Below are positions 1 through 64,000 of a stretch of 64,000 nucleotides of DNA, piece after piece. The DNA comes from an uncultured delta proteobacterium (lineage in GTDB: Bacteria; Myxococcota_A; Polyangia; Haliangiales; Haliangiaceae). The stretch is from positions 65,763 to 129,762 of the forward strand of contig CAVUQH010000024.1 in the NCBI GenBank assembly GCA_963743525.1, in the 5' to 3' direction. The notes below the pieces were generated by a model that made no database searches, was not told where the DNA came from, and saw nothing but the letters and a program-made list of their open reading frames with translations. A program made the position numbers and the translations under genes. Numbering within the stretch: position 1 is the first letter of the stretch; each line of letters begins with the position of its first letter.

Positions 1-50
1 AAAAGGGCGAGCTGCAGCTGGTTCCGCCGTAGGCGCGGCCCAGAGGTCGA

Positions 51-1326
51 TCAGCGCGCGAGGGCGTCGAGCCCGGCGCGGGCGCTGGCGCGTACGTCGG
101 AGCGGTCGTCGTCGACGGCGGCGCGGAAGTGCGCCTCTGCGTGGTCGCTGTCGCCGGCGCGGAGCTCGATCCAGCCGAGCATGACCGAGACTTCGCCGGC
201 GCGATCCGAGAACGGATGGCGGGACAGGAAGTCGCGCATGGCGGCGGCGGCGCGGCGGGTCTGGCCAGCGCGGGCACGGGCGACGGCGAGCCAGTAGCGG
301 GCATCCTCGGCCAGTGGCGCGTCGGGATCGATGCGCGCGGCGCGGGCGAACGCGTCGGCCGCGGTGCGGAACTGCTTGTCGCGCAGCGACGTCCAGCCGT
401 CGTGGAACGCCTGCTCCATCGGGCTGGCGGAGGGCGAGAGCGCGGCGGCGGGCGGCTCGGCCTGGGTGAGCGCGGGCGCGTGAGCGGTCGCGCGAGCGGT
501 CGCGTGAGCGGTCGCGTGAGTGGTCGCGTGAGCGGTCGCGTGAGCGGGCGCGTGAGCGGGCGCGGGTTCGGGCGCGGGTTCGGGCGCGGGCGCGGGTTCG
601 GGCGCGGGCGCGGGTCCGGGCGCGGGCGCGGGCTCGGGCGCGGGCGCGGGCGCGGGTTCGGGCGCGGGCGCGGGCGCGGGTTCGTGGCGCGGGCGCGGGT
701 TCGTGCGCGGGCGCGGGTTCGGCCGCGCGCGCGGGCGCCTCCAGGTCGAGGTCCCGCACCACCACCTCCTGCTCCTCGCGCGGCCACGTCTCGCCGGCGC
801 CGAGCAGGATCGTCTGCTGTCCGTGCACGTGGACCTCGGCGATGCCGCTGTGCACGGTCACGCCGACCAGCTCGTCGCCTTCGACCTTGACGTCGAAGGC
901 GCTGCCGCGCGATTCGATCTCGGCGTCGCCGGTGACCACGCGGAAGCGGTCGCGGCGCGCGACGTCGGCGACGGCCACGCTCACGCGACCGGAGCGCAGG
1001 CGCACGACCTCGTCGGTGGCGCCGTCGGGGGTCGGCTTGGCCGTGTGCACGAACTGGGCGCCGTCGGGCGCCTGCACGGTGCCGTGATGCGCAAGCTCGG
1101 GTGCGCGGGTGTCGGCCGGGCTGCGCAGCCCCACCCACAGCGCCACGGACGCCGCGGCGACCAGGGCAACGGCGGCGGGCGCCAGCCAGCGGCGCCGCGG
1201 CGACGGCGTCGGCGCGGTGGCCTCGGCTTCGGCGAGCAAGCTGCTGCGAATGGCCTCCGCACGCGCCTGCTCGAGCGGCGGATACGGCAGCTCGCGGGCG
1301 AGCGCGGCCAGCTCTTCGGCGGTCAT
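51..1326 (-). CDS. ECF anti-sigma factor (cytoplasmic N-terminus, one TM helix, FecR-like periplasmic domain, low-complexity linker, C-terminal TPR-like domain). The reading frame changes inside a GC-rich repeat array, so a frameshift, pseudogene or sequence error is possible.
   Basis: ATG at 1326 overlaps the sigma stop (ATGA). My translation reads MTAEELAALARELPYPPLEQARAEAIRSSLLAEAEATAPTPSPRRRWLAPAAVALVAAASVALWVGL (TM helix), then RLRSGRVSVAVADV...FRVVTGDAEIESRGSAFDVKVEGDELVGVTVHSGIAEVHVHGQQTILL (FecR-like), then EPAPAHEPAPA. This frame stays open to position 1 but has low GC3 downstream of the repeats. The ORF-track frame 51..419 (MEQAFHDGWTSLRDKQF...TPR-like) has high GC3 and is open up to 980. 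A +/-1 shift is therefore needed somewhere in ~480-780. Confidence 0.55.
481..720. repeat. GC-rich imperfect tandem repeat (GCGGGC / GCGGGTTCGG / GCGTGAGCGGTC units) inside the anti-sigma gene; encodes EPAPA / ATAH / RTRARA depending on frame
   Basis: Direct reading: runs of gcgcgggcgcgggttcgg and gcgtgagcggtc units, ~85% GC. Unit lengths vary by 1 nt (gttcgtgcgcgg versus gttcgtggcgcgg), which moves the frame. Confidence 0.8.
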
Positions 1327-1862
1327 GATGGCCTCCCTTCGAGCCGGCTGCGCAGGCGCTTGCGCGCATCGTGCAGCCGGCGCCACATGGTTCCTTCTCG
1401 CACTCCCAGAGCCCTGGCGGCGGCGGCTCCGGGAACGCCTTCGACGTCACACATGACGAACGCGACGCGCAGATCGTGGGGCAGTCGGCGCACGGCTTCG
1501 GCCAGGCGTTCGACCAGCTGCCCTCGCGCCGCCTGCTCGTCCGGCCTGGGCGCTCGCGGTGGCGGCACCTCGGCCAGGTCGCGCATGGCGCTGGAGCGGC
1601 GGGCCTCGCCGCGCGCGTGATGGCGGGCGACGTTGGCCGCGATCCCCAGGATCCAGCTGCGCGCCGATCCGGTGCCGCGGAAGCGCGACGACGACTTCCA
1701 CACCTCGACGAACGTGATCTGCACCAGGTCGTCCAGGTCGCCGCGCACGGGAGCGAGGCGGCCGAGGAAGCGGTGCACACAGGCCGCGTGTCGATCGAAC
1801 AGCGCGCCCAGCGCGGCCGGCTCGGCCACGGCGCAGGCGGCGAGCAGCGCCTCGTCCGACAT
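1323..1862 (-). CDS. ECF-family RNA polymerase sigma-70 factor
   Basis: C-terminal 180 aa of ORF 1323..2519: MSDEALLAACAVAEPAALGALFDRHAACVHRFLGRLAPVRGDLDDLVQITFVEVWKSSSRF (region 2) ... RLPHDLRVAFVMCDVEGVPGAAAARALGVREGTMWRRLHDARKRLRS (region 4). ATG at 1860-1862. The stop is overlapped by the anti-sigma ATG. Confidence 0.9.
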   Translation of the reverse strand: MSDEALLAACAVAEPAALGALFDRHAACVHRFLGRLAPVRGDLDDLVQITFVEVWKSSSRFRGTGSARSWILGIAANVARHHARGEARRSSAMRDLAEVPPPRAPRPDEQAARGQLVERLAEAVRRLPHDLRVAFVMCDVEGVPGAAAARALGVREGTMWRRLHDARKRLRSRLEGRPS

Positions 1863-1918
1863 CTCGCGGGCGTCGCCGACGACCCGCCGCAGCGGAACGA
1901 TCTGTCCCCGGCGCTGCT

Positions 1919-3100
1919 TCACAGCCCCACCCTCACGCCGAGGCCCAGCCAGGTGTAGCGCCCCGGCTCGCCCGGCAGCATGGTCAGCGGATCGGGCGGC
2001 GGCGGGTTCTTGCTCGGGTCGGCGCGATCGGCCGCGTACGGATCGACCGCGTCGCGGTGCGCCGAGGGCATCAGCTCGATGCCGGCGGCCAGCTCGACGG
2101 CGATGTTGTCGGTCACCGGCAAGGTCAGCGACAGCGAGCCACCCACGCGCAGACCGAGGGTGTCGTTGCCCGCGTGATCGACCGTCGTGTACGGCGCCGG
2201 CGGCGGCACGCAGTTGGGACTGGTCGGATCGCAGCAGTTGGGATCGGTCGCCGGGTCGCAGCAGCCGGCGCCGTCGGGCCCGCACGGCGGCGGGTCGGTG
2301 ATGTTGTTGGGCCAGCTCTTCTCGGTGCGCATCCAGCCCAGGCCGACCGACGCGCTCGGCGCCAGCACCGCGCGACCGACCGACACCGGCCACCTGGCAG
2401 TGGCCATCAGGTCGGCACCGCGCCGGCGGATCTGCGTCATGTTGTCTTCGGGCGCCAGCCATGAATGGTCGGCGTAGCGGCCGTCGATGCCGACACAGAG
2501 CGGGCCGGCGGCGATGCACGCGTCGGCGCGCACCGAGCGTGTGCTCGAGCCGTCGTCGCCGGAGAGAAAATCGAGTCCCGCGCCGACCGACAACCAGTGG
2601 TGCACGGCCGGTGCCTGCTGCCGAGGCACGGCGTCACTCGGCGGCGACAGGGGAGCGGCGCCGGGCGCGCGGCTTTGCTCGGCCGGCATCGCGGCAACCG
2701 TGGTTGGCGGCGCCGGCTCCGGCACCGCCAGCAGCGGGGCGACGGCGTCGTCGCGCACCCACGAGTCGATCCACACGGCGGCCATCTCGGCTGTCGACAC
2801 CCGGCGGCGGGCGTCGCGGCCGTCGGCGCCGTGCACCGTGACCTCGAGCCCGCGCTCGGCAGCGCCGACGGTCACGCGGACGGCGGCGCACGAATCGGCG
2901 GCGGCACCGACGCCGCGAGCGCGCAGAGCGCGGGCCACGTCGCCGGCCTCCGGACCGCCGGAAACCGACGCCGTCGGGGCGCCGGTCTCGGGACAACGCG
3001 ACTGAGCAGGAGCGGACGCGGCGGTCCATCCGATCGCGAACACGACCGTCGCGCACGCTCCTGTCAGCCTGCCGATCAACTCAGCTGGCCTCGCAACCAA
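1919..3100 (-). CDS. Secreted protein with cysteine-rich CGPDGAGCCDPATDPNCCDPTSPNC repeats and a predicted beta-strand-rich C-terminus (possible outer-membrane beta-barrel)
   Basis: ORF track. Signal-peptide-like N-terminus MVARPAELIGRLTGACATVVFAIGWTAASAPAQ. Internal Cys/Pro/Asp repeats related to the next gene. C-terminus has an alternating hydrophobic pattern and ends ...RYTWLGLGVRVGL. Confidence 0.7.
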   Translation of the reverse strand: MVARPAELIGRLTGACATVVFAIGWTAASAPAQSRCPETGAPTASVSGGPEAGDVARALRARGVGAAADSCAAVRVTVGAAERGLEVTVHGADGRDARRRVSTAEMAAVWIDSWVRDDAVAPLLAVPEPAPPTTVAAMPAEQSRAPGAAPLSPPSDAVPRQQAPAVHHWLSVGAGLDFLSGDDGSSTRSVRADACIAAGPLCVGIDGRYADHSWLAPEDNMTQIRRRGADLMATARWPVSVGRAVLAPSASVGLGWMRTEKSWPNNITDPPPCGPDGAGCCDPATDPNCCDPTSPNCVPPPAPYTTVDHAGNDTLGLRVGGSLSLTLPVTDNIAVELAAGIELMPSAHRDAVDPYAADRADPSKNPPPPDPLTMLPGEPGRYTWLGLGVRVGL

Positions 3101-4452
3101 AGGCAGCAGGCGGCGGGTCGATCACGCAGCCATCGTCCGGCGGGGTGCCGCACGGGGCGTTGGGGTCGGCCGAGGGATCGCCACAGTCCGGAGGAGGAGG
3201 CGTGGGATCGGGCCAGCAGATCGGATCGGTGGGGTCGCACGGTGGATCGGTGGGGCCACACCCGGCGGGATCACCATTGTCGTCGCAAGGCGGCGGCGGA
3301 GGCCAGCAGAAATCCGGGTCCGCGAGGCACGGGTCACACAGAGCCGGGTCCATCAGACAGGGATCGCAGTTGGGATCCGTCGCGTCGCAGGGCGGCGGCG
3401 GCGGCACGCAGTTGGGATCCGTCGGATCGCAGCAGCCGGAGCCGTCGGGGCCACACGGAGGCGGCACGCAGTTGGGATCGGTCGGGTCGCACGGGGGCGG
3501 CGGCGGCGGCGGCACGCAGTTGGGATCCGTCGGATCGCAGCAGAGAGAACCGTCGGGCCCGCACGGGTCGATGCAGTTGGGGTCGGTCGCCGGATCGCAG
3601 GGAGGAGGCGGCGGCACGCAGTTGGGATCGGTCGCCGGGTCGCACGGCGGCGGCGGCACGCAGTTCGGATCGGTCGGATCGCAGCAGCCGGAGCCGTCGG
3701 GGCCACACGGATCGACGCAGTTGGGATCGGTCGCCGGGTCGCACGGCGGCGGCGGCGGGGACGCAGTTCGGATCGGCCGGATCGCAGCAGCCGGAGCCGT
3801 CGGGGCCGCACGGATCGACGCAGTTGGGATCGGTCGCCGGGTCGCACGGCGGCGGCGGCGGCACGCAGTTGGGATCGGTCGCCGGGTCGCACGGAGGCGG
3901 CGGCACGCAGTTGGGATCGCTCGGATCGCAGCAGCCCGAACCGTCGGGGCCACACGGCGGCGGCGGCACGCAGTTGGGATCGAAGGTCGGGTCGCAGGGA
4001 GGCGGATCGCCGCCACCACAGCCGGGATCGGTGGACCCACCACCGCTGCCCGACGAGCCGTCGTTGCCGTCGCCACCCCAGTAGACGCCGTTGCCCAGGT
4101 CCCAGGCGCCCTGGCCGGCGCACACGTCGAAGGCGACGCGCCTGGCGCCCTGGCTGTTCTTGGTCACGAACGGATGAGCGCCGTCGGCCGTGACGACCTC
4201 GAGGCGGTACCCGGTGCCCTCGGGCACCGACAGCACATAGGAACCGTCGCCGCGCAGCGGGGCCTCGGCGATCACCTGATCGCCCTGGACCACGCGCACG
4301 CCAACGGGGCGCGAGCTGAAGCTGGAGGTGGCCAGACGCCCCGACAGCGTCTGAGTGGGTGGCGGGTCGGCGCACGCAGCGCACAGGGCCGCGGTACACA
4401 GCAGCGCACGCAGCGTGCTGGATCGCATCGCGGTCTTCATCGCGGTTCTCAT
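3081..4452 (-). CDS. Secreted cysteine/proline-rich repeat protein (signal peptide, beta-sandwich-like domain, then ~11 copies of CDP(A/T)DPNCVPPPP and CGPDGSGCCDP(S/T)DPNC, then a Cys-rich C-terminus). Requires a +1 frameshift near 3757-3761, so pseudogene or homopolymer sequencing error.
   Basis: ORFs 3334..4560 and 3081..4076 overlap and carry the same repeat in different frames. The first loses sense after ...CDPADPNCVP|AAAAVRPGDRSQ, and the second gains sense at ...SPPPPPCDPATDPNC. DNA at ~3757 reads ggcggggacgcag where sister repeats read ggcggcacgcag, an extra base in a G run. Likely start is MRTAMKTAMRSSTLRALLCTAALCAACA with RBS AGGGAGAGGA and ATG at 4450-4452. Confidence 0.7.
3390..4000. 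repeat. ~42-bp tandem DNA repeats (ggcggcacgcagttgggatcggtcgccgggtcgcacggcggc and variants) encoding the CDPxDPNCVPPPP protein repeats
   Basis: Direct reading of 3400-4000. More than 10 near-identical units. Related units also occur at ~2190-2300 inside gene 1919..3100. Confidence 0.85.
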
Positions 4453-4546
4453 TGGGTCGGTCCTCTCCCTGATTGGGGGTTGAGCAGGAAAGCGCGCGCG
4501 TCTATTGATGTAGTGCCCGCTCGCACCGGACCCTTCGCGACTTTTT

Positions 4547-5322
4547 TCAGATGCCGGCAAACTCCGCGAGATGTTGGTTGAAAAGTCGGAACCGCTCCGC
4601 CTGCATCATGTGCCCGGCGCGCGGGAGTGTGACCAGGCGCGCATCCCGAAGGTGGAGCTGCAGCGAGTCGATGGTGGCGTCGAAGTAACCGATCGACTGC
4701 TCGCCGGCGACCAGCAGCACCGGCGCCGTGACCGCCCCGAGCTCGCGGTAGCGCGGCCGGTAGCGCTGCAGCGCCAGGCAGTCGGCGCGAATGGCCCGCC
4801 ACTCGCCGGCGGCGCGCACCTGAAAGCGCGGCGGCATCCGATCATAGGCCGAGCCCAGGACCAGCTGCAGGAAGAAGGCGCCCCCGGCCTCACCACCGCG
4901 AGCGGCAACCAGCGCGTCGAACAGGCAGCCAAACGCCTGCGGCATCGCCGGCACGTCGTCGGCGCACGGCATCGGCGGCTCGCACAGCACCAGGCCGCGC
5001 ACCAGCGCCGGCCGCGTGCGCGCCAGCTCGAGCGCGACCACGGCGCCGAAGCTCGAGCCGCAGACCAGCACCGGTCCGCCGCCGAGCTGCTCTTCGATCA
5101 ATGTGGCCGCGTCGGCGGCGTGGTCCTCGACCCGATAGCCGGCCGGTGCCGGGGGCGCCGCACCGCTGCCGCGGCGGTCGTAGGTGACCAGCTCGAGCGA
5201 CGCCGCCAGCGGCGACTGCATGGTCCAGGTGGTGTGGTCGGCGGCGCTGCCGTGGATGAACAGCACCGCCGGTCCGGCGCCGCTGCGCCAGACGGTCAGC
5301 GGCGGACGACTCAGAGCCAGCC
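4547..5322 (-). CDS. Alpha/beta-fold hydrolase
   Basis: C-terminal ~255 aa of ORF 4547..6088: PAVLFIHGSAADHTTW ... VLVCGSSFGAVVALELA (nucleophile-elbow GxSxG context) ... PRAGHMMQAE. No in-frame ATG near the expected N-terminus; a non-ATG start close to the epimerase stop is assumed. Confidence 0.75.
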
Positions 5323-6320
5323 CTCCTGGCGATACCAGGCCCCGGTCTGCTGCAGCCGCTCGCCCAGGGGGGCCGCCGGCTGCCAGCCGAGCTGCTCCCG
5401 CGCCTTGTCGGTGCTGCAGATCCACGAGCCGGCGTTGGCCTCGATCATCTTGTCGTAGTTGACGATGCTCGGCTTGTCGCGCAGGCGCGCCAGCCCCTCG
5501 GCGATACCGCCGACCAGCTTGGACAGCGGCGCCGGCGTGGGCAGCACGCGCACCCGCTCGCGGCCGACCGCGGCCGCCAGCATCGGTCCCAGCTCGCGGA
5601 TGGTCGGCTGCTCGGTGGCGGCGGCGAAGTAGAGCCCCTGCCCCACCGGCGCGTCGGGCCCGGGCGCCGCCAGCCGCTCGCCGCGCTCGGCGGCGGCGAT
5701 GATGGCCGCGGCCAGGTCGAGCACGTGGACCATCGCCAGCCGCGCGCTGCCATCGCCGGGCACCGCGTGAACGCCGCGGGCGGCGGCGCGAAACAGCGGC
5801 AGCGACGCGCGGTCGCGCGCGCCGATGACCGCCGGCGGGCGGATGATCGTGATCGGCACCCGCCTGGCGTGCTCGCGCGCAGCCTCCTCGCCGCCCAGCT
5901 TGGACCGGCCGTAGCGGGACACCGGCGCCGGCGGATCGTCCTCGGTGCGCGGGCGGCCGTCGCCGCTGGGACCGGCGGCCGCGATCGACGACACGGTGAC
6001 CAGCACCGGCGGCGACTCGGCGGCGGCACAGGCTGCGGCGACCGCGCGCACGCCGTCGGCGTTGGTGGCCATGAAGTCGGCGTGCCACGGCTGCTTGAGC
6101 ATCGCCGCCAGGTGATAGACGACGTCGACGCCGGCGACCGGCGCTTCCATCGACGACGCGTCGGTGATGTCGCCGACCGCGAACGAACAGCCCAGCGCCT
6201 CGAGCGCGCTGCGATCGGAGGTCGCGCGCACCAGACAGACCACTTCGTGCCCCGCTTCGCGCAAGAGCTCGACCAGATACCGGCCGATGAAGCCGGTCGC
6301 CCCGGTGACCAGCGCGCGGG

Positions 6321-6324
<4 letters not shown>
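5311..6324 (-). CDS. NAD-dependent epimerase/dehydratase (SDR family)
   Basis: [21 protein letters not shown] Rossmann motif, 337 aa. GTG start at 6322-6324 overlaps the upstream TGA (GTGA). RBS GGGAGAGG. Confidence 0.88.
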
Positions 6325-8357
<2,033 letters not shown>

Positions 8358-8510
8358 GGCTCCCTACCTAGCGCAAAATGCCGTAATAACAAAGGAAAAT
8401 CGGGCCAATCCAGGTCCGATTCGCCGTTGCGCTTTGGCTCCCGGGAGGGTATAGAAGAGCGCTCTAAGTCGCAGGAATTCCTCAAGTTCCTGTAATCCCA
8501 GGAGACCCGG

Positions 8511-11183
<2,673 letters not shown>

Positions 11184-11184
11184 G

Positions 11185-12468
11185 ATGCACGACGAAAAGA
11201 GCCGCAGCCTCTTTGCCCGCGCCCGCCACGTCATTCCCGGTGGGGTCAACTCACCGGTTCGCGCCTGCCGGTCGGTCGGCGTCGAGCCGCTGTTCGCCGC
11301 CGCCGGCGACGGCTGCCACATCATCTCGGCCGACGGCGATCGCTTCATCGACATGGTGTCGTCGTGGGGGCCGCTCATCCTCGGCCACACCCACCCCGAG
11401 GTGATGGATGCGGTCCGCGAGACCATGAGCGACGGCACCACCTTCGGCGCGTCCACCGAGCTCGAGGTCCGCTTCGCCGAGGCGCTGGTCGAGGCGGTGC
11501 CGACGGTCGAAAAGGTGCGCGCAGTGTCGTCGGGCACCGAGGCGACGATGAGCGCCCTGCGCCTGGCCCGCGGCTTCACCGGCCGCGACAAGATCATCAA
11601 GTGCGACGGCGGCTACCACGGCCACGCCGACTTCCTCCTGGTCGCCGCCGGCTCGGGCGCCGCGACCCTGGGCATCCCCGGCTCGGCCGGTGTGGCCAGG
11701 GGCAACGCCGCCGACACGCTGCTGGTGCCGTACAACGACCCGGACGCGGTGCGCGCGCTGTTCATCAATCACCCCGACCAGATCGCGGCGGTGATCATCG
11801 AGCCGGTGGCCGGCAACATGGGTCTGGTCCCGCCGGAGCCGGGCTACCTGCAGGCGCTGCGCGAGATCACCCTCGAGCACGGCGCCCTGCTGGTGTTCGA
11901 CGAGGTCATCACCGGCTTCCGCGTCGCCTACGGCGGCGCGCAGTCGCACTACCAGGTCGGCCCCGACCTGACCTGCCTGGGCAAGATCATCGGCGGCGGA
12001 CTGCCGGCGGCGGCCTTCGGCGGCCGCGCCGACATCATGGACCAGCTGGCCCCGGACGGCCCGGTGTACCAGGCGGGCACGCTCAGCGGCAATCCGCTGG
12101 CCATGGCTGCCGGCCTGGCGACCCTCGAGGTCCTGCGCCGGCCCAACACCTACGAGCGCCTGGAGCAGCTGGGCACCCTGCTCGGCGACGGCCTGCTCGC
12201 CGCCGCCAGGGCCGCGGGAGTGCCGGCCTGCCTCAACCGGGTCGGCTCGGCGATGACCCTGTTCTTCTGCGACGGACCGGTCACCGACTACGAGTCGGCC
12301 AAGAAGGCCGATACCGAGCGGTTCGGCCGCTGGTTCGCGGGGATGCGGGAGCGGGGGATCTGGCTGCCGCCGTCCCAGTTCGAGGCCATGTTCGTCTCGC
12401 TCGCCCACAGTGAGAGTGAAATCAACGAGATACTGGCCGCGGGGGCCGCCGTGATGGGGAGTTTGTGA
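11185..12468 (+). CDS. hemL: Glutamate-1-semialdehyde 2,1-aminomutase
   Basis: SLFARARHVIPGGVNSPVRACRSVG...; PLP-lysine context DEVITGFR; ATG at 11185 follows RBS GAGGA and the gyrA stop. Confidence 0.95.
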   Translation: MHDEKSRSLFARARHVIPGGVNSPVRACRSVGVEPLFAAAGDGCHIISADGDRFIDMVSSWGPLILGHTHPEVMDAVRETMSDGTTFGASTELEVRFAEALVEAVPTVEKVRAVSSGTEATMSALRLARGFTGRDKIIKCDGGYHGHADFLLVAAGSGAATLGIPGSAGVARGNAADTLLVPYNDPDAVRALFINHPDQIAAVIIEPVAGNMGLVPPEPGYLQALREITLEHGALLVFDEVITGFRVAYGGAQSHYQVGPDLTCLGKIIGGGLPAAAFGGRADIMDQLAPDGPVYQAGTLSGNPLAMAAGLATLEVLRRPNTYERLEQLGTLLGDGLLAAARAAGVPACLNRVGSAMTLFFCDGPVTDYESAKKADTERFGRWFAGMRERGIWLPPSQFEAMFVSLAHSESEINEILAAGAAVMGSL

Positions 12469-12566
12469 TTGACCTCCCGCGAAGCCGCATGTTACGAGGC
12501 GGGCCGAAATTTCCCGACGGCCTGCCTTCGGCTGAAACCACCGCTAACGCCAGAACATCTTAGGAG

Positions 12567-12845
12567 TTGCTCGACGACGTAGCCCTCGGTAGCCGGATGG
12601 AACCGAAGCAGAAGCCAAACAAGGTCACCCAGATGTACAAGGCCGCCAGCGCGGCTTCGGTCGGCCTGGAATTGGCGCTCGGCGTGGTCGTCGGTTGGGC
12701 CATGGGTCACTACCTGGACCGCTGGTTGGGCACCGACCCCTGGTTGATGCTCCTGTTCCTCTGCCTGGGCATCGCCGCCGGTTTCAAGGGCGTCCTCCGC
12801 GTCGCCAAGCAAGCAACTGAAGACGACGAAGAATCCAACGACTAG
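12567..12845 (+). CDS. atpZ: Small two-TM membrane protein upstream of atpI (AtpZ/AtpR-like putative F0F1-ATPase accessory subunit); start uncertain (TTG at 12567 or ATG ~12597)
   Basis: MYKAASAASVGLELALGVVVGWAMGHYLDRWLGTDPWLMLLFLCLGIAAGFKGVL, two hydrophobic helices, positioned immediately before atpI. Confidence 0.5.
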   Translation: MLDDVALGSRMEPKQKPNKVTQMYKAASAASVGLELALGVVVGWAMGHYLDRWLGTDPWLMLLFLCLGIAAGFKGVLRVAKQATEDDEESND

Positions 12846-12849
12846 CAGC

Positions 12850-13251
12850 ATGGACACTCGCGCCCTCACCCGCATCGAACGGCTCAACTACATCCTCGGC
12901 GGCATCGCCGCGGCCACGGCCGCGTTGTTGCTGACCAAGGAGCAGGCGCTGGGTGTGCTCGTTGGCGTGGTCATCGGCAGCCTCAACTTCAGCATGATCA
13001 AGCGGATCGTCACTCGCTGGCTCAGCGAGGCGGCCAAGGGCGAGGGCAAGTCCGGGTACTTCATGGTGCCCAAGATGATGCTGCTCATCGCCGCCGTGTT
13101 CCTGTCGCTCCGCTTCCTGCCCATCGCGCCGGCCTACCTGGCTCTGGGCTTCTCTATCTTCCTCGTCTCGATCGCCATCGAAACCGCTCGCTCGCTCACC
13201 GGGCAGGCGCAGACGACCGGCGACGAGGACGCGCAAACCGACGACGCGTGA
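12850..13251 (+). CDS. atpI: ATP synthase protein I
   Basis: 133 aa with four hydrophobic segments, directly upstream of atpB. Confidence 0.8.
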   Translation: MDTRALTRIERLNYILGGIAAATAALLLTKEQALGVLVGVVIGSLNFSMIKRIVTRWLSEAAKGEGKSGYFMVPKMMLLIAAVFLSLRFLPIAPAYLALGFSIFLVSIAIETARSLTGQAQTTGDEDAQTDDA

Positions 13252-13255
13252 TCTC

Positions 13256-14041
13256 ATGGGTGAACATCAAACCTGGCTCGATTACCTGGACAAGAACGAC
13301 GCGGTCCTCGGACTGTCCGGCAAGCTGCGCCATTTCGACCACGAGTGGTTGGGCGGCTTCTGGAAGATGTTCGGCACGCCGTCGCAGACCTTCATCCACG
13401 TCTTCTGGGCGCTGGTGGTGATGAGCTTCGTGCTCTACGGCGCGGCGCGCTTCCGCGGCGCCGTGGTCGGACGCGGCGAGGCCGGCCTGGTGCCGCCGCC
13501 AAGGTTCAACCTGCGCCACTTCTTCGAGCTGATCTGCGACACCACGCTGTCGCTGATGGAAGGCGTGATGGGCGAAAAGGCCGCGCGCCGGTTCTTCCCG
13601 CTCATCGCCTCCTGCGCCTTCTTCATCCTGTTCTCGAACATGATGGCGCTCATCCCGGGCATGGGCGTGTCGACGACCTTCCTGCGCACCAACCTGGCAC
13701 CTGCGCTGATCATCTTCTTCGCCACGCACATCTACGGCGTGAAAGAGCACGGCTTCGCCAACTACTTCCGCCACTTCATGGGGCCGATCCTGGTGATCGC
13801 GCCGCTGATGTTCGTCATCGAGCTCATCAGCCACATCGTCCGGCCGCTGTCGCTGTCCATTCGCCTCATGGGCAACATGGTCGGCGACCACAAGGTGGTG
13901 TTCACCTTCTTCGGCCTGGTGCCGTTCTTCGTGCCGATTCCGTTCCTGTTCCTGGGTCTGCTCGTTACGGTCGTTCAGACCCTTGTTTTCTGCCTTCTGT
14001 CGATGGTCTACATCTCGATGGCCATCGCCCACGACCACTAG
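13256..14041 (+). CDS. atpB: F0F1 ATP synthase subunit a
   Basis: ...LSLSIRLMGNMVGDHKVV... (conserved Arg helix), multi-TM, 261 aa. Confidence 0.95.
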   Translation: MGEHQTWLDYLDKNDAVLGLSGKLRHFDHEWLGGFWKMFGTPSQTFIHVFWALVVMSFVLYGAARFRGAVVGRGEAGLVPPPRFNLRHFFELICDTTLSLMEGVMGEKAARRFFPLIASCAFFILFSNMMALIPGMGVSTTFLRTNLAPALIIFFATHIYGVKEHGFANYFRHFMGPILVIAPLMFVIELISHIVRPLSLSIRLMGNMVGDHKVVFTFFGLVPFFVPIPFLFLGLLVTVVQTLVFCLLSMVYISMAIAHDH

Positions 14042-14082
14042 ACCACCGAGACAACCGATTCGAGAGTAAAGGGAGATACGTA

Positions 14083-14424
14083 ATGACGAACCGCAAGACC
14101 AAGCTCATTCTGATGGTGCTGTCGGCGCTCACGGTCCTGGCCATCGCCACCGTCGCCTTCGCCGATGACGGCACCAGCGTCGCAGCCGCCAAGGAGGGCG
14201 CCAAGGGCTGGATCGCGCTCGCCGCCGGCCTGGGCATCGGCATCGCCGCCTTCGGTGGTGGCATGGGCCAGGGCCGCGCCGCCGCCAGCGCGCTGGACGG
14301 CATCGCCCGCAACCCCGGCGCCTCCGGCAAGATCATGACTCCGATGATTCTGGGCCTCGCCCTCATCGAGTCGCTCGTGATCTACGCGCTGGTCATCTCG
14401 TTCATGCTCCTCGGCAAGATCTAA
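14083..14424 (+). CDS. atpE: F0F1 ATP synthase subunit c
   Basis: MTNRKTKLILMVLSALTVLAIATVAFA...GIARNPGASGKIMTPMILGLALIESLVIYALVISFMLL; RBS AAGGGAGA; ATG at 14083. Confidence 0.93.
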   Translation: MTNRKTKLILMVLSALTVLAIATVAFADDGTSVAAAKEGAKGWIALAAGLGIGIAAFGGGMGQGRAAASALDGIARNPGASGKIMTPMILGLALIESLVIYALVISFMLLGKI

Positions 14425-14436
14425 CGAGACGGCGAT

Positions 14437-14482
14437 AGCCAACACGAAACGGAGACGCCCGGGCGGCCAGACGGTCCCCGGG
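14437..14482 (+). terminator. Putative intrinsic terminator after atpE (stem acgcccggg / cccgggcgt)
   Basis: acgcccgggcggccagacggtccccgggcgttctt: 9-bp perfect stem, 13-nt loop, then TCTT. Confidence 0.45.
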
Positions 14483-14502
14483 CGTTCTTGCGTCCGGAGG
14501 AG

Positions 14503-14968
<466 letters not shown>

Positions 14969-15140
14969 GCCATGGGCACGGGGAGCAGGGGGCTCGCGCT
15001 CGTGAGTTTCGATCGTCGCCCAGTGCTCGGCGGCGTCAAGAGTTCGCGCGCGCGTCGCGCGCGCCGCTTCGCGCTCTTGACCCCGCCTGCGCGCTGGGCG
15101 GTGAGGGGTTCCTCACTTTCACGAGTAGGAGGAACTCTCA

Positions 15141-15461
15141 ATGCTACGTATCTATCCGGTCTCCGTGGAGCTGATTCGCGAGGTCAGTCCGCTCATTCAG
15201 CAGATCGAGGTGTTCGATCGAGATCAGGCCAGGCAGCTCAGGCGCTCGATCAAGTCGGTCGCTCTGAACATTGCCGAGGGGTCGGCGGGGCTCGGCGGCA
15301 CGGCGCGGGCGCGGTTCAGCGATGCGCTGGGCTCTGCGAGGGAGTCGCTGGCGAATCTCGACGTTGCCGCCGCTGTTGGCTACGTCGAGCCGATCGGACG
15401 CGAGACCCGGCGCCGCTTCGACCACGTCATCGGCACGCTGGTTCGGCTGGTCCGCCGTTGA
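15141..15461 (+). CDS. Four-helix-bundle protein (TIGR02436 family)
   Basis: MLRIYPVSVELIREVSPLIQQIEVFDRDQARQLRRSIKSVALNIAEGSAG...; RBS AGGAGGA. Confidence 0.8.
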   Translation: MLRIYPVSVELIREVSPLIQQIEVFDRDQARQLRRSIKSVALNIAEGSAGLGGTARARFSDALGSARESLANLDVAAAVGYVEPIGRETRRRFDHVIGTLVRLVRR

Positions 15462-15494
15462 TCGACCGGGGCGGGGGCGACGCTCCCGCCCCTC

Positions 15495-16055
15495 TCAGCG
15501 GTTGCCGACGGAGAAGGCGATGAGGCCGGTGAGGCTGCCCGGTCCGCCGACGAGGACGCCGTAGCGCCACTCGACGGTCAAGAGGAAGCGGCCCATCAGG
15601 TACTGCTCGATGCCGACGCCGATGTACGGACCGACGTAGTTGCGGTCGGAGTCGGGCGGGATGGGCACGTTGGAGCGAAGGATGGTCACGCCGGTGTCCA
15701 TCAGCAGGAAGCGCGGGGTCTCCTGGCCGAGCAGGCGGCGGACGCGCAGGCCGAGGTTCATCTCGAGCAGGCGCAGGGATTCGTTGCTGATGCCCGGGTC
15801 GTTGGCCGCGAAGAAGCCCCACAGCACGTCCCAGCCGATTCCGAACGACCAGTTGCGCTCGGTGCTGGAGCGCTGCCAGCCGGCGCGCATGCCGAGCATG
15901 CCGCCGAGGCCGAACACCTCGCCCAGCTGCCCGGTGCCCTGACGGACGCCGCCGACCGTGCCCAGCTGGCCGGACGGCAAATCGTCGGCGCGCGCCGCGC
16001 CCGGCGCGGCGGCCACAGCGCCGGCCACGACCAGGGCCATGAGCCAGCGGGTCAC
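15495..16055 (-). CDS. Small outer-membrane beta-barrel-like protein with signal peptide
   Basis: MTRWLMALVVAGAVAAAPGAARA signal peptide, then alternating beta-strand pattern, ends ...LIAFSVGNR. Confidence 0.6.
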   Translation of the reverse strand: MTRWLMALVVAGAVAAAPGAARADDLPSGQLGTVGGVRQGTGQLGEVFGLGGMLGMRAGWQRSSTERNWSFGIGWDVLWGFFAANDPGISNESLRLLEMNLGLRVRRLLGQETPRFLLMDTGVTILRSNVPIPPDSDRNYVGPYIGVGIEQYLMGRFLLTVEWRYGVLVGGPGSLTGLIAFSVGNR

Positions 16056-16056
16056 G

Positions 16057-16623
<567 letters not shown>

Positions 16624-16668
16624 ACCCGAACTGCCCGGGGGTGCGCCAATCGGCGGCTTTGCGGCCGC

Positions 16669-17148
16669 CTAGTCGCGGGTCCAGGTGCCGGACTTGCCGC
16701 CCGACTTGCGCTCCAGACGGACATCCGTGATCTGCATGGCCCGATCGGCCGCCTTGCACATGTCGTAAACGGTCAGAGCGGCGACGGAGACCGCTGTCAG
16801 GGCCTCCATCTCGACCCCGGTCCGGTCGTGGGCGCGGACTGTGGCGCGAATGACCACCGAGGGCGGCTCGTCGACCACCTCCAGCTCCAGCTCGACGCCG
16901 GTGATGCGCAGCGGGTGACACAGTGGAATCAGCTCGGCAGTGCGCTTGATCGCCTGGATTCCGGCGATGCGCGCCACCCCGAGGACGTCGCCCTTGCCCA
17001 CCTTGCCGCCGGCGATGAGCCGGGCGGTCTCGGCCGCGCACAGCACCCGGCCGGAGGCGACCGCCTCGCGGCTGGTCTCGGACTTGGCCCCCACCTCGAC
17101 CATGTGCGCCGCGCCGGCGTCGTCGAAGTGGGTCAGCTTCTTGGTCAC
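16669..17148 (-). CDS. moaC: Cyclic pyranopterin monophosphate synthase accessory protein
   Basis: [22 protein letters not shown]...[28 protein letters not shown]... Confidence 0.92.
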
Positions 17149-17155
17149 TGGCCGC

Positions 17156-17905
17156 CTACTTCCCCGGCTTGGGGAACTCGAAGCGGATCGTCGTCGGCTC
17201 GGCCGGCGGCAGCTGGACCTCGGTGGTCACGCACTGGAACTTGCTGGTCTTCTTGGCGCTCTTGGTCACGCGCAGACCGCAGGCGCGAAGGGTGTAGGTC
17301 TCGGGCGGCACCGGCTGCATGCGGAAGCACTGGCACGAGGTGCGCTTCCCCTTCTGCATCCCCTTGCCCTTCTCGTAGGCGTGGACCTGGCCGTCCCACG
17401 GCTGGCTGTACGACTTGCCCGGCTCGATGACCAGCCGCTGCTCTCCGGCCTTTTCGGCGGCGGCATCCTTGGGCGCCTCGCACACCGGGCAGCGATCCTC
17501 GTCGCCGGCGTCGCACGACGCGGTGCAGAACTGCGGGAACATGATGATCGGCGTGGCCTTGGGCGGCTTGCCCGAGTAGCCGGAGATCACCAGGCTCCAG
17601 CCCTTGTCGACCGCCAGCTCGAGCGGCTCGTCCGGGTCGGTATTGACCAGCTCGAAGGTGACCAGCGAGGCCGGCGGCGCCGTCTCGCCGGCGCCGGCGT
17701 CGCCGCCAGCGCACGGGTTGCCGGTGTCACCACCGCACGGGTTGGCCTGATCGCCGGCGCCGTTGCCACCGCTCGCGTGATCGTTGCCCGGTCCGGCCGC
17801 GCCCTTGCCGGCGCCACTGCCACCGCTGCAACCCAGGACCATTGCCAGCGCCAGCGAAGCGCCGGCACGCGTCGTAGAGCTCCACATGCTGGTCAGCATG
17901 GTCAT
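17156..17905 (-). CDS. Lipoprotein, cysteine-containing, unknown function
   Basis: [29 protein letters not shown] (lipobox VLGC), 249 aa. Stop lies 5 nt before the moaC start. Confidence 0.7.
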
Positions 17906-17910
17906 TAGAT

Positions 17911-19734
<1,824 letters not shown>

Positions 19735-19806
19735 GAGGTCCTCCTGTAGTCCAGACCGCCAGACAACGCGGGCGGAGGGGCAGCGATTCCCGCGCCCCTG
19801 GTAAGC

Positions 19807-20148
19807 CTAGCCCTTCTTGCCAGCCTTGGCCTTGGGCTTGGCCTTGGGCGCGGGCGCGGCCGCCGGGGCGGGCGCGGTCTTGGTCGCCGGAGGCTTGGCG
19901 GCGTCGCCGCCCTCCTCGCTGGGATTCTCTTTCATGTCCGGCGGCATCACCGGCTCGACATCGTCGTCGTCGTCGCTGGGCGCGGCCAGCGGGTCGATCT
20001 TCGGCTGGGTGAGCTCGTCCTCGGTCGGCGCCTTGAACGGCTTGATCGGGCTGTCCACCGGCAGGACGTAGTTGGACGAGCCGCCGCCGCAGGCGGCAAC
20101 CGCCAGCAGGGCAGCACCCAGAAACGAAGAGATCAGTCGAAGGCGCAT
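19807..20148 (-). CDS. Small lipoprotein with Asp-rich stretch and Lys/Pro/Ala-rich histone-H1-like C-terminal tail
   Basis: MRLRLISSFLGAALLAVAACGGGSS (lipobox VAAC) ... APSDDDDDVEP ... APAPAAAPAPKAKPKAKAGKKG; RBS AAGGAAC. Confidence 0.65.
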   Translation of the reverse strand: MRLRLISSFLGAALLAVAACGGGSSNYVLPVDSPIKPFKAPTEDELTQPKIDPLAAPSDDDDDVEPVMPPDMKENPSEEGGDAAKPPATKTAPAPAAAPAPKAKPKAKAGKKG

Positions 20149-20282
20149 CGCTCGGTTCCTTGTTCGTCGAAGAAAACGTAGGCGAGCGCTCAACCTAACA
20201 CCAGCCCGGCCCCGCCGTCTACCGGCTGGGGGAACGGCCTGTTCCCTGTGAAAACGCGACGTTCGTGGACCCGCGAGGCCGC

Positions 20283-21056
20283 TCAAGGGGCCGGCGTGGG
20301 GGAGGCCGGCGGCGGAGGCGGTCGAAGCGGCGTCGCCTGGGCGGCGAGCGCGTCGCAGTAGGCCGCCAGGGTATCCATCGCGTAGCTGCCCGTGCGCACG
20401 CTGTGCGGCACATAGCCCATCTCCAGCACGTCTGCCAGCGCACTGCGCGCAGCCATGGCGCGCGCCTGCGCCACCGCGCGCATCGCCGGGTCACCCATCG
20501 CCGCCGCCGCGGTGTAGCGATCGCGCAGCTCGTTGCTCTGGATCTGGATGTGCTTCAGCCACGCCTGGAAGATCTTCATCGACGCCTTCTTGCGCGCGGA
20601 GCCCTGCGCCGGGAAGTCGATGTTGGTGGGAAACGGCTGCGCCAGCATCGCCTCGACCGCGGCGTCGCCCTGGCGCATCGCCGCGGCGGCGGCGCGCGCG
20701 CCGAGCTTCGACTTCACCGCCGGATCGACGCGGTCGTACAGCGCCAGCGCGCGGGCCAACGCGGTGGCCGCCTTGCGCGCCGCGTGCCGCTTGCGCTGGT
20801 TGCGAATCCGCACGTAGGCGCCGGTGCAATAGTTCGCGCTGGTCGTCTTGGTCCTGGTCACACACAACCCGAGCGCATCGGCGTGGGCGCACGATCGATC
20901 CCACGCCGCGACCGCACCGGAAAGCGCGCGGGCCACGTCGGCCTCGGCGGGCGGCGCCGCCGCCACTTGCTTTGCCGGCTGCGCCCATGCGGGAGCCGCC
21001 ACCACCATCCCCAACGCGACCACCGCCGCGCGCACGATTCTGCTGCTGTCCATCAT
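20283..21056 (-). CDS. Secreted hypothetical protein (signal peptide, 257 aa, Pro-rich C-terminus)
   Basis: MMDSSRIVRAAVVALGMVVAAPAWAQPAKQ...; remainder of ORF 20283..21974 upstream of this looks like high-GC noise. Confidence 0.6.
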   Translation of the reverse strand: MMDSSRIVRAAVVALGMVVAAPAWAQPAKQVAAAPPAEADVARALSGAVAAWDRSCAHADALGLCVTRTKTTSANYCTGAYVRIRNQRKRHAARKAATALARALALYDRVDPAVKSKLGARAAAAAMRQGDAAVEAMLAQPFPTNIDFPAQGSARKKASMKIFQAWLKHIQIQSNELRDRYTAAAAMGDPAMRAVAQARAMAARSALADVLEMGYVPHSVRTGSYAMDTLAAYCDALAAQATPLRPPPPPASPTPAP

Positions 21057-21131
21057 TGCCCCGACACCGTTTGGTAGGCCCGGTTGCAGCTCCGGAGGCC
21101 GCCCCGGCCCCGTGATACCATCAGTTGGCCC

Positions 21132-21698
21132 ATGACCGCGTTCCTCAACGGGTGGGGCTTCACCGTGGCCGCGCTGGTGCTCATCAGCGTGGTCTTTGCC
21201 ATCGGCTTCTTCAGTCTCCGCGGCGAGCTGGCCTACGTGCGCCTGCTCACCGACTACCTCGGCACCGAGCTGGCTGGCGCCGGCGACGAGCCGGCCAAGC
21301 CGGCACCGGGCGCCAGCATCGCGCTGCAGGCGATCCGCGACGAGGCGACCGCCGTGATCACCGCGCGCGATCCGGCGTGGGCGGCCAAGCAGGTGCGCGG
21401 CTGGCTGATGCGCGTCCACCGGCTCGAGCCCGCCCTCGCCTTCTGGGTCGATTTCCTGCGCCAGCTGGGCCTGCTGTTCACCGTGGTCGGCCTGGGCATG
21501 TCGCTGTCGCTGGGCGACGCCAACGTCAGCGAGCTGCTCAAGCCGCTGGGCCTGGCCGTCTGGACCACCGTCGCCGGCCTCGCCTACAGCGTCTGGCTGA
21601 GCGGCCAGTTCACCATGAAGATGGCAGTCTGGGCCGACACCGCCGAGAAGAACATCGAGGCGTGGAACGCGCGCCGCGTGTCGCGCGAGGACGCGTGA
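21132..21698 (+). CDS. MotA/TolQ/ExbB-family proton-channel protein
   Basis: MTAFLNGWGFTVAALVLISVVFAIGFF...FLRQLGLLFTVVGLGMSLSL (TolQ/ExbB-like helix motif). Confidence 0.7.
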   Translation: MTAFLNGWGFTVAALVLISVVFAIGFFSLRGELAYVRLLTDYLGTELAGAGDEPAKPAPGASIALQAIRDEATAVITARDPAWAAKQVRGWLMRVHRLEPALAFWVDFLRQLGLLFTVVGLGMSLSLGDANVSELLKPLGLAVWTTVAGLAYSVWLSGQFTMKMAVWADTAEKNIEAWNARRVSREDA

Positions 21699-21702
21699 TG
21701 CC

Positions 21703-22326
21703 ATGCCGCGCAACCGTCCCATCCAGTACTCGTCGCTGACGTCGCTGCTCGACGTTTTGTTCATCCTGGTGTTCGCGTCGCTGATCCACGCGGCCAGCAA
21801 GGTCGAGGCGTCCCAGCGCGCGCCGCAGCAGAGCCCGCCGGTGGCCGCGGCCGAACTGCCCGACGCCGGCGTACCCGACGCCGCCCCGCCCGACGCCGTG
21901 GTGGCACCGGCGCCTCGCAGCGTCCGCCAGGCAGCAGCCGCCGCCGTCGCCCGCAGCGTCGACACCCGGGCCACGCAGATCGCCCACGTCTCGCCGACCG
22001 GCGTGTTGACCGCCGTCGAACCGGCCGGTCGCCCGTTGACCCTGGTCGGCGCGCCGCTGCTGCAGCGAGTCGACGATCCGGACGTCGGCCTCGTCTACCT
22101 CGGCGACGACAACCCCGCCCTGCGCATCTGCGCCATCGTCGCCGCCGCCCTCGACCGCACCGACCTGGCCCGCGATATCGTCGTCATCGTCCCCGATTCG
22201 TCGATCGATCGGCTGCCGGTGGCGCTGGTCGAAGGCATGCGCCGCGACCTCGAGCGCTGCGCCGCCGACCAGGGCGCCCTCGCCGTGCTGGTCGACCCCG
22301 CCAACCTCGACACCTTCAGCCCGTGA
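21703..22326 (+). CDS. ExbD/TolR-family biopolymer transport protein
   Basis: MPRNRPIQYSSLTSLLDVLFILVFASLIHAAS (ExbD/TolR N-terminal TM signature); ATG 5 nt after the upstream stop. Confidence 0.75.
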   Translation: MPRNRPIQYSSLTSLLDVLFILVFASLIHAASKVEASQRAPQQSPPVAAAELPDAGVPDAAPPDAVVAPAPRSVRQAAAAAVARSVDTRATQIAHVSPTGVLTAVEPAGRPLTLVGAPLLQRVDDPDVGLVYLGDDNPALRICAIVAAALDRTDLARDIVVIVPDSSIDRLPVALVEGMRRDLERCAADQGALAVLVDPANLDTFSP

Positions 22327-22333
22327 GTCCCCC

Positions 22334-22753
22334 ATGCCCAACGCCACATCGCCAAACCAACGAGAGCGCGCCGCCGGCCGCAAGCGCCTGGTCTTCTGGC
22401 TGATCCTTCTCGCCCTGGTCATCGCCGCGATCCTGTTCCTGCGCTGCCGCGGCTCCCTCGGCCTCGGCGGCAGCGGCGACGACACCTCGCGCGAGCAGAA
22501 GCCGACCGGCCAGCCCGCGACCCTCGCCGACACCCCCAGCCCGGCCGACGCTGCCCTGCCCCGCTGCCAGCTCCGCCTCGATGCCAGCGGCCTGACCATC
22601 GCTGGAACGCCCGGTGAAATCGCCGACGCCGTCGCCGCCTGCAAGGCGCCACGCGCCGCCGACCTGGTCGTCACCGGCGACGCCAACTTCGGCGCCGCCC
22701 AGGACCTGGAAGCCGCCCTCAAGACCGCCGGTATCGAGGTCTATCGCAAGTAG
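22334..22753 (+). CDS. ExbD/TolR-family biopolymer transport protein (second copy)
   Basis: RLVFWLILLALVIAAILFL TM; C-terminus ADLVVTGDANFGAAQDLEAALKTAGIEVY. Confidence 0.7.
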   Translation: MPNATSPNQRERAAGRKRLVFWLILLALVIAAILFLRCRGSLGLGGSGDDTSREQKPTGQPATLADTPSPADAALPRCQLRLDASGLTIAGTPGEIADAVAACKAPRAADLVVTGDANFGAAQDLEAALKTAGIEVYRK

Positions 22754-22848
22754 GAGCAGCCCCTGCAGCCCGCTGCCCATCTTGCGTTTTCCCCCGCCGA
22801 ACTCCTTGACACCCCAACACGACCTCGCTAAAAACCAGGACCTCCTCT

Positions 22849-23006
<158 letters not shown>

Positions 23007-23361
23007 GTTGGCCCTGGTCAACTTGCCAGGGTGGCGGCCGTTGAACAGGTCGGAGCCATCGAACACTCCGCTCCAGAGGTCGCCCACGCAGTCGTCATCT
23101 GTGTTGCGGCTGGCAGGAATGCATCGCGCAGGCGCGTCCGGTCCTCGCCGACGATCAGCCGGTTGCGATCGAGTCGGGTTACGACCTCCGGCCTGGAACC
23201 TTCGTAACTGGGCCCGGGGTCCTTCGTCGTCCGGAGGTCGTCGGGTGATTCGCCTCCAATCTCCGCGCGCGCTGGCAAAGGCGAGATTGGCGAGTCGAAT
23301 TCGTCGAGACGGGAAGGGATCTTCCGCTGCTTCACCACGTACCATCAGGTGAGAGTCACCC

Positions 23362-25260
23362 GTGCGTCTGACCGACAAGCGCTATCCCACACCTGCCTCC
23401 AACGCGGACGAACCTGGCACCGAGGCCAGCGTTGCGCCAGGACGGCGGACTCGCACGCAAGCTCGCTACGGCGATGGTCAAAGCGCGATGCCGGTGCAGG
23501 CGAAGTCGGCTCCCGTGCAGATGAAAAAGGGGGGCGGCAAGCACGAACCGCTCGAGAAGGACGAACTGAAAGCGGAGGAGAACAAGGACAAGAAGGAGAA
23601 GGAGCACAAGGGGGGCCTCAAGGGGCGCAAAGAGACCGAGGCCGACCACGTCGTCACCTTGCTCACTGGAGTGCTCCAAGACCTCGAGAAGTCCAAGTCC
23701 CTCGTGTCGATGATTGGAGCTGCGCTCATCCGCACCACGATCAGCGTCATCGGGCTGGGTCAGGTCGCCGTCCATGTCGGCGACTGGAACGAATTCAGTG
23801 CGCTCATCAAGGGGTTGCTGGCGATTGGCGGTCCACGCTTGGTGCAAGACCTGATCGATCTGGAAAGGGAGACGCCGACAAGGGTCTTTACCAGGCAGGT
23901 CAAGAAGCGCTCACCCGAGTCAGTCGTCGCCTGGATGCTGGGACGAAAGCCCGGTCTCATCCCCGAGGGGGAGAAGTCGTTCAAGGACGTCAAGGAACAG
24001 GCGAAGAACTCCGCCAATCCGCTCCGCGCCAAACGCGCGCTGCAGAAGCTCAACGCGCTGCGCGCGGGCGACAAACACGTCCCCAAACGGCTGAACCGGC
24101 CCATCATCAAGTTGCTGGTCTGGGGCGTGGCCACTGCGATGAACAGCAGCGACGAGGGCAAGGAGGGCATCATCGGCATCCATCACGCGGAGAACGCCGC
24201 CAAAGCCCTCATCCACATGCCCCGATCCGCCTACGCACAGATCGTCACCCAGCTGGTCATGAGCGGCGATCCGAAGAACGCCAAGTCTTCGGCACACGTC
24301 GAGAGCATCCTGATCCTCAAGGCCGTGGCAGCTCGCCGCCACGAATTTACGCACGGCAAAGAGAGCGACGCAGGCAAAGAAGTCTCGGACTTTGCCGAAG
24401 AGATCCGCGGCAAGGACGCCGAGCAACTGAAGGAGGACACGTCCACTAGCGCCCACGGCGGCGGCGATGGACTGCAGCAGAAGTTCACGATGAGCTGCGG
24501 TCCCACTTCGATCCAGATCGTGCACGGCGAGTCGGATCCCGTGTTTGCGCTGAAGGTCAGCAAGGACAACAAGCACAACCTCAACTACAAGACCTCGACG
24601 GGCGAGCAGCAGAAGGACTACCTCAACCAGAAACATCTGCCGCGGCTGGTCGAGGCCGCCTGGAAACAATACGGGACCAAGATTCAGGCCCGTGCCAAGT
24701 CCCATCCCGCCGATCTTCCCAAGCTGATCGCCCTGGACAACTGGATCAAAGGTGCCGCGCACGACGCGAGCAAGCTCGCCGGCGGGAAAGCCTGGGCTCA
24801 CAGCGCCGGGTTCTCGGATGACATCCTCGGCGAGTTCAAGAAGTACTACCCGTTCCCCGAGCCGGGCTGGCAGAACAGCGACTTCCAGAACAAGGCAAAC
24901 GCAGAGGTCAAACACCCGGCCAACGCCAAGTTCGATGAGCGCGCGATCCCGCCCAAGTGGAAGTCCATCGCCGGCAAGATGCGACCCATCAGCACCATGA
25001 AGAAGCGGGACACCAACCGGTTGTATCGGGCGCTGTTCGACGGCCGGGACATCCCGATGGGAATCATGTGGTATGACGGTGGCGGTCACTTCATGGTGTT
25101 CACGGACTGCAAGACGAAGACGTCTGGTGGAAAGAAGGTCCGCTACTTCTTGCTCTCGGATCCGTGGGAGGGCAAGTCTGCCTGGATCAGCGAAGAGAAC
25201 GTCCTCAAGGGTGACGTCAGTCCGTTCGGCAAAGGCGCGATTGATTCGATCTATCTCTAA
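23362..25260 (+). CDS. Lys/Glu-rich 632-aa protein with C-terminal papain-fold-like Cys-His-Asp hydrolase domain (C39/transglutaminase-like); putative toxin/effector
   Basis: ...QQKFTMSCGPTSIQIVHGE (Cys379, resembles the C39 DCGxxCL motif) ... MWYDGGGHFMVFTDCK (His576) ... LLSDPWEG (Asp600). Lower GC than surroundings. Confidence 0.5.
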   Translation: MRLTDKRYPTPASNADEPGTEASVAPGRRTRTQARYGDGQSAMPVQAKSAPVQMKKGGGKHEPLEKDELKAEENKDKKEKEHKGGLKGRKETEADHVVTLLTGVLQDLEKSKSLVSMIGAALIRTTISVIGLGQVAVHVGDWNEFSALIKGLLAIGGPRLVQDLIDLERETPTRVFTRQVKKRSPESVVAWMLGRKPGLIPEGEKSFKDVKEQAKNSANPLRAKRALQKLNALRAGDKHVPKRLNRPIIKLLVWGVATAMNSSDEGKEGIIGIHHAENAAKALIHMPRSAYAQIVTQLVMSGDPKNAKSSAHVESILILKAVAARRHEFTHGKESDAGKEVSDFAEEIRGKDAEQLKEDTSTSAHGGGDGLQQKFTMSCGPTSIQIVHGESDPVFALKVSKDNKHNLNYKTSTGEQQKDYLNQKHLPRLVEAAWKQYGTKIQARAKSHPADLPKLIALDNWIKGAAHDASKLAGGKAWAHSAGFSDDILGEFKKYYPFPEPGWQNSDFQNKANAEVKHPANAKFDERAIPPKWKSIAGKMRPISTMKKRDTNRLYRALFDGRDIPMGIMWYDGGGHFMVFTDCKTKTSGGKKVRYFLLSDPWEGKSAWISEENVLKGDVSPFGKGAIDSIYL

Positions 25261-25273
25261 CGTTCCGGTGTCG

Positions 25274-25870
25274 ATGAGGGCCCACGCCATCTTGCTCGCG
25301 CTGGGGCTGATAGGGTCGCTGGCTGGCTCGACAGCTCTTCTGGGCTGCAAGGAGGCGACGAAGTCCCGCAACACCGATGATCCGAAGGTGAAGGCGAGCT
25401 CGAGCGATGGCGCCGTCGCCGCAGCTCCAGCCAAACCGAAGCCGAAGGCGAACAAGCCCATGACGATCCAAGTGCCGGTTACCGCCTCACACAAGACCTG
25501 CTACGATCTGCTCGAGAAAGACGCACCGACGTTGATCTCCGGGTTCAAGAAGGACGCGGTCGACCTGGCCAATGCTCCCGGAAAACCCTGGGAGCGGTTG
25601 GACAAGCTACTCGCCAGGGTCGACGAGCTCTGGGCTGCCTACCTCAATGGGGGTGGCAACCCGCGAGTGACCGAGTCGTCGTGGGTGTGCGCGGTCGGCG
25701 ATCTGGCCGAGGCTCTCGTCACCGCGAGCATCGACGAGCTCGCATCCGCGAGCGAGCCGGAGCGGAAAGAGCGGCTGGATGCCCTCGAGAAGATCGTCAA
25801 CGACCGTCTGCAGAACGCGCCAAACCACACGGGCATGTCGCTAGCGATCATGGCCGCGCGCCACAAATAG
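25274..25870 (+). CDS. Lipoprotein (possible cognate immunity protein)
   Basis: MRAHAILLALGLIGSLAGSTALLGCKE (lipobox LLGC), 198 aa, 11 nt after the upstream stop, lower GC. Confidence 0.65.
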   Translation: MRAHAILLALGLIGSLAGSTALLGCKEATKSRNTDDPKVKASSSDGAVAAAPAKPKPKANKPMTIQVPVTASHKTCYDLLEKDAPTLISGFKKDAVDLANAPGKPWERLDKLLARVDELWAAYLNGGGNPRVTESSWVCAVGDLAEALVTASIDELASASEPERKERLDALEKIVNDRLQNAPNHTGMSLAIMAARHK

Positions 25871-26074
25871 CGCCGCCCCCCCCGCCCGAGCGTGCGGTCC
25901 CGAGCCGGGGTCTTCGTTCCCCGACCGCCGGCCGATGCGAGACCGCCGCGGCGCCGTGCACCGCGAATTTGCGATTCGAAGAGAAGCTGCCCCCGTCGAA
26001 GGACGCATCCGAAGTGCATGACGCCACGCTCGATGAGTGCTCAGGGTCCGCGCGGAGCGCCCTTCGACAGCGCT

Positions 26075-26214
26075 GATCACGCTGCGCGAGCTCGGCGCGG
26101 CTCGGCCTCGTCCGCCAGGCGCGCGTCAAGCTCGCGGGGCTCCGTCAAGCCCGTGAGATCGACGCCCGGCTCGCCGCGCACGAGCTGTTGGCTCGCAGCA
26201 AGGCGCGGTGACCG
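26075..26214 (+). pseudogene. Remnant of the 3' end (~40 codons plus stop) of a paralog of the Ser/Thr-kinase/TPR gene 34439..37528
   Basis: 26096-26214 is ~90% identical to 37405-37525 (…LVRQARVKLAGLRQAREIDARLAAHELLARSKAR* versus …LVREARIKLAGLRQAREIDAWLAAHELLARSMAR*), including 12 nt past the stop. Confidence 0.7.
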
Positions 26215-34438: not shown

Positions 34439-37400
34439 ATGGGGGAGCCGCCGGGCAAGGGTGGGGGTAGCGGGAAGCAGCCGACCACGACGGCGATCGA
34501 CGCCGGCAGCGCACCCACCCTCCCCGGCACCATGCCGACCGAGCCCGGCAGCGAACCCACCATCCCCGGCACCATGCCGACCGAGCCCGGCAGCGCGACC
34601 ACCATCGCCAGTGTCGAGTCCGAGCTGCAGAGCCGACCGCGCCGGCGCAGGTCGCGACCGGCAAGCAACTATCGACGCGGCGACCACATCGATCGCTTCG
34701 TCGTACTCGAGGTGCTCGGCGCCGGCGGCATGGCGGTCGTGCTCTCGGCCTACGATCCGAGCCTGGATCGCCGCGTCGCGATCAAGCTCATGCGCTCCGA
34801 GCTGTGGCGCGCTGCCGGCGTGCGCGGACGTGATCGACTGTTGCGCGAAGCACAGGCGATGGCACGGCTGTCCCATCCGAACGTGGTCACCGTGCACGAG
34901 GTCGGCGCGATCGGCGACGAGGTGTTCATCGCGATGGAGCACGTCGGCGACCGGACGCTGCGCGACCGCATCCGCGAGCTTCGCAGCGCATCACCGTTTT
35001 CCTGGCGGGCCATCGTCGAGCCGTTCTTGCAGGCCGGCCGCGGCCTCGCCGCCGCGCATGACGCCGGCCTGGTGCATCGCGACTTCAAGGCCGAGAACGT
35101 GTTGGTGGGCGACGATGGCCGCGTTCGGGTAACCGACTTCGGTCTCGTGAGCACCGCAGGCGCCGCCGACTCGTCCGGCGACGAGCTCGCCAGCCACGAC
35201 GACCTCGCCGACCTGGCCACGCCCACACCGATCCCGATGTCCGCGACGATCACGCGGACCGGCGCTCTCCTGGGAACTCCGGCGTACATGGCGCCAGAGC
35301 AGACCCGCCACGGCACCGTCAACGGCCGCACCGACCAGTTCTCCTTCTGCGTATCGCTGTGGGAGGCGCTCTACGGCGAGCGGCCGTTCGCCGGGTCGCG
35401 TGTTGGCGAGGTGCGCGAGGAGATCGCCGCCGGGCGTCTCCGCGAGCCACCGACCGAGGCGCGCAGCAAAGTACCGCCGTGGATTCACGAAGCGCTGCTG
35501 CGAGGGCTCTCGCACGATCCGGGTCAGCGCTGGCCGACGATGAACGCGCTGCTCGCGCGCCTGGCGAGCGATCCCGATGCCGCGCGCCGCCAGCGGCGGC
35601 TGGCGCTCCTCGTCGGAGCCGTAATCGTCGCGCTGGCCGCCAGCGTGGTGGTCGCCATCGCACGACGACCGGGCGTCACCGCGCCGGTGTGTGGTGGCGC
35701 GAACGAGGAGATTGCCGCGGTCTGGAACGACACGATCAGGCATCAGATCGGCGAACGATTCGAACGAACGGGTCGCTCCTATGCCGCGGCTACGTTCGAC
35801 CGTGCCGCCCGGCGACTCGACGCATACGCAGATGACTGGGTACGAATGCGCACCGAGGCGTGCAAGGCAACCAACGTGCATCACCGGCAATCGGAGACCG
35901 TGCTCGATCTTCGCATGCGTTGCCTGGATCGCCGTCGGGCGGCACTGGCCGCTACCACCGAGTTGTGGGCGAGCGACGCTTCCGGCCAGACCGTCGATCG
36001 GGCCCTCGATTCACTCGCAGCGCTGCCCGCGCTCGACCGCTGCGCCGATCTGGACGCCTTGACCGCCGCAGTGCCGCCGCCAGAGTCGCCGAAGGCGCAG
36101 CGAACCGCCGAGGATCTGGCGAAGCAGCTCGATCACCTCGATGCCCTCGCCGGTGCGGGTCGGTTCGCCGACGCCTTGCCGGCGGCCAGGGACGTGTCGG
36201 CGCGCGCTCGTCGGCTCGGCTACGCCCCGGTGCTGGCGCGCGCGCTTTACGTCGCGGGCACGCTCGAACACGAGCTCGGTGACGACAAAGCGGCCGAGAC
36301 GACGTTGCGCGAGGCAATCGAGGTCGCGGCGGAGGCACGCGACGACGATCGCGCGGCGCACGCGTGGATCGCGCTCGGGTCGGCGCTGTCCGGTCAAGGG
36401 CGAGACGAAGATGCGCTCGCGCAGCGCACCGGAATGCAGGCGTTCGTGACGCGCGCCGGTGGCAACGAGCTGCTCCGTGCGGCGATGTGGAGCCAGCTCG
36501 GGACCACGGCGTGGAACCTCGGCCGCTACCGCGAGGCCCAGGCTCTCCACGAGCGCGCGCTCTCCGCGCGCGAGAAGTCGCTCGGCGCGAACGCCCCGGA
36601 GGTGGCCGAGTCCCTCGAGGCGCTCGGCAACGTGTTCGCCGACGAGGGTCGCTACGACGACGCGCGCACGCGACTCGAACGCGCGGTGGCGATCCGCGAG
36701 CAAGCGCTGGGCCCGCGCCACCCGAGAACCGCGAGTGCGCGCAACGACCTCGGCATGCTGCTTCGCGACCTCGGCAAGCCCCGCGAGGCCCTGGCGAACT
36801 TCCAGCTCGCGCTCGCGGTGTACGAAGAGATGCTCGGCACCGAGCACGCCGACGTCGGTCGGATCCTGAACAACATCGGCCTGGCCTATTCGGACATGAA
36901 CGACAATGCCGCCGCCGAGCCGGTGTTCCGGCGAGCCCTCGCGATCAAGGAGAAGGCCCTCGGCCCGACCCATCCGAGCACCGCCCTCACGCTCGGCAAC
37001 CTCGGCGCGGTCCTCGTCGAGAGCGGCAAGGCGGCCGAGGCGCTTCCGCTGCTCGAACGGGTCCTCGAGATCCAGCGCACGTCTCTCGCACCGGATCACC
37101 CGAACCTGGCCCTGGCCCACCACACGCTCGGTGCAGCGCTGCGGCTCGATGGCAAATGCCAGCAGGCGATCCCGCACTTCCTCACCGCGAAGAAGATCTG
37201 GGAGACCAAGCTCGGCAAGGATCATCTCCAGACCTCCAGCGCATACTTCGACCTCGGCGTCTGCGATACGGATCTCGGTCACCCGCTGAAGGCGCTGCCA
37301 CTGCTCGAGCGAGCACTCGCCATTCGTGACAAGGCCGGTCGCGCCGGAGCTGCGGCCGAAGCCCGGTGGCAGATCGGACGCGCGCTGTGGGAGTCGGGCA

Positions 37401-37528
37401 AGGATCGCGCACGCGGGCTCGGCCTCGTCCGCGAGGCGCGCATCAAGCTCGCCGGGCTCCGTCAAGCCCGTGAGATCGATGCCTGGCTCGCCGCGCACGA
37501 GCTGCTGGCTCGCAGCATGGCGCGGTGA
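34439..37528 (+). CDS. Ser/Thr protein kinase with Pro/Thr-rich N-terminal extension, one TM segment and extensive C-terminal TPR repeats
   Basis: LGAGGMAVVLSAYD...AIKLM...HRDFKAENVLV...DFGL...GTPAYMAPEQ; TM LALLVGAVIVALAASVVVAIA; many TPR-like units. 1029 aa. Confidence 0.9.
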   Translation: MGEPPGKGGGSGKQPTTTAIDAGSAPTLPGTMPTEPGSEPTIPGTMPTEPGSATTIASVESELQSRPRRRRSRPASNYRRGDHIDRFVVLEVLGAGGMAVVLSAYDPSLDRRVAIKLMRSELWRAAGVRGRDRLLREAQAMARLSHPNVVTVHEVGAIGDEVFIAMEHVGDRTLRDRIRELRSASPFSWRAIVEPFLQAGRGLAAAHDAGLVHRDFKAENVLVGDDGRVRVTDFGLVSTAGAADSSGDELASHDDLADLATPTPIPMSATITRTGALLGTPAYMAPEQTRHGTVNGRTDQFSFCVSLWEALYGERPFAGSRVGEVREEIAAGRLREPPTEARSKVPPWIHEALLRGLSHDPGQRWPTMNALLARLASDPDAARRQRRLALLVGAVIVALAASVVVAIARRPGVTAPVCGGANEEIAAVWNDTIRHQIGERFERTGRSYAAATFDRAARRLDAYADDWVRMRTEACKATNVHHRQSETVLDLRMRCLDRRRAALAATTELWASDASGQTVDRALDSLAALPALDRCADLDALTAAVPPPESPKAQRTAEDLAKQLDHLDALAGAGRFADALPAARDVSARARRLGYAPVLARALYVAGTLEHELGDDKAAETTLREAIEVAAEARDDDRAAHAWIALGSALSGQGRDEDALAQRTGMQAFVTRAGGNELLRAAMWSQLGTTAWNLGRYREAQALHERALSAREKSLGANAPEVAESLEALGNVFADEGRYDDARTRLERAVAIREQALGPRHPRTASARNDLGMLLRDLGKPREALANFQLALAVYEEMLGTEHADVGRILNNIGLAYSDMNDNAAAEPVFRRALAIKEKALGPTHPSTALTLGNLGAVLVESGKAAEALPLLERVLEIQRTSLAPDHPNLALAHHTLGAALRLDGKCQQAIPHFLTAKKIWETKLGKDHLQTSSAYFDLGVCDTDLGHPLKALPLLERALAIRDKAGRAGAAAEARWQIGRALWESGKDRARGLGLVREARIKLAGLRQAREIDAWLAAHELLARSMAR

Positions 37529-37595
37529 CCGCTACGCATCGATTGTCAGCGCCGGAGAGCCATGTGCCGTGGGCTCCCGGTGTACTTTCGGATCC

Positions 37596-38478
37596 GTGGG
37601 ACTCGTCGCAACTGCCGTTCGACTCGCCTCGCTGACCGCCGCGCTGCTGGTCGGCTGCGGTCCGTCGGCGGTCATGGGCGATGGCACCGGAGGCGGCGCC
37701 GACGCCAACCAGGGCAGCCCCGATGCCCGACCGGGCGGACCCGACGGGACGCCGGATGCGTTCACCATCTACGCCCACAGCGACCACGTCCTCTACCGCG
37801 TCGATCTGGTCAACAAGACCCTGCAGACCGTCGGGCCGTTCGACGCGCCGCAGGTCCCCGTCGGCAACAGCACCGCCGAGGACGTGATCACCGACCTCGC
37901 GGTCGGCCCCGACAACACCATCTGGGTCATCTCGGAGACCTCGCTGTACACCGCCGACCCCAACGACGGGCACGTCACCAGCGTCGGCTCGCTGTCCGAA
38001 TGCGGCACCAAGACCGTCGCGCTCACCGCGACCCCCGACGGCGAGATCTACGCCGGCGACTACAACGGTGCGATCTGCAAGATCGACATCACCCGGTCGC
38101 CGCCCGTCGTCGAGGCGCCGGTGACGATGAGCGGCAACCTGGCCCTGTCAGGTGACATGGTCGCGGTCGGCGACGGCACCGTCTACGGCACCGCCTATGC
38201 TGCTCGGGACCTCGGGCCAGCCCGATCTCCTGGTCACCATCGACCTGGCCACCGGCGCGACCCAGCAGGTCGGCTCGAGCGGCTTCCCCAAGCTGTTCGG
38301 CGCCTCGTTCGGTCTGGGCAAGGTCTTCGCCTTCACCCACGACGGCACCGGCGACGTGGTGACCATCGACCGCACCAGCGGCATCGGCACCCGGTACGCG
38401 ACGTTCACCGATCCCAGTACCGGCAACGGCATCCGCTTCGCCGGCGCAGGCGTGAACGCGACCATCGTCGTGAACTGA
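37596..38478 (+). CDS. Lipoprotein with beta-propeller-like repeats; needs a +1 frameshift near ~38205, so pseudogene or sequence error
   Basis: GTG start reads (M)GLVATAVRLASLTAALLVGCGPS (lipobox LVGC). The frame runs to ...AVGDGTVYGTAYA then becomes nonsense. ORF 38152..38478 continues sensibly: MLLGTSGQPDLLVTIDLATGATQQVGSSGF...NATIVVN*. Confidence 0.55.
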
Positions 38479-38535
38479 CCCGGCGAGCATGCAGACGAAC
38501 TACCTCTGCCGATTGCCGGGGCGCTCGTACCGAGA

Positions 38536-39180
38536 CTAGCTCTGGTCGGCGGTCAGGGACTGCAGCGCCGCGACGTAGGCCGCGGTGTCGAACGGGCGCT
38601 CGGTGGCCACGGCCGCGCCCATTTCCCGCATCAGCACCACGGCGATCCAGTGGATGGCCTGGCCGCGGCTGACGCCCTCGGCCATGAGCCGGTCGGCGGT
38701 CTGGCCGGCTTCGGGTGGGTCGCCCTCGCGGATCTGCAGCTCCACCGCCTCGTACATGGAGGCGTACATCCGCTCGACGTGGGGCGGCACCGCCTGGTCG
38801 GCGGCCAGCATGCTCTCGGCGTCGGTTGTGATCTCCACCGCCGACACCGCGGCGTCGCACAGCTCGGAGGCGCGCTGATCGAAGCCGACGTCGATCGCGG
38901 GGCCGTCGCCGATCAGCGCGCGCAGCTGCGCGGCGTGGGTGGCGTCCTCCAGATTCAGTCGGTCGGGCGGGTGGCCGCGGCGGGCGACTGCGGCCAGGTA
39001 CATCCGCCCGAGCTCGCCGACACCGTCGGCCGCGGCGGCGGTCCCGACCTCGGCGAGCCACTCGTCGCGGCGGCGCACCCAGGCCAGGGCCAGGCGACCA
39101 CCGCCGGGCAGGGGGCGGACGATGCCGATCCAGGTCTCGCGGGGTTGCTCCGGGTCGAGGGTCATGGGGTCGCCGCCCAA
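38536..39180 (-). CDS. Hypothetical cytoplasmic protein
   Basis: ORF track, 214 aa, no recognisable motif; codon usage looks coding. Confidence 0.5.
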   Translation of the reverse strand: MGGDPMTLDPEQPRETWIGIVRPLPGGGRLALAWVRRRDEWLAEVGTAAAADGVGELGRMYLAAVARRGHPPDRLNLEDATHAAQLRALIGDGPAIDVGFDQRASELCDAAVSAVEITTDAESMLAADQAVPPHVERMYASMYEAVELQIREGDPPEAGQTADRLMAEGVSRGQAIHWIAVVLMREMGAAVATERPFDTAAYVAALQSLTADQS

Positions 39181-39302
39181 GCCTACGATACCCGGCAGAC
39201 GCAGCCAATCGCCCGCGTCTTACCCGAGACAGACGAAGTAAGAGACGCGGTGAATCCGGTTGTTACGGTTCGCCCGCGCCAGGCCGCAGAGATGGGAGCC
39301 CC

Positions 39303-40871
39303 GTGAACAGGATCGCCAAGCTAGCAGGATTCGTCGTCATCGCGTGCGCCCTCGGATGCGGCCCCGGTCGCAACCAGAACGGCCCGTGCGGCCAGAGCGC
39401 CGACTGCGATGGCGGCGGCACTCCCGGCACCGACGCCCGGCCCGGCACCGACGCCCGGCCCGGCTCCGACGCCCGTCCCGGCACCGCCGACGCGGGCTCC
39501 ACCGACGGGGGCAACGGCTGTCCGGCGCTGGCGGTGGTCGAGGACTCGCCGCTGCCGGTGGAGGACGCGGCCAACGCGCTGGAGTCGACCACGACCAACG
39601 GCTTCGCCGACGACTATGTCTACAACGAGGCCGGCACGCTGAAGATCGGCACGCGCCGCGACTGGGGCGGCACCATCATCTTCTTCGGCATGGACAACGG
39701 CTCGCCCGGGCTCAACAACACCAACGCCATCGACTCGAACGACACGGGGCGCGAGGTCCAGGTCGCGTTCTACGACGTCAACCGCTGGTATCAAAACTGC
39801 GCGTGGAACGCGTCGTGCAACGCCAACCCGTCGCCCACGCAGTGTCCGCAGGAGATGACCTATCTGGGCTGGAACCCGGTCCAGGGCGGCAACCGCTGCA
39901 ACAACGGCTCGGGCATCGACAGCGTGGTGATGAGTGACGGCGCCATCGACGTGACCACCACGCCGCTGTTCTGGAATCCCAACTGGGATCGCACCGACTG
40001 CGACTCGAACGCCTGCAGCAACTCGGCGGTCAACGAGCGGCGCTCCGATGTCGAGGTCAACCAGCGGGTCCGCTTCGTCCGGCCCAACGTCGTCGAGCTG
40101 GCCTACGTCATCACCAACGAGGCCAACCTCGCCCACGCCGCGTCGGCCCACGAGTTCCCCACCGTCTACACCTCGTTCGGCAAGAACGGCACGCCCGACC
40201 TGTACCGGCTGTTCGACTCCAACGAGCACGAGGTCGCGATCGACCAGACGCCGCCCAACGACACCGCGTTCCGCTACAAGAACTTCACCAGTCCGGGCGG
40301 CTGGGTGTCGCTGCAGAACGGCAACCTCGACTACGGCGTCGGCCTCTACTACGAGAGCGGCATGAGCGGGTTCCAGGCCTGGCAGGCCGACAACCCGAAC
40401 TTCAACAACTTCCGCGGGCTGTTCTCGTTCGCCATTCCGGCCTTCGGCCAGGTGCGCGCGCGCTCGTACCTCATCCTCGGCTCCCTCGGCACCATCGCGG
40501 CCGAGGCCCAGTGGCTGGCCGACCATCTGGCTCCCTTCGGCAGCCTCGACGCGCCGACCGCCGACACCGGCGTGTCGGGGACGGTCTCGGTCTACGGCTG
40601 GGCGATGGACAACCGGTCGGTGTCCAGGGTGGAGCTGATCATCGACGGCGGCGCCCCGGTGCAGCTCACCTACGGCGGCAGCCGGCCCGACGTCTGCAAG
40701 GTCTGGCCCGGCTACCCGGCCTGCGCTCACAACAACGTCGGCTACAACGGCAGCTTCGACGCCGCGAGCCTGGCGCCCGACGCGTGCGGCCACATCCTCG
40801 AGATCCGCGCCACCGACGGCGACGGCAACGCCCGCGTCATCGCTCGCCGCCGCGTGTTCCTGGCCAACTAA
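39303..40871 (+). CDS. Large secreted lipoprotein, unknown function (Asn/Asp-rich; repeated DARPGT near the N-terminus)
   Basis: MNRIAKLAGFVVIACALGCGPG (lipobox ALGC); 522 aa; TDARPGTDARPGSDARPGT repeat. Confidence 0.7.
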   Translation: MNRIAKLAGFVVIACALGCGPGRNQNGPCGQSADCDGGGTPGTDARPGTDARPGSDARPGTADAGSTDGGNGCPALAVVEDSPLPVEDAANALESTTTNGFADDYVYNEAGTLKIGTRRDWGGTIIFFGMDNGSPGLNNTNAIDSNDTGREVQVAFYDVNRWYQNCAWNASCNANPSPTQCPQEMTYLGWNPVQGGNRCNNGSGIDSVVMSDGAIDVTTTPLFWNPNWDRTDCDSNACSNSAVNERRSDVEVNQRVRFVRPNVVELAYVITNEANLAHAASAHEFPTVYTSFGKNGTPDLYRLFDSNEHEVAIDQTPPNDTAFRYKNFTSPGGWVSLQNGNLDYGVGLYYESGMSGFQAWQADNPNFNNFRGLFSFAIPAFGQVRARSYLILGSLGTIAAEAQWLADHLAPFGSLDAPTADTGVSGTVSVYGWAMDNRSVSRVELIIDGGAPVQLTYGGSRPDVCKVWPGYPACAHNNVGYNGSFDAASLAPDACGHILEIRATDGDGNARVIARRRVFLAN

Positions 40872-41247
40872 CTGCACGGGTTGCGGCCGCCGACAGCGCG
40901 GTGAGGCCGAGGTCGTAGACCAGCGCCGCGACGGCGAACGCCACCAGCGGCCACGGCATGATCAGCACCGCCAGCGCGCTCAGCCCGGCGCACACGGTCG
41001 CCGCCCGCAGCGCCCGTGCCGGCGGTGCCGCCCGCGCTATCGCGAGCCCGAGCAGCGTGCACGGGATCAGGCTGATCACGAACCCGACCATGACCGCGCT
41101 GAACGCGATGCCCTCGCCGACCCGGCCGGCCGCCGACGCGCTGTCGGCGGCGCTGGTGTGCAGGCCGGCGGCGAACAACACCACCACCGCGACACCGATC
41201 GCGACCGCGAGCCGGACCCGCAGCAGCAGCTCGAGGGCGGCGGTCAT
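40837..41247 (-). CDS. Small integral membrane protein (4 predicted TM helices)
   Basis: MTAALELLLRVRLAVAIGVAVVVLFAAGL...; ATG at 41245-41247. Overlaps the convergent lipoprotein gene by ~35 nt. Confidence 0.4.
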   Translation of the reverse strand: MTAALELLLRVRLAVAIGVAVVVLFAAGLHTSAADSASAAGRVGEGIAFSAVMVGFVISLIPCTLLGLAIARAAPPARALRAATVCAGLSALAVLIMPWPLVAFAVAALVYDLGLTALSAAATRAVSWPGTRGGER

Positions 41248-41546
41248 CGCCGTGGTATCGAGCAATCGACGTGCCAGCCGCGGTCCGCCGGCAACCCCGC
41301 GTTTCGCGGTCACCACGAGTGTGGCGCCGGTGTGACGTGGGCCGGTGCGGCACACCTGATGTGTACGGCCGGCTCCGCGCCGGCGGGCGCCACGAGTGCT
41401 ACCCTCGCCGCCGTCAAAGGACGAGATGACGGCCACACCCACGACCCCGGTGGTCGCGTGATCCGCAGCTCGGACGCGACCAACCGGCAGTGGTGATGCC
41501 GGCAAACAGGGCGGATCGTTTGCCGGCGCCGGGCGTTGATAGGTGG

Positions 41547-42467
41547 ATGGCCACCCGTGCGACCGCGACCGGATCACTGCTGGCGTTGTGTGTGGCGGCG
41601 TGCTCGTCGCCGCCGGCCGGCCCGAGCGCGACCCGGGAGCCCGATAGCGCGGAGGCCGGCGCCGCCCACGCCGCGGCCGCGGATGACTGGTACACGGTCG
41701 GCGAAAACCAACAGCTGGCCGTGCGGGTCGAGCGGCGGCTCTACCAGCAGGCCGGCAACCCGCACTTCCTGGTCCGCGTGCGGGTGGACAACCACAGCGC
41801 GCACCGGCTCGGTGTCGATCTGCGCGACTACTGGGCCGTCGTCTACCCCAACCAGTGGGGCCCGCTGCGCGAGGATCACCGCTCGGTCATCGACGAGATG
41901 CGGGCCCGCCCGAAGCTCCTCGACGCGGCCCGCTGCGCCGATCTGCGCCAGGCGTTCGGGTCCGGCGATCTCGCCGCCGTGCCCGCCGCCGGCTCGATCG
42001 AGTACTACCGCGAGTTCAACGCCTCGGGCAAAGCCGACGTCAACGCCCAGGCGACCGACCGATACCTGTTCGTCAGCCTGGCCGGCCAGGCCCTGTACAC
42101 CGACGGCACGCGCTGCAGCCAGCTGGCGGCCGGCGATCCGGGCGGCTCGGATCTCGTCATGACGACGCCGGTGCCGTGGGGCCAGGTGCCGGCGAGCGCG
42201 CTGGTCGTCGACGAGGCACAATCCCACGAGATCGCCCGCTCCGTCGCCGGCCAGGCCATGGTCAACCTGGCCGGCAAGAGCGCAGGTCTGACGCCGGGCG
42301 ACGATCGGCAGTGCACCGCCACCCCCGACCACCCGCACTTCTGGAGCTATCGCCCCGCGCAGGCAGTGAACGAGGTGGTCACGAAGCTGAAGTCGCTGTG
42401 CATCGCGATCGGCCCGCACCGGGGGATGAACATCGCCCGCTGGTGCTGCCCGCCCGCGCTGCCCTGA
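41547..42467 (+). CDS. Lipoprotein, unknown function
   Basis: MATRATATGSLLALCVAACSSPP (lipobox VAAC), 306 aa. Confidence 0.6.
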   Translation: MATRATATGSLLALCVAACSSPPAGPSATREPDSAEAGAAHAAAADDWYTVGENQQLAVRVERRLYQQAGNPHFLVRVRVDNHSAHRLGVDLRDYWAVVYPNQWGPLREDHRSVIDEMRARPKLLDAARCADLRQAFGSGDLAAVPAAGSIEYYREFNASGKADVNAQATDRYLFVSLAGQALYTDGTRCSQLAAGDPGGSDLVMTTPVPWGQVPASALVVDEAQSHEIARSVAGQAMVNLAGKSAGLTPGDDRQCTATPDHPHFWSYRPAQAVNEVVTKLKSLCIAIGPHRGMNIARWCCPPALP

Positions 42468-42519
42468 AGCGCGGACGAGAGCCGGCGTCGGTCGTAGAGG
42501 TCGGGCCGGACGACCAATG

Positions 42520-43263
42520 CTAGGGACAAACGTTGCACCCGGCGATGGAACTGTCACATCCAGTGGCCACGTCGCAGCCGCTGGGGCAGGTGACGAAGCC
42601 GGGCGGGTTGGGACAGCTCGCGGCCGGATCGCAGGTGACGTCGCACGCGCACGCGCTGCCGCAGTTGACGCCGCCGGAGCACGAGTTGCTGCCGGTGCAG
42701 GTGATCGAGCAGTCGGTGGTGCAGCTGGTGGTGAACATGCACGACGTGTCTCCCGAGCAGGTGACCTGACAGCTGGGAGCCGAGTTGCATGTCAAGCCAC
42801 CACACGACATGTAGCCACCACAGGTGACCGAGCACGGGCCGGCGTTGCACTCGACGCCGAAGAAGCAGCTTCGGTCGCCCAGGCACTGGACGTCGCACGA
42901 CGAAGCGCCGGAGCAGTCGACGTTGCTGGGGCAATCATCGGCGTTGAGGCATTCGACGCGGCAAGGGATGCTGTTGGGGCAGCGGATGACGCCCGCCTGA
43001 TTGGAGCCGATGATCGTGCACACCCCGCCCGGGCAACCGCCGTTGCACTCCGGCGGGCACGGACCGGCGTCAGACGGATCAGCGTCGACGGGGCTTCCGC
43101 CGTCGCCACCAGCGCCGCCGTCGCCTCCGGTCACAGCCCGCGCGTCGATGGTGCCGTTGCCGCCGCCGTCGTCGCGGCCACCGGAGGTCGGGTCGTAGCC
43201 GAACCGGCCACAGGCGGCCAGCGTCAGGCAGGCGATGGCGAGGACTGGGAGCCGAACGATCAC
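42520..43263 (-). CDS. Cysteine-rich lipoprotein (many CxxxC/CxC motifs)
   Basis: GTG start overlaps the upstream TGA (GTGA): (M)IVRLPVLAIACLTLAACG, then CPPECNGGCPGGVCTIIG...CSVTCGGYMSCGGLTCNSAPSCQVTCSGDTSC... Confidence 0.65.
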   Translation of the reverse strand: MIVRLPVLAIACLTLAACGRFGYDPTSGGRDDGGGNGTIDARAVTGGDGGAGGDGGSPVDADPSDAGPCPPECNGGCPGGVCTIIGSNQAGVIRCPNSIPCRVECLNADDCPSNVDCSGASSCDVQCLGDRSCFFGVECNAGPCSVTCGGYMSCGGLTCNSAPSCQVTCSGDTSCMFTTSCTTDCSITCTGSNSCSGGVNCGSACACDVTCDPAASCPNPPGFVTCPSGCDVATGCDSSIAGCNVCP

Positions 43264-43604
43264 GGTTGCTTCACGCGAATCGGGATGCGGAAGGTCAGCG
43301 GCGAGGCCTGGTGGCCAAACGTGGTACCGCGGGCGACTGCGAGCAGGCATTCGCCCAGCTGCTGGTGCTCGGCATCGGCGGGCACCAGCTCGGCGGCGGT
43401 CACGGCGCCGCCGGCATCGACGTGGAAGCGGATGGCCAGCTCTTTGGCGGCAGCGGCGGCCGCGGGGTAGCGGTCGAAGCAGCGGGTGACCAGCGCGTGG
43501 CGGCTGCGGAAACGCGCCGTGAGGCTCTCGGCGGTGGTCGTCTTGTGCGGCGTGGTCGCCGGCGGCGACGGCGATGCGGGCGCGGGGTCAGGCGACTCGT
43601 TCAA
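43260..43604 (-). CDS. Small Pro/Ser/Thr-rich protein with TonB-C-terminal-like segment
   Basis: TTG start overlaps the kinase stop (TTGA). ...AAKELAIRFHVDAGGAVTAAELVPADAEHQQLGECLLAVARGTTF resembles the TonB_C fold pattern. Confidence 0.4.
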   Translation of the reverse strand: MNESPDPAPASPSPPATTPHKTTTAESLTARFRSRHALVTRCFDRYPAAAAAAKELAIRFHVDAGGAVTAAELVPADAEHQQLGECLLAVARGTTFGHQASPLTFRIPIRVKQP

Positions 43605-45040
43605 CGGGTGCGGCCGGGTCGTCCGCAGACGGCGGAGGATCGCCGGCCGGGTTCATGGTCACGTCGCCGCGCACCATCACCACGGTCGGCTCGGCCGTCG
43701 AACTCGCGGCCGAGGTGGGCGCGCGTGATGGCCACGGCGGCGCCACCGGCAATGGCGATGGCGATGGCCAGGGGCCACAGCGACCGGCGCCGCGCTGGCT
43801 GGGTCGCGCCGATCGTCTCGGCCGGCGGGTTCGGCTCGACGACCTCGCGCGCGTCGAGCAGGCGCGTCTCCGCCGTGTGCACCTCGGCCGGCGCCGGATC
43901 GTCCACGCGGGTCGCGCCGGTCGCGTCGGCCAGCTTGCCGCTGCGCAGTGCGTCCTGCAGCTGGGTGTTCTCCAGCTCGCTGGGCGACAGCGGCAGGACG
44001 ATGCGGCGCGGCAACTCGCCCAGATCGCCGTAGCGCGACCACGCGTCTTCGCGCGCCTGCAGGCTGTCGGTGCCGAGGAGATCGGGCAGCCGCGGGTCGT
44101 GGAAGTCGGCCGCGATGTTCTCGCGAAAGCGGTCGTCGGCATCGGCGGCTTCGGGGTAGGCCTCGCCCAGCGCCTCGGCGAACGCCCCCGCGCTGGGATA
44201 GCGTCCCTCCGGGTGCTTGCACAGCCCCTTGTGGATGACGTTGGCCAGGCGGACCGACACGTCGTCGCGCACCGAGCGGATCGGATCGGGATCGTGGCGA
44301 AGCGCGCGCGCCGCGGTCTGCACCGCGTCGGCGGCCGCGAACGGGTTCTTTCCGGCGAGCAGCTGGTAGAGGGCCACCGCCGCGCTGTAGACGTCCGAGG
44401 CTGGCGACGGCGTCGTCTTGCCGAACAGCTCCGGCGCCATGTACGCGAAGGTGCCCTTCAGCGTGGTGTCGCCGGTTGACGTGTCGGTGACCTCGGTGTT
44501 GGTGCGGGCGACGCCGAAGTCGGCCAGCTTGACCAACCCCTGCACGTCGACCAGGACGTTGGACGGCTTGACGTCGCGGTGGACGATGCCCAGCGGCGAG
44601 CCCTGCGAGTCGCGCAGCGTGTGTGCGTAGTGCAGCGCCTCGAGCATTCGCTGCATGACGTAGAGCGCCAGCTCGACCGGCAGGTTGCCGCGCGACTTGC
44701 GCACGAAGCGGCTCCACTGCTGCAACGTGTAGCCGTGCACGTAGTCGAGCACCATCACGTAGTCGCCGTCCTCCTCGGCGAAGTCAACGATGCTGACGAT
44801 GCCCGGGTGGCGCAGGCTGGACAGGATGCGCGCCTCGCGCGCGAACAGCTGATCGGCCAGCTCACCGCCCGCGCGCAGCGAACGCTTGATGACCACCGGC
44901 TTGACGAAGCCGGCGGCGCCCTCGGCGCGGGCCAGGTACACGGTTCCCATGCCGCCAGAGGCCAACGCCCTGACGACTCGGTAGTGGCCCAGCACCATCT
45001 GGCCGAGCTCCTGGGTGTGACCCGCTTTGGCTGCGCTCAT
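43601..45040 (-). CDS. Ser/Thr protein kinase with C-terminal TM segment
   Basis: LGHYRVVRALASGGMGTVYLA...VVIKR...HRDVKPSNVLV...DFGVAR...GTFAYMAPE; TM LWPLAIAIAIAGGAAVAI. Confidence 0.9.
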   Translation of the reverse strand: MSAAKAGHTQELGQMVLGHYRVVRALASGGMGTVYLARAEGAAGFVKPVVIKRSLRAGGELADQLFAREARILSSLRHPGIVSIVDFAEEDGDYVMVLDYVHGYTLQQWSRFVRKSRGNLPVELALYVMQRMLEALHYAHTLRDSQGSPLGIVHRDVKPSNVLVDVQGLVKLADFGVARTNTEVTDTSTGDTTLKGTFAYMAPELFGKTTPSPASDVYSAAVALYQLLAGKNPFAAADAVQTAARALRHDPDPIRSVRDDVSVRLANVIHKGLCKHPEGRYPSAGAFAEALGEAYPEAADADDRFRENIAADFHDPRLPDLLGTDSLQAREDAWSRYGDLGELPRRIVLPLSPSELENTQLQDALRSGKLADATGATRVDDPAPAEVHTAETRLLDAREVVEPNPPAETIGATQPARRRSLWPLAIAIAIAGGAAVAITRAHLGREFDGRADRGDGARRRDHEPGRRSSAVCGRPGRTR

Positions 45041-46569
45041 CGCTTCGAAGGAGACCGTCTCACATAGTAATGGACGGCGCCCCCCTGGCGCACGATCTTC
45101 ACCGCGATGGCGCGGCGCCCGGCGGGCAGCGCGACCTGCGAGTGAAAGCGGTAATGCCCGTCCAGCGGCACGTCGACGCCATCGATGGACACCCGCGATC
45201 CAACTGTAGCCAAACCGCGCACCTCGACGCCCCCCGGACCAAAGGTCGCGGCGTCGAGCTGCGCCACCGGCGCGGCGTTGTCGAAATCGAGCACGACGCG
45301 GGTCTCCGGCGAGCGCGCGCCACCCGGGATCGCCATGCGCACGCGATAGCTGCCCTCGGCCAGCTTGCCCGAGCTCGAGACGTATCGCGGCTTGCTCGAG
45401 TCGTGGCGCTGCACGCGACCGTGCGCATCGGTGATGGTCAGCTCGTACTTCGGCGCCGATGGGGCGTCGGGCCAGACGAAGGTGATCGTCGGCTTGCGGT
45501 TCTGGTACAGCAGCCGGTACGTGCGCCCGTCGATGTCAACCGAGTTGGCCGGGGCGCGGGTCTTGACCCGCCGCTGGCCGGCGTCGCGCAGCACGCGAAT
45601 CGTCCCGCGCGACCGACTGTTGTCGGCAGCGGGCACCAGCGCGCCGTCGGTCTGACAGTAGACGCGGTAGCGATTGCGCCCGACCGGAAGCGTGACCGGC
45701 ACGTTCTCCTGACCGCGGTAGTAGTGCCGCCCGCGGCCGTGGGCGACCTGCACCACTGCCACGCCATCGCACAGGCCGGAGACCGGGATACGAACGTGCG
45801 CGGGCGGCCGGGCGACGTGCACGGTCGAGGTCTCCCCCGCGGGCAGCGCGATGTCGATCGCGGTCGGCGGCGCGCTGATGGGCACCTTCTTGCCGCGCAG
45901 CGTCGGCCCGCGTTCGTCGTCGGTCGTCGGATCAGTCGCCGGCTGGGACGCGGCGTCGATCGGCGCGACGGCCACCGCCTGGGCGGCGTCTTGCACGCCC
46001 GCATCCGCGGTGCTGCTCGGCGCTTGCACGCGCACGTCGCCACCGCTGTTGACGTCCACCTGATCGCCGGCGGCCAGCGCCACTGGCTCGGCGCCCTCGC
46101 GTTCGATACGGGCGGTGCCGACGACGACCTCGAGGTGGGTGTCGCGACCGCGGCGCTGCAAGCGGACCCGAGATCCGGCGCCCAGCCGGGCCGGGCCGCT
46201 GGCCGTGTCGACCACCAGGGCGGCATCGCCGGTCTCGATCTCGGCCTCGCCGGTGGCCAGGGTGATCGACTGCAGACCATCGGCCTGCCCGAAACGAACC
46301 AGCGAGGTCGCGCCCATCGCCAGCACACCGCCGCCGCGGATCATGCGCAGGCGCGCCGACGATGCCGCGCCGGTGCGCACGCCGTCCCCGCGGTGGTAGC
46401 GCGCGCCCGGTTGATTGGCCTGCCAGGCCTCGGGCTCGGCGCGAGGCGCGCCCTCGACCTGCCCGTTGGCGTCGGTCAGCTCGGCCAGGCTGGGCTCGGA
46501 CCGGCCGCCACAAGCGGCCGTCACCAGGGTCAGTGCGAAGCCCACTGCCAGCCGGCGCTGCGACCTCAA
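45037..46569 (-). CDS. FecR-domain lipoprotein
   Basis: TTG start with RBS AGGAACGG: (M)RSQRRLAVGFALTLVTAACGG; FecR-like ITLATGEAEIETGDAALVVDTASGPARLGAGSRVRLQRRGRDTHLEVVVGTARIEREGAEPVALAAGDQVDV. Confidence 0.65.
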   Translation of the reverse strand: MRSQRRLAVGFALTLVTAACGGRSEPSLAELTDANGQVEGAPRAEPEAWQANQPGARYHRGDGVRTGAASSARLRMIRGGGVLAMGATSLVRFGQADGLQSITLATGEAEIETGDAALVVDTASGPARLGAGSRVRLQRRGRDTHLEVVVGTARIEREGAEPVALAAGDQVDVNSGGDVRVQAPSSTADAGVQDAAQAVAVAPIDAASQPATDPTTDDERGPTLRGKKVPISAPPTAIDIALPAGETSTVHVARPPAHVRIPVSGLCDGVAVVQVAHGRGRHYYRGQENVPVTLPVGRNRYRVYCQTDGALVPAADNSRSRGTIRVLRDAGQRRVKTRAPANSVDIDGRTYRLLYQNRKPTITFVWPDAPSAPKYELTITDAHGRVQRHDSSKPRYVSSSGKLAEGSYRVRMAIPGGARSPETRVVLDFDNAAPVAQLDAATFGPGGVEVRGLATVGSRVSIDGVDVPLDGHYRFHSQVALPAGRRAIAVKIVRQGGAVHYYVRRSPSKR

Positions 46570-48020
46570 TGGGCGCCGTTCCTGCGCAGCTCGAGGTTGA
46601 TCACGGTGACGCCGTTTTGGTCGACCTTCAGCTCCCGCTTCTGCCGGGCGTAGCCGCGGGCGCGAACGACCACCGTGTAGTTGCCGGGCGCCACGTTGAC
46701 GCGGAAGCTGCCGTCGTCGCCGGTGCGAAGGGTGCGGCCGAGCGGGGCAATGGTGACTTGGGCGCGCGCGATCGGCTTGCCCGACAGACTGCGCACCAGT
46801 CCGCGAATCTGCCCTGGCGGCAGCGCCCGCTCGAGCCGCACGTCGACCGCGACCGGGTGGTCGGGGCCGACCTCCGCTGTGGTGGTCACCGTGCGGTGGC
46901 CGTCGGCGATGATCTCGAGCTCGACGGTTCCCACCGGCACGCCGGTCAGCTCGAAGCGGCCGTCCTGATCCGTGGTGGTCTCGCGCGCGCCCGCGCGCAC
47001 CGTCGCACCGGCGATCGGCACGCCCGCCGAATCGACGACGCGCCCGGCGACCGTGCCCAGAGCCGGCGGCGGCGGCGGTGGCACCACGATCTCCCCACCG
47101 ACAGAGCGTGCCGGGCGATCGAAACGATAGGTCGCGCCCAGCATGGCCAGCATGCGCGGCTCCACCGGGACCAGCGGCGCGCCCACCGCGATTTCGGGCG
47201 TCGCCGAGACGCCAACTTGCACCGTGCCGTGCAGCCACAGGTCGTGGGCGACACGCAACCGTGCCCCGGCCGACACCCGCATCGGCGACACCGCCACCCG
47301 CGGTGCGTCGGCGCCGACCAACAGATCCCAGCTCCAGTCACCGACCAGCGCCAGTGATCCGCGACGCCAGCCGACACCGGCGCCCAGGGTCACCGCGTTG
47401 GCGTCACTGGCACCCAGCGCCATCCGATCAGCGAGGCTCAGCCGATCCGGATCAGCGACGCTGTTGCTGCTGCGATCGAGACGCCCGCCGGCGTTGACCG
47501 CGACGGTGAGCTGGTCGGTGGCGCGATAGCTGGCGATGCCCCGGGCTTCGACTGACGTGCCGTCCAGCGACAGCGCCGTGCTGGCGGGGAACCACAGCCC
47601 GGCCTCGCCGCCGATCGCCAGACGTTCACCGAGCGGCCGCACCAGGCGCACCCGCAGCCGCGGATCACCGACCCAGCCGTCGTCGGTCCCCGACGGGGTC
47701 GCGATGTGCCGGTCGTAGCGACCGTCGAGCCGCACGCCGACCGCCAGCCACGATCGAATCCGATAGCTCGCCGCCAACCGACCGGCCAGCCGGTGGTGGC
47801 GATCGTTCGCCCCGAGCACCGCGCCGCGATAGCCGTAGCCGCTCCCCGCCGACAGCGTCAGCAGTCCGGTCATCGGCGCGCCGGTGGCCACGCGCACCAA
47901 TCCGGGCAGCCCGTCGAGGCTGTCGCTGCCGCCATCGTCGGCGCGCGCACGACCACCGCCGGCGGTCGCCAGCGCGATCGCGGCAACGACGGCGGTCTTG
48001 ACGACCGGTCCCGGGCCCAT
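46566..48020 (-). CDS. Secreted protein: N-terminal beta-barrel-like region plus two carboxypeptidase-regulatory-like (CarboxypepD_reg) domains
   Basis: Signal MGPGPVVKTAVVAAIALATAGG; GTVAGRVVDSAGVPIAGATVRAGARETTTDQDGRFEL and GQIRGLVRSLSGKPIARAQVTIAPLGRTLRTGDDGSFRVNVAPGNYTVVVRARGY. Confidence 0.7.
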   Translation of the reverse strand: MGPGPVVKTAVVAAIALATAGGGRARADDGGSDSLDGLPGLVRVATGAPMTGLLTLSAGSGYGYRGAVLGANDRHHRLAGRLAASYRIRSWLAVGVRLDGRYDRHIATPSGTDDGWVGDPRLRVRLVRPLGERLAIGGEAGLWFPASTALSLDGTSVEARGIASYRATDQLTVAVNAGGRLDRSSNSVADPDRLSLADRMALGASDANAVTLGAGVGWRRGSLALVGDWSWDLLVGADAPRVAVSPMRVSAGARLRVAHDLWLHGTVQVGVSATPEIAVGAPLVPVEPRMLAMLGATYRFDRPARSVGGEIVVPPPPPPALGTVAGRVVDSAGVPIAGATVRAGARETTTDQDGRFELTGVPVGTVELEIIADGHRTVTTTAEVGPDHPVAVDVRLERALPPGQIRGLVRSLSGKPIARAQVTIAPLGRTLRTGDDGSFRVNVAPGNYTVVVRARGYARQKRELKVDQNGVTVINLELRRNGAH

Positions 48021-48120
48021 CGGTCTGTGATCTTACCAGGTTGCGGGTCGATTCCGGGGACTTCCACACCATGCTAGTCTCGCGGCCGCCCGGACCCCCA
48101 ACCGGGCAAGGAGAAACGGA

Positions 48121-50220
48121 ATGGGACGTACTTTCACGCTTTGTTGTTCGCTGGCGATGTTCGCCTTCGCCTGCTCCTCGAATCCCACACCGACCCCGGT
48201 TCAGCCCACGCCCCCGGCCACGGCTCCGGACGCGGCGCCCAGCGGGCCCCCGGTGGTCGAGAAGTCGCTCGACCAGGTCGGGCTGTCGGAGGCCGCGCTG
48301 GATCGCAGTGCCGATCCCTGTGACGACTTCTACCAGTTCGCCTGTGGCGGCTGGCTGGCCAACACCGAGATCCCGGCGGACCGGACCAGCTGGAGCCGCG
48401 GCTTCAGCGAGATCCACGATCGCAACCAGGACACCCTGCACACGATCCTCGAGGCCGCCGCCGCCGGCGGCAAGGACCCGGATCCCGGCACCAAGAAGCT
48501 GGGCGACTTCTACGGCTCGTGCATGGACGAGGCCGCGATCGAAAAGGCCGGGCTGTCGGCGATCGAGCCGTGGCTGAAGCAGGCGCGCAAGGTGCGCAAC
48601 AAGAAGCAGATCGCGGCGCTGGTCACCGACCTCCAGGCCCACGGCGTCGGTGTCCTGTTCGGCTTCTTCGTCAACCAGGACATGAAGGACCCGACCAAGA
48701 TGGTCGCCCAGGTGTGGCAGGGCGGCCTGGGCCTTCCCGATCGCGACTACTACCTGAAGGACGACGACAAGACCAAGGCGATCCGCACCGCCTACACCGA
48801 GCACGTGGCCAAGATGCTGCAGCTCGCCGGCGCCAAGCCGGCCGCCGCCAAGCGCGGCGCTGCCAACGTGCTGGCGTTCGAGACCGAGCTGGCCAAAGCG
48901 TCCAAGCCCCGGGTCGAGATGCGCGATCCCAAGGGCCTCGACAACCGCCTCGACCTGGCCGGCGTCGAGAAGGCGGCGCCAAACTTCGACTGGAAGTCGT
49001 TCTTCGAGGGCATGGGCAAGCCCGGCTGGACCGCGATCAACGTGTTGACCCCCAAGTTCCTCGACCAGATCAACACGATGTTGACCAAGACCAAGCCGGC
49101 GGAGTGGCGCAGCTACCTCGAGTGGCACATTCTCGACAGCGAGGCGGGCCGCCTGCCCAAGGCGTTCGTCAACGAGAACTTCGCCATGACCAAGCAGCTC
49201 ACCGGTCAGGAGAAGCTGCGCGACCGGTGGAAGCGCTGCGTCGCCGCCACCGACAACGCCCTGCCCGACCTGCTGGGACCGGCCTTCGTCAAGGCCAAGT
49301 TCAGCGGCGACGCCAAGGCTGCGGCCCTGAACATGGTCCACGCGATCAGCGGCGCCTTCGGTCAGTCGCTGCTCAGCGAGGCGTGGATGGACGCCGCCAC
49401 GCGCAAGCTGGCCGAGCAGAAGCTGAGCATGATGGCCTACCTGATCGGCTATCCCGACAAGTGGAAGACCTACGACTTCACCGTCAGCCGCGACAACTAC
49501 GCCGCCAACGCCATCGCCGCCGACCACTTCCAGGTGGCCTACGACATGAGCAAGCTGGGCAAGCCGGTCGACCGCACCGAGTGGAGCATGAGCGCGCCCA
49601 CGGTCAACGCCTACTACAACCCCAGCATGAACCACATGGTCTTCCCGGCCGGCATCCTGCAGCCGCCGTTCTACGATCCCAAGGCGTCGGCCGCGGTCAA
49701 CCTGGGCGGCATGGGCATGATCGTCGGCCACGAGCTGACCCACGGCTTCGACGACCAGGGCTCGCAGTTCGACGGCAACGGCGCGCTGAAGAACTGGTGG
49801 ACGCCGGCGGTGGCCAAGAGCTTCGACAGCAAGAAGCAGTGCGTGATCGATCAGTACGACGCCTACGAGCCGCTGCCGGACGTGCACCTCAACGGCAAGC
49901 TGACCCTGGGCGAGAACATCGCCGACATGGGCGGCGTCAAGATGGCGTTCGAGGCCTACCGGGCCATGCGCAAGGACGCCAAGGAGAAGGTGCTGGCCGG
50001 CGGCTTCACCGAGGACCAGCAGTACTTCCTGGCGGTGGGCCAGGCCTGGTGCACCAAGATCCGCCCGCAGATGCAGCGCATGTACATCAACGTCAACCCG
50101 CACTCGCCGGCGCGGTTCCGCGTCGACGGCTCGCTGTCCAACCTGCCCGCCTTCAGCGAGGCGTTCCAGTGCAAGAAGGGCACGAAGATGAACCGCGAGA
50201 ACATGTGCACGGTCTGGTAG
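48121..50220 (+). CDS. M13-family zinc metallopeptidase (neprilysin/PepO-like), lipoprotein
   Basis: MGRTFTLCCSLAMFAFACSS; NAYYNP; VGHELTHGFD (HExxH); GENIADMGG. 699 aa. Confidence 0.93.
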   Translation: MGRTFTLCCSLAMFAFACSSNPTPTPVQPTPPATAPDAAPSGPPVVEKSLDQVGLSEAALDRSADPCDDFYQFACGGWLANTEIPADRTSWSRGFSEIHDRNQDTLHTILEAAAAGGKDPDPGTKKLGDFYGSCMDEAAIEKAGLSAIEPWLKQARKVRNKKQIAALVTDLQAHGVGVLFGFFVNQDMKDPTKMVAQVWQGGLGLPDRDYYLKDDDKTKAIRTAYTEHVAKMLQLAGAKPAAAKRGAANVLAFETELAKASKPRVEMRDPKGLDNRLDLAGVEKAAPNFDWKSFFEGMGKPGWTAINVLTPKFLDQINTMLTKTKPAEWRSYLEWHILDSEAGRLPKAFVNENFAMTKQLTGQEKLRDRWKRCVAATDNALPDLLGPAFVKAKFSGDAKAAALNMVHAISGAFGQSLLSEAWMDAATRKLAEQKLSMMAYLIGYPDKWKTYDFTVSRDNYAANAIAADHFQVAYDMSKLGKPVDRTEWSMSAPTVNAYYNPSMNHMVFPAGILQPPFYDPKASAAVNLGGMGMIVGHELTHGFDDQGSQFDGNGALKNWWTPAVAKSFDSKKQCVIDQYDAYEPLPDVHLNGKLTLGENIADMGGVKMAFEAYRAMRKDAKEKVLAGGFTEDQQYFLAVGQAWCTKIRPQMQRMYINVNPHSPARFRVDGSLSNLPAFSEAFQCKKGTKMNRENMCTVW

Positions 50221-50289
50221 ACCAGACCTCCGACTGATCCCGACATCACCGGGGCCGCAGCCGAGAGGCGCGGCCCCGTTTCTTTCGGC

Positions 50290-52602
50290 TCAGCGAATGC
50301 CCGCCTTCTTCTTGGCGTAGCGCACGGCCGCGTCGAGCACCTCGTCCTTGCCCGCACGGATGCCAGCAATCGTCGGCGCCACCCGCAGGTCCGGCTGCAA
50401 ACCGACCCGCTGCAGCTGCCGACCGTCGGCATGGCGGACATCGTGCCCGGTGAAGAAGATGTAGATTCCCCCGGGCAGACAGGTGTTGGTCACGTCGCCG
50501 TTGGCTCCCGAGCTGGGTGTACCGATGAACTCGGTACCGTTGGCTGCCTCGAAGAAGAGCCCGGTGTGCTCGGCCTGGCTGATCGTCGATTGATTGATCA
50601 GCATGAACGTCTTGCCCGTGTACTTCCACTCGTTGCTCTTCGGCAGCGGCTGGGTGAACAGGTAGCGGCTGGTCCGGTCGTCGGGCTCCAGCCCGGACAA
50701 CAGACGTCTCTGAAAGGTCGCCGCTACCGTGGGAAACGGATGGCGATTCAACCGTGGCGCGATCGACCAGGCGGTTCCTTTCGGATAGCCGCGCATATCG
50801 AAGATGATCGCCCTGGTCCGCTTGAGCGCCTCGAACATGGCGTCGACCTGAGCTACCTGCAGAGCTCGAAGATCGACGTATCCGAGCTCGGGCTCGAGCA
50901 GTCGGTACGGCGGCTTCCCGTCTGCATCGGCGTCGCTGGACTTCCTGCGGACGATCGACACCTCCCTGCTGGAGCCATCGGCACCGCGCAGACGCAGACG
51001 GACACTCGAGCCCTCGGGCGCCTCCAACGTCGCGGACAACAAGCGCGCGGCCAGCGCATCTGGCGTCAACGCCGTGACCCGCGGGCGGACGTGCGCGACC
51101 GCGTCCGCGAAGGAAACCCCGTCGATCGCCTCGATGATGTCGCCGGCGACGGCACCGGCCTTCTTGCCCTCGACCCCCGGGTCGGTAACCACGGGCTGGC
51201 CCTCCACTATCTCGGCCTCGAGTGGCGGAACACCTCGCAAGAACACGTCGTGGTCGGCGATCACCGTGGTATGCGAGTCGGAGATCCGCGCGGCGACGCG
51301 CGCCACGGCCATCTGATACTCCTCCTTGCTGCCGGCGCCAGATAGCTCGGTGATGGCCCGCGGCAACACCGCGTCCCAGTCGCCGATCAAGTGGAGATAC
51401 GGGTAGAACAGGTCGATTACGTTCCACAGCCGGTAGGCGGCGAGCACACGCAACGAACGATCGGGAAATGCAGCGTCCGCATAGGTCTCGTCGGGCCGCC
51501 AGTGAGCCACCGGCGTGGCACCCGGCTTCGAATCCTTGCGCGGGCGTGACTTGCCGCTGGCAGCACGCATGGCCGCCCGCATCGCTGCGTCCTCCTTGCC
51601 GCTCTTCCCCTCGGCCACCACGATGTCGGGGCGCAGCGACAGCGGCGCGCCATGCCATATGGCTTGCGACGTACGCACCGTAGCGCGCCAGCCCTCGCCG
51701 AGATCCACGGAGGTGGTTGCGACGAGGCCGCTGTCGTCGACCTGCATCCCAGGCGCGACGATGACGCCGCGTCCTTGCGCCTGGAGCGCCACGGCGATCG
51801 CTGGAAGAGGTGAATGTTCGCCCAGCACGAACACGGCCCTTTTCGGGGCCGTCTTCGCGGCCGGCTGCACGAGCTCCGCGTCCCTCGTCACGAAGGCCGA
51901 GAAGTAACCGCCCGATGTGCTTCCGTGTTGAGGTTGATACCCGGAGTGGAAGGGAGCGGTCGCGGCTGGCAACTCGGTAGGCTGGTTGACCAGAGCACCG
52001 CGCACGTAGGGAAAGCCGTAGGGGACCCAGTTGTCCTCCGCGACGTGTCGCATGTCGAAGATGACCGCTGGCGCGGCGGCGATCTTTGGCGCCAAGATGC
52101 GAAAGGCACGGAACGAGTCCATGTCACTGGCCGCTCCGAGGTCGACCACGAGGATGCCGTCGTTCACCTCGTGCGTAGTCACTGGCGCTGGCGCCGACAC
52201 CGCAGGAGGATGGTCTTCCTCCACCCGTGTCTGTGGATCACCCAGCACGGCAAGCATCTCCTTCACCGCGTTGACGTAGGCCTTGGTGCTGTCAGCTTTG
52301 TTGACCGCATCGATGGCCTTCCGCACCGCCCCATCCCAGTCGATGTTTCGATACGCGAGGTAAGGATGGAGATAGCGAACCACGCCGAAGAGCCGGCCCA
52401 GATGCGTCAGCCGCTGCACCGACTGCGGATAGGTTGACAGCGCGGGCAGCGGTGGCAGCTCGGGCGGAGACCAACGCGACGCCGCGGGCGCCGGCGCGGG
52501 CGCAGGTGGCGACGGTGCGGCGACCGGTGGTGGAGTGGGCCTCGGCCTCGGCGCGCCACACGACATGAGCAGAGATACAGCGACGAGAGAGATACTGCGC
52601 AT
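50290..52602 (-). CDS. S41-family (tail-specific/tricorn-like) peptidase lipoprotein, duplicated domain architecture
   Basis: MRSISLVAVSLLMSCGAP (lipobox LMSC; RBS AGGA); two segments with S41-like motifs (...AIIFDMRGYPKGTAWS..., ...VIFDMRHVAEDNW...). Confidence 0.8.
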   Translation of the reverse strand: MRSISLVAVSLLMSCGAPRPRPTPPPVAAPSPPAPAPAPAASRWSPPELPPLPALSTYPQSVQRLTHLGRLFGVVRYLHPYLAYRNIDWDGAVRKAIDAVNKADSTKAYVNAVKEMLAVLGDPQTRVEEDHPPAVSAPAPVTTHEVNDGILVVDLGAASDMDSFRAFRILAPKIAAAPAVIFDMRHVAEDNWVPYGFPYVRGALVNQPTELPAATAPFHSGYQPQHGSTSGGYFSAFVTRDAELVQPAAKTAPKRAVFVLGEHSPLPAIAVALQAQGRGVIVAPGMQVDDSGLVATTSVDLGEGWRATVRTSQAIWHGAPLSLRPDIVVAEGKSGKEDAAMRAAMRAASGKSRPRKDSKPGATPVAHWRPDETYADAAFPDRSLRVLAAYRLWNVIDLFYPYLHLIGDWDAVLPRAITELSGAGSKEEYQMAVARVAARISDSHTTVIADHDVFLRGVPPLEAEIVEGQPVVTDPGVEGKKAGAVAGDIIEAIDGVSFADAVAHVRPRVTALTPDALAARLLSATLEAPEGSSVRLRLRGADGSSREVSIVRRKSSDADADGKPPYRLLEPELGYVDLRALQVAQVDAMFEALKRTRAIIFDMRGYPKGTAWSIAPRLNRHPFPTVAATFQRRLLSGLEPDDRTSRYLFTQPLPKSNEWKYTGKTFMLINQSTISQAEHTGLFFEAANGTEFIGTPSSGANGDVTNTCLPGGIYIFFTGHDVRHADGRQLQRVGLQPDLRVAPTIAGIRAGKDEVLDAAVRYAKKKAGIR

Positions 52603-52670
52603 CGCCGGCATCCTACACCCGCACGACCGTGCACGAGATGCGACGCATTCTCGCGGGTCGCGTCTGTCGC

Positions 52671-53123
52671 TCAGCCCATGCCGTGAATCGTCAGTACGTC
52701 GCCGCTCAGCGTCCAGTCGTACTGGGTCAGCGGCAGGCGAGCCGGGCCGCGCTCGACCGTGCCGTCGAGCGCAAACATCGAGCCGTGACACGGGCAGGTG
52801 AAGCCTTGCCCATCCGGCTTCACCTCACAGCCCTGGTGGGTGCACTTGGTGGTGGTGATCATGAACTGCATCGACGAGGTCTGCGTGACCGCCAGCGGAT
52901 CGGCGAGGCCGACGTTGACCAACACCGTCTTGCCGAGGGTCGCGAGGCCCGGGTAGTCGGACAGGTTGATGTCGTAGTCGCCGCTGAGCGTGTCGCCGCC
53001 GCCGGTGCCGAGACAGCCGGCCAGGGTCGGCAGCACTGCCAGCGCGCCGGAGGTGGCCAGGAACCGGCGCCGGTTCATGCACCATCGATCGTTCCCTCGA
53101 TCATTCTTGGGGTCGTCGCTCAT
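52671..53123 (-). CDS. Rieske [2Fe-2S] domain protein, Tat-signal lipoprotein
   Basis: MNRRRFLATSGALAVLPTLAGC (twin-arginine motif plus lipobox); CTHQGC ... CPCHGS Rieske cluster ligands. Confidence 0.85.
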   Translation of the reverse strand: MSDDPKNDRGNDRWCMNRRRFLATSGALAVLPTLAGCLGTGGGDTLSGDYDINLSDYPGLATLGKTVLVNVGLADPLAVTQTSSMQFMITTTKCTHQGCEVKPDGQGFTCPCHGSMFALDGTVERGPARLPLTQYDWTLSGDVLTIHGMG

Positions 53124-53255
53124 GTAGGACTCCTGGCTACGGGTTCGCGCTCACGCCTCCCAACCCAGGACCACTGTCCAACCCGCGCGCATTCCCCCGA
53201 CTGGTGCAACCCGAGCGCTCTGCTGCTGTCAATCGGGGGGATAGTGGCGTCGCGT

Positions 53256-54308
53256 GTGACATGGATTGCAGTGGCTCTGGCCCTGTCGACTGGCTGCCGT
53301 CGTGAGGACGCACCGCGCAAGGCTCCTGTCGATCCGACTCCCGGACCCGAGCCGGTGTTACGCGAAATCGCCCGCGCGCCGGCCGACGCGGCGCCCGAGC
53401 CGGAGCCGGAGGTGCCGCTCGGCCCTTGTCTCGAGCTGTTCCCGCCGATGAACCGGCTGGCGGTTGCCGGTGGCGTGAAGCCGCTGAAGCACCACCCGGC
53501 GCACGCCAAGGGCAGCCCATTCGTGCGCTTGCCGCCGAACAGCATCTACCTCGAGGTCGGCAAGAGCACGCCGCTGCCCGGCTACGATTACGGCTCGTTC
53601 ATCGGTGGCGAAGTCGACGTCGACCTACCCGCGAGCAGCTCTTGGATGGTGAGACGCGCCGACGGAACCCTCGTAGCTACACCACCGCCGACCCTCGACG
53701 GCGCCGCGTTCACGCTCCGTGAGTACGACGAGAACGACGACGCCCTAGGCAAGCATCTGTTCGTCATCGGACCGGCGGCCGCGGCAGCTGTAGCGCGCAT
53801 CGATCGGTTTCGGCCACCACGAGAGGCCGCCGGCGACAACCTCCAGCCGGGAAAGCAGCTCGCGCCACCTTCGATCGTGGCATTGATTCAGAGCGACATC
53901 GACGGCGACGGCCGCTTGGACGCCATCGCCTTCGTCACGTACGACTTCGAGGTACTCGCCACCGTCATGGTCATGACCGCTGACGAGGCGCCGTTGCGCT
54001 GGGCTCCCGCCAGGAGCCTCACCTGCGATCTCGACTTCCCGTCGTTCTACACCGTCCCCAGCGCCTCTGGACGTGGCGTGCTGCTGTTCAGTCAAACGCT
54101 CGATTGCATGGCCAGCCGCGTCAACCTGTTCGTCCTCGAGCCCGACCGACTCCGCCTCGTCCGCTCCAAGATGGATGCGGTCATCGAAGAACCGAATGCA
54201 CAACCAGATCCGCCCGCGTACAACAGTCTGTGTCTGCATCGCCCAGGCGGGGGCGTTCCCGTGCTCCGCGTCGGTCGTCGGCACGAAAATCTCTGGGACG
54301 ACCCCTAG
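53256..54308 (+). CDS. Lipoprotein, unknown function
   Basis: GTG start (M)TWIAVALALSTGCRRE; 350 aa C-terminal portion of ORF 52629..54308 (its upstream part is antisense to the Rieske gene). Confidence 0.55.
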   Translation: MTWIAVALALSTGCRREDAPRKAPVDPTPGPEPVLREIARAPADAAPEPEPEVPLGPCLELFPPMNRLAVAGGVKPLKHHPAHAKGSPFVRLPPNSIYLEVGKSTPLPGYDYGSFIGGEVDVDLPASSSWMVRRADGTLVATPPPTLDGAAFTLREYDENDDALGKHLFVIGPAAAAAVARIDRFRPPREAAGDNLQPGKQLAPPSIVALIQSDIDGDGRLDAIAFVTYDFEVLATVMVMTADEAPLRWAPARSLTCDLDFPSFYTVPSASGRGVLLFSQTLDCMASRVNLFVLEPDRLRLVRSKMDAVIEEPNAQPDPPAYNSLCLHRPGGGVPVLRVGRRHENLWDDP

Positions 54309-54350
54309 TCGGTCAGAACGAACGCCGCCGGACGAGGCTATGATGCGCCG

Positions 54351-55110
<760 letters not shown>

Positions 55111-55118
<8 letters not shown>

Positions 55119-56634
55119 GCAGTTGGCGCTGCTTCCCGCCTACGGTGGCGCGCACTTGCAGCTGTCGCTGCTGGCGCTGCTGTGCGGCGTGGTCCTGAGC
55201 GTGCCGCTGGGGATGCTGGCGGCGCGGGTGCGCTGGCTGGAGACGCCGGTGCTGGGCGTGGCCAGCGTGGTGCAGACGGTGCCGGGACTGGCGCTCCTGG
55301 CGATCCTGGTGCCGCTGCTCGCCGCGCTGGGGCTGCCGGGCATCGGCTTTCTGCCGGCGTTCATCGCCCTGGTGCTCTACGGCATGCTGCCGGTCTTGCG
55401 CAACACGGTGGTCGGCCTGCGCGGGATCGACGCCGCGGTGATCGAGGCGGCCGACGGCGTCGGCATGACCGGCGGCCAGCGGCTGTGGCGGGTCGAGCTG
55501 CCGCTGGCGCTGCCGGTGATCATCGCCGGCGTGCGCACCGCGGCGGTCTGGACCGTCGGCATGGCCACGCTGTCGACGCCGGTGGGCGCGCCCAGCCTGG
55601 GCAACTACATCTTCGGCGGGCTGCAGACGCGCAACGTCAACGCCATCATCGTCGGCTGCGCAGCGGCGGCGGCGCTGGCGCTGCTGCTCGACGGGCTGAT
55701 CCTGCTGTTGTCGATCGGCGTGGCCCGGCGGCGGCGCGTCCTGGTCGGCACGGCCGCCGCGGTGCTGGCCGGGCTCTATCTATACATAGGCGTGTCGCTG
55801 GTCACCGGCGCCGTCGGTCACCGGCGCGCCGACGTGGTCATCGGCGCCAAGCCGTTCACCGAGCAGTACATCCTGTCGCACATCCTGGCCGACCGGGTCC
55901 GCGATGCCACCGGCGAGTCGACACAGATCCTGCCGTCCCTCGGATCGACGGTGGCCTACGACGGGCTGGCTGCCGGCGACATCGATCTCTACGTCAACTA
56001 CAGCGGCACGCTGTGGACCACCGTGCTCCACCGCAGCGACGCTGCCACCGACCGCGCCCGGGTCGAGGCCGAGGTGACCCGAGCGCTGCGCCAGCGCGAC
56101 GGCATCACCGTGGTCGGCGCTCTCGGCTTCGAGAACGCCTACTGTCTGGCGATGCGGCGGGCCGACGCCAGGAGGCTGGGCATCCAGTCGATTTCGGATC
56201 TCGCGCCCCACTCCGGAAACCTTTCGATCGGCGGCGACTACGAGTTCTTCTCTCGCCCCGAATGGGCGGCCCTGCGCGACCGTTACGGTCTGAGCTTCGC
56301 CAAACAGCGCAGCATGGACCCATCGCTGATGTACCAGGCGGTCGCCGGTGGCCAGGTGGATGTGATCAGCGCCTACTCCACCGATGGGCGCATCGCCGCC
56401 TTCGATCTGGTCGTCCTGCGCGACGACCGTCACGCGATCCCGCCCTACGACGCCCTGCTCCTGGCCGGGCCGGGACTGACCCGGCATCACCCCGCCGTGA
56501 TCCGCGCCGTTCGGGCGCTGAGCGGCACGATCGACGCCGATGCCATGCGCCGCATGAACCGGGCCGTGGACGAACAGGGCCAATCTCCAGACCAGGTGGC
56601 GCGGCGCTTCCTCGACGCGCTGCCGACGGACTAA
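55111..56634 (+). CDS. ABC transporter permease fused to periplasmic substrate-binding domain (OpuBB-OpuBC-like, glycine betaine/choline type)
   Basis: N-terminal 6-TM permease (…GMATLSTPVGAPSLGNYIFGG…), then SBP domain (…GAKPFTEQYILSHILA…AYDGLAAGDIDLYVNYSGTLW…). Confidence 0.88.
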
Positions 56635-56666
56635 GATAGAAAGATGCGCGGCGTCCGGAGGCACGG

Positions 56667-57782
56667 GTGAACCCCAACGGGCCACCGCCGATCCCGCCGC
56701 CTCGGCCGACGCGGCGGATCGCCGGAAAATACGAGGTTCTCGAGATCGCCGGGCGCGGCGGCATGTCCACGGTCTGGCGCGCCTACCAGCACGGCCCGGG
56801 CCAGTTCCGCCGCACGGTGGCGCTCAAGCAGATGTACCCACATCTGGCGACCCAGCCGCTCTACCGCGAGATGTTCTTCGAGGAGGCCCGCGTCGGCGCC
56901 GCGCTCCAGGATCCCAACATCGCGCAGATCCACGACTTCCTGGTCAACAACGGCGCCTACTACCTGGTCCTCGAATGGGTCGAGGGCGTCAACCTGTTCA
57001 CCTACATCGATCACGTGGTCAACCGCAGCGGCCGGCAGACCCGCTGGGAGCTGATGGTCGCCGTCGCCATCGGCATGTTGCGCGGACTGGCCGCCGCCCA
57101 CGAGCGCACCGACGACAGCGGCGCCGCCCAGCCGATCGTCCATCGCGACGTCACGCCGCACAACGTGCTGATCGGCGACAAGGGCAGCGCGCGACTGATC
57201 GACTTCGGCCTGTCGCTGGCGCGCGACCGCGAGGGCGAGCAGACCGAGCCGGGCATCGCCAAGGGCAAGCCGGCCTACCTGGCGCCCGAGGTCGTGCGTG
57301 GCGAGCGGGCGACGCCAGCCTCGGATCAGTTCGCCGCCGGATCGGTGCTGTGGGAGTCGCTCACCGGGCGCCGGCTGTTCGGCGACGCCAACCAGTACGA
57401 AGCGCTGCGCCGGATCGCCGAGGGCCAGTACGAGCCGCTGCCGCGCGCGCGCGCCGAGCTGCCCGACGAGCTGGTCGAGACCGTGCACCGCGCGCTGTCA
57501 CTCGATCCGGAGGATCGCTTCCCCTCGGTTCGCGAGATGGCCCGGCGCCTTGGCGGCGTCCTCGGCCGCGCGACTCCGGGCGAGGACATCTACGCCCTGC
57601 TCGCGCGGACCGTCAAGAGCGCGCGCGAGGACCTGGGCCTGGGTCACCGCACCCAGGGCACCCGCTTCGAGACGCCGGTGCCGCAGGAGTCGTCGGGGCT
57701 GATCCATCTGCCCGGCGAGAGCCGGGACGACGGCGACGGCCGCAAGGGCTGGTTGCCCAGCTGGCTTTCGCGGCGCAAGTAG
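56667..57782 (+). CDS. Ser/Thr protein kinase
   Basis: GTG start; IAGRGGMSTVWRAYQ...VALKQM...HRDVTPHNVLI...DFGLS...GKPAYLAPE. Confidence 0.88.
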   Translation: MNPNGPPPIPPPRPTRRIAGKYEVLEIAGRGGMSTVWRAYQHGPGQFRRTVALKQMYPHLATQPLYREMFFEEARVGAALQDPNIAQIHDFLVNNGAYYLVLEWVEGVNLFTYIDHVVNRSGRQTRWELMVAVAIGMLRGLAAAHERTDDSGAAQPIVHRDVTPHNVLIGDKGSARLIDFGLSLARDREGEQTEPGIAKGKPAYLAPEVVRGERATPASDQFAAGSVLWESLTGRRLFGDANQYEALRRIAEGQYEPLPRARAELPDELVETVHRALSLDPEDRFPSVREMARRLGGVLGRATPGEDIYALLARTVKSAREDLGLGHRTQGTRFETPVPQESSGLIHLPGESRDDGDGRKGWLPSWLSRRK

Positions 57783-57783
57783 C

Positions 57784-59826
57784 TCAGCCGCTGGCGTCGG
57801 CCTGGTCGTCCTGCCGGCGCAGCGCCGCGATCTCGTCGCGCGGACCGGTGACGACCAGCACCGTGTCGGCGGTCAGCGGCGCGTCCGGATCGGGCGACTT
57901 GCGCAAGCTCCCGGCGGCGCCGGGGGTGCGCAAGCCGACCACCATGACGCTGTGCTTTCGCCGCAGGTCGAGCTCGCGCAGATTCTTGCCGACGAAGGCG
58001 TCGGGGCAGACGATCGCATCGACCACGTGTCCCGATGGCAGCTCGACGTAGTCCTTCTTGTCCCGCTCTTCGACGCGACTGAGGAAGCGCAGACCTAGAT
58101 CGCTCTTGCTCAACAGCTCGCGATTGTACAGACCGACGATCTCCTTGAGCTTGATCAGCCCGACCAGCCGCCGCTTCGCGTCGATCACCGGCAGCTCTTC
58201 GGCGTCGCCGTCGGCGAACGCGGCCAGGCACTGCTCCACGGTCTCGCTCTCGCCGACCAGCGCCGGGCACGCGGTCATGCAGTCGACGGCGGTCGCAGCC
58301 GGCACGTCTTCGCGGATCACCCCGCGGATGTCGTCGAGGACGATCGCACCCAGCAGCACCTGGTCGTCGTTGACCACGTAGAGGTAGTCGCCGCCCGACG
58401 CCAGCACGCTGGCGACGACCTGGTCGAACGGCATGGCCGGCGAGATCGCGTTGGTCGGGCGCCGCATCAGATCGGACACCGGGGTGCGCAGGACCGCCAG
58501 CATCTCTTTGCTGCCGCCCATGTGGATGCCGCGGCGCGCGAGCTTCTCGGTGTAGATCGAGCCGCGGTGGACCGCGGTGGACAGCATCGTGCCGATGATG
58601 CATGCGAGCATGAGCGGCAGGATGATGTCGTAGTCGCCGCTCAGCTCGAAGATGATGAGGATCGCCGTGAGCGGCGCGTGGGTGGTGGCCGCGACCACCG
58701 CGCCCATGCTGACCAGCACGTAGGCGCCGACATGGGCCGTCGGCCAGGGCGCGATCTGCGCGGCCAGCACGCCGAAGGCGCCGCCCAACGACGCGCCGAG
58801 GAACAGCGACGGCGCGAAGATGCCGCCCGAGCCGCCACCGGCCAGCGTCGCGGTGGTCGCCAGCAGCTTGGCCGCCACCAGCAGCGCCAGCATGCCCAGG
58901 GCCAGGGTTCCCTGCAGCTCGATGTCGATGGTCTCGTAGCCCAGGCCGAGCACGTTGGGCACGGCCAGCGCCAGGCCGCCGACGATCAGCCCGGCCAGCA
59001 CCGGCGGAACCAATCGCTGGGCGGGTAGCCGGTCGAATAGATCCTCCATGCCGTAGAGCACGCGGATGAAGGCGACGCCCAACAGCCCGGCGAGGACCCC
59101 GAGGACGGTGTACGCGATCAGCTCGGCCGGGCTGCGCAGCTTGTACGCGGGAATGGCAAACGTCGGCGCGCCGCCGAGGTACCAGCGCGACACCGCCGTC
59201 GCCAGCACACTGGAGACGACGATGGGACTGAACGTGCGGATCGCTGCCGAGCCGAGCACGATCTCGACGGAGAAGATGACGCCGGTGAGCGGCGCGTTGA
59301 AGGTGGCGGCGATTCCTGCGGCGGCACCGCACGCGACCAGGAGCCGCAGCTGTGACTCCGGGACCTTGAGCAGCTGCCCCACCGACGACCCGAACGACGA
59401 CCCGATCTGCACGATCGGCCCCTCGCGGCCAACCGACCCGCCGGTACCGATGTTGATCGCCGACGCCAGCGCCTTGACGACCACCAGGCGCGGCCGGATC
59501 TTGCCGCCGCCGTGAGCGACCGCCTCCATCACCTCGGGCACGCCGTGGCCCTTGGCCTCCCGCGCCAGCGACTGGGTCAGGTTGGAGACGATGACCAGAC
59601 CGATCACCGGCAACAGCAAGACCAGCTCCCAGGGCATCCCCTTCACCAGCTCGAGCAGCGAGCCGCCGCCACCGAAGCTGAGGGTGGTCACGCCGTCGAC
59701 CAGCTCGCGAAACCCGAGCGCACCGAACCCGGTCGCGATACCGATCGCGGCGGCCACCGTGAGGGAGCGCGTATCAGCGCCGCCGAAGCCGCGGCTGACG
59801 TCCGACCAGAACTTGGATAGGTTCAT
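57784..59826 (-). CDS. ClC-family chloride channel with C-terminal CBS pair and TrkA-C-like domain
   Basis: GREGP, GSSVG, multiple TM helices; CBS-like LMRRPTNAISPAMPFDQVV...; TrkA_C-like VGKNLRELDLRRKHSVMVVGLRTPG. Confidence 0.9.
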   Translation of the reverse strand: MNLSKFWSDVSRGFGGADTRSLTVAAAIGIATGFGALGFRELVDGVTTLSFGGGGSLLELVKGMPWELVLLLPVIGLVIVSNLTQSLAREAKGHGVPEVMEAVAHGGGKIRPRLVVVKALASAINIGTGGSVGREGPIVQIGSSFGSSVGQLLKVPESQLRLLVACGAAAGIAATFNAPLTGVIFSVEIVLGSAAIRTFSPIVVSSVLATAVSRWYLGGAPTFAIPAYKLRSPAELIAYTVLGVLAGLLGVAFIRVLYGMEDLFDRLPAQRLVPPVLAGLIVGGLALAVPNVLGLGYETIDIELQGTLALGMLALLVAAKLLATTATLAGGGSGGIFAPSLFLGASLGGAFGVLAAQIAPWPTAHVGAYVLVSMGAVVAATTHAPLTAILIIFELSGDYDIILPLMLACIIGTMLSTAVHRGSIYTEKLARRGIHMGGSKEMLAVLRTPVSDLMRRPTNAISPAMPFDQVVASVLASGGDYLYVVNDDQVLLGAIVLDDIRGVIREDVPAATAVDCMTACPALVGESETVEQCLAAFADGDAEELPVIDAKRRLVGLIKLKEIVGLYNRELLSKSDLGLRFLSRVEERDKKDYVELPSGHVVDAIVCPDAFVGKNLRELDLRRKHSVMVVGLRTPGAAGSLRKSPDPDAPLTADTVLVVTGPRDEIAALRRQDDQADASG

Positions 59827-59901
59827 TTCCCGGAGCGGTACGGAACAACTGACTATCGCCTCATTTGGCGCAGAGAGCCAGCCCGCCCCGGGAATTCCCG
59901 C

Positions 59902-60210
59902 CTAGCCGTGGACGATGCGCAGCGCCGTGAGCGCCTGGAGCACGCCGACCAGGGTCACGATCGTCGCTGCGGCGATGCCGGTCTTGCCACTGGCGTTGCC
60001 CAGCAGCATCGCCCCGGCCACGGCCAACACGGCGCCCAGCACCAACGGGAGCGACACCCCGGTGACGGAGATGCTCAGCAGCCCGAGGGCGATCGCCACC
60101 TCGACTCCACTGGCCACGACGGCGATAGCGGCAAAAGCCCGCGGTCGCGTGTCGAGGGAGACGACACCTCCGACCAGGGCGATGATTGCAAACAGGGTCC
60201 ACAGCTGCAT
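59902..60210 (-). CDS. Small integral membrane protein (3 TM helices)
   Basis: MQLWTLFAIIALVGGVVSL...; RBS GGGAGG 7 nt upstream. Confidence 0.55.
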   Translation of the reverse strand: MQLWTLFAIIALVGGVVSLDTRPRAFAAIAVVASGVEVAIALGLLSISVTGVSLPLVLGAVLAVAGAMLLGNASGKTGIAAATIVTLVGVLQALTALRIVHG

Positions 60211-60493
60211 GACGAACCTCCCGTGAAGGGAAGCATCGATCATGCGCCGGAGTCGCCGGCGACGCCATCGGGGGTTCTCCCGCGGCGAGAAGGTGCGCGC
60301 CGCGCGTACGCGACACCCGATGTGCGCCCCGGGGGAGAGCGTCACCGACGCGAGGGCACCCGCCGTCAGCCGCCCGGCCACCGTCGGCCACCGATCGCCG
60401 TCAAAGCGCCGCTCTCCGCCGATCTGCGGCGAATCCACCAGTCGGTACGGCCCTTGCTGATTGTTGGGACGAGACCAAGGGAGACCCACCACC

Positions 60494-61033
60494 GTGACCA
60501 AGCCAATTCGATTCGTTCGCCTCTCCGGCCTGCTGGCCGTACTCCTTCCGCTGGTGATCGGCTGCACCGTCAACACCTACGACCCCACCCCGGGTGGCAG
60601 TGGCGGAGGCGGCGGCGCCTCCGGCGGCGATGACACCGGAGGTGGTTCTGGTACTGGCACCGCGGCGTGCAGCGCCACCGACGCGCCGACCACCGTGCTG
60701 GCCGCGCGCTGCACCAACACCGCCTGCCACGACGCCGACGCGCCCGCGGCCGGCCTCGACCTGCAGAGCGCCGGCGTCGCTCAGCGGCTCATGGGCGTGA
60801 CCTCGTCCTGTGCCAATCACGTGCTGGTCGTCGCCGGCGACCCGGCCAGCAGCTACCTCATGGACAAGATCGGCGGCGCGCCCGCATGCGGGGGCCTGAT
60901 GCCACCGACCGGCACCCTCGACACCGAAGAGGTCGGCTGCGTGCAGGGTTGGATCACCAGCCTGGCCGGCAGTGGCGGCGGCGACACCACCGGCGGCGGC
61001 GGCACGGGCGGTGGCGGTGGCAGCGGCTGGTAG
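60494..61033 (+). CDS. Lipoprotein with Gly-rich linkers and an atypical CX4CH motif (possible c-type haem site)
   Basis: GTG start with RBS AAGGGAGA: (M)TKPIRFVRLSGLLAVLLPLVIGC; ...LAARCTNTACHDADAPAAGL...; ends GGGTGGGGGSGW. Confidence 0.6.
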   Translation: MTKPIRFVRLSGLLAVLLPLVIGCTVNTYDPTPGGSGGGGGASGGDDTGGGSGTGTAACSATDAPTTVLAARCTNTACHDADAPAAGLDLQSAGVAQRLMGVTSSCANHVLVVAGDPASSYLMDKIGGAPACGGLMPPTGTLDTEEVGCVQGWITSLAGSGGGDTTGGGGTGGGGGSGW

Positions 61034-63026
61034 AGCCGCCCAGCTGGCTCCCGTGTTCGCGCTCTTCGCGTGCACGGTGGGCCAGGTCCCCGGGAGCTCA
61101 TCCGATCGGCTGGCGCCGCTGCACGCGTTCGAAGACTCGATGCGCGCAGCGACCGACTTCGCCGTCCTGCCACCGGCCGAGCACGCGCTCGGTCCCGACC
61201 CGGTCAACGTCGTCACCCTCGGTGACGGCGTCTTTGCCGGTCTACTGCAGGGCGACGATGACCTGGTCATCGTCGATGCCGCGGGCCTGGAGCTGGCTCG
61301 CACTCCGGCGACACCGACGCCCACCGCGATCGCCGCCGATGCAGCCGGACTGATCTGGGTCGGCGGTCACGAGTCGCTCGAGCTGCGCGGCTACGCCCGC
61401 GACGCCGGGGCGCTTTCGTTGCGTGCCACCTGGCTGTCCGGACAGCTCGGGTCGGTCGCCGACGTCGCCGCTGGCCCCGGCACCACCCTCTACGTCGGCG
61501 ACGAGCTGGCCGGCCGGGTGCTGGCGGTCAACACCGCCACCGGCGCGTCAACCGAGGTCGCCCGGTGCCTCGGCCCGCACCGACTGGCGGCGGCGTCCGA
61601 CTACCTGATCGTCTCCTGTCTGCTCGATCGCAGCGTCCTGGTCCTCCGAGTCGCGGCCGACCGCAGCGCCACCCAGATCGCTCGCATCGATCACGACGCG
61701 CCGCTCGATTCGCTGGCCGCCGCGAGCGCCGCCGACGGCGGGCTGCTGCTGGCGATGGGCGGCATGGAAGATCAACCGCTCGATCGCACTGGCGGCGGCT
61801 TCGGCAACCTCGACTCGTTCGCCTTCCTCTACCGCATCGGCGCCACCGGCGGCGCCGATCGCATCGCCGCGATCAACCTGTCGGCGGACGGCGTGGTCAT
61901 GCCCGAAGCAATCGATCTGGCGCTGTCCCCGGACGGATCAGCGACGTCGCGAGTGTCGGCGGCGGGCAGCGATCGCCGCGCCGTGATCCACTGGCCGGCC
62001 GGGGGCGGCACGGCGTCGCTCGTCACTGCCACGGCGCCGCCCGGGGCCGTCGCCGTCGCCTACGATCCATCGGGCGCCGGCGTCGCCGCCAACCCGCTGC
62101 TCGATGCGTGGATCGCGGTCGATGCCGACGGCACCACCCGCGCCATCGCCCCGATCGCCGGCGCCGAGGCGGTGCCGACCGAGGTACGGCTGGGCGAAGC
62201 GCTGTACAGCACCACGCTGATCGCGCCGTGGAACGGCAGCGACGGAATCGACAGCCGGTTCACCTGCCAGAGCTGCCACCACGACGGCTACAGCGACGGT
62301 CGCACCCACTACACCGGCCGCGACGACGTCTACGCCACCACCCGCTCGGTGCGCGGACTGTTCAACAACCGCCCCCACTTCTCCCGCGCCCTCGACCGGA
62401 CCATGGCTGACATGGTCGACAGCGAGTTCCGCGTGGTCAACGCGCACAGCGGCCGTTCGTCGTGGTTCTCGGTCAACACCGAGGTGGCGCCGTGGCTGCC
62501 GCTGCTCGGCGTTAACCAGACCACGCTCGACCCGATCGCGCTGCGCCGCGCGCTGATGTCGTTCCTCATGGTCTACACCCACGCGAGCAACCCCGCCGTC
62601 GGCGGCCGCACGACCTTCAGCGCCGAGGAGCGCCGCGGCGCCGAGCTGTTCCGCGACCGCTGCGAGGCCTGTCACGCGGCCCGCCTGCAGGCCGACGACG
62701 CCGAGACCCGGGTGCCGTTCGACCAGTGGGAGGCGCTGGTCATGAGCCGCCGCGGGCCGATCGTCTGGGGCAGCGACGGCTACCAGAAGACCGGCGTCGA
62801 GCCATACGTACACCCGCTGGGCTCGCGGGTGCCGTCGCTGCGGCGCCTGTACCGCAAGCACCCGTACTTCACCAACGGCACCGCCGCCAGCCTGGACGAG
62901 ATCCTGGCGCGGGTGCGCCTCGATGCGGCCACCGGGACCTTCCGCCACGAGGGCGACGACGCCGAGCCGCCCGCGCTGACCGCCGACGATCAGGCGGCGC
63001 TGCGCGCGTTCCTCGCCCTGTTATGA
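60972..63026 (+). CDS. Di-haem cytochrome c family protein with N-terminal beta-propeller-like domain; exact start uncertain
   Basis: Two CxxCH sites: FTCQSCHHDG and RDRCEACHAARL. N-terminal ~400 aa has repetitive beta-strand-like segments. Track start overlaps the preceding gene by 62 nt. Confidence 0.7.
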   Translation: MAAATPPAAAARAVAVAAAGRAAQLAPVFALFACTVGQVPGSSSDRLAPLHAFEDSMRAATDFAVLPPAEHALGPDPVNVVTLGDGVFAGLLQGDDDLVIVDAAGLELARTPATPTPTAIAADAAGLIWVGGHESLELRGYARDAGALSLRATWLSGQLGSVADVAAGPGTTLYVGDELAGRVLAVNTATGASTEVARCLGPHRLAAASDYLIVSCLLDRSVLVLRVAADRSATQIARIDHDAPLDSLAAASAADGGLLLAMGGMEDQPLDRTGGGFGNLDSFAFLYRIGATGGADRIAAINLSADGVVMPEAIDLALSPDGSATSRVSAAGSDRRAVIHWPAGGGTASLVTATAPPGAVAVAYDPSGAGVAANPLLDAWIAVDADGTTRAIAPIAGAEAVPTEVRLGEALYSTTLIAPWNGSDGIDSRFTCQSCHHDGYSDGRTHYTGRDDVYATTRSVRGLFNNRPHFSRALDRTMADMVDSEFRVVNAHSGRSSWFSVNTEVAPWLPLLGVNQTTLDPIALRRALMSFLMVYTHASNPAVGGRTTFSAEERRGAELFRDRCEACHAARLQADDAETRVPFDQWEALVMSRRGPIVWGSDGYQKTGVEPYVHPLGSRVPSLRRLYRKHPYFTNGTAASLDEILARVRLDAATGTFRHEGDDAEPPALTADDQAALRAFLALL

Positions 63027-63791
63027 GCCGACGGTCTCGGCCAGCAAGCTCTCGAGCTTGCTGAACGCCCGCGCTGCCTGCTCCGGGTGATAGCGCTCGG
63101 ACTGCAGGGTGGTCCAGCCGTGGAGCGCGCCGTCGTACAGCTCGCTCTCGTACCGGCCGCCCCACTCCGCCAGCGCCTGCTCGAGCCTGGCGATCGCCTC
63201 GGCCGGCATGCTGCCGTCCTGGTCGGCGTGACCGAAGTAGAGGCGCGCGCGCACCTGCGGCAACACCAGGTGCGGGCTGGTCGCGTCGTCGGTGTACAGA
63301 CGACCGCCGTGGAACGACGCCGCCAGCGCCACCTTGTCCGCTTGCGCGGCGGCAATGCGCAGCGCGACGGCGCCGGTGAAACAGTGGCCGACCACGGCGA
63401 CCTGGTCGCCGGAAACGCTGTCCTGTCCGAGCAGGAAGTCAACGTACGGCCCGGCGTCGCGCGCGACCGCCTCGGGGGTCATCGCTCCGGTGACCTCGCC
63501 GAAGCGCTTCATGGTCGCCGGCTCGCCGAACCTGGCGCCTTCGGGGAAGATCGGCGGGCGGCCCGAGCGGTAGAAGACGTTGGGCAGCAGCACCGTGTAG
63601 CCCCTGGCGGCCAGCCGGCGGCACATCTCCTTTTGCGGGTCGCGGATGCCCCAGATGTCGGTCAGGTGGATGACCCCCGGGTGGGGCTGGTCATCGGGGC
63701 GAAACAGAAACCCGTCGGAGGTCCCGTCGGGCGTGGAAATCTCGATGGCCTGTTCGATCACGGCGTCCTCCGTTCGCCGACGGCATATCAC
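63021..63791 (-). CDS. Dienelactone-hydrolase-family protein
   Basis: ...VAVVGHCFTGAVALRIAA...HGGRLY...YFGHADQDGSMP... (DLH fold motifs). Confidence 0.8.
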   Translation of the reverse strand: MICRRRTEDAVIEQAIEISTPDGTSDGFLFRPDDQPHPGVIHLTDIWGIRDPQKEMCRRLAARGYTVLLPNVFYRSGRPPIFPEGARFGEPATMKRFGEVTGAMTPEAVARDAGPYVDFLLGQDSVSGDQVAVVGHCFTGAVALRIAAAQADKVALAASFHGGRLYTDDATSPHLVLPQVRARLYFGHADQDGSMPAEAIARLEQALAEWGGRYESELYDGALHGWTTLQSERYHPEQAARAFSKLESLLAETVGS

Positions 63792-63818
63792 GCCGGTGGC
63801 GACCCGAGCAACGCGGAC

Positions 63819-64000
63819 TCACGGCACCGGAGCCGGAACGATCGGCGGGCTCGGCGCCGTGCCGGGAGTACCGTCGCCGATGACGGGCCAGTCGTTCTGC
63901 CAGTCGACGCGGTCGACCAGCACCTCGCGGCCCACGGAGGTGTCGTTGGTGCCGTTACCCAGCGCCGGCCAGGCGTGATAGACGAACACCGTCTGGCCGT
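63819..64000 (-). CDS. 3' end of a gene running off the window, possibly a GH43/GH32-type glycoside-hydrolase C-terminus (partial)
   Basis: My translation of the minus strand: ...GQTVFVYHAWPALGNGTNDTSVGREVLVDRVDWQNDWPVIGDGTPGTAPSPPIVPAPVP*, high GC3. Confidence 0.4.
   Translation of the reverse strand, partial: GQTVFVYHAWPALGNGTNDTSVGREVLVDRVDWQNDWPVIGDGTPGTAPSPPIVPAPVP

Follow-up and report, generated by a model that had tools for sequence, protein, structure and literature searches.

Two adjacent genes, here called A and B, encode predicted secreted proteins that carry a Cys/Asp/Pro repeat and lie beside the gene of an ECF sigma factor. The locus raises the question of what these proteins are, and whether they take part in the regulatory system next to them or are only its products. 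Much of bacterial signalling runs through ECF sigma factors. To our knowledge, how most ECF groups receive their signal is unknown, and an outer-membrane partner has been defined for few of them apart from the iron systems of the FecA type. The stretch of DNA analysed, 64 kb in full and referred to as the window, contains the features collected in Table 1.

Table 1. Position and description of features of the four-gene cassette in the window.
Feature	Position	Strand	Remarks
Gene A, lipoprotein with Cys/Asp/Pro repeats	3081..4452	-	456 aa after removal of one base; frame-broken as assembled
A, predicted lipoprotein signal peptide, residues 1-27, ...LCAAC	4372..4452	-	by inspection
A, predicted N-terminal beta-sandwich domain, residues 33-126	4075..4356	-
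A, repeat array, 13 CDPx(x)DPNC cores with poly-Pro spacers	3366..3996	-
A, four-C run with extra base	3757..3760	-	frameshift site in gene A
A, Cys-rich C-terminal module (DPCLxDPxxC ... CWPxPxPPxC ... FGCE)	3084..3365	-	conserved
Gene B, signal peptide, periplasmic alpha/beta domain, Pro/Ala linker and predicted 8-stranded outer-membrane beta-barrel	1919..3079	-	386 aa
B, N-terminal alpha/beta domain, residues 36-113, motif AAxWI(D/E)SWxRDD	2741..2974	-
B, barrel loop L3, residues 256-302, carries CGPDGAGCCDPATDPNCCDPTSPNC	2174..2314	-	between strands 5 and 6; predicted surface-facing
ECF sigma factor, 199 aa	1323..1922	-	start overlaps B stop (GTGA)
Putative anti-sigma factor	51..1326	-	short cytoplasmic N-terminus, one TM helix, FecR, Pro/Ala/Glu linker, TPR (BamD/YfiO-like) tail; frame-broken in linker
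(GCGCGG)n hexamer array, Pro/Ala/Glu linker	470..738	-	Tandem Repeats Finder period 6, 44.7 copies; second frame break
Bipartite motif GAAGGGTC-N10-GGGCAC	4513..4536	-	61 nt upstream of gene A ATG; putative ECF-type autoregulated operon promoter

A and B make up the first half of a conserved minus-strand operon of four translationally coupled genes. Their arrangement as A, B, ECF sigma factor and FecR/TPR anti-sigma factor is found in the window and in all ten related loci that cover this stretch, whose flanks otherwise differ. A gap of 1 nt separates A from B, and the B/sigma and sigma/anti-sigma junctions are overlaps of 4 nt. The initial annotation, made from the sequence alone, had placed A and B upstream of an ECF sigma/anti-sigma pair; the sigma gene does follow directly, with overlapping codons, and the FecR gene comes next. 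The start that it gave for B, at 3100, is better replaced by the TTG one base past the A stop, which is the most likely start by comparison with relatives. Matches to the A and B families also share contigs elsewhere, for example under the adjacent locus tags HOV81_44930 and HOV81_44925. All named matches come from metagenome-assembled genomes, and the range of the cassette so far comprises mainly Kofleriaceae-labelled metagenome genomes, a little-studied and mostly uncultured myxobacterial lineage. In a single-protein scan of genome contigs, L004 was the only close relative, and no cultured host occurred among the matches. An exact look-up of the B protein encoded in the window retrieved no record.

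The sigma factor is of the ECF type, with sigma-70 regions 2 and 4 only (Sigma70_r2, 50.7 bits; Sigma70_r4_2, 46.1 bits) and a TIGR02937 score of 72.6 bits, above the cut-off of 42.9. The product of the next gene is a putative anti-sigma factor. Its single TM helix, visible in the translation (WLAPAAVALVAAASVALWVGL), its periplasmic FecR domain (29.9 bits; cut-off 24) and the overlap of its gene with the sigma gene place it in the FecR family; the YfiO/TPR tail also exceeds its Pfam cut-off, and Pfam returned neither a FecR C-terminal domain nor any other C-terminal domain besides this tail. Because the N-terminus before the TM helix is about 45 aa, below the length of a classical anti-sigma domain, the assignment rests on gene position and the FecR domain.

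The bipartite motif upstream of A has a single exact match in the window. It recurs exactly, once per locus, in eight related loci (L001, L004-L009 and L012), each time less than 100 nt upstream of A, and near-matches occupy the same place in L010 and L011. The motif was derived from seven loci and then recovered in all four new ones (two exact, two near). Taking GAA as the -35 core and GCAC as the -10 core gives a separation of 16 nt, compatible with ECF promoters. We infer that this motif is the autoregulated ECF promoter of the operon. Two further sites, at 254 and 46727, match with two mismatches, which is no more than chance would give, and the second lies inside overlapping ORFs; a scan of positions 1-4700 found no sigma-70 promoters or terminators. 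Since the same adjacent order recurs in every covering locus together with a common upstream motif, there is support for grouping A and B with the sigma/anti-sigma genes. The earlier proposal of a sigma-linked surface module therefore stands as regards the linkage, which gene order and upstream motif provide.

Architecture of the predicted surface proteins and their repeat

By inspection, A appears to be a bacterial lipoprotein, given a signal peptide, a lipobox and a Cys27 that is invariant in a 51-sequence alignment; homologues show [LA][AG][AG]C lipoboxes. A pattern search found a lipobox-like motif in 96 of the 120 listed A homologues. B has an N-terminus of the ordinary Sec type, likewise by inspection; the initial annotation had given both proteins signal peptides. 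The A family search returned 147 homologues of the same architecture, all of them hypothetical proteins, and the only precomputed Pfam match in the family belongs to the chimeric P0118 (TPR in an anti-sigma-like tail). Searches of Pfam and NCBIfam (both at E<=1) and PDB gave no match to A or B.

The N-terminal domain of A is predicted to be a membrane-proximal Ig-like beta-sandwich, with Cys111 as its lone cysteine. A kinship with CarboxypepD_reg or transthyretin-like domains was considered for it, and the Pfam scan at E<=1 returned no such match. At the other end, C412, W413, C434, F451, G452 and C453 are invariant or nearly so, residues 441-450 reach a pLDDT of 93 (AlphaFold2), and [FIL]GC[EQVG] forms the C-terminal end in 62 of the 120 listed homologues, many of the others being fragments. 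The protein is 11.6% Cys (about 50 cysteines) and 13.6% Asp. An even number of mature cysteines was counted in only 21 of 50 full-length homologues, which implies that some lie outside intramolecular disulfides; the idea that all mature A cysteines are paired was dropped on this count.

Within the window, the repeat motif is confined to positions 2210-3996 on the minus strand. Degenerate DNA patterns for CDPxxDPNC and CDPxDPNC yield seven and nine matches, respectively, against 0.01 and 0.00 expected from shuffles. The motif reported at the outset is thus real, whereas the simple 42-bp array reported with it is not. A does hold more than ten units, with 13 CDPxDPNC cores, yet they are not the uniform, nearly identical 14-aa units first described: eight are short (10-15 aa) and five are long CGPDGSxCCDPxDPNC units (21-24 aa). 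Unit starts lie 42-63 nt apart, the dominant higher-order repeats measure about 103-108, 144 and 247 nt, and Tandem Repeats Finder detects period 42 at two sites, with no more than 2.4 copies in either. Across the A family, the Cys columns of the repeat are at least 90% conserved, while the number of units and the length of the spacers differ. Among close relatives there are 13, 11 and 8 cores, separated by whole-unit indels, a kind of variation that the initial annotation had proposed to look for. In numerous homologues, less acidic DPCLxxPxxC units stand in place of the DPxDPNC core.

In structural terms, the repeat probably consists of nine-residue rings (C-DPxTDPN-C), closed by presumed disulfides and separated by polyproline spacers. 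AlphaFold2 assigns the A repeats no regular secondary structure (pLDDT 55-86), and thus not the beta-roll that had been put forward for checking. The repeat falls in no catalogued family, as first suspected; the NCBIfam scan at E<=1 left A and B unmatched by the TIGR02232 model. When a 131-aa segment of the repeat was run with phmmer against a set of 1.84 billion representatives, only six matches came back and most of the A family was missed, so no claim of rarity is made. Three unrelated surface proteins also use the CDPxxDPxC element with prolines as a linker, either between domains or in a wall-distal position: an LPxTG protein, a He_PIG Ig-domain protein and, from a Lysobacteraceae metagenome genome, a DUF11 protein.

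The AlphaFold2 model of B has a pLDDT above 90 over most of the barrel and of at least 81 in the N-domain. Antiparallel strands, short periplasmic turns (2-7 aa), long loops (47 aa for L3, 37 aa for L4) and a fold match to solved outer-membrane proteins point to the 8-stranded OmpA/OmpX/OmpW/NspA class. Profile searches of Pfam, NCBIfam and PDB found no match to a known outer-membrane-protein family, and the C-terminus (...GVRVGL) is devoid of the aromatic beta-signal residue. B carries neither an STN signalling domain, for which Pfam gave no match, nor a TonB box. Its periplasmic domain is highly conserved and sits on a flexible tether.

Related units in B had been noted from the start, and they amount to one long unit and one extra CDPxDPNC core. 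By the topology rule for outer-membrane proteins, loop L3 would face outward. Its 27-nt core is identical to four A cores, including a rare GAT codon, and the direct-repeat families D1, D2 and D5 join L3 to A. Cognate A-B pairs are more similar than non-cognate ones (permutation p = 0.0005), a result driven by two of the eight pairs. The initial annotation had overlooked the surface-loop motif and the periplasmic domain of B, the frame breaks and the CDPxxDPxC linkers in unrelated proteins.

Possible routes of signalling

Our preferred reading, for which we would claim slightly less than an even chance, is that the cassette is an autoregulated trans-envelope signalling module, with contacts and a direction of signalling that we infer. 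In this module, A would be a lipoprotein composed of an Ig-like beta-sandwich, a ring/polyproline stalk of variable length and a Cys-rich C-terminal module. B would use its flexible Pro/Ala linker to tether the periplasmic alpha/beta domain to the barrel and would display the same motif in its long surface loop. Together, both proteins may act as an outer-membrane sensor or scaffold. The anti-sigma factor would be a single-pass FecR protein with a BamD-like TPR domain at the far end of its Pro-rich spacer, and the periplasmic domain of B may contact this TPR tail. Disturbance of the outer membrane or cell surface would then release the sigma factor, and the freed sigma factor would transcribe its own operon from the conserved promoter. 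The repeat itself would provide a rigid spacer of variable length, and not a domain with catalytic activity or ligand specificity.

A broader claim can be formulated, namely that the cassette represents an unrecognised type of cell-surface signalling. Here, a small outer-membrane barrel and a lipoprotein would replace the TonB-dependent transducer and display a new disulfide-stapled rod of Asp/Pro rings and polyproline, gene conversion would keep their rods alike, a tethered periplasmic domain would signal to the FecR/TPR anti-sigma factor, and the CDPxxDPxC ring would be a new stalk fold that surface proteins of bacteria have put to use many times. Taken as a whole, this extension is doubtful. 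The cassette is nonetheless a compact, conserved and testable candidate, with two predicted outer-membrane proteins, a tethered domain, a TPR-tailed FecR protein and a sharp promoter motif.

A and B could instead be output only, that is, structural surface proteins (a stalked adhesin or coat with a barrel anchor) made under the control of the sigma factor, while the signal enters through the FecR/TPR protein alone. We regard this as possible, if rather unlikely. The repeat style evolves fast across the A family, as is typical of exposed surface proteins; the repeat acts as a spacer of variable length, and adhesin-like proteins employ it as a linker too; and the promoter motif stands upstream of A, hence A and B would be the most direct targets in any case. 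However, each locus examined has the four genes in strict co-linear order with overlaps, and the sigma gene invariably follows A and B, an arrangement suggesting co-production as a complex. Moreover, B retains a conserved periplasmic domain on a flexible tether, which would be superfluous for a mere anchor.

An improbable alternative casts A as a sentinel of redox state or oxidative folding, whose misfolded form triggers the anti-sigma factor; its many cysteines would make it a purposely difficult substrate for the disulfide machinery of the periplasm. NlpE and RcsF, both lipoproteins, reportedly signal envelope defects in enterobacteria, and A is itself a putative lipoprotein with a high cysteine content and conserved Cys columns. 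The window and its close relatives have a thioredoxin-domain gene 1.9 kb upstream, and L005 has a redoxin gene nearby, but such neighbours are not kept in the remaining loci. The sentinel role would also leave the surface-loop motif of B, and the use of the element as a plain linker elsewhere, unexplained.

Frame breaks in the cassette

As assembled, gene A measures 1372 nt, a length not divisible by 3. The extra base falls in the four-C run, where GTCCCCGCC contrasts with GTGCCGCC of other units (in the other form cited, GTCCCCGCCGCC with GTGCCGCCGCC elsewhere), and the repeat spacings of 103 and 247 nt equal 102+1 and 246+1. The uncorrected frame continues as Arg-rich nonsense to a stop at 3334, and deletion of one C yields the full-length protein. 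GC3 analysis puts the frame switch at about 3760-3790, and three-frame translation locates that of the anti-sigma gene inside its linker repeat. On the same GC3 measure, the long plus-strand ORFs that overlie the repeat (3145..4581 and 2465..4084) were rejected as coding (0.72-0.75 versus 0.80-0.89 in the minus-strand frames of A and B). A window-wide frameshift detector based on GC3 gave false positives at ordinary gene boundaries, such as 21703, and was abandoned; an error rate for the assembly as a whole is therefore not claimed.

Both breaks are likely to be assembly errors, because relatives have the two genes intact: A in L001 and L004, and the anti-sigma gene, as a single ORF, in L004, L005, L007 and L008. 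Breaks also occur in other cassette genes in the L004, L006 and L010 assemblies. L004 is a Microflora Danica metagenome genome from a Nanopore project (PMC12313526). The 'contig_' record names of L006 and L010 are merely suggestive of long reads, and the seven remaining assemblies, whose names hint at short reads, are intact over the parts covered. These GC-rich repeats appear to be hot spots of frame errors in apparently long-read assemblies, so that automated annotation splits or truncates these genes.

If the breaks were real, the cassette would be dead in this strain. Two frame breaks within 4 kb might suggest a decaying pseudogene cluster with true mutations, but this is unlikely: both sit in GC-rich repeats, the frame past each break is fully kept without further damage, the C-terminal module of A is near-identical to that of intact relatives, GC3 is still high in the shifted frame, and the three assemblies named above carry like breaks while the other seven show none where covered. 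Programmed frameshifting or phase variation is unlikely as well, with a run of only four C and an unshifted frame that encodes nonsense.

Comparison with known systems

Thrombospondin type-3 repeats and their bacterial TSP3 counterparts share with A short, Asp-rich tandem units stapled by disulfides (presumed ones in A), a loose resemblance pointed out by the initial annotation. That the rings are sites for Ca2+ or another metal, and A and B a metal-sensing or metal-buffering surface layer, is very improbable in spite of two Asp and one Asn in each nine-residue ring and the high Asp content, as the DxDxDG calcium motif is absent, a Pro comes after each Asp (which calcium loops seldom show), numerous homologues bear the less acidic DPCLxxPxxC units, and a Pfam scan at E<=1, with a library taken to include TSP_3, TSP3_bac and Excalibur, left A and B unmatched.

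The CDPxxDPxC linkers of P0191 (the DUF11 protein RZA37434.1), P0192 and P0194 share with A the nine-residue, Cys-bounded Asp/Pro ring, the Pro-rich spacer and the tandem arrangement, and their bearers are secreted or wall-anchored. In contrast to A, the element there joins Ig-like domains or precedes an LPxTG anchor, and no A/B/sigma cassette accompanies it. Either common descent or convergence may account for the likeness. This uncatalogued Asp/Pro ring, with its presumed disulfide boundary and its spacer role in unrelated bacteria, merits a family definition and a solved structure.

TraA of Myxococcus xanthus uses the TIGR02232 repeat, a PA14-like domain and a MYXO-CTERM anchor, and the function of the Tra system is kin recognition. 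According to one account (PMC3325183), TraA/TraB form an operon that pairs a surface protein with a Cys-rich repeat region and a partner. The cassette resembles TraA/TraB as a myxobacterial operon for a Cys-rich repeat surface protein and a partner protein, but A would be anchored by an N-terminal lipid, A and B are without TIGR02232, and the Tra system is without an ECF sigma factor.

For the sigma factor, kinship with ECF267 is only a lead. That group is described with a conserved protein kinase nearby (PMC7826278, Casas-Pastor et al. 2021), whereas no kinase gene was seen in the flanks of the 11 loci studied here. The SigX-CfrX-CmpX-OprF system of Pseudomonas (ECF102) differs in that the present cassette has no mechanosensitive channel, no OmpA-like peptidoglycan domain and no sequence homology to it, and in that it combines another type of anti-sigma factor with an added lipoprotein.

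The FecA-FecR-FecI systems (ECF groups 239-243) offer the last comparison. B is not a TonB-dependent transducer, which places the cassette outside the FecIRA type, and since B has neither STN nor TonB box, the analogy is architectural only. Here, the predicted barrel has eight strands and no plug, a lipoprotein is added, the outer-membrane genes come first, and the putative anti-sigma factor ends in a Pro-rich spacer and a BamD-like TPR tail. What both arrangements have in common is an ECF sigma factor, a single-pass FecR anti-sigma factor and an outer-membrane barrel with a periplasmic N-domain, encoded together and plausibly autoregulated.

Organization and conservation of the cassette

The Cys/Asp/Pro-repeat lipoprotein (A) and the outer-membrane beta-barrel protein (B) are encoded in a four-gene cassette together with an ECF sigma factor and a FecR/TPR protein, the candidate anti-sigma factor. 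All relevant genes lie on the minus strand, in a region of the window with a GC content of ~72-79%. GC3 reaches 0.80-0.93 in the minus-strand frames versus 0.72-0.75 in the long plus-strand ORFs overlapping the repeat, which identifies the minus strand as the coding one. The order of A, a B-sized gene without Pfam match, ECF sigma factor, and FecR/TPR protein is kept in all ten related loci that cover this stretch (L001 and L004-L012), while the genes flanking the cassette otherwise vary among them. Several A and B homologues recovered by homology searches also sit on common contigs.

The surroundings display lineage-dependent patterns. In the window, the upstream neighbours (4547-11183) comprise minus-strand genes for an alpha/beta hydrolase, an NAD-dependent epimerase, and a thioredoxin-domain (DsbH/YyaL-like) protein (6321-8357), followed by gyrA on the plus strand (8511-11183). 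This synteny is common to the window, L001, and L004, and absent from distant loci; the epimerase gene, a single ORF in the window, is split into calls of 59 and 270 aa in L001 (6842-7855). In one sub-lineage (L006, L007, L010, and L012), Coq4 lies upstream of the cassette, accompanied by a TetR-family gene in L006, L007, and L012. Downstream, L007 and L010 carry genes for an HD_4 phosphohydrolase and a Peptidase_S8 subtilase, and L012 also has a Peptidase_S8 gene. These flanks may constitute an extended conserved neighbourhood.

Alignment of the sequence upstream of gene A uncovered a non-palindromic motif, GAAGGGTC-N10-GGGCAC, with a sole exact match in the 64-kb window. Exactly one copy per locus occurs in L001 and L004-L008; of four loci added later, L009 and L012 contain the exact motif, and L010 and L011 a near-exact one. 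The motif always lies <100 nt upstream of gene A in the related loci, and base composition gives an estimate of ~4e-4 exact matches per 13-kb locus by chance. With the -35 core taken as GAA and the -10 core as GCAC, the spacer spans 16 nt, a length that fits ECF promoters. We infer that the motif is a promoter recognised by the cassette's own ECF sigma factor.

Features of the cassette and its products (nucleotide positions in the window; residues in the proteins)
Feature	Position	Strand	Remarks
Intergenic stretch upstream of gene A	within 4620 to 1850	minus	reading of minus strand
Putative promoter motif	4513-4536	minus	61 nt ahead of gene A ATG
Gene A	ATG 4452 to TGA 3081-3083	minus	minus-strand reading; interval of 1372 nt
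Gene B	TTG 3079 to TGA 1919-1921	minus	minus-strand reading
ECF sigma gene	1922 to 1323	minus	GTG overlaps stop of gene B
Fourth gene (FecR/TPR)	start 1326	minus	4-nt overlap with sigma stop
(GCGCGG)n hexamer array	470-738	minus	44.7 copies; encodes Pro/Ala/Glu linker of the FecR-like protein
ORF of TPR tail	419..51	minus	
C run with surplus C in gene A	3757-3760		
27-nt core copy, gene B	2234-2260		
27-nt core copies, gene A	3618-3644, 3717-3743, 3820-3846, 3865-3891		
Beta-sandwich of A	residues 33-126		pLDDT >92
C-terminal segment of A	residues 441-450		pLDDT 93
Alpha/beta domain of B	residues 36-113		pLDDT 81-97
Disordered Pro/Ala linker of B	residues ~115-160		
Eight-stranded barrel of B	residues 163-385		pLDDT >90 over most

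Architecture of the encoded proteins

A lipobox with invariant Cys27 and a ~95-aa domain bearing the motifs YRLEV and FDVC are common to the homologues of A. Next come a Gly-rich linker and a Cys/Asp/Pro region whose length and style vary greatly, with CDPxDPNC in some lineages and DPCLxxPxxC in others. A conserved C-terminal module ends in ...CWPxPxPPxC...PxDFGCE. The AlphaFold2 model of A (51 sequences) shows a beta-sandwich at residues 33-126 and a confident segment near the C-terminus at residues 441-450. For B (67 sequences; mean pLDDT 79.9), AlphaFold2 predicts a soluble domain, a linker, and a barrel whose strands of 11-19 residues have one hydrophobic face and another of Gly/Ser/Arg/Asp. 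Turns T1-T3 are short (2-7 aa), and loops L3 and L4 extend over 47 and 37 aa. Given a periplasmic N-terminal soluble domain and standard outer-membrane-protein topology, loop L3, which carries the Cys/Asp/Pro motif, would face the cell surface.

The fourth protein begins with ~45 cytoplasmic residues and a single transmembrane helix. A FecR domain scoring 29.9 bits (cut-off 24) and a Pro/Ala/Glu-rich spacer come next, and the TPR tail at the end also reaches 30.7 bits with the BamD/YfiO model (cut-off 25); the canonical FecR C-terminal domain was not found with Pfam. In P0118 (578 aa, encoded on a 72-kb contig), an A-type N-domain and repeats are fused in frame to a Pro-rich linker and a TPR tail resembling that of the anti-sigma factor. 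Loss of B, sigma, and the N-terminus of the anti-sigma factor could account for this arrangement, as could a chimeric assembly.

Pfam and NCBIfam scans of A and B returned no match at E<=1, and neither protein thus has a sequence-level match to TIGR02232, TSP3, Excalibur, CarboxypepD_reg, or outer-membrane-barrel models. The initial annotation had already set the repeat apart from the myxococcal TIGR02232, and the empty NCBIfam scan agrees. Profile searches against PDB sequences gave no match for B and, for A, none that was significant (best E 0.1). Every one of the 147 homologues of A (homology search) and 70 of B (profile) is hypothetical, and the named ones come from metagenome genomes labelled Kofleriaceae, Polyangiales, or Deltaproteobacteria, with one labelled Acidobacteriota. 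Their precomputed Pfam entries are blank except for two incidental matches. The protein pair and its repeat are real, conserved, and uncatalogued.

The Cys/Asp/Pro repeat

The motif proposed by the initial annotation proved strongly non-random. Degenerate patterns at the DNA level matched CDPxxDPNC 7 times and CDPxDPNC 9 times, versus 0.01 and 0.00 expected from shuffles, and all of these matches fall within 2210-3996 on the minus strand. At the protein level, gene A encodes 13 cores, distributed over eight short units (10-15 aa; CDPxTDPNC, V/I, and a Pro or Asp-Pro spacer) and five long units (21-24 aa; CGPDGSxCCDPxDPNC plus spacer). Gene B contributes one long unit and one additional core (CGPDGAGCCDPATDPNCCDPTSPNC). 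The earlier description as a 42-bp tandem array is too simple; Tandem Repeats Finder does detect period 42 in two places, but with just 2.4 copies in each, and the dominant periods are 103-108, 144, and 247. Units are spaced 42-63 nt from start to start.

AlphaFold2 models the repeat region of A without regular secondary structure (pLDDT 55-86), at odds with the beta-roll rod considered earlier. Core number differs among close relatives: the window has 13, L004 has 11, and L001 has 8, although short-read assemblies are able to collapse repeats. The differences are indels of whole units between near-identical N- and C-terminal modules. Cys columns within the repeats of A are >=90% conserved; full intramolecular pairing is not a rule, since only 21 of 50 homologues have an even number of Cys in the mature protein. 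Rival readings would make A a redox-folding sentinel or, further, assign cation binding to the repeat. The best explanation for the repeat is a variable-length stalk stapled by disulfides and spaced by polyproline.

A and B also appear coupled at the DNA level. The 27-nt core TGCGACCCGGCGACCGATCCCAACTGC is nucleotide-identical in B and four units of A, and this identity extends to a GAT codon, which is presumably disfavoured at such a GC content; the identity speaks for recent homogenisation and against convergence through codon bias. The five identical copies suggest gene conversion between A and B. Across eight A-B pairs, mean local similarity is 91 for cognate versus 71 for non-cognate combinations (permutation p = 0.0005), a signal that derives mostly from the window lineage and L005.

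The motif extends beyond this family. When 1.84 billion representatives were searched by phmmer with a repeat segment of 131 aa, few matches were returned and most of the A family was missed, indicating insensitivity to such biased repeat sequence. The search nonetheless revealed unrelated surface proteins (P0191-P0194) that use tandem copies of the CDPxxDPxC ring with Pro spacer as a linker. In P0191 (RZA37434.1), a DUF11 protein of 2205 aa from a metagenome genome of Lysobacteraceae, the motif comes after the DUF11 domains. Another protein has eight perfect CDPAVDPTCVPEP units adjoining an Ig-like He_PIG domain, CDPELDPECVDPDPG units occur in an LPxTG-anchored protein of 241 aa, and the remaining case is another lipoprotein. 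No Pfam model covers the motif in these proteins.

Reading-frame integrity and proposed function

As assembled, the ORF of gene A is not intact. Beyond ...CDPADPNCVP, the frame from its ATG reads as Arg-rich nonsense up to a stop at 3334; the remaining repeats and conserved C-terminus occupy a different frame. The shift is caused by a surplus C in the run at 3757-3760 (GTCCCCGCCGCC versus GTGCCGCCGCC in other units), whose deletion yields a protein of 456 aa. Repeat spacings of 103 and 247 nt correspond to 102+1 and 246+1, and GC3 locates the switch at ~3760-3790. The fourth gene is likewise broken inside the hexamer array, so that its FecR-containing part and TPR tail are called as separate or garbled ORFs.

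Three related loci (L001, L003, and L004) share the window's synteny; the B proteins of L001 and L003 and the A N-domain of L004 are each 86% identical to those of the window. L001 and L004 carry unbroken versions of gene A, encoding 380 and 427 aa, respectively, and L004 also has the anti-sigma gene as a single uninterrupted ORF. Because close relatives keep these genes intact, the two frameshifts are most likely assembly errors within GC-rich repeats, and a genuine pseudogene in the window's strain is the weaker reading.

Comparable breaks occur elsewhere: gene B has two in L004 (9286-10460), the anti-sigma gene is split in L006 (8731-9995), L010 (5930-8759) has both a split anti-sigma gene and a fragmentary gene B, and P0072, a 338-aa A homologue from a 3-Mb contig, has a frameshift inside the repeat. 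Seven loci (L001, L005, L007-L009, L011, and L012), whose record names suggest short reads, are intact wherever covered. The 'contig_'-style names of L006 and L010 may denote long-read assembly, and L004 stems from a Microflora Danica (MFD) metagenome genome, a project based on deep Nanopore sequencing (PMC12313526). GC-rich Pro-coding repeats hence look like systematic indel hot spots in 'contig_'- and MFD-named metagenome genomes.

The best-supported reading of the cassette is an autoregulated four-gene envelope signalling system. Its outer-membrane end would consist of A, as a lipoprotein with a rigid stalk, and the barrel of B, which would add a surface loop with A's motif and a tethered periplasmic domain. 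The FecR/TPR protein would span the periplasm and hold the ECF sigma factor. The foremost alternative regards A and B as output-only surface proteins.

FecA-FecR-FecI signalling is architecturally closest to the proposed system, but its defining outer-membrane feature is missing here, as the cassette has no TonB-dependent transducer and no STN domain. The type of system is nevertheless recognisable from the ECF sigma factor and FecR-type anti-sigma factor, combined with novel outer-membrane partners of putative signalling function.

Follow-up and report, generated by a model that had tools for sequence, protein, structure and literature searches.

A frameshift in a Cys/Asp/Pro repeat lipoprotein gene on a Haliangiaceae metagenome contig is most likely not biological

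In the 64-kb stretch of metagenomic DNA analysed here (referred to, at its full length, as the window), the gene for a Cys/Asp/Pro-rich repeat lipoprotein is interrupted by a net +1 change of reading frame at 3757–3760. The extra base is probably a consensus indel error of a long-read (itself probably Nanopore-type) metagenome assembly, and the frameshift, taken as a feature of the genome, is most likely not biological. The surrounding tandem repeat is GC-rich and highly self-similar, and an error of consensus calling or polishing there would have added the base; the actual organism would then carry one intact gene of approximately 456 codons. The parts of the locus are the following:

3081..4452, minus strand: the whole disrupted gene, with the ATG at 4452 and the stop codon at 3081–3083; 456 aa after removal of one base
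4462..4469, minus strand: Shine-Dalgarno-like GGGAGAGG, 9 bases 5' of the ATG at 4452
3760..4452, minus strand: upstream coding part, in frame A, comprising the signal peptide, β-sandwich, Gly-rich linker and DPNC units one to five
3081..3758, minus strand: downstream coding part, in frame B, comprising eight DPNC units, the conserved C-terminal Cys-rich module ...PPAAFGCEAS and the stop codon
3334..3756, minus strand: out-of-frame continuation of frame A, ~141 Arg/Ala-rich codons with a stop at 3334–3336, whose translation would require the extra base to be real
3365..4005, no strand assigned: DNA tandem-repeat array encoding the DPNC units, as delimited by repeat analysis
3757..3760, no strand assigned: frameshift site (net +1), a G4 run on the plus strand and C4 on the coding strand, in the context GTC-CCC-G

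One repeat gene in two reading frames

Two open reading frames overlap at the locus on the minus strand, 3334..4560 (408 codons) and 3081..4076 (331 codons), with coordinates exactly as in the original prediction, which had taken them to be the same gene in two frames. The phases of the repeat motif, a switch in GC3 and the single-ORF orthologues (see below) all bear this out. The AACTGC motif, encoding Asn-Cys, has phase 0 in its first five copies (3975, 3912, 3870, 3825, 3768) and phase 1 in all eight that follow (3722 to 3371), and the codon position richest in GC shifts at ~3750, from coordinate mod 3 = 1 to mod 3 = 0. When one C is deleted, the repaired translation reads through 456 codons uninterrupted.

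The switch falls within the linker AACTGC-GTCCCCGCCGCCGCCGCCG-TGCGAC, in which the C4 run corresponds to the plus-strand G4 at 3757–3760. As had been predicted, the repeat unit concerned is otherwise conserved: all 12 of the other units are in frame, with GTG followed by in-frame CCN codons in nine of them (eight GTG-CCG and one GTG-CCT) and GAT/GAC codons after AACTGC in the remaining three. In the comparison of the units, the window reads GTC-CCC-G where its sister units read GTG-CCG. While the predicted gain of one G in the G4 run is correct as to the net +1 at this position, it is not correct as to a simple added G: compared with the sister units and with the orthologue on contig L005 (described below), a G on the coding strand is replaced by CC (C by GG on the plus strand). 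Read from the letters, this would be either a substitution combined with a one-base insertion or a GTC codon plus expansion of C3 to C4. Fifteen other G4, C4 or C5 runs are present within the repeat gene, all of them in frame. The frameshift site is located inside the most self-similar stretch of the array (3616–3878, period 103, 93% matches), where mis-placed reads and GC-rich low complexity would make consensus calling hardest.

We give next to no probability to the two ORFs being separate, independently translated genes. While both are long, long overlapping ORFs are expected at a GC content of 70% (69.7% G+C for the window). Furthermore, the coding signal of frame B appears only past ~3758, a point at which a start codon, a ribosome-binding site and a signal peptide are all lacking, and the repeat motif runs seamlessly over the junction. 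The nine homologues that we read are single proteins with the FGCE tail, and eight of the nine also have the N-terminal domain. The original prediction had likewise regarded two separately translated products as unlikely, and both the seamless repeat phase and the single-ORF homologues effectively exclude them.

The reading frame in relatives and selection acting on it

The original prediction had pointed to orthologues as the place to look for an intact frame, and it is indeed found there, with both complete orthologues being single ORFs. The first, on contig L001 (CAVZFC010000035.1 of the MAG MFD05684.bin.1.145, syntenic with the window at ~89% DNA identity), runs from MTTAMKTAM to FGCEAG in one ORF. 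The second, on L005 (ENA MEGAHIT contig ERZ27249683 k141_837900, 92.8% identity to the window), is called as a 380-aa gene running from MRTAMKTAM to FGCEAS, and the whole gene cluster is present on this contig. The start Met is common to the window gene and its orthologues (MRTAMKTAM / MTTAMKTAM). At the position homologous to the shift, L005 has CCAACTGCGT-GCCGCCGCCG (GTG-CCG) and L001 has TGC-CCG, with no run in either. A metagenome scan additionally yielded two gene halves on L002 and L003 (JGI Ga0114931), each open to the contig end, which indicates that the Ga0114931 assembly broke inside the array and that, consequently, the shift site is not covered by these two contigs. The Logan contigs L004 and L006 end where the array begins. 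Elsewhere on L005, at 8457..9470, an NAD-dependent epimerase is called in two pieces (59 + 270 aa); it is a 337-aa gene in L004 and L006.

The site at ~3760 is the sole indel within the gene, relative to both L001 and L005, whose length is not a multiple of 3. All the other indels, including ones of 81, 42 and 108 nt, are multiples of 3, which indicates selection for the reading frame throughout the array. For the 102 C-terminal codons past the repeats, dN/dS is 0.045 in comparison with L005, 0.050 with L003 and 0.11 with L001, at dS values of 0.17–0.48. The GC3 of frame B is 0.80–0.87 across the repeat array and flattens only over the Pro-rich C-terminal tail. Downstream of the shift, frame B contains no stop codon and retains the FGCEAS tail, with no sign of pseudogene decay. 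An old pseudogene was also considered, and is ruled out by the dN/dS of 0.045–0.11 downstream of the shift. Given purifying selection of this strength, the extra base, if real at all, must be very recent.

We consider it unlikely that a genuine frameshift of very recent date, be it a strain-level polymorphism or a nascent pseudogene, accounts for the extra base; such a mutation would truncate the lipoprotein after five repeat units and add ~141 out-of-frame residues. The base does stand in the deposited sequence, a 4-base run is an atypical error hotspot, and repeat arrays are mutation-prone, this one differing in unit number between close relatives (13, 12 and 8 units). However, the relatives are all intact, and the two further frameshifted genes in the 64 kb (see below) would need independent recent +1 mutations of their own. 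Moreover, the frame downstream of the shift is unrelaxed, as judged by the dN/dS values, the lack of stop codons and the conserved tail, so that a genuine event would need extreme recency. Were the base real, it would mean only the very recent loss of one uncharacterised member of a lipoprotein family.

As the alternative to a sequencing or assembly error, the original prediction had offered a slipped-strand, phase-variable site, at which the length of the G run would switch a surface lipoprotein on and off. Like the contingency genes of Neisseria and Haemophilus, the window gene has a homopolymer in its coding sequence and encodes a probable surface lipoprotein with variable repeats. The tract, however, is located mid-gene, is not conserved in relatives and, at 4 bases, is too short: contingency tracts typically comprise 7 bases or more. 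No run is present at this position in L005 (GTG-CCG) or L001 (TGC-CCG), all fifteen of the other runs in the gene are in frame, and the adjoining CCG trinucleotide repeats change length in threes only. A contingency site is, accordingly, very unlikely here, and this part of the prediction is not supported.

Even a real base could in principle be bypassed during translation. Ribosomes stall on polyproline, and tRNA-Pro is prone to +1 slippage when it reads CCC-N codons (EF-P / m1G37). At GUC-CCC-G, the P-site tRNA-Pro would slip from CCC to CCG within a ribosome-stalling polyproline stretch, so that a full-length product would be made despite the shift. The sequence V-PPPPP-C is recovered exactly when one base is passed over at CCC-G, and the likeness to prfB-type +1 frameshifting is that a +1 shift, here on a CCC proline codon, would bring back the complete protein. 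Unlike in the prfB type, however, the shift in the window is not conserved, both complete orthologues being plain single ORFs, and there is neither an adjacent 0-frame stop or hungry codon nor a GGAGG-like Shine-Dalgarno stimulator upstream of the site: in the context GAUCCGAACUGC (GUC CCC GCC GCC), the next 0-frame codon is the common GCC rather than a stop or a rare codon. The eight GTG-CCG sister linkers and the single GTG-CCT one, moreover, work unshifted. Programmed frameshifting at this site is, in our estimate, extremely improbable, and we regard as highly improbable the broader proposition that a real base is tolerated, be it via a +1 slip on CCC at a polyproline stall or, in a weaker form, through genuine on/off switching of the gene in the population. 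If it were true, slippage would make the production of the full-length lipoprotein tunable, from an unconserved, newly arisen and recoding-dependent allele of a myxobacterial surface-repeat gene.

Further frameshifts and the origin of the extra base

We screened the whole 64-kb window for frameshifts with a GC3 frame HMM followed by stop-codon checks. The HMM detected two other same-strand frame changes without a stop codon and, across the window, no further clear frameshift case. The genes concerned are listed here together with the neighbouring gene that is discussed below for its L001 copy:

51..~1320, minus strand: FecR/TPR anti-sigma factor gene, with a net +1 at a junction at ~684–687, inside an EPAPAP-coding tandem repeat
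~37590..38478, plus strand: DUF6923 (PF21959) lipoprotein gene, with a +1 (or −2) at a junction at ~38200–38212
1919..3100, minus strand: gene for a 393-aa protein, directly downstream of the repeat lipoprotein gene

The anti-sigma junction lies inside the GAACCCGCGCCCGCGCC (EPAPAP) repeat, where the window has gcgccacgaa and the preceding unit has gcgcacgaa. In L001 (8846..10207) and L003 (1677..3665) the gene is a single ORF, which runs from MTAEELA via DRFRVVTGDAEIESR to MEQAFHDGW...GLDALAR and the stop codon. The DUF6923 gene is distributed over two ORFs, 37326..38672 and 38152..38478. Once these are merged, the 293-aa product aligns with its ~290-aa homologues at 98% coverage (70% identity to homologue P0241, E = 1e-142), and the alignment crosses the junction without interruption. 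There is no homopolymer at this junction, where the window reads GAC-C-TCG-GGC-CAG and the homologue D-G-S-G-Q. Net +1 frameshifts thus affect 3 of the ~50 genes across the 64 kb, all of them intact elsewhere.

As to the behaviour of the HMM itself, it labelled the repeat gene as non-coding because of its unusual composition, and in-frame stops within the other HMM segments resemble ordinary gene boundaries. It also mis-assigned 42480–43237, which is in fact an ordinary minus-strand gene for a Cys-rich lipoprotein. This gene (42520..43350, minus strand) encodes 276 aa with many CxxxC-like units (..SCDVQCLGDRSCFFGVECNAGPCSVTCGG..) and has an atypical distribution of GC over the codon positions.

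The long-read origin of the window, and the reading of its three defects as errors rather than mutations, are inferences. The window encodes a hydrolase identical to P0238, a protein on record from an NCBI/ENA contig of 422,503 bp. A long-read origin is suggested by the length of this contig, to which the window belongs, and by its passage through an array where four contigs of three other assemblies come to an end (L002/L003, L004 and L006), these assemblies being taken here as short-read. The L001 dataset belongs to the Microflora Danica long-read collection, which was produced from Nanopore data only, with Flye as the assembler and a single round of Medaka for polishing (PMC12313526). In L001, the copy of the 393-aa gene carries two +1 indels, at ~7691 and ~7954, while the gene is intact in the window, L003 and L005. 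One of these indels, from GTG-CCGAC to GTGTTCGAC, is also a replacement of one base by two identical bases. That a Nanopore-only assembly shows +1 indels of a like kind in the neighbouring gene argues for an error in the window as well.

Consensus indels in Nanopore assemblies are documented to lead to frameshifted gene calls, especially below ~40x coverage, while R10.4-type data usually resolve 4-base runs (PMC9262707). The window resembles such cases, known from IDEEL-test frameshifts, in that an indel within a homopolymer or low-complexity, GC-rich repeat splits a gene into overlapping ORFs, relatives are intact and several events occur per contig. It differs from them in that the classical Nanopore error is a deletion in a long homopolymer, whereas here the run has 4 bases, which is short for an error of that type, and the change is an insertion plus a substitution (G to CC relative to sister units and orthologues, rather than a clean one-base expansion), with the sequencing technology itself being a deduction of ours. 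In principle, three frameshifted genes in 64 kb could also be real pseudogenes of an environmental population. Nonetheless, a consensus error is favoured because two more genes in the window are broken in the same way and relatives are intact, and because strong purifying selection persists downstream of the shift; of the alternatives in the original prediction, a sequencing or assembly error thus has the better support.

If the extra base is an artefact, the consequence is one of annotation hygiene, with roughly one frameshift error per 20 kb of this contig. The split ORFs of the repeat gene, the FecR/TPR anti-sigma gene and the DUF6923 lipoprotein gene should then be merged or flagged, and should not be taken as evidence of pseudogenes, of phase variation or of novel small proteins.

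The repeat lipoprotein, its family and its neighbours

A lipoprotein-type signal peptide, MRTAMKTAMRSSTLRALLCTAALCAAC, ending in ..LCAAC, opens frame A. In the repaired 456-aa protein it is followed by a domain of ~100 residues with a transthyretin-like β-sandwich, 13 DPNC Cys/Asp/Pro units and the FGCEAS tail, and the intact product is most likely a secreted or outer-surface lipoprotein. By composition, the window protein is ~12% Cys, 25% Pro and 14% Asp.

A homologue search with the repaired protein returned 147 proteins of 280–415 aa (best E = 5e-54), nearly all of them without a name ('hypothetical proteins') and derived from MAGs of Kofleriaceae/Polyangiales or from soil metagenomes. The nine sequences that we read share the same N-terminal domain, repeats and FGCE tail, and eight of them are complete in one ORF, the ninth (P0003) being truncated at its N-terminus. 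The N-terminal domain of the family has the motif ..TGRV..VRAV..DG.F...P.G..YRLEV.. and is followed by a Gly linker; next come CDPxDPxC units, variable in number, with polyproline between them. The tail, CWPxPxPPxCD...FGCE, is conserved, with invariant C, W and C columns and nearly invariant F and G. Every element of this architecture is found in the repaired window protein. Among the listed family members P0001–P0120, there are 8–13 or more CDPxDPNC/polyproline units per protein.

When searched against the Pfam-A and NCBIfam profiles, the repaired protein gave zero matches at E ≤ 1. Its units presumably resemble thrombospondin type 3 repeats (PF02412) and the Myxococcus cysteine-rich repeat (TIGR02232), a likeness that we take as a lead only: short, Asp-rich, Cys-bounded units of the form ...D-x-N-C(-P), present in many copies in a secreted protein of a myxobacterium-like organism. 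Compared with these two families, the window units are shorter and consist of CDPxDPNC plus a polyproline spacer, alternating with CGPDGSGCCDPxDPNC, and the repaired protein has no significant match to either profile.

AlphaFold2 models residues 33–123 as a β-sandwich with pLDDT above 90. It predicts no regular fold and almost no secondary structure for the repeat/C-terminal half (pTM 0.26). A Foldseek search with the N-terminal domain returned only DUF3823, the teneurin carboxypeptidase-like domain and HIU hydrolase / transthyretin-like sandwiches, the best match having E = 5.5e-5 and TM values being ~0.25–0.3, low because of the disordered tails. These are generic transthyretin/carboxypeptidase-regulatory-like sandwiches and allow no functional inference.

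The repeat lipoprotein gene stands at the head of a minus-strand cluster (1323..4452 and 51..1320), in which it is followed by the gene for the 393-aa protein, an ECF sigma factor gene and the FecR/TPR anti-sigma factor gene, an order that is kept in L001, L003 and L005. The sigma factor has Sigma70_r2 and r4_2 domains, and the anti-sigma factor a FecR domain with a TPR tail. The conserved order suggests a putative cell-surface signalling module. While the 393-aa protein matches no family in Pfam-A and NCBIfam at E ≤ 1, it contains one copy of the Cys motif of the repeat lipoprotein (PPPCGPDGAGCCDPATDPNCCDPTSPNCVPPP), and its C-terminus, ...YTWLGLGVRVGL, is β-strand-like. The repeat lipoprotein and the 393-aa protein may cooperate, the latter perhaps being an outer-membrane partner of the former. 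Regardless of the frameshift, the repeat-lipoprotein family has no annotation yet and could merit a profile model of its own.

Follow-up and report, generated by a model that had tools for sequence, protein, structure and literature searches.

Locus organization and gene models

The window, the whole stretch of 64,000 nucleotides analysed here from contig CAVUQH010000024.1 of an uncultured delta proteobacterium, carries a pair of adjacent forward-strand genes that encode a large candidate toxin and a small predicted immunity lipoprotein (Table 1). Judged by their homologues, both are real genes: homologues of the large protein were recovered at E = 1e-74 to 1e-145 (word-index search, n=24) and homologues of the small protein at BLASTP E = 2e-30 and 2e-16. 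Public gene calls start the candidate toxin at the ATG at 23488, which yields a 590-aa protein identical to P0001, and the same start is called in L031. An alternative GTG start at 23362 yields the 632-aa protein of the ORF list and is preceded by a better Shine-Dalgarno-like AGGTGA, the end of which lies ~9 nt upstream. Residues are numbered here on the 590-aa version; adding 42 gives the 632-aa numbering. A previous inspection of the DNA (the sequence-only reading) had placed the motifs FTMSCGPTS, GGGHFMVF and LSDPWEG in the 632-aa ORF at Cys379, His576 and Asp600. All three motifs are present with matching coordinates and codons (C337 at 24496-98, H534 at 25087-89 and D558 at 25159-61).

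Table 1. Features of the gene pair and its upstream flank (positions within the window).
Feature	Coordinates	Strand	Basis
tRNA-Gly(GCC), upstream boundary of the cassette (context only)	22849..22922	+	ARAGORN
Hairpin followed by a T-rich run	22929..22961	+	Sequence, terminator-like site
Alternative ORF from GTG, 632 aa	23362..25260	+	ORF list
Candidate toxin gene, 590 aa	23488..25260	+	ORF and homologues
N-terminal leader, aa 1-167	23488..23988	+	pLDDT, composition, homology limit
Conserved alpha-helical domain, aa 168-330	23989..24477	+	Alignment, conservation, model
Papain-like (clan CA-like) cysteine-peptidase domain, aa 331-590	24478..25257	+	
Q331-x5-C337 (QKFTMSC), predicted oxyanion-hole Gln and nucleophile Cys	24478..24498	+	Codons, conservation, helix position
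His534, predicted general base, in strand 533-546 (GGGHFMVF)	25087..25089	+	
D540, second conserved Asp	25105..25107	+	
D558-P-W-E-G562, with Asp558 the predicted third triad residue	25159..25173	+	
Partner gene, 198 aa, predicted immunity lipoprotein (family A)	25274..25870	+	ORF, homologues downstream of toxins
Lipoprotein signal peptide, lipobox L-L-G-C25, +2 = Lys	25274..25348	+	Sequence
Flexible Pro/Lys/Ala/Ser-rich tether, aa 26-61	25349..25456	+	Alignments
Conserved all-alpha partner domain, aa 62-198	25457..25867	+	

Both genes appear, from profile and homology searches, to belong to large families that occur in several bacterial phyla and are named by no database. The toxin module is represented by at least 537 clusters at 50% identity in a full HMM search, and word-index and pattern scans recovered a few dozen copies scattered over phyla with GC contents from 41% to 73%. 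The nearest homologue of the candidate toxin shares only 54-55% identity, and more distant relatives at ~30% identity are found in Archangium and in Myxococcota MAGs. Neither protein matched Pfam (searched up to E 1 for the toxin), NCBIfam, PADLOC or PHROGs. Sequence searches of the PDB with the single protein and with profiles of toxin and partner returned nothing meaningful, the 24-sequence toxin profile drew no PDB match even at an E cut-off of 10, and a search of viral contigs recovered no relatives.

The neighborhood of the cassette contains core genes (GyrA, ATP synthase subunit a, MoaC, GlmS). Upstream, a perfect 10-bp hairpin (ACGGCCGGTT/AACCGGCCGT, loop AGAC) is likely the terminator of the tRNA. 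With a terminator at this site, the toxin operon would need its own promoter in 22962-23360; a sigma-70-like promoter was not detected. The pair had been described as compositionally foreign island cargo, and both descriptions are weakly supported. The GC content of the toxin (60.7%) and the partner (64.0%) is indeed below that of the window (~70%), but much of the drop falls on codon positions 1 and 2 and reflects amino-acid composition. The GC3 of the pair (0.82-0.84) is the same as that of a neighboring histidine kinase and Ser/Thr kinases (0.81-0.85), with housekeeping genes at 0.89-0.96. The window as a whole contains many Ser/Thr kinases, which together with its GC content and the distant relatives in Archangium and Myxococcota MAGs point to a myxobacterium-like organism. 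The position after a tRNA gene suits an island, but an integrative island was rejected since neither an integrase nor an att-like direct repeat of the tRNA 3' end was detected, only short chance repeats.

Domain architecture of the candidate toxin

The N-terminal leader consists of a hydrophilic, disordered K/E/G-rich stretch followed by low-confidence helices. The first 110 residues contain 15% K and 10% E, which bears out the low-complexity, KEK-rich N-terminus described earlier, and residues 1-114 have a pLDDT <50 in the model. On the 590-aa start, the Kyte-Doolittle sum over the first 50 residues is -86.8, the charge at residues 6-21 is +3, and no aromatic residue occurs in the first 8. 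Hydrophilicity and net-positive charge are both described qualitatively for eCIS signals. Homology among toxins starts near residue 168 and the N-termini of homologues differ, with delivery domains or motifs occupying the position of the leader in relatives. Searched with the first 170 residues, the database gave no match, the query protein included. The LQRxxGNxAV and GKRTLTE-type N-terminal motifs of relatives are absent from the window toxin.

The alpha-helical domain that follows is modelled at pLDDT 86-95 and carries the motifs NPxRA, RLxxxIIxLLVWGVA, EGIIGIxHA and VESxLILKAVAAR. N177, R201, G227, K278 and R283 are conserved at 86-99% among 165 representatives. The helical domain is always attached to the peptidase domain. 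The hydrolase-like C-terminal region was recognized correctly from the sequence but its size was underestimated, as the conserved unit spans ~430 aa (helical domain and peptidase) rather than ~250 aa.

The C-terminal domain is most likely a papain-like cysteine peptidase with conserved predicted catalytic residues, as judged from the structural model and the alignment. Among the 165 representatives, Gln331 is conserved in 159/163 and Cys337 in 157/163, His534 in 121/126, and Asp558 in 118/126, with a further 4 E and 3 N at the latter position. The catalytic Cys, His and Asp proposed from the sequence alone are hence conserved among homologues (96%, 96% and 94%, respectively), together with a Gln six residues before the Cys, and the four positions range from 94 to 98%. 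In the motif around Asp558, P is found in 116/126, W in 88/126 and G in 125/126. The model places C337 directly before helix 338-349, and His534 and Asp558 on consecutive strands, with D558 ending strand 549-558. A second Asp, D540, is conserved in 112/126 and lies on the His strand, but D558 was preferred as the triad residue based on strand topology and the DPWxG motif. The DPWxG motif is similar to N175-S-W-G of papain and NPWG of calpain, and the spacing of Q331 and C337 equals that of Q19 and C25 in papain. A helical insertion of roughly 120-150 aa separates the Cys helix from the His/Asp beta-sheet.

The papain-like alpha+beta fold of the model, the Cys-His-Asp order and the predicted oxyanion-hole Gln are features of clan CA. 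A Foldseek search against the PDB gave no significant match. The best structural match was Staphopain C (peptidase family C47), which is 12% identical over the structural alignment and unrelated at the sequence level. The sequence-only reading had proposed a papain-superfamily/C39-like or a transglutaminase-like hydrolase. The papain-like fold holds in the model, but membership in the other two groups does not: neither Transglut_core nor Transglut_prok was recovered as a profile match or as best fold match, and the domain has no Pfam Peptidase_C39 or C39_2 match and differs from Peptidase C39 in size and Cys-His spacing.

The partner lipoprotein and its pairing with the toxin

The start of the partner gene is separated from the toxin stop codon (TAA, 25258-25260) by 13 nt, rather than the 11 nt given previously. 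Its lipobox MRAHAILLALGLIGSLAGSTALLG-C25 fits the pattern [LVI][ASTVI][GAS]C by inspection. In the all-alpha domain, C76 and C139 are nearly invariant and D143 is invariant. A weak ATP19 match (E 0.042, below the cut-off) was discarded as noise from the signal peptide.

A word-index search with the lipoprotein returned a 99% identical copy as its sole match. Homologues of the partner were instead found from the genes downstream of toxin homologues, using HMM and jackhmmer searches on those loci. In 21 loci of ~41-73% GC, a family A gene directly follows the toxin homologue; where gene calls were available (six loci), the two are separated by 3-36 nt. Homologous pairs thus exist in other genomes, and a small downstream gene inherited together with the toxin is one hallmark of polymorphic toxins. 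The lipobox agrees with the earlier view of the partner as a lipoprotein in the typical position of periplasmic immunity, but relatives are not always periplasmic. Family A is a lipoprotein in some loci and cytoplasmic in others, and the tether is missing from the cytoplasmic homologues. Since many homologues have no signal peptide, a periplasmic site of action cannot be general.

Domain fusions and delivery context

The C-terminal module is found on varied N-terminal carriers, a second hallmark of polymorphic toxins. The carriers include eCIS_core, eCIS_core with LysM, VgrG, LysM or PG_binding, a 1516-aa carrier and unrelated disordered leaders. Among close homologues, eCIS_core/DUF4157 is present in 3/24, and across the homologues it was detected in P0002, P0012, P0014, P0045, P0049 and P0050. 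Distant members carry eCIS_core, eCIS_core with LysM, or a full VgrG spike; in a set of 76 such members, LysM, PG_binding_1 or PG_binding_3 occurs in 9, eCIS_core in 3 and VgrG in 1. The VgrG fusion (P0062) resides in a T6SS island (L027), which also encodes a second VgrG, a DUF4123 protein and a lipoprotein-type partner. DUF4123 is a T6SS adaptor family. In Archangium minus, the module forms the end of the 1516-aa protein.

Hydrophobic signal peptides were found in 0/165 toxin representatives. The window toxin itself lacks DUF4157/eCIS_core, and as stated in the sequence-only reading, no obvious secretion-system marker lies nearby. A Pfam scan covered 39 ORFs in the window, of which none encodes a CIS, T6SS, PAAR, Rhs or DUF4157 protein, or an eCIS sheath, tube, baseplate or AAA+ loader, and no VgrG, PAAR, Rhs, Hcp or adaptor is fused to the toxin or adjoins it. 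Likewise, no CIS gene is adjacent to the toxin in three homologue loci with 10-kb flanks. The combination of DUF4157 at the N-terminus and a toxin domain at the C-terminus has been reported to mark eCIS toxins (PMC8213781), and cargo of eCIS has been described as starting with a disordered domain, followed in some cases by DUF4157, and ending in an effector domain (bioRxiv 10.64898/2026.05.27.728243).

Comparison with known systems

Known T6SS and CDI weapons include papain-like or C39 peptidases that are paired with immunity proteins (PMC12136450; bioRxiv 10.64898/2026.05.07.723447). The C39-type papain-like interbacterial toxins Cpe1 (with Cpi1; E. coli, T6SS and CDI) and StbD-CT (with StbI; Citrobacter rodentium, CdiA-like) share no detectable sequence similarity with the window toxin (Pfam C39 to E 1, PDB to E 10). 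The peptidase domain spans ~260 aa with a large helical insert in the window toxin, compared to ~140 aa in the Cpe1/StbD-CT family, and Cys and His are 197 residues apart, in contrast to 75 in StbD-CT and about 75-80 in the family. The predicted immunity protein here is an all-alpha lipoprotein, whereas StbI is a beta-sheet protein. Cpe1 and StbD target cytoplasmic GyrB and ParE, and cleavage at Gly-Gly motifs (in GyrB/ParE or in leader peptides) is a trait of the Peptidase C39/Cpe1-StbD-CT family.

Another group for comparison is the eCIS-associated toxins (EATs). Relatives of the window toxin combine a disordered leader, eCIS_core, sometimes LysM, and a C-terminal Cys-His-Asp enzyme, much like EAT14 (DUF4157-LysM-transglutaminase-like). 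The window toxin has a very hydrophilic disordered leader but no DUF4157, and none of the 39 scanned window ORFs is an eCIS gene. Identity with EAT14 was considered and rejected, as the EAT14 domain is Transglut_prok with the order Cys-Asp-His and is not homologous by the tests run. Staphopains differ in being Sec-secreted zymogens with a prodomain, whereas the window toxin has no signal peptide. Staphostatins are beta-barrels, unlike the helical partner.

The Tae/Tai systems are T6SS peptidoglycan amidase effectors with periplasmic immunity. The window cassette resembles them as a Cys-His papain-superfamily enzyme without signal peptide, with putative contractile delivery and an adjacent gene for a predicted periplasmic immunity protein (in Tae systems often a lipoprotein); peptidoglycan-binding domains occur in some relatives, and VgrG is fused to one. 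However, the window toxin has no NlpC/P60 or CHAP profile match, the module is about three times larger, and many partners in the family are cytoplasmic.

Proposed function and alternative explanations

The conserved catalytic residues, the co-conserved pair and the fusions to eCIS_core/DUF4157 and VgrG support the initial suspicion of a toxin/immunity or effector pair. Based on sequence and model evidence, we suggest that the pair is probably an orphan polymorphic toxin and immunity cassette, likely delivered by a contractile injection system whose genes lie at another site. The three-part toxin would combine a disordered hydrophilic leader, a conserved helical domain and a papain-like cysteine peptidase. 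Cys337 would act as nucleophile and His534 as base, with Asp558 orienting the His and Gln331 forming the oxyanion hole. Without a signal peptide, the toxin would most likely be exported as eCIS or T6SS cargo, with the machine located elsewhere in the genome, and might act on the target cell by hydrolysing a peptide or amide bond. The lipoprotein would be held in the periplasm by its ~36-residue linker, where it could bind and neutralise toxin that reaches the envelope of its own cell or of siblings. A periplasmic lipoprotein implies that in this organism the periplasm may be where the toxin meets its target or the route by which it enters; possible targets there are peptidoglycan or a protein of the envelope.

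It is possible, though at clearly lower probability, that the same fold performs another chemistry and the enzyme is a deamidase, transglutaminase, acyltransferase or peptidoglycan amidase instead of a protease with a protein target. It is unlikely that the toxin is an effector directed against eukaryotes, whether as prey or as hosts (such as amoebae, fungi or nematodes). The small protein would then be a chaperone or adaptor rather than an immunity protein, but an exported lipoprotein cannot chaperone a client without a signal peptide, the strict co-inheritance of toxin and partner over phyla is an immunity signature, and the T6SS island has a lipoprotein-type partner. Slightly more improbable still is that the pair is no weapon at all and constitutes a housekeeping or developmental envelope peptidase whose activity is restrained by its own inhibitor lipoprotein, as staphostatin restrains staphopain. 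Staphopain genes share a transcript with that of a specific inhibitor, and the structural match to Staphopain C, the location among core genes and the peptidoglycan-binding domains of some relatives would suit such a role. However, the absence of a signal peptide in all 165 members leaves no ordinary route to the envelope, and the VgrG and eCIS_core fusions are hallmarks of injected effectors. The few dozen copies scattered over phyla at widely different GC, the limited identity to the nearest homologue and a GC content below the surrounding genome also argue against a housekeeping function. An intracellular toxin-antitoxin or anti-phage abortive-infection module would fit a two-gene operon with many cytoplasmic partners but is highly improbable given the exported window partner, the large toxin with its disordered leader, the CIS-type fusions in relatives, and the lack of PADLOC or PHROGs matches and of relatives in viral contigs.

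Implications

As a putative toxin/immunity cassette, the pair represents a kind already known and no new kind of biology. Papain-like peptidase toxins were shown only recently to act as interbacterial weapons, with Cpe1 and StbD-CT cutting GyrB and ParE. The cassette is part of a distinct module of far greater extent, which has no Pfam, NCBIfam or PDB relative and is accompanied by a predicted immunity family of its own. We tentatively raise the broader, rather doubtful possibility that the cassette would be the founder of a large, uncharacterised family of cysteine-peptidase toxins with two domains, which eCIS and T6SS both employ in at least four phyla. Such toxins might act on the envelope (peptidoglycan stem peptides or precursors, or an envelope protein). 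They would be countered by two unrelated immunity families according to compartment, with family A a periplasmic lipoprotein or cytoplasmic depending on the lineage, family B cytoplasmic, and some loci encoding both.

The two new profile families can be used to annotate toxin and immunity genes, and for engineered delivery by CIS the module offers an effector domain as a candidate, perhaps along with leader sequences. The module links three delivery contexts, namely eCIS_core fusions, a VgrG fusion and orphan cassettes. The family may therefore provide a tractable case for how a toxin module moves between injection machines and why its immunity protein switches between periplasm and cytoplasm.

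A candidate papain-like peptidase module

The large predicted cysteine peptidase (the toxin, numbered here in its 590-aa version; adding 42 gives the 632-aa numbering) had no match in Pfam (E up to 1), NCBIfam, PADLOC or PHROGs, and neither its sequence nor a 24-sequence profile matched any PDB chain. A word-index search retrieved 23 homologues at 38-55% identity, all of which align from residue ~168 through the C-terminus and diverge at their N-termini. An exhaustive profile search covering 1.84 billion cluster representatives yielded 537 representatives with an E-value cut-off of 1e-3, of which 154 also passed a cut-off of 1e-30. Judged by sequence, the toxin module is a large unnamed family.

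The AlphaFold2 model, built with an alignment (pTM 0.73), shows residues 1-114 as disordered (pLDDT <50), 115-165 at low confidence and ~170-590 mostly at pLDDT >85. After an all-helical domain (168-330) comes a second domain, in which a helical insertion separates the Cys helix (338-349) from an antiparallel sheet at the C-terminus (522-586). The best 20 structural matches are all papain-like cysteine peptidases, headed by staphopain, with streptopain, interpain, PCAT1, PeiR and calpains next and cathepsins and AvrRpt2 lower; Foldseek with the toxin model did not reach significance. The sequence-only reading had compared the domain with papain-superfamily/C39-like or transglutaminase-like cysteine hydrolases, and a papain-like fold with conserved Cys, His and Asp is supported. 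Across 165 representatives aligned to the family HMM, the predicted triad is conserved as C337 (157/163), H534 (121/126) and D558 (118/126, besides 4 E and 3 N). All three motifs quoted in that reading are present at the residues it named. Q331 (159/163) stands at the Q-x5-C spacing of papain Q19/C25, and the DPWxG motif (P559 in 116/126, W560 in 88/126, G562 in 125/126) is similar to papain N175-S-W-G and calpain NPWG. Further conserved positions are D350 (160/163), P351 (163/163) and D540 (112/126). In the model, D540 is located on the His strand itself, six residues along, and is probably too far from the histidine to pair with it. D558 ends the strand that follows and is thus the predicted third triad residue. 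Near-invariant polar residues of the helical domain in the representative alignment are N177, R201, K278 and R283. The helical domain is likely part of the functional unit because it is never found apart from the peptidase domain.

Locus organization and composition

Coordinates of features in the window and of small-protein genes in fetched loci with toxin homologues (L-numbers)
Feature	Coordinates	Strand	Description
tRNA-Gly(GCC)	22849-22922		upstream of toxin gene
Hairpin	22929-22961		perfect 10-bp, GC-rich, T-rich tail/run; directly 3' of tRNA-Gly(GCC)
Toxin ORF	GTG 23362 or ATG 23488, end 25260	+	632 aa or 590 aa
Partner ORF	ATG 25274		198 aa
PAS-histidine kinase-receiver hybrid	26215-28062
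Ser/Thr protein kinase genes (n=4)	28358-32314, 34367-37528, 43601-45535, 56640-57782
Lipoprotein-type partners (examples)	L005:1911-2432, L030:2918-3496, L032:3040-3123
Signal-less partners (examples)	L002:11944-12378, L004:11805-12227
Family B genes	L027:12369-12794, L008:11219-11647, L007:2685-3182, L033:2377-2808

The toxin gene has two candidate starts. Public gene calls (the identical 590-aa protein P0001 and the contig L031) use the ATG, and a better Shine-Dalgarno-like sequence precedes the GTG. The partner gene lies just downstream, as first read, but 13 nt after the toxin TAA instead of 11. The encoded lipoprotein has a signal peptide with lipobox LLG-C25, a Pro/Lys/Ala-rich linker of ~36 residues and a domain of ~137 aa. 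The hairpin is probably the tRNA terminator, insulating the toxin operon against upstream transcription. Between the terminator region and the toxin ORF, ~400-530 nt contain no convincing gene. The interval 22962-23360 (~400 nt, 65% GC) has only overlapping minus-strand ORF fragments (22860-23378, 23018-23338) and may be promoter DNA or the remains of a decayed gene from an insertion event. Just upstream of the tRNA, three consecutive plus-strand ORFs at 21084-22753 (204, 207 and 139 aa) have no Pfam match and are probably real genes because of their very high GC3 (0.89-0.95). The 2645-bp contig L031 from an independent short-read assembly (Logan ERR11594398) consists of the two cassette genes only, with an identical 198-aa partner and the upstream gene called as 590 aa. 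Repeats or uneven coverage at the cassette borders may be why the assembly breaks off on both sides.

GC is ~70% in the window and 62-63% at 23000-26000, with 60.7% in the toxin gene and 64.0% in the partner gene. The description of both genes as compositionally foreign holds in part. Their GC3 (0.84 and 0.82, respectively) is lower than in window housekeeping genes (0.89-0.96) but the same as in the adjacent hybrid histidine kinase and Ser/Thr kinases (0.81-0.85). The GC drop is also mostly at codon positions 1 and 2 because both proteins are Lys-rich, making it largely a matter of amino-acid composition. The proposed genomic island was not borne out, as neither an integrase nor a repeat of the tRNA end was found around the cassette. 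The surroundings are chromosomal core genes or typical regulators, including GyrA, an aminotransferase, ATP synthase subunit a, MoaC, GlmS, the PAS-histidine kinase-receiver, several Ser/Thr kinases, an M13 peptidase, an ABC transporter and a CLC channel. A horizontally acquired two-gene cassette adjoining the tRNA is plausible. Among the four Ser/Thr kinases, one carries an AAA_16 domain and one has long TPR arrays. So many kinase genes at ~70% GC suggest that the genome is myxobacterium-like.

Partner families

A word-index search with the lipoprotein returned only a 99% identical copy. Genes directly downstream of three toxin homologues share 28-36% identity and two conserved Cys with it (pairwise BLASTP 2e-30 and 2e-16). 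Searches with an HMM and jackhmmer over six-frame ORFs of the fetched loci recovered homologues of the lipoprotein (family A) as the next gene downstream of the toxin in 21 loci of ~41% to 73% GC, making it a conserved partner. Among these loci are a Solirubrobacteraceae MAG, an Acidobacteria MAG and numerous metagenome contigs. Lipoprotein-type signals mark the family A proteins of the window, L005, L007, L030 and L032, and probably those of L001 and L027. The signal is absent in L002/3, L004/11/12, L006, L013-L017, L020, L021, L028 and L029. In this sample (L020 and L029 left out), cytoplasmic partners mostly accompany toxins bearing an N-terminal LQRxxGNxAV-type motif. Lipoprotein partners accompany toxins lacking the motif, with DUF4157, LysM, VgrG or plain leaders. 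The window partner has Lys after the lipidated Cys (codon 25349-25351). A Lys at +2 is an inner-membrane retention signal in Myxococcus and would, by analogy, keep the immunity domain at the inner membrane, on its periplasmic side, with a ~36-residue tether.

A second small-protein family (family B; ~141 aa, no signal peptide), unrelated to family A, is encoded after the toxin in L008 and L033, and together with family A in L007 and L027. The window carries family A only. The co-occurrence suggests that one toxin might have two accessory or immunity proteins.

Leaders and delivery

All 165 members lack a hydrophobic signal peptide, and their N-termini are low-complexity. An N-terminal eCIS_core/DUF4157 was found in three close homologues and 3/76 distant members, and LysM, PG_binding_1 or PG_binding_3 in 9/76 members. 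In Archangium minus, the module closes a 1516-aa protein. In one distant member, the module forms the C-terminal part of a protein that is otherwise a full VgrG spike. The island around this fusion also holds a second VgrG and a protein with DUF4123, a T6SS adaptor family, and the fusion gene is followed by family B and family A genes. Many homologues (P0007-P0024; L002, L004, L006, L013-L015) carry an N-terminal LQRxAGNxAV(Q)R(M)L motif, which precedes a variable region or eCIS_core and occurs as a strict pattern in 14/165 representatives. The homologue P0004 has PGKRTLTEGL instead, as does the ORF preceding the called start of P0002. Both motif types may be system-specific loading signals. 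An N-terminal DUF4157 with a C-terminal toxin is described as an eCIS toxin marker (Geller et al., PMC8213781), and eCIS cargo was shown to combine a disordered loading sequence at the N-terminus, DUF4157 as an optional element and a C-terminal effector domain (bioRxiv 10.64898/2026.05.27.728243). The first 50 residues of the window toxin are extremely hydrophilic, with positions 6-21 net positive, which would fit, in qualitative terms, the eCIS signals described in PMC11297309. Together, these architectures and leaders speak for the module being an injected toxin.

The window toxin contains no DUF4157, VgrG, PAAR or Rhs and none of the leader motifs of its relatives. The sequence-only reading saw no secretion-system marker nearby, and indeed no CIS or T6SS genes were found among 39 window ORFs scanned against Pfam (a set without stretches such as 3121-6321 and 50220-52671). 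Adjacent CIS genes were not found in three homologue loci with 10-kb flanks, hence the family often occurs as orphan cassettes. Extrapolating from its relatives alone, the window toxin might be delivered by a contractile injection system whose genes lie elsewhere in the genome, at even or slightly lower odds.

Proposed function and known systems

We consider the cassette likely to be a polymorphic-toxin-type toxin and immunity pair with a clan-CA-like cysteine peptidase as toxin, which upholds the sequence-only proposal of a candidate toxin/immunity or effector pair with the corrections given above. There is perhaps an even chance that the toxin acts in the periplasm of the source organism, which is proposed because the immunity protein is an exported, tethered lipoprotein. 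Peptidoglycan-binding fusions together with periplasmic immunity point to an envelope target. The cytoplasmic partners elsewhere point to neutralization before export or to a target also present in the cytoplasm. Speculatively, a peptidoglycan stem peptide as substrate would reconcile both compartments, as it occurs in precursors and the mature wall.

Functionally, the closest known systems would be the C39-type peptidase toxins Cpe1/Cpi1 and StbD-CT/StbI, with which the window pair shares a predicted fold, triad order and toxin-immunity logic. What sets the pair apart from them is its sequence profile, the size of the peptidase domain, the spacing of Cys and His and the fold of the immunity protein. 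Some relatives have the DUF4157-LysM-enzyme architecture of EAT14, but the catalytic domain and triad order of EAT14 are different. Staphopain, the best structural match, is itself a Sec-secreted zymogen. The kind of system is already known; within it, the candidate toxin module is a new, large, unnamed family and the partner a predicted new immunity family.

Follow-up and report, generated by a model that had tools for sequence, protein, structure and literature searches.

The locus analysed here contains an undescribed three-gene cassette, restricted to Polyangia (Myxococcota) as far as sampled, which encodes an outer-membrane barrel protein (G1), a FecR-fold lipoprotein (G2) and a Hanks-type kinase, and whose kinase gene is split in the present sequence by two single-T insertions. 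The following features were delineated in the window, i.e. the whole analysed stretch of 64,000 nucleotides:

48121-50220, plus strand: M13 peptidase gene, divergent from G1
48021-48120, no strand assigned: 100-bp intergenic region between the divergent G1 and M13 peptidase genes, from the ORF layout
46566-48020, minus strand: G1, 484 aa, with signal peptide, barrel, linker and two CarboxypepD_reg domains
46566-46569, minus strand: TTGA start/stop overlap of G1 and G2; NTGA in 22 of 24 independent related loci
45037-46569, minus strand: G2, 510 aa, FecR-fold lipoprotein, TTG start overlapping the G1 stop
45037-45040, minus strand: ATGA overlap of the G2 stop and the upstream candidate kinase start; NTGA in 15 of 23 independent loci
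44996-45012, minus strand: rival in-frame kinase start, AGGAG at 45012-45008, a 9-nt spacer and ATG at 44998-44996 (Met15)
43703-45040, minus strand: intact part of the kinase gene (frame A), from Pfam Pkinase and alignment to the L037 and L001 kinases
43701-43702, minus strand: first frame-breaking insertion, TT for one T in GAGTTCG, from the global DNA alignment to L037 and the restoration test
43605-43700, minus strand: ancestral kinase segment in the third frame, (S)TAEPTVVMVRGDVTMNPAGDPPPSADDPAAPV, from three-frame translation against the L037 and L001 kinases
43601-43604, minus strand: second frame-breaking insertion, coinciding with the reported kinase/G4 TTGA "junction", from the L037 alignment and the restoration test
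43260-43604, minus strand: G4 ORF, 114 aa as annotated, end of the Pro-rich linker and TonB_C-like (AgmX/PglI-type) C-terminal domain of the kinase
42520-43263, minus strand: G5, 247 aa, Cys-rich repetitive lipoprotein, GTG start overlapping the kinase stop

The divergent layout of G1 and the M13 peptidase gene is likewise found in the nearest relative, L037. The region between them presumably contains the cassette's promoter; a sigma-70 consensus was not detected in these 100 bp.

The original prediction was an operon of five genes, each overlapping the next by four bases. All four quartets were confirmed on the minus strand (TTGA 46569-46566, ATGA 45040-45037, TTGA 43604-43601 and GTGA 43263-43260), and according to the ORF list each comprises the stop of one ORF and a possible start of the next. 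The four are not equivalent in status. Because the kinase/G4 quartet lies inside one ancestral ORF and G5 is not conserved, the ancestral operon had two junctions rather than four, and the supposed five-gene operon is a three-gene cassette with a split kinase gene and an appended lineage-specific lipoprotein gene.

The membrane-anchored Ser/Thr kinase that had been proposed is indeed a bitopic Hanks kinase (G3). Its kinase domain (residues 20-281; Pfam Pkinase, 143.5 bits), in which HRD, DFG and APE motifs can be read, is followed by a conserved cytoplasmic juxtamembrane region, RRR and a transmembrane helix (LWPLAIAIAIAGGAAVAIT). Past the first insertion, the annotated kinase ORF runs through about 34 out-of-frame, Arg-rich codons to a TGA at 43603-43601. 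The third-frame segment at 43605-43700 is used by neither annotated ORF, yet it encodes TVVMVRGDVTM (43686-43654), a family-wide periplasmic juxtamembrane strand motif located 10-15 residues past the transmembrane helix in all family kinases with a locatable helix. Deletion of one T (43604/43603) fuses this segment to G4, one inserted T forming part of the kinase/G4 TTGA. These two indels are the only frame-breaking ones in the alignment to L037 (87.6% nucleotide identity), and once both T's are deleted, a 592-aa kinase ORF results whose identity to the L037 kinase is 85.5% over the full length. In addition, every one of the 24 independent related loci with both parts has the kinase and G4 domains within a single stop-to-stop ORF; only the window is split. 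The third quartet, proposed as a gene junction, is thus a frameshift by-product inside one ancestral ORF, and the two insertions leave behind a truncated kinase ORF, a spurious TTGA junction and, as an orphan, a 114-aa ORF that lacks an export signal.

G4, which had been taken for a gene of its own, corresponds to the periplasmic C-terminus of the kinase. Its earlier label as TonB-C-like agrees with profile and PDB matches: the G4 sequence matched NF033768 (3.7e-5) and TIGR01352 (8.9e-5), in both cases below cut-off, whereas 31/31 and 25/31 family members, respectively, matched these models, and the top PDB profile matches were TonB C-terminal domains. The domain is carried by 468 representatives and is C-terminal in all 150 listed. 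With a dN/dS of 0.23, the G4 domain is similar to G1 (0.21) and G2 (0.29). Two invariant cysteines in the sequence suggest a periplasmic location; since neither a signal peptide nor a transmembrane helix could be read from the G4 ORF, it would be unable to reach the periplasm alone. Five separate, translationally coupled genes, with G4 and G5 as independent periplasmic partners at fixed stoichiometry, would account for the existence of all four NTGA quartets and for the public annotation, in which the 114-aa ORF is also called as a gene (P0029). This reading is nevertheless largely refuted and highly improbable, given the fusion of kinase and G4 in all relatives with both parts, the conserved motif in the unused frame, the missing signal peptide, and the lack of a Shine-Dalgarno-like sequence ahead of the G4 TTG. 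Furthermore, a word-indexed search revealed no other stand-alone G4 copy, the short G4 matches inspected from the full HMMER search resemble kinase fragments, and G5 is missing from the nearest relative and all related loci. As G4 is part of the kinase and G5 not a conserved member, the fixed stoichiometry of five partners falls with the five-gene count.

G5 is lineage-specific, lies outside the conserved cassette and was added after the kinase stop. The GTG at 43263 is a plausible start, the quartet leading into an 18-residue lipoprotein signal similar to that of a homolog in L040. Compared with L037, G5 represents an indel of about 780 bp, a stretch absent there; no homolog was found in 39 related loci, and neither a family nor a PDB match was obtained. 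The gene contains internal repeats of 30, 60, 63 and 93 nt. The L040 homolog (40% identity) has no adjacent kinase, and the Cys-rich lipoprotein, being absent from L037 and the 39 related loci and not linked to the cassette elsewhere, does not count among its conserved partners.

We lean slightly towards the two T insertions being real rather than an assembly error. That the split is purely an artefact, with a local patch of low quality in which two spurious T's obscure an intact 592-aa kinase and a fully functional cassette, is a possibility that falls only a little short of an even chance: both are single insertions of the same base only about 98 nt apart, the sequence downstream of them is perfectly conserved (with the low dN/dS noted above), the 46 nt around the TVVMVRGDVTM motif are identical to L037, and the full ORF is regained on removal of both T's. 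On the other hand, alignment to L037 of about 11 kb around the site revealed no further frame-breaking indel in five other genes, long ORFs elsewhere in the window are intact (GyrA, 895 aa; kinases of 1323 and 1053 aa), and two T's do not make a long homopolymer. Indels are thus not a general problem of this assembly, although a local error would still be compatible with these observations; the species of the window is known from one contig only.

The cassette occurs at 34 genome loci and in metagenome loci, all from Polyangia, and its three genes are the only conserved neighbours across related loci. Conservation of the neighbourhood, which had been suggested as a check, thus holds for G1, G2 and the kinase, which are kept together, but not for G4 as a separate gene or for G5. 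Linkage persists even where the order is permuted (kinase-G1-G2) and where G1 is divergent. No G1 was detected in the 8 kb upstream of G2 at five loci (L005, L012, L014, L015, L018), so the barrel protein may be dispensable or encoded elsewhere.

The first three genes also keep their tight start/stop overlaps across Polyangia. At the G1/G2 junction, relatives use ATG, GTG or TTG starts within the NTGA (confirmed from called genes for L001); the TTG start of G2 in the window matches aligned homolog N-termini and the invariant lipobox Cys, and the public gene call is an identical 510-aa protein (P0001). For the kinase there are two candidate starts, the ATGA overlap or the ATG at 44998. The predicted ATGA quartet is present, but its use as the start competes with the downstream ATG and its AGGAG, from which the deposited annotation starts a 465-aa product; a 479-aa product is absent from the public record, and the kinases of the nearest relatives are also called from the Met15 equivalent. 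The first 15 kinase codons differ from L037 at only 1 of 45 nt.

Conservation of the NTGA overlaps at these first two junctions is consistent with coupled translation. Alternatively, the overlaps might lack functional meaning, representing the commonest abutment in compact high-GC operons, maintained by chance and phylogenetic inertia. Among prokaryotic gene overlaps, those of four bases form the commonest class; at 70% GC, TGA predominates among the stops and ORFs remain open upstream; and the G2/kinase junction drifts (-17 to +2 nt in 7/23 loci, a 236-nt gap in L004). However, the NTGA at G1/G2 survives between proteins of 30-50% identity even though the start codon varies, and in the gene calls of L001, L002 and L037 a 4-nt overlap is seen in none of the 17 same-strand neighbour pairs that lie outside the cassette. 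The G1/G2 overlap is more than chance, and we regard an explanation without functional meaning as rather unlikely.

In G1, a signal peptide and a conserved ALPGxxRV motif precede a 12-stranded outer-membrane beta-barrel (about residues 54-300), a Pro-rich linker and two CarboxypepD_reg (transthyretin-like) domains. No Pfam family matched the barrel; its best structural matches are secretion/uptake channels, namely FapF, COG4313, KdgM, NanC and autotransporter beta-domains, at only 9-16% identity, and compared with these the C-terminal CarboxypepD_reg pair is unique to G1. SusC and Oar transporters carry CarboxypepD_reg "NTE" domains adjoining the TonB box, which may give TonB specificity (PMC7782687, PMC6434023); in G1 these domains are C-terminal and duplicated, on a small barrel lacking the plug and the 22 strands.

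G2 consists of an N-terminal FecR-fold (about residues 29-182; the window's own G2 reached no score for Pfam FecR), a disordered Ala/Asp/Pro linker (184-218) and about three Ig-like beta-sandwich domains (225-505). As originally proposed, the FecR-like protein is paired with a kinase rather than an ECF anti-sigma factor: it occurs without an ECF sigma factor or an anti-sigma domain. In contrast to FecA-FecR-FecI and PupB-PupR-PupI, the FecR-fold protein is a lipoprotein without anti-sigma domain or transmembrane helix, the barrel lacks plug, STN and TonB-dependent-receptor domains, no ECF sigma factor is encoded nearby, and the output is a Hanks kinase fused to a TonB-like arm. In ECF267-type neighbourhoods, a FecR-like protein has been seen together with a conserved protein kinase (bioRxiv 10.1101/2019.12.11.873521), PknS-EcfK consists of a Hanks kinase and an ECF sigma factor, and a transmembrane Hanks kinase with a role in envelope-related signalling is also on record (PMC13147305); unlike these systems, the cassette is devoid of a sigma factor, TPR or anti-sigma domain. 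The kinase shares its design with GltG (PglI) and with GltJ (AgmX) from the gliding machinery of Myxococcus xanthus: a cytoplasmic signalling domain is linked through a single transmembrane helix and a Pro-rich spacer to a TonB_C-like domain, which belongs to the same NCBIfam type (NF033768). The GltG and GltJ models matched 15/31 and 8/31 family members, with the window's own sequence below the cut-offs. GltG comprises an FHA domain, a transmembrane helix, a Pro-rich stretch and a TonB_C domain (PMC3169522); in the cassette the kinase domain takes the place of FHA, and glt or agl neighbours are lacking.

We consider it reasonably probable that these proteins form an envelope-signalling cassette. 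G1 would reside in the outer membrane with both CarboxypepD_reg domains hanging into the periplasm, and the FecR-fold of the lipoprotein G2, with its Ig-like domains, would serve as sensor domain. The periplasmic part of the kinase appears TonB-like, with the short membrane-proximal beta-strand motif, the Pro-rich spacer and a disulfide-containing TonB_C-like domain of AgmX/PglI (GltJ/GltG) type. This arm might cross the periplasm and dock by beta-strand augmentation onto a putative G1/G2 complex, candidate partners in G1 being the CarboxypepD_reg domains or the N-terminal ALPGxxRV strand, and in G2 the FecR fold; strand motifs of the cassette may resemble TonB boxes. An outer-membrane event could then alter this contact and thereby kinase activity towards cytoplasmic substrates; no substrate gene is conserved near the cassette in related loci.

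Alternatively, the cassette might be a transport or secretion device in which G1 forms a substrate channel resembling FapF or COG4313, G2 acts as periplasmic adaptor or as cargo, and the arm energises or gates the channel as GltG/GltJ or TonB do with a proton-driven motor, the kinase domain being regulatory. The closest barrel structures are such channels, GltG passes on motor force with the same transmembrane, Pro-rich and TonB_C design (PMC3169522), and Oar, a TonB-dependent transporter with a CarboxypepD_reg domain, secretes a protein in Myxococcus (PMC6434023). However, neither an ExbB/ExbD-, TolQ/R- or AglRQS-type motor gene nor a candidate cargo is conserved beside the cassette, and the complete kinase as cytoplasmic domain points to a signalling output, which makes transport distinctly unlikely.

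If the insertions are real, the kinase copy of this genome would recently have lost either its function or its coupling to the sensor; in the case of assembly errors, it encodes an intact 592-aa kinase. For the family as a whole, the envelope-signalling reading, if true, would mean a form of cell-surface signalling with a kinase output in place of the anti-sigma/ECF output.

All four start/stop quartets of the original prediction (TTGA, ATGA, TTGA and GTGA in minus-strand reading) are present at positions 46566-46569, 45037-45040, 43601-43604 and 43260-43263, in a region with a GC content of about 70%, and its assignments of a kinase and a TonB-C-like protein are borne out by profile matches of both ORFs and the family. 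The block and its boundaries comprise the following genes:

46566-48020, minus strand, outer-membrane barrel gene (G1), 484 aa
45037-46569, minus strand, FecR-fold lipoprotein gene (G2), 510 aa from TTG
43601-45040, minus strand, Ser/Thr kinase ORF (G3), 479 aa from ATG
43260-43604, minus strand, TonB_C-like ORF (G4), 114 aa from TTG
42520-43263, minus strand, Cys-rich lipoprotein gene (G5), 247 aa from GTG
48121-50220, M13 peptidase gene divergent from the block, one boundary
41490-42467, convergent ORF, other boundary

The block had been read as an operon of five genes whose four junctions were all coupled, and this is only half true: the G1/G2 and G2/kinase overlaps are genuine, whereas the kinase/G4 junction reflects a frameshift within a single gene.

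Each of the 24 independent related loci that have both the kinase domain and the G4-type domain keeps them in one stop-to-stop ORF, and the window is the sole exception. The nearest related locus, L037 (86-88% nucleotide identity), encodes a 579-aa kinase in which the kinase domain is followed by the TM helix, QPTVVMVRGDVTMNP, the Pro-rich spacer and the G4 domain. The window codes for the peptide AEPTVVMVRGDVTMNPAGDPPPSADDPAAPV in a third reading frame, outside the frames of both G3 and G4. Global DNA alignment with L037 revealed two frame-breaking indels only, near 43703 and 43613, and removal of one T from GAGTTCG (43702/1) and of one from CGTTGA (43604/3) yields a 592-aa ORF with 85.5% identity to the L037 kinase over its full length. 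The second extra T belongs to the reported TTGA junction itself. Together, the third-frame peptide, the two indels and the restored ORF indicate that the end of G3 as annotated consists of about 34 out-of-frame Arg-rich residues and that G4 is the severed sensor domain of the kinase. Because G4 has neither a signal peptide nor a TM helix, yet contains two invariant cysteines, it would be misplaced as a free cytoplasmic protein. A disulfide is predicted between Cys42 and Cys86 of the 114-aa ORF.

The dN/dS of G4 against L037 (0.23) is similar to that of G1 and G2, and the break is hence either recent or artefactual. Since five other genes aligned to L037 contain no frame-breaking indel and the long genes in other parts of the window are unbroken, the assembly is not generally noisy; a local assembly error may still be behind the two extra Ts, since the species is represented by one contig. 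Programmed frameshifting was rejected because it would require two separate +1 shifts, both sites lack a slippery sequence and a stop-codon/Shine-Dalgarno context, and the ORF is continuous in all relatives. Triplets of abutting ORFs at 12564-14041 and 15495-17226 were also considered as frameshifted genes and rejected, being ordinary separate genes in both cases (atpZ/atpI/atpB-like genes, and a cNMP-binding protein and MoaC, respectively).

The proposal of G5 as a fifth operon member did not hold, as a G5 homolog occurs in none of the related loci, L037 included. BLASTN against L037 covers window positions 50220-43257 and 42474-41513 and omits about 780 bp that correspond exactly to G5. Two homologs were detected in metagenomes, one at 2242-2871 of L040, a soil-type metagenome contig, with 40% identity and not adjoining a kinase, the other a short fragment; neither of them gives a clue to function. 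G5 encodes a Cys-rich repetitive lipoprotein with internal repeats of 30/60/63/93 nt and a lower GC content (0.67); it has no match in Pfam, NCBIfam or PDB sequences, and its surroundings showed no boundaries of a mobile element. The GTG start of G5 is plausible, but the gene is an accessory one of the window's lineage. A 522-aa lipoprotein is encoded at 39303-40871 (plus strand); it has a linker rich in Gly, Asp, Ala and Pro, numerous cysteines and, at its C-terminus, a Big_7 domain, and it has no relation to the conserved genes discussed here. A stretch of about 4.1 kb (50221-54336), flanked by the M13 peptidase gene on one side and ABC-transporter genes on the other, is also missing from L037; it includes two ORFs:

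50290-52791, minus strand, S41-peptidase-like ORF, 833 aa
52671-53150, minus strand, Rieske-domain ORF

A search with a G2 profile recovered 34 genome loci, all of them in Polyangia metagenome-assembled genomes (Haliangiales, Kofleriaceae, Polyangiaceae, Sandaracinaceae), and exact look-ups added five more loci. According to HMM mapping, the order G1-G2-kinase is found in most loci; the remaining arrangements are kinase-G1-G2 (6 loci), G1 divergent from G2-kinase (3 loci) and no G1 within 8 kb (5 loci). Because the G1, G2 and kinase families are the only conserved neighbours when all flanking ORFs are clustered, the conserved unit is, as judged by synteny, a three-gene cassette. Among the genes adjoining it, neither an ECF sigma factor nor an FHA protein was found, nor any further conserved partner or substrate. 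In several related loci, a second Ser/Thr kinase gene, more distantly related, sits directly beside the cassette:

L028 9848-10732, second kinase gene
L029 10548-11432, second kinase gene
L001 11520-12608, minus strand, second kinase gene

Within the cassette, the G1/G2 junction is an NTGA quartet in 22 of 24 independent loci, with a start codon that differs among loci. The G2/kinase junction is less strict, with NTGA in 15 of 23 loci, spacings of -17 to +2 nt in seven others and a gap of 236 nt in the remaining one (L004). Since the quartets are kept in related loci and a 4-nt overlap occurs in none of 17 same-strand neighbour pairs outside the cassette (in the loci L001, L002 and L037), both overlaps are a conserved feature that is compatible with translational coupling. 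Given this retention on the one hand and the looser G2/kinase spacing on the other, it is rather unlikely that the overlaps are devoid of functional meaning. A consensus scan detected no internal terminator or sigma-70 promoter in the operon, a result that carries little weight in a myxobacterium. For the kinase, a rival start chosen by the public annotation is the ATG at 44998, preceded by AGGAG (45012-45008) at a spacing of 9 nt. The 15 codons between the two candidate starts are near-identical in DNA to L037, which fits either start; over the 45 nt at 44996-45040 (minus strand) a single base differs, compared with a synonymous divergence of about 0.33 elsewhere, and this suggests a constraint at the nucleotide level, as a ribosome-binding site or coupling element would impose.

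The G1 product shows the features of a 12-stranded outer-membrane beta-barrel: a signal peptide, a closed barrel whose antiparallel strands are even in number, and an aromatic residue at the end of the last strand. It contains two copies of the CarboxypepD_reg domain (PF13620; 108.5 bits, gathering threshold 32.3), which correspond in fold to the transthyretin-like domains of carboxypeptidase D and to the NTE of SusC, and the pair should lie on the periplasmic side because the predicted barrel is even-stranded. A conserved N-terminal motif of the G1 homologs, ALPGxxRV (in fuller form D..ALPG[LV]xRVxxAxP), lies between the signal peptide and the first barrel strand and is a candidate docking strand or plug. 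G2 begins with a lipoprotein signal peptide (invariant Cys20), followed from about residue 29 by a FecR fold, so that neither an N-terminal cytoplasmic anti-sigma domain nor a TM helix fits in front of it; the protein is a lipoprotein of the periplasm. It thus shares its fold with the FecR/PupR anti-sigma regulators, but differs from them in lacking both of these parts and in its surroundings, where no ECF sigma factor or STN-domain transducer lies nearby: Pfam scans near the cassette show kinases, peptidases and ABC transporter genes, and neither a sigma factor nor a TonB-dependent transporter. A second copy of G1, of G2 or of the G4 domain was not found in the 64-kb window.

G3 contains a complete Hanks kinase (PF00069; 143.5 bits, gathering threshold 31.7) with a single TM helix, and the Gly-rich loop SGGMGTV, VIK, HRDVKPSN, DFG and APE are legible in its translation. 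Homologs of G4 escaped a word-indexed search, which returned only G4 itself; a full HMMER search of the whole library found the domain in 468 representatives. It is C-terminal in all 150 matches listed, of which 67 are at least 500 aa long and 61 carry kinase motifs. The window's G4 scores 23.8 bits (E 3.7e-5) against NF033768, the AgmX/PglI C-terminal domain (myxo_SS_tail), whose curated cut-off is 40 bits, and 22.8 bits against TIGR01352 (tonB_Cterm), below the cut-off of 27.1. At E<=0.01, NF033768 is matched by 31 of 31 aligned family members (best 1.3e-10) and TIGR01352 by 25 of 31; PF03544 is matched by only four of 31. The top five hits of a PDB profile search with the G4 family were all TonB C-terminal domains, with weak E-values of 0.03-0.6. 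The periplasmic part of the kinases includes a Pro-rich spacer (8-25% Pro), and their membrane anchor follows a kinase region of 440 residues, unlike the N-terminal anchor of TonB. In every kinase of the family with a located TM helix (26 of 27 ORFs), a short hydrophobic strand motif lies 10-15 residues past the helix, with variants such as TVVMVRGD, LVVIEK, EVVFVEA, PVVVVQR and PIVLVAER, among others; that of the closest clade includes an RGD triplet. Both this motif and the ALPGxxRV motif of G1 presumably resemble TonB boxes, the box-like strand of the kinase adjoining the TonB_C-like domain of the same protein. Their positions in the window are:

43654-43686, minus strand, juxtamembrane strand motif, in a frame used by neither ORF
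about 47905-47930, minus strand, ALPGxxRV motif of G1, residues about 31-39

Three further Ser/Thr kinase genes are present in the 64 kb (28343-32314, 34367-37528 and 56640-57782); an AAA_16 ATPase domain is fused to one of them and TPR repeats to another, while the remaining one is short. Such a density of kinase genes is typical of Polyangia.

In classic cell-surface signalling, the FecR-fold domain binds to the signalling domain of the receptor. The protein GltG shows a design of FHA, TM, Pro-rich and TonB_C parts (PMC3169522), and CarboxypepD_reg 'NTE' domains adjoin the TonB box of SusC and Oar, where they have been proposed to confer TonB specificity (PMC7782687, PMC6434023). The nearest published counterparts of the cassette are MXAN_2063 of M. 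xanthus, a FecR-domain lipoprotein of unknown function (PMC8844925), and the ECF267 neighbourhoods, where a FecR-like protein occurs together with a kinase (bioRxiv 10.1101/2019.12.11.873521); full-text literature searches found no description of the combination of G1, G2 and kinase. The cassette is real, conserved and undescribed, and its functions and mechanism we infer wholly from domain content, topology and synteny.

We tentatively suggest, as a possible scheme, a trans-envelope route of Polyangia in which a kinase with its own TonB-like arm reads a complex of the small 12-strand barrel with its CarboxypepD_reg domains and the FecR-fold lipoprotein, such that TonB-dependent cell-surface signalling would have been rewired, with phosphorylation taking the place of an anti-sigma/ECF switch. 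The periplasmic part of the kinase would copy the layout of TonB, its arm would dock on the G1/G2 complex at the outer membrane via the TonB-box-like strands of the juxtamembrane segment and the G1 N-terminus, and changes at this complex would modulate kinase activity. Docking is proposed because of the GltG design, the position of the NTE next to the TonB box and receptor binding by the FecR fold. A transport or secretion device, for which the barrel and the TonB_C-like tail might also be taken, seems improbable: the tail is TonB_C-like, but the cassette lacks a TonB-type motor context, and flanking ORF clustering across loci revealed no conserved ExbB/D-like gene nearby.

For annotation, the lesson is that a pattern in which every junction overlaps can partly arise from frameshifts; the public annotation lists a shortened kinase and, as an orphan 'gene' of 114 aa, what is in fact the sensor domain of this kinase. 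Myxobacteria encode hundreds of kinases with varied sensor domains, a very large and mostly uncharacterised kinome. The cassette, conserved in dozens of uncultured Polyangia, joins three elements known from TonB and cell-surface signalling systems, a FecR fold, CarboxypepD_reg and a TonB_C-like domain, with a eukaryotic-like kinase. If its parts interact as inferred, it would constitute a new way to pass outer-membrane information to the cytoplasm of Gram-negative cells and would provide a defined sensor module for one family of the myxobacterial kinome.
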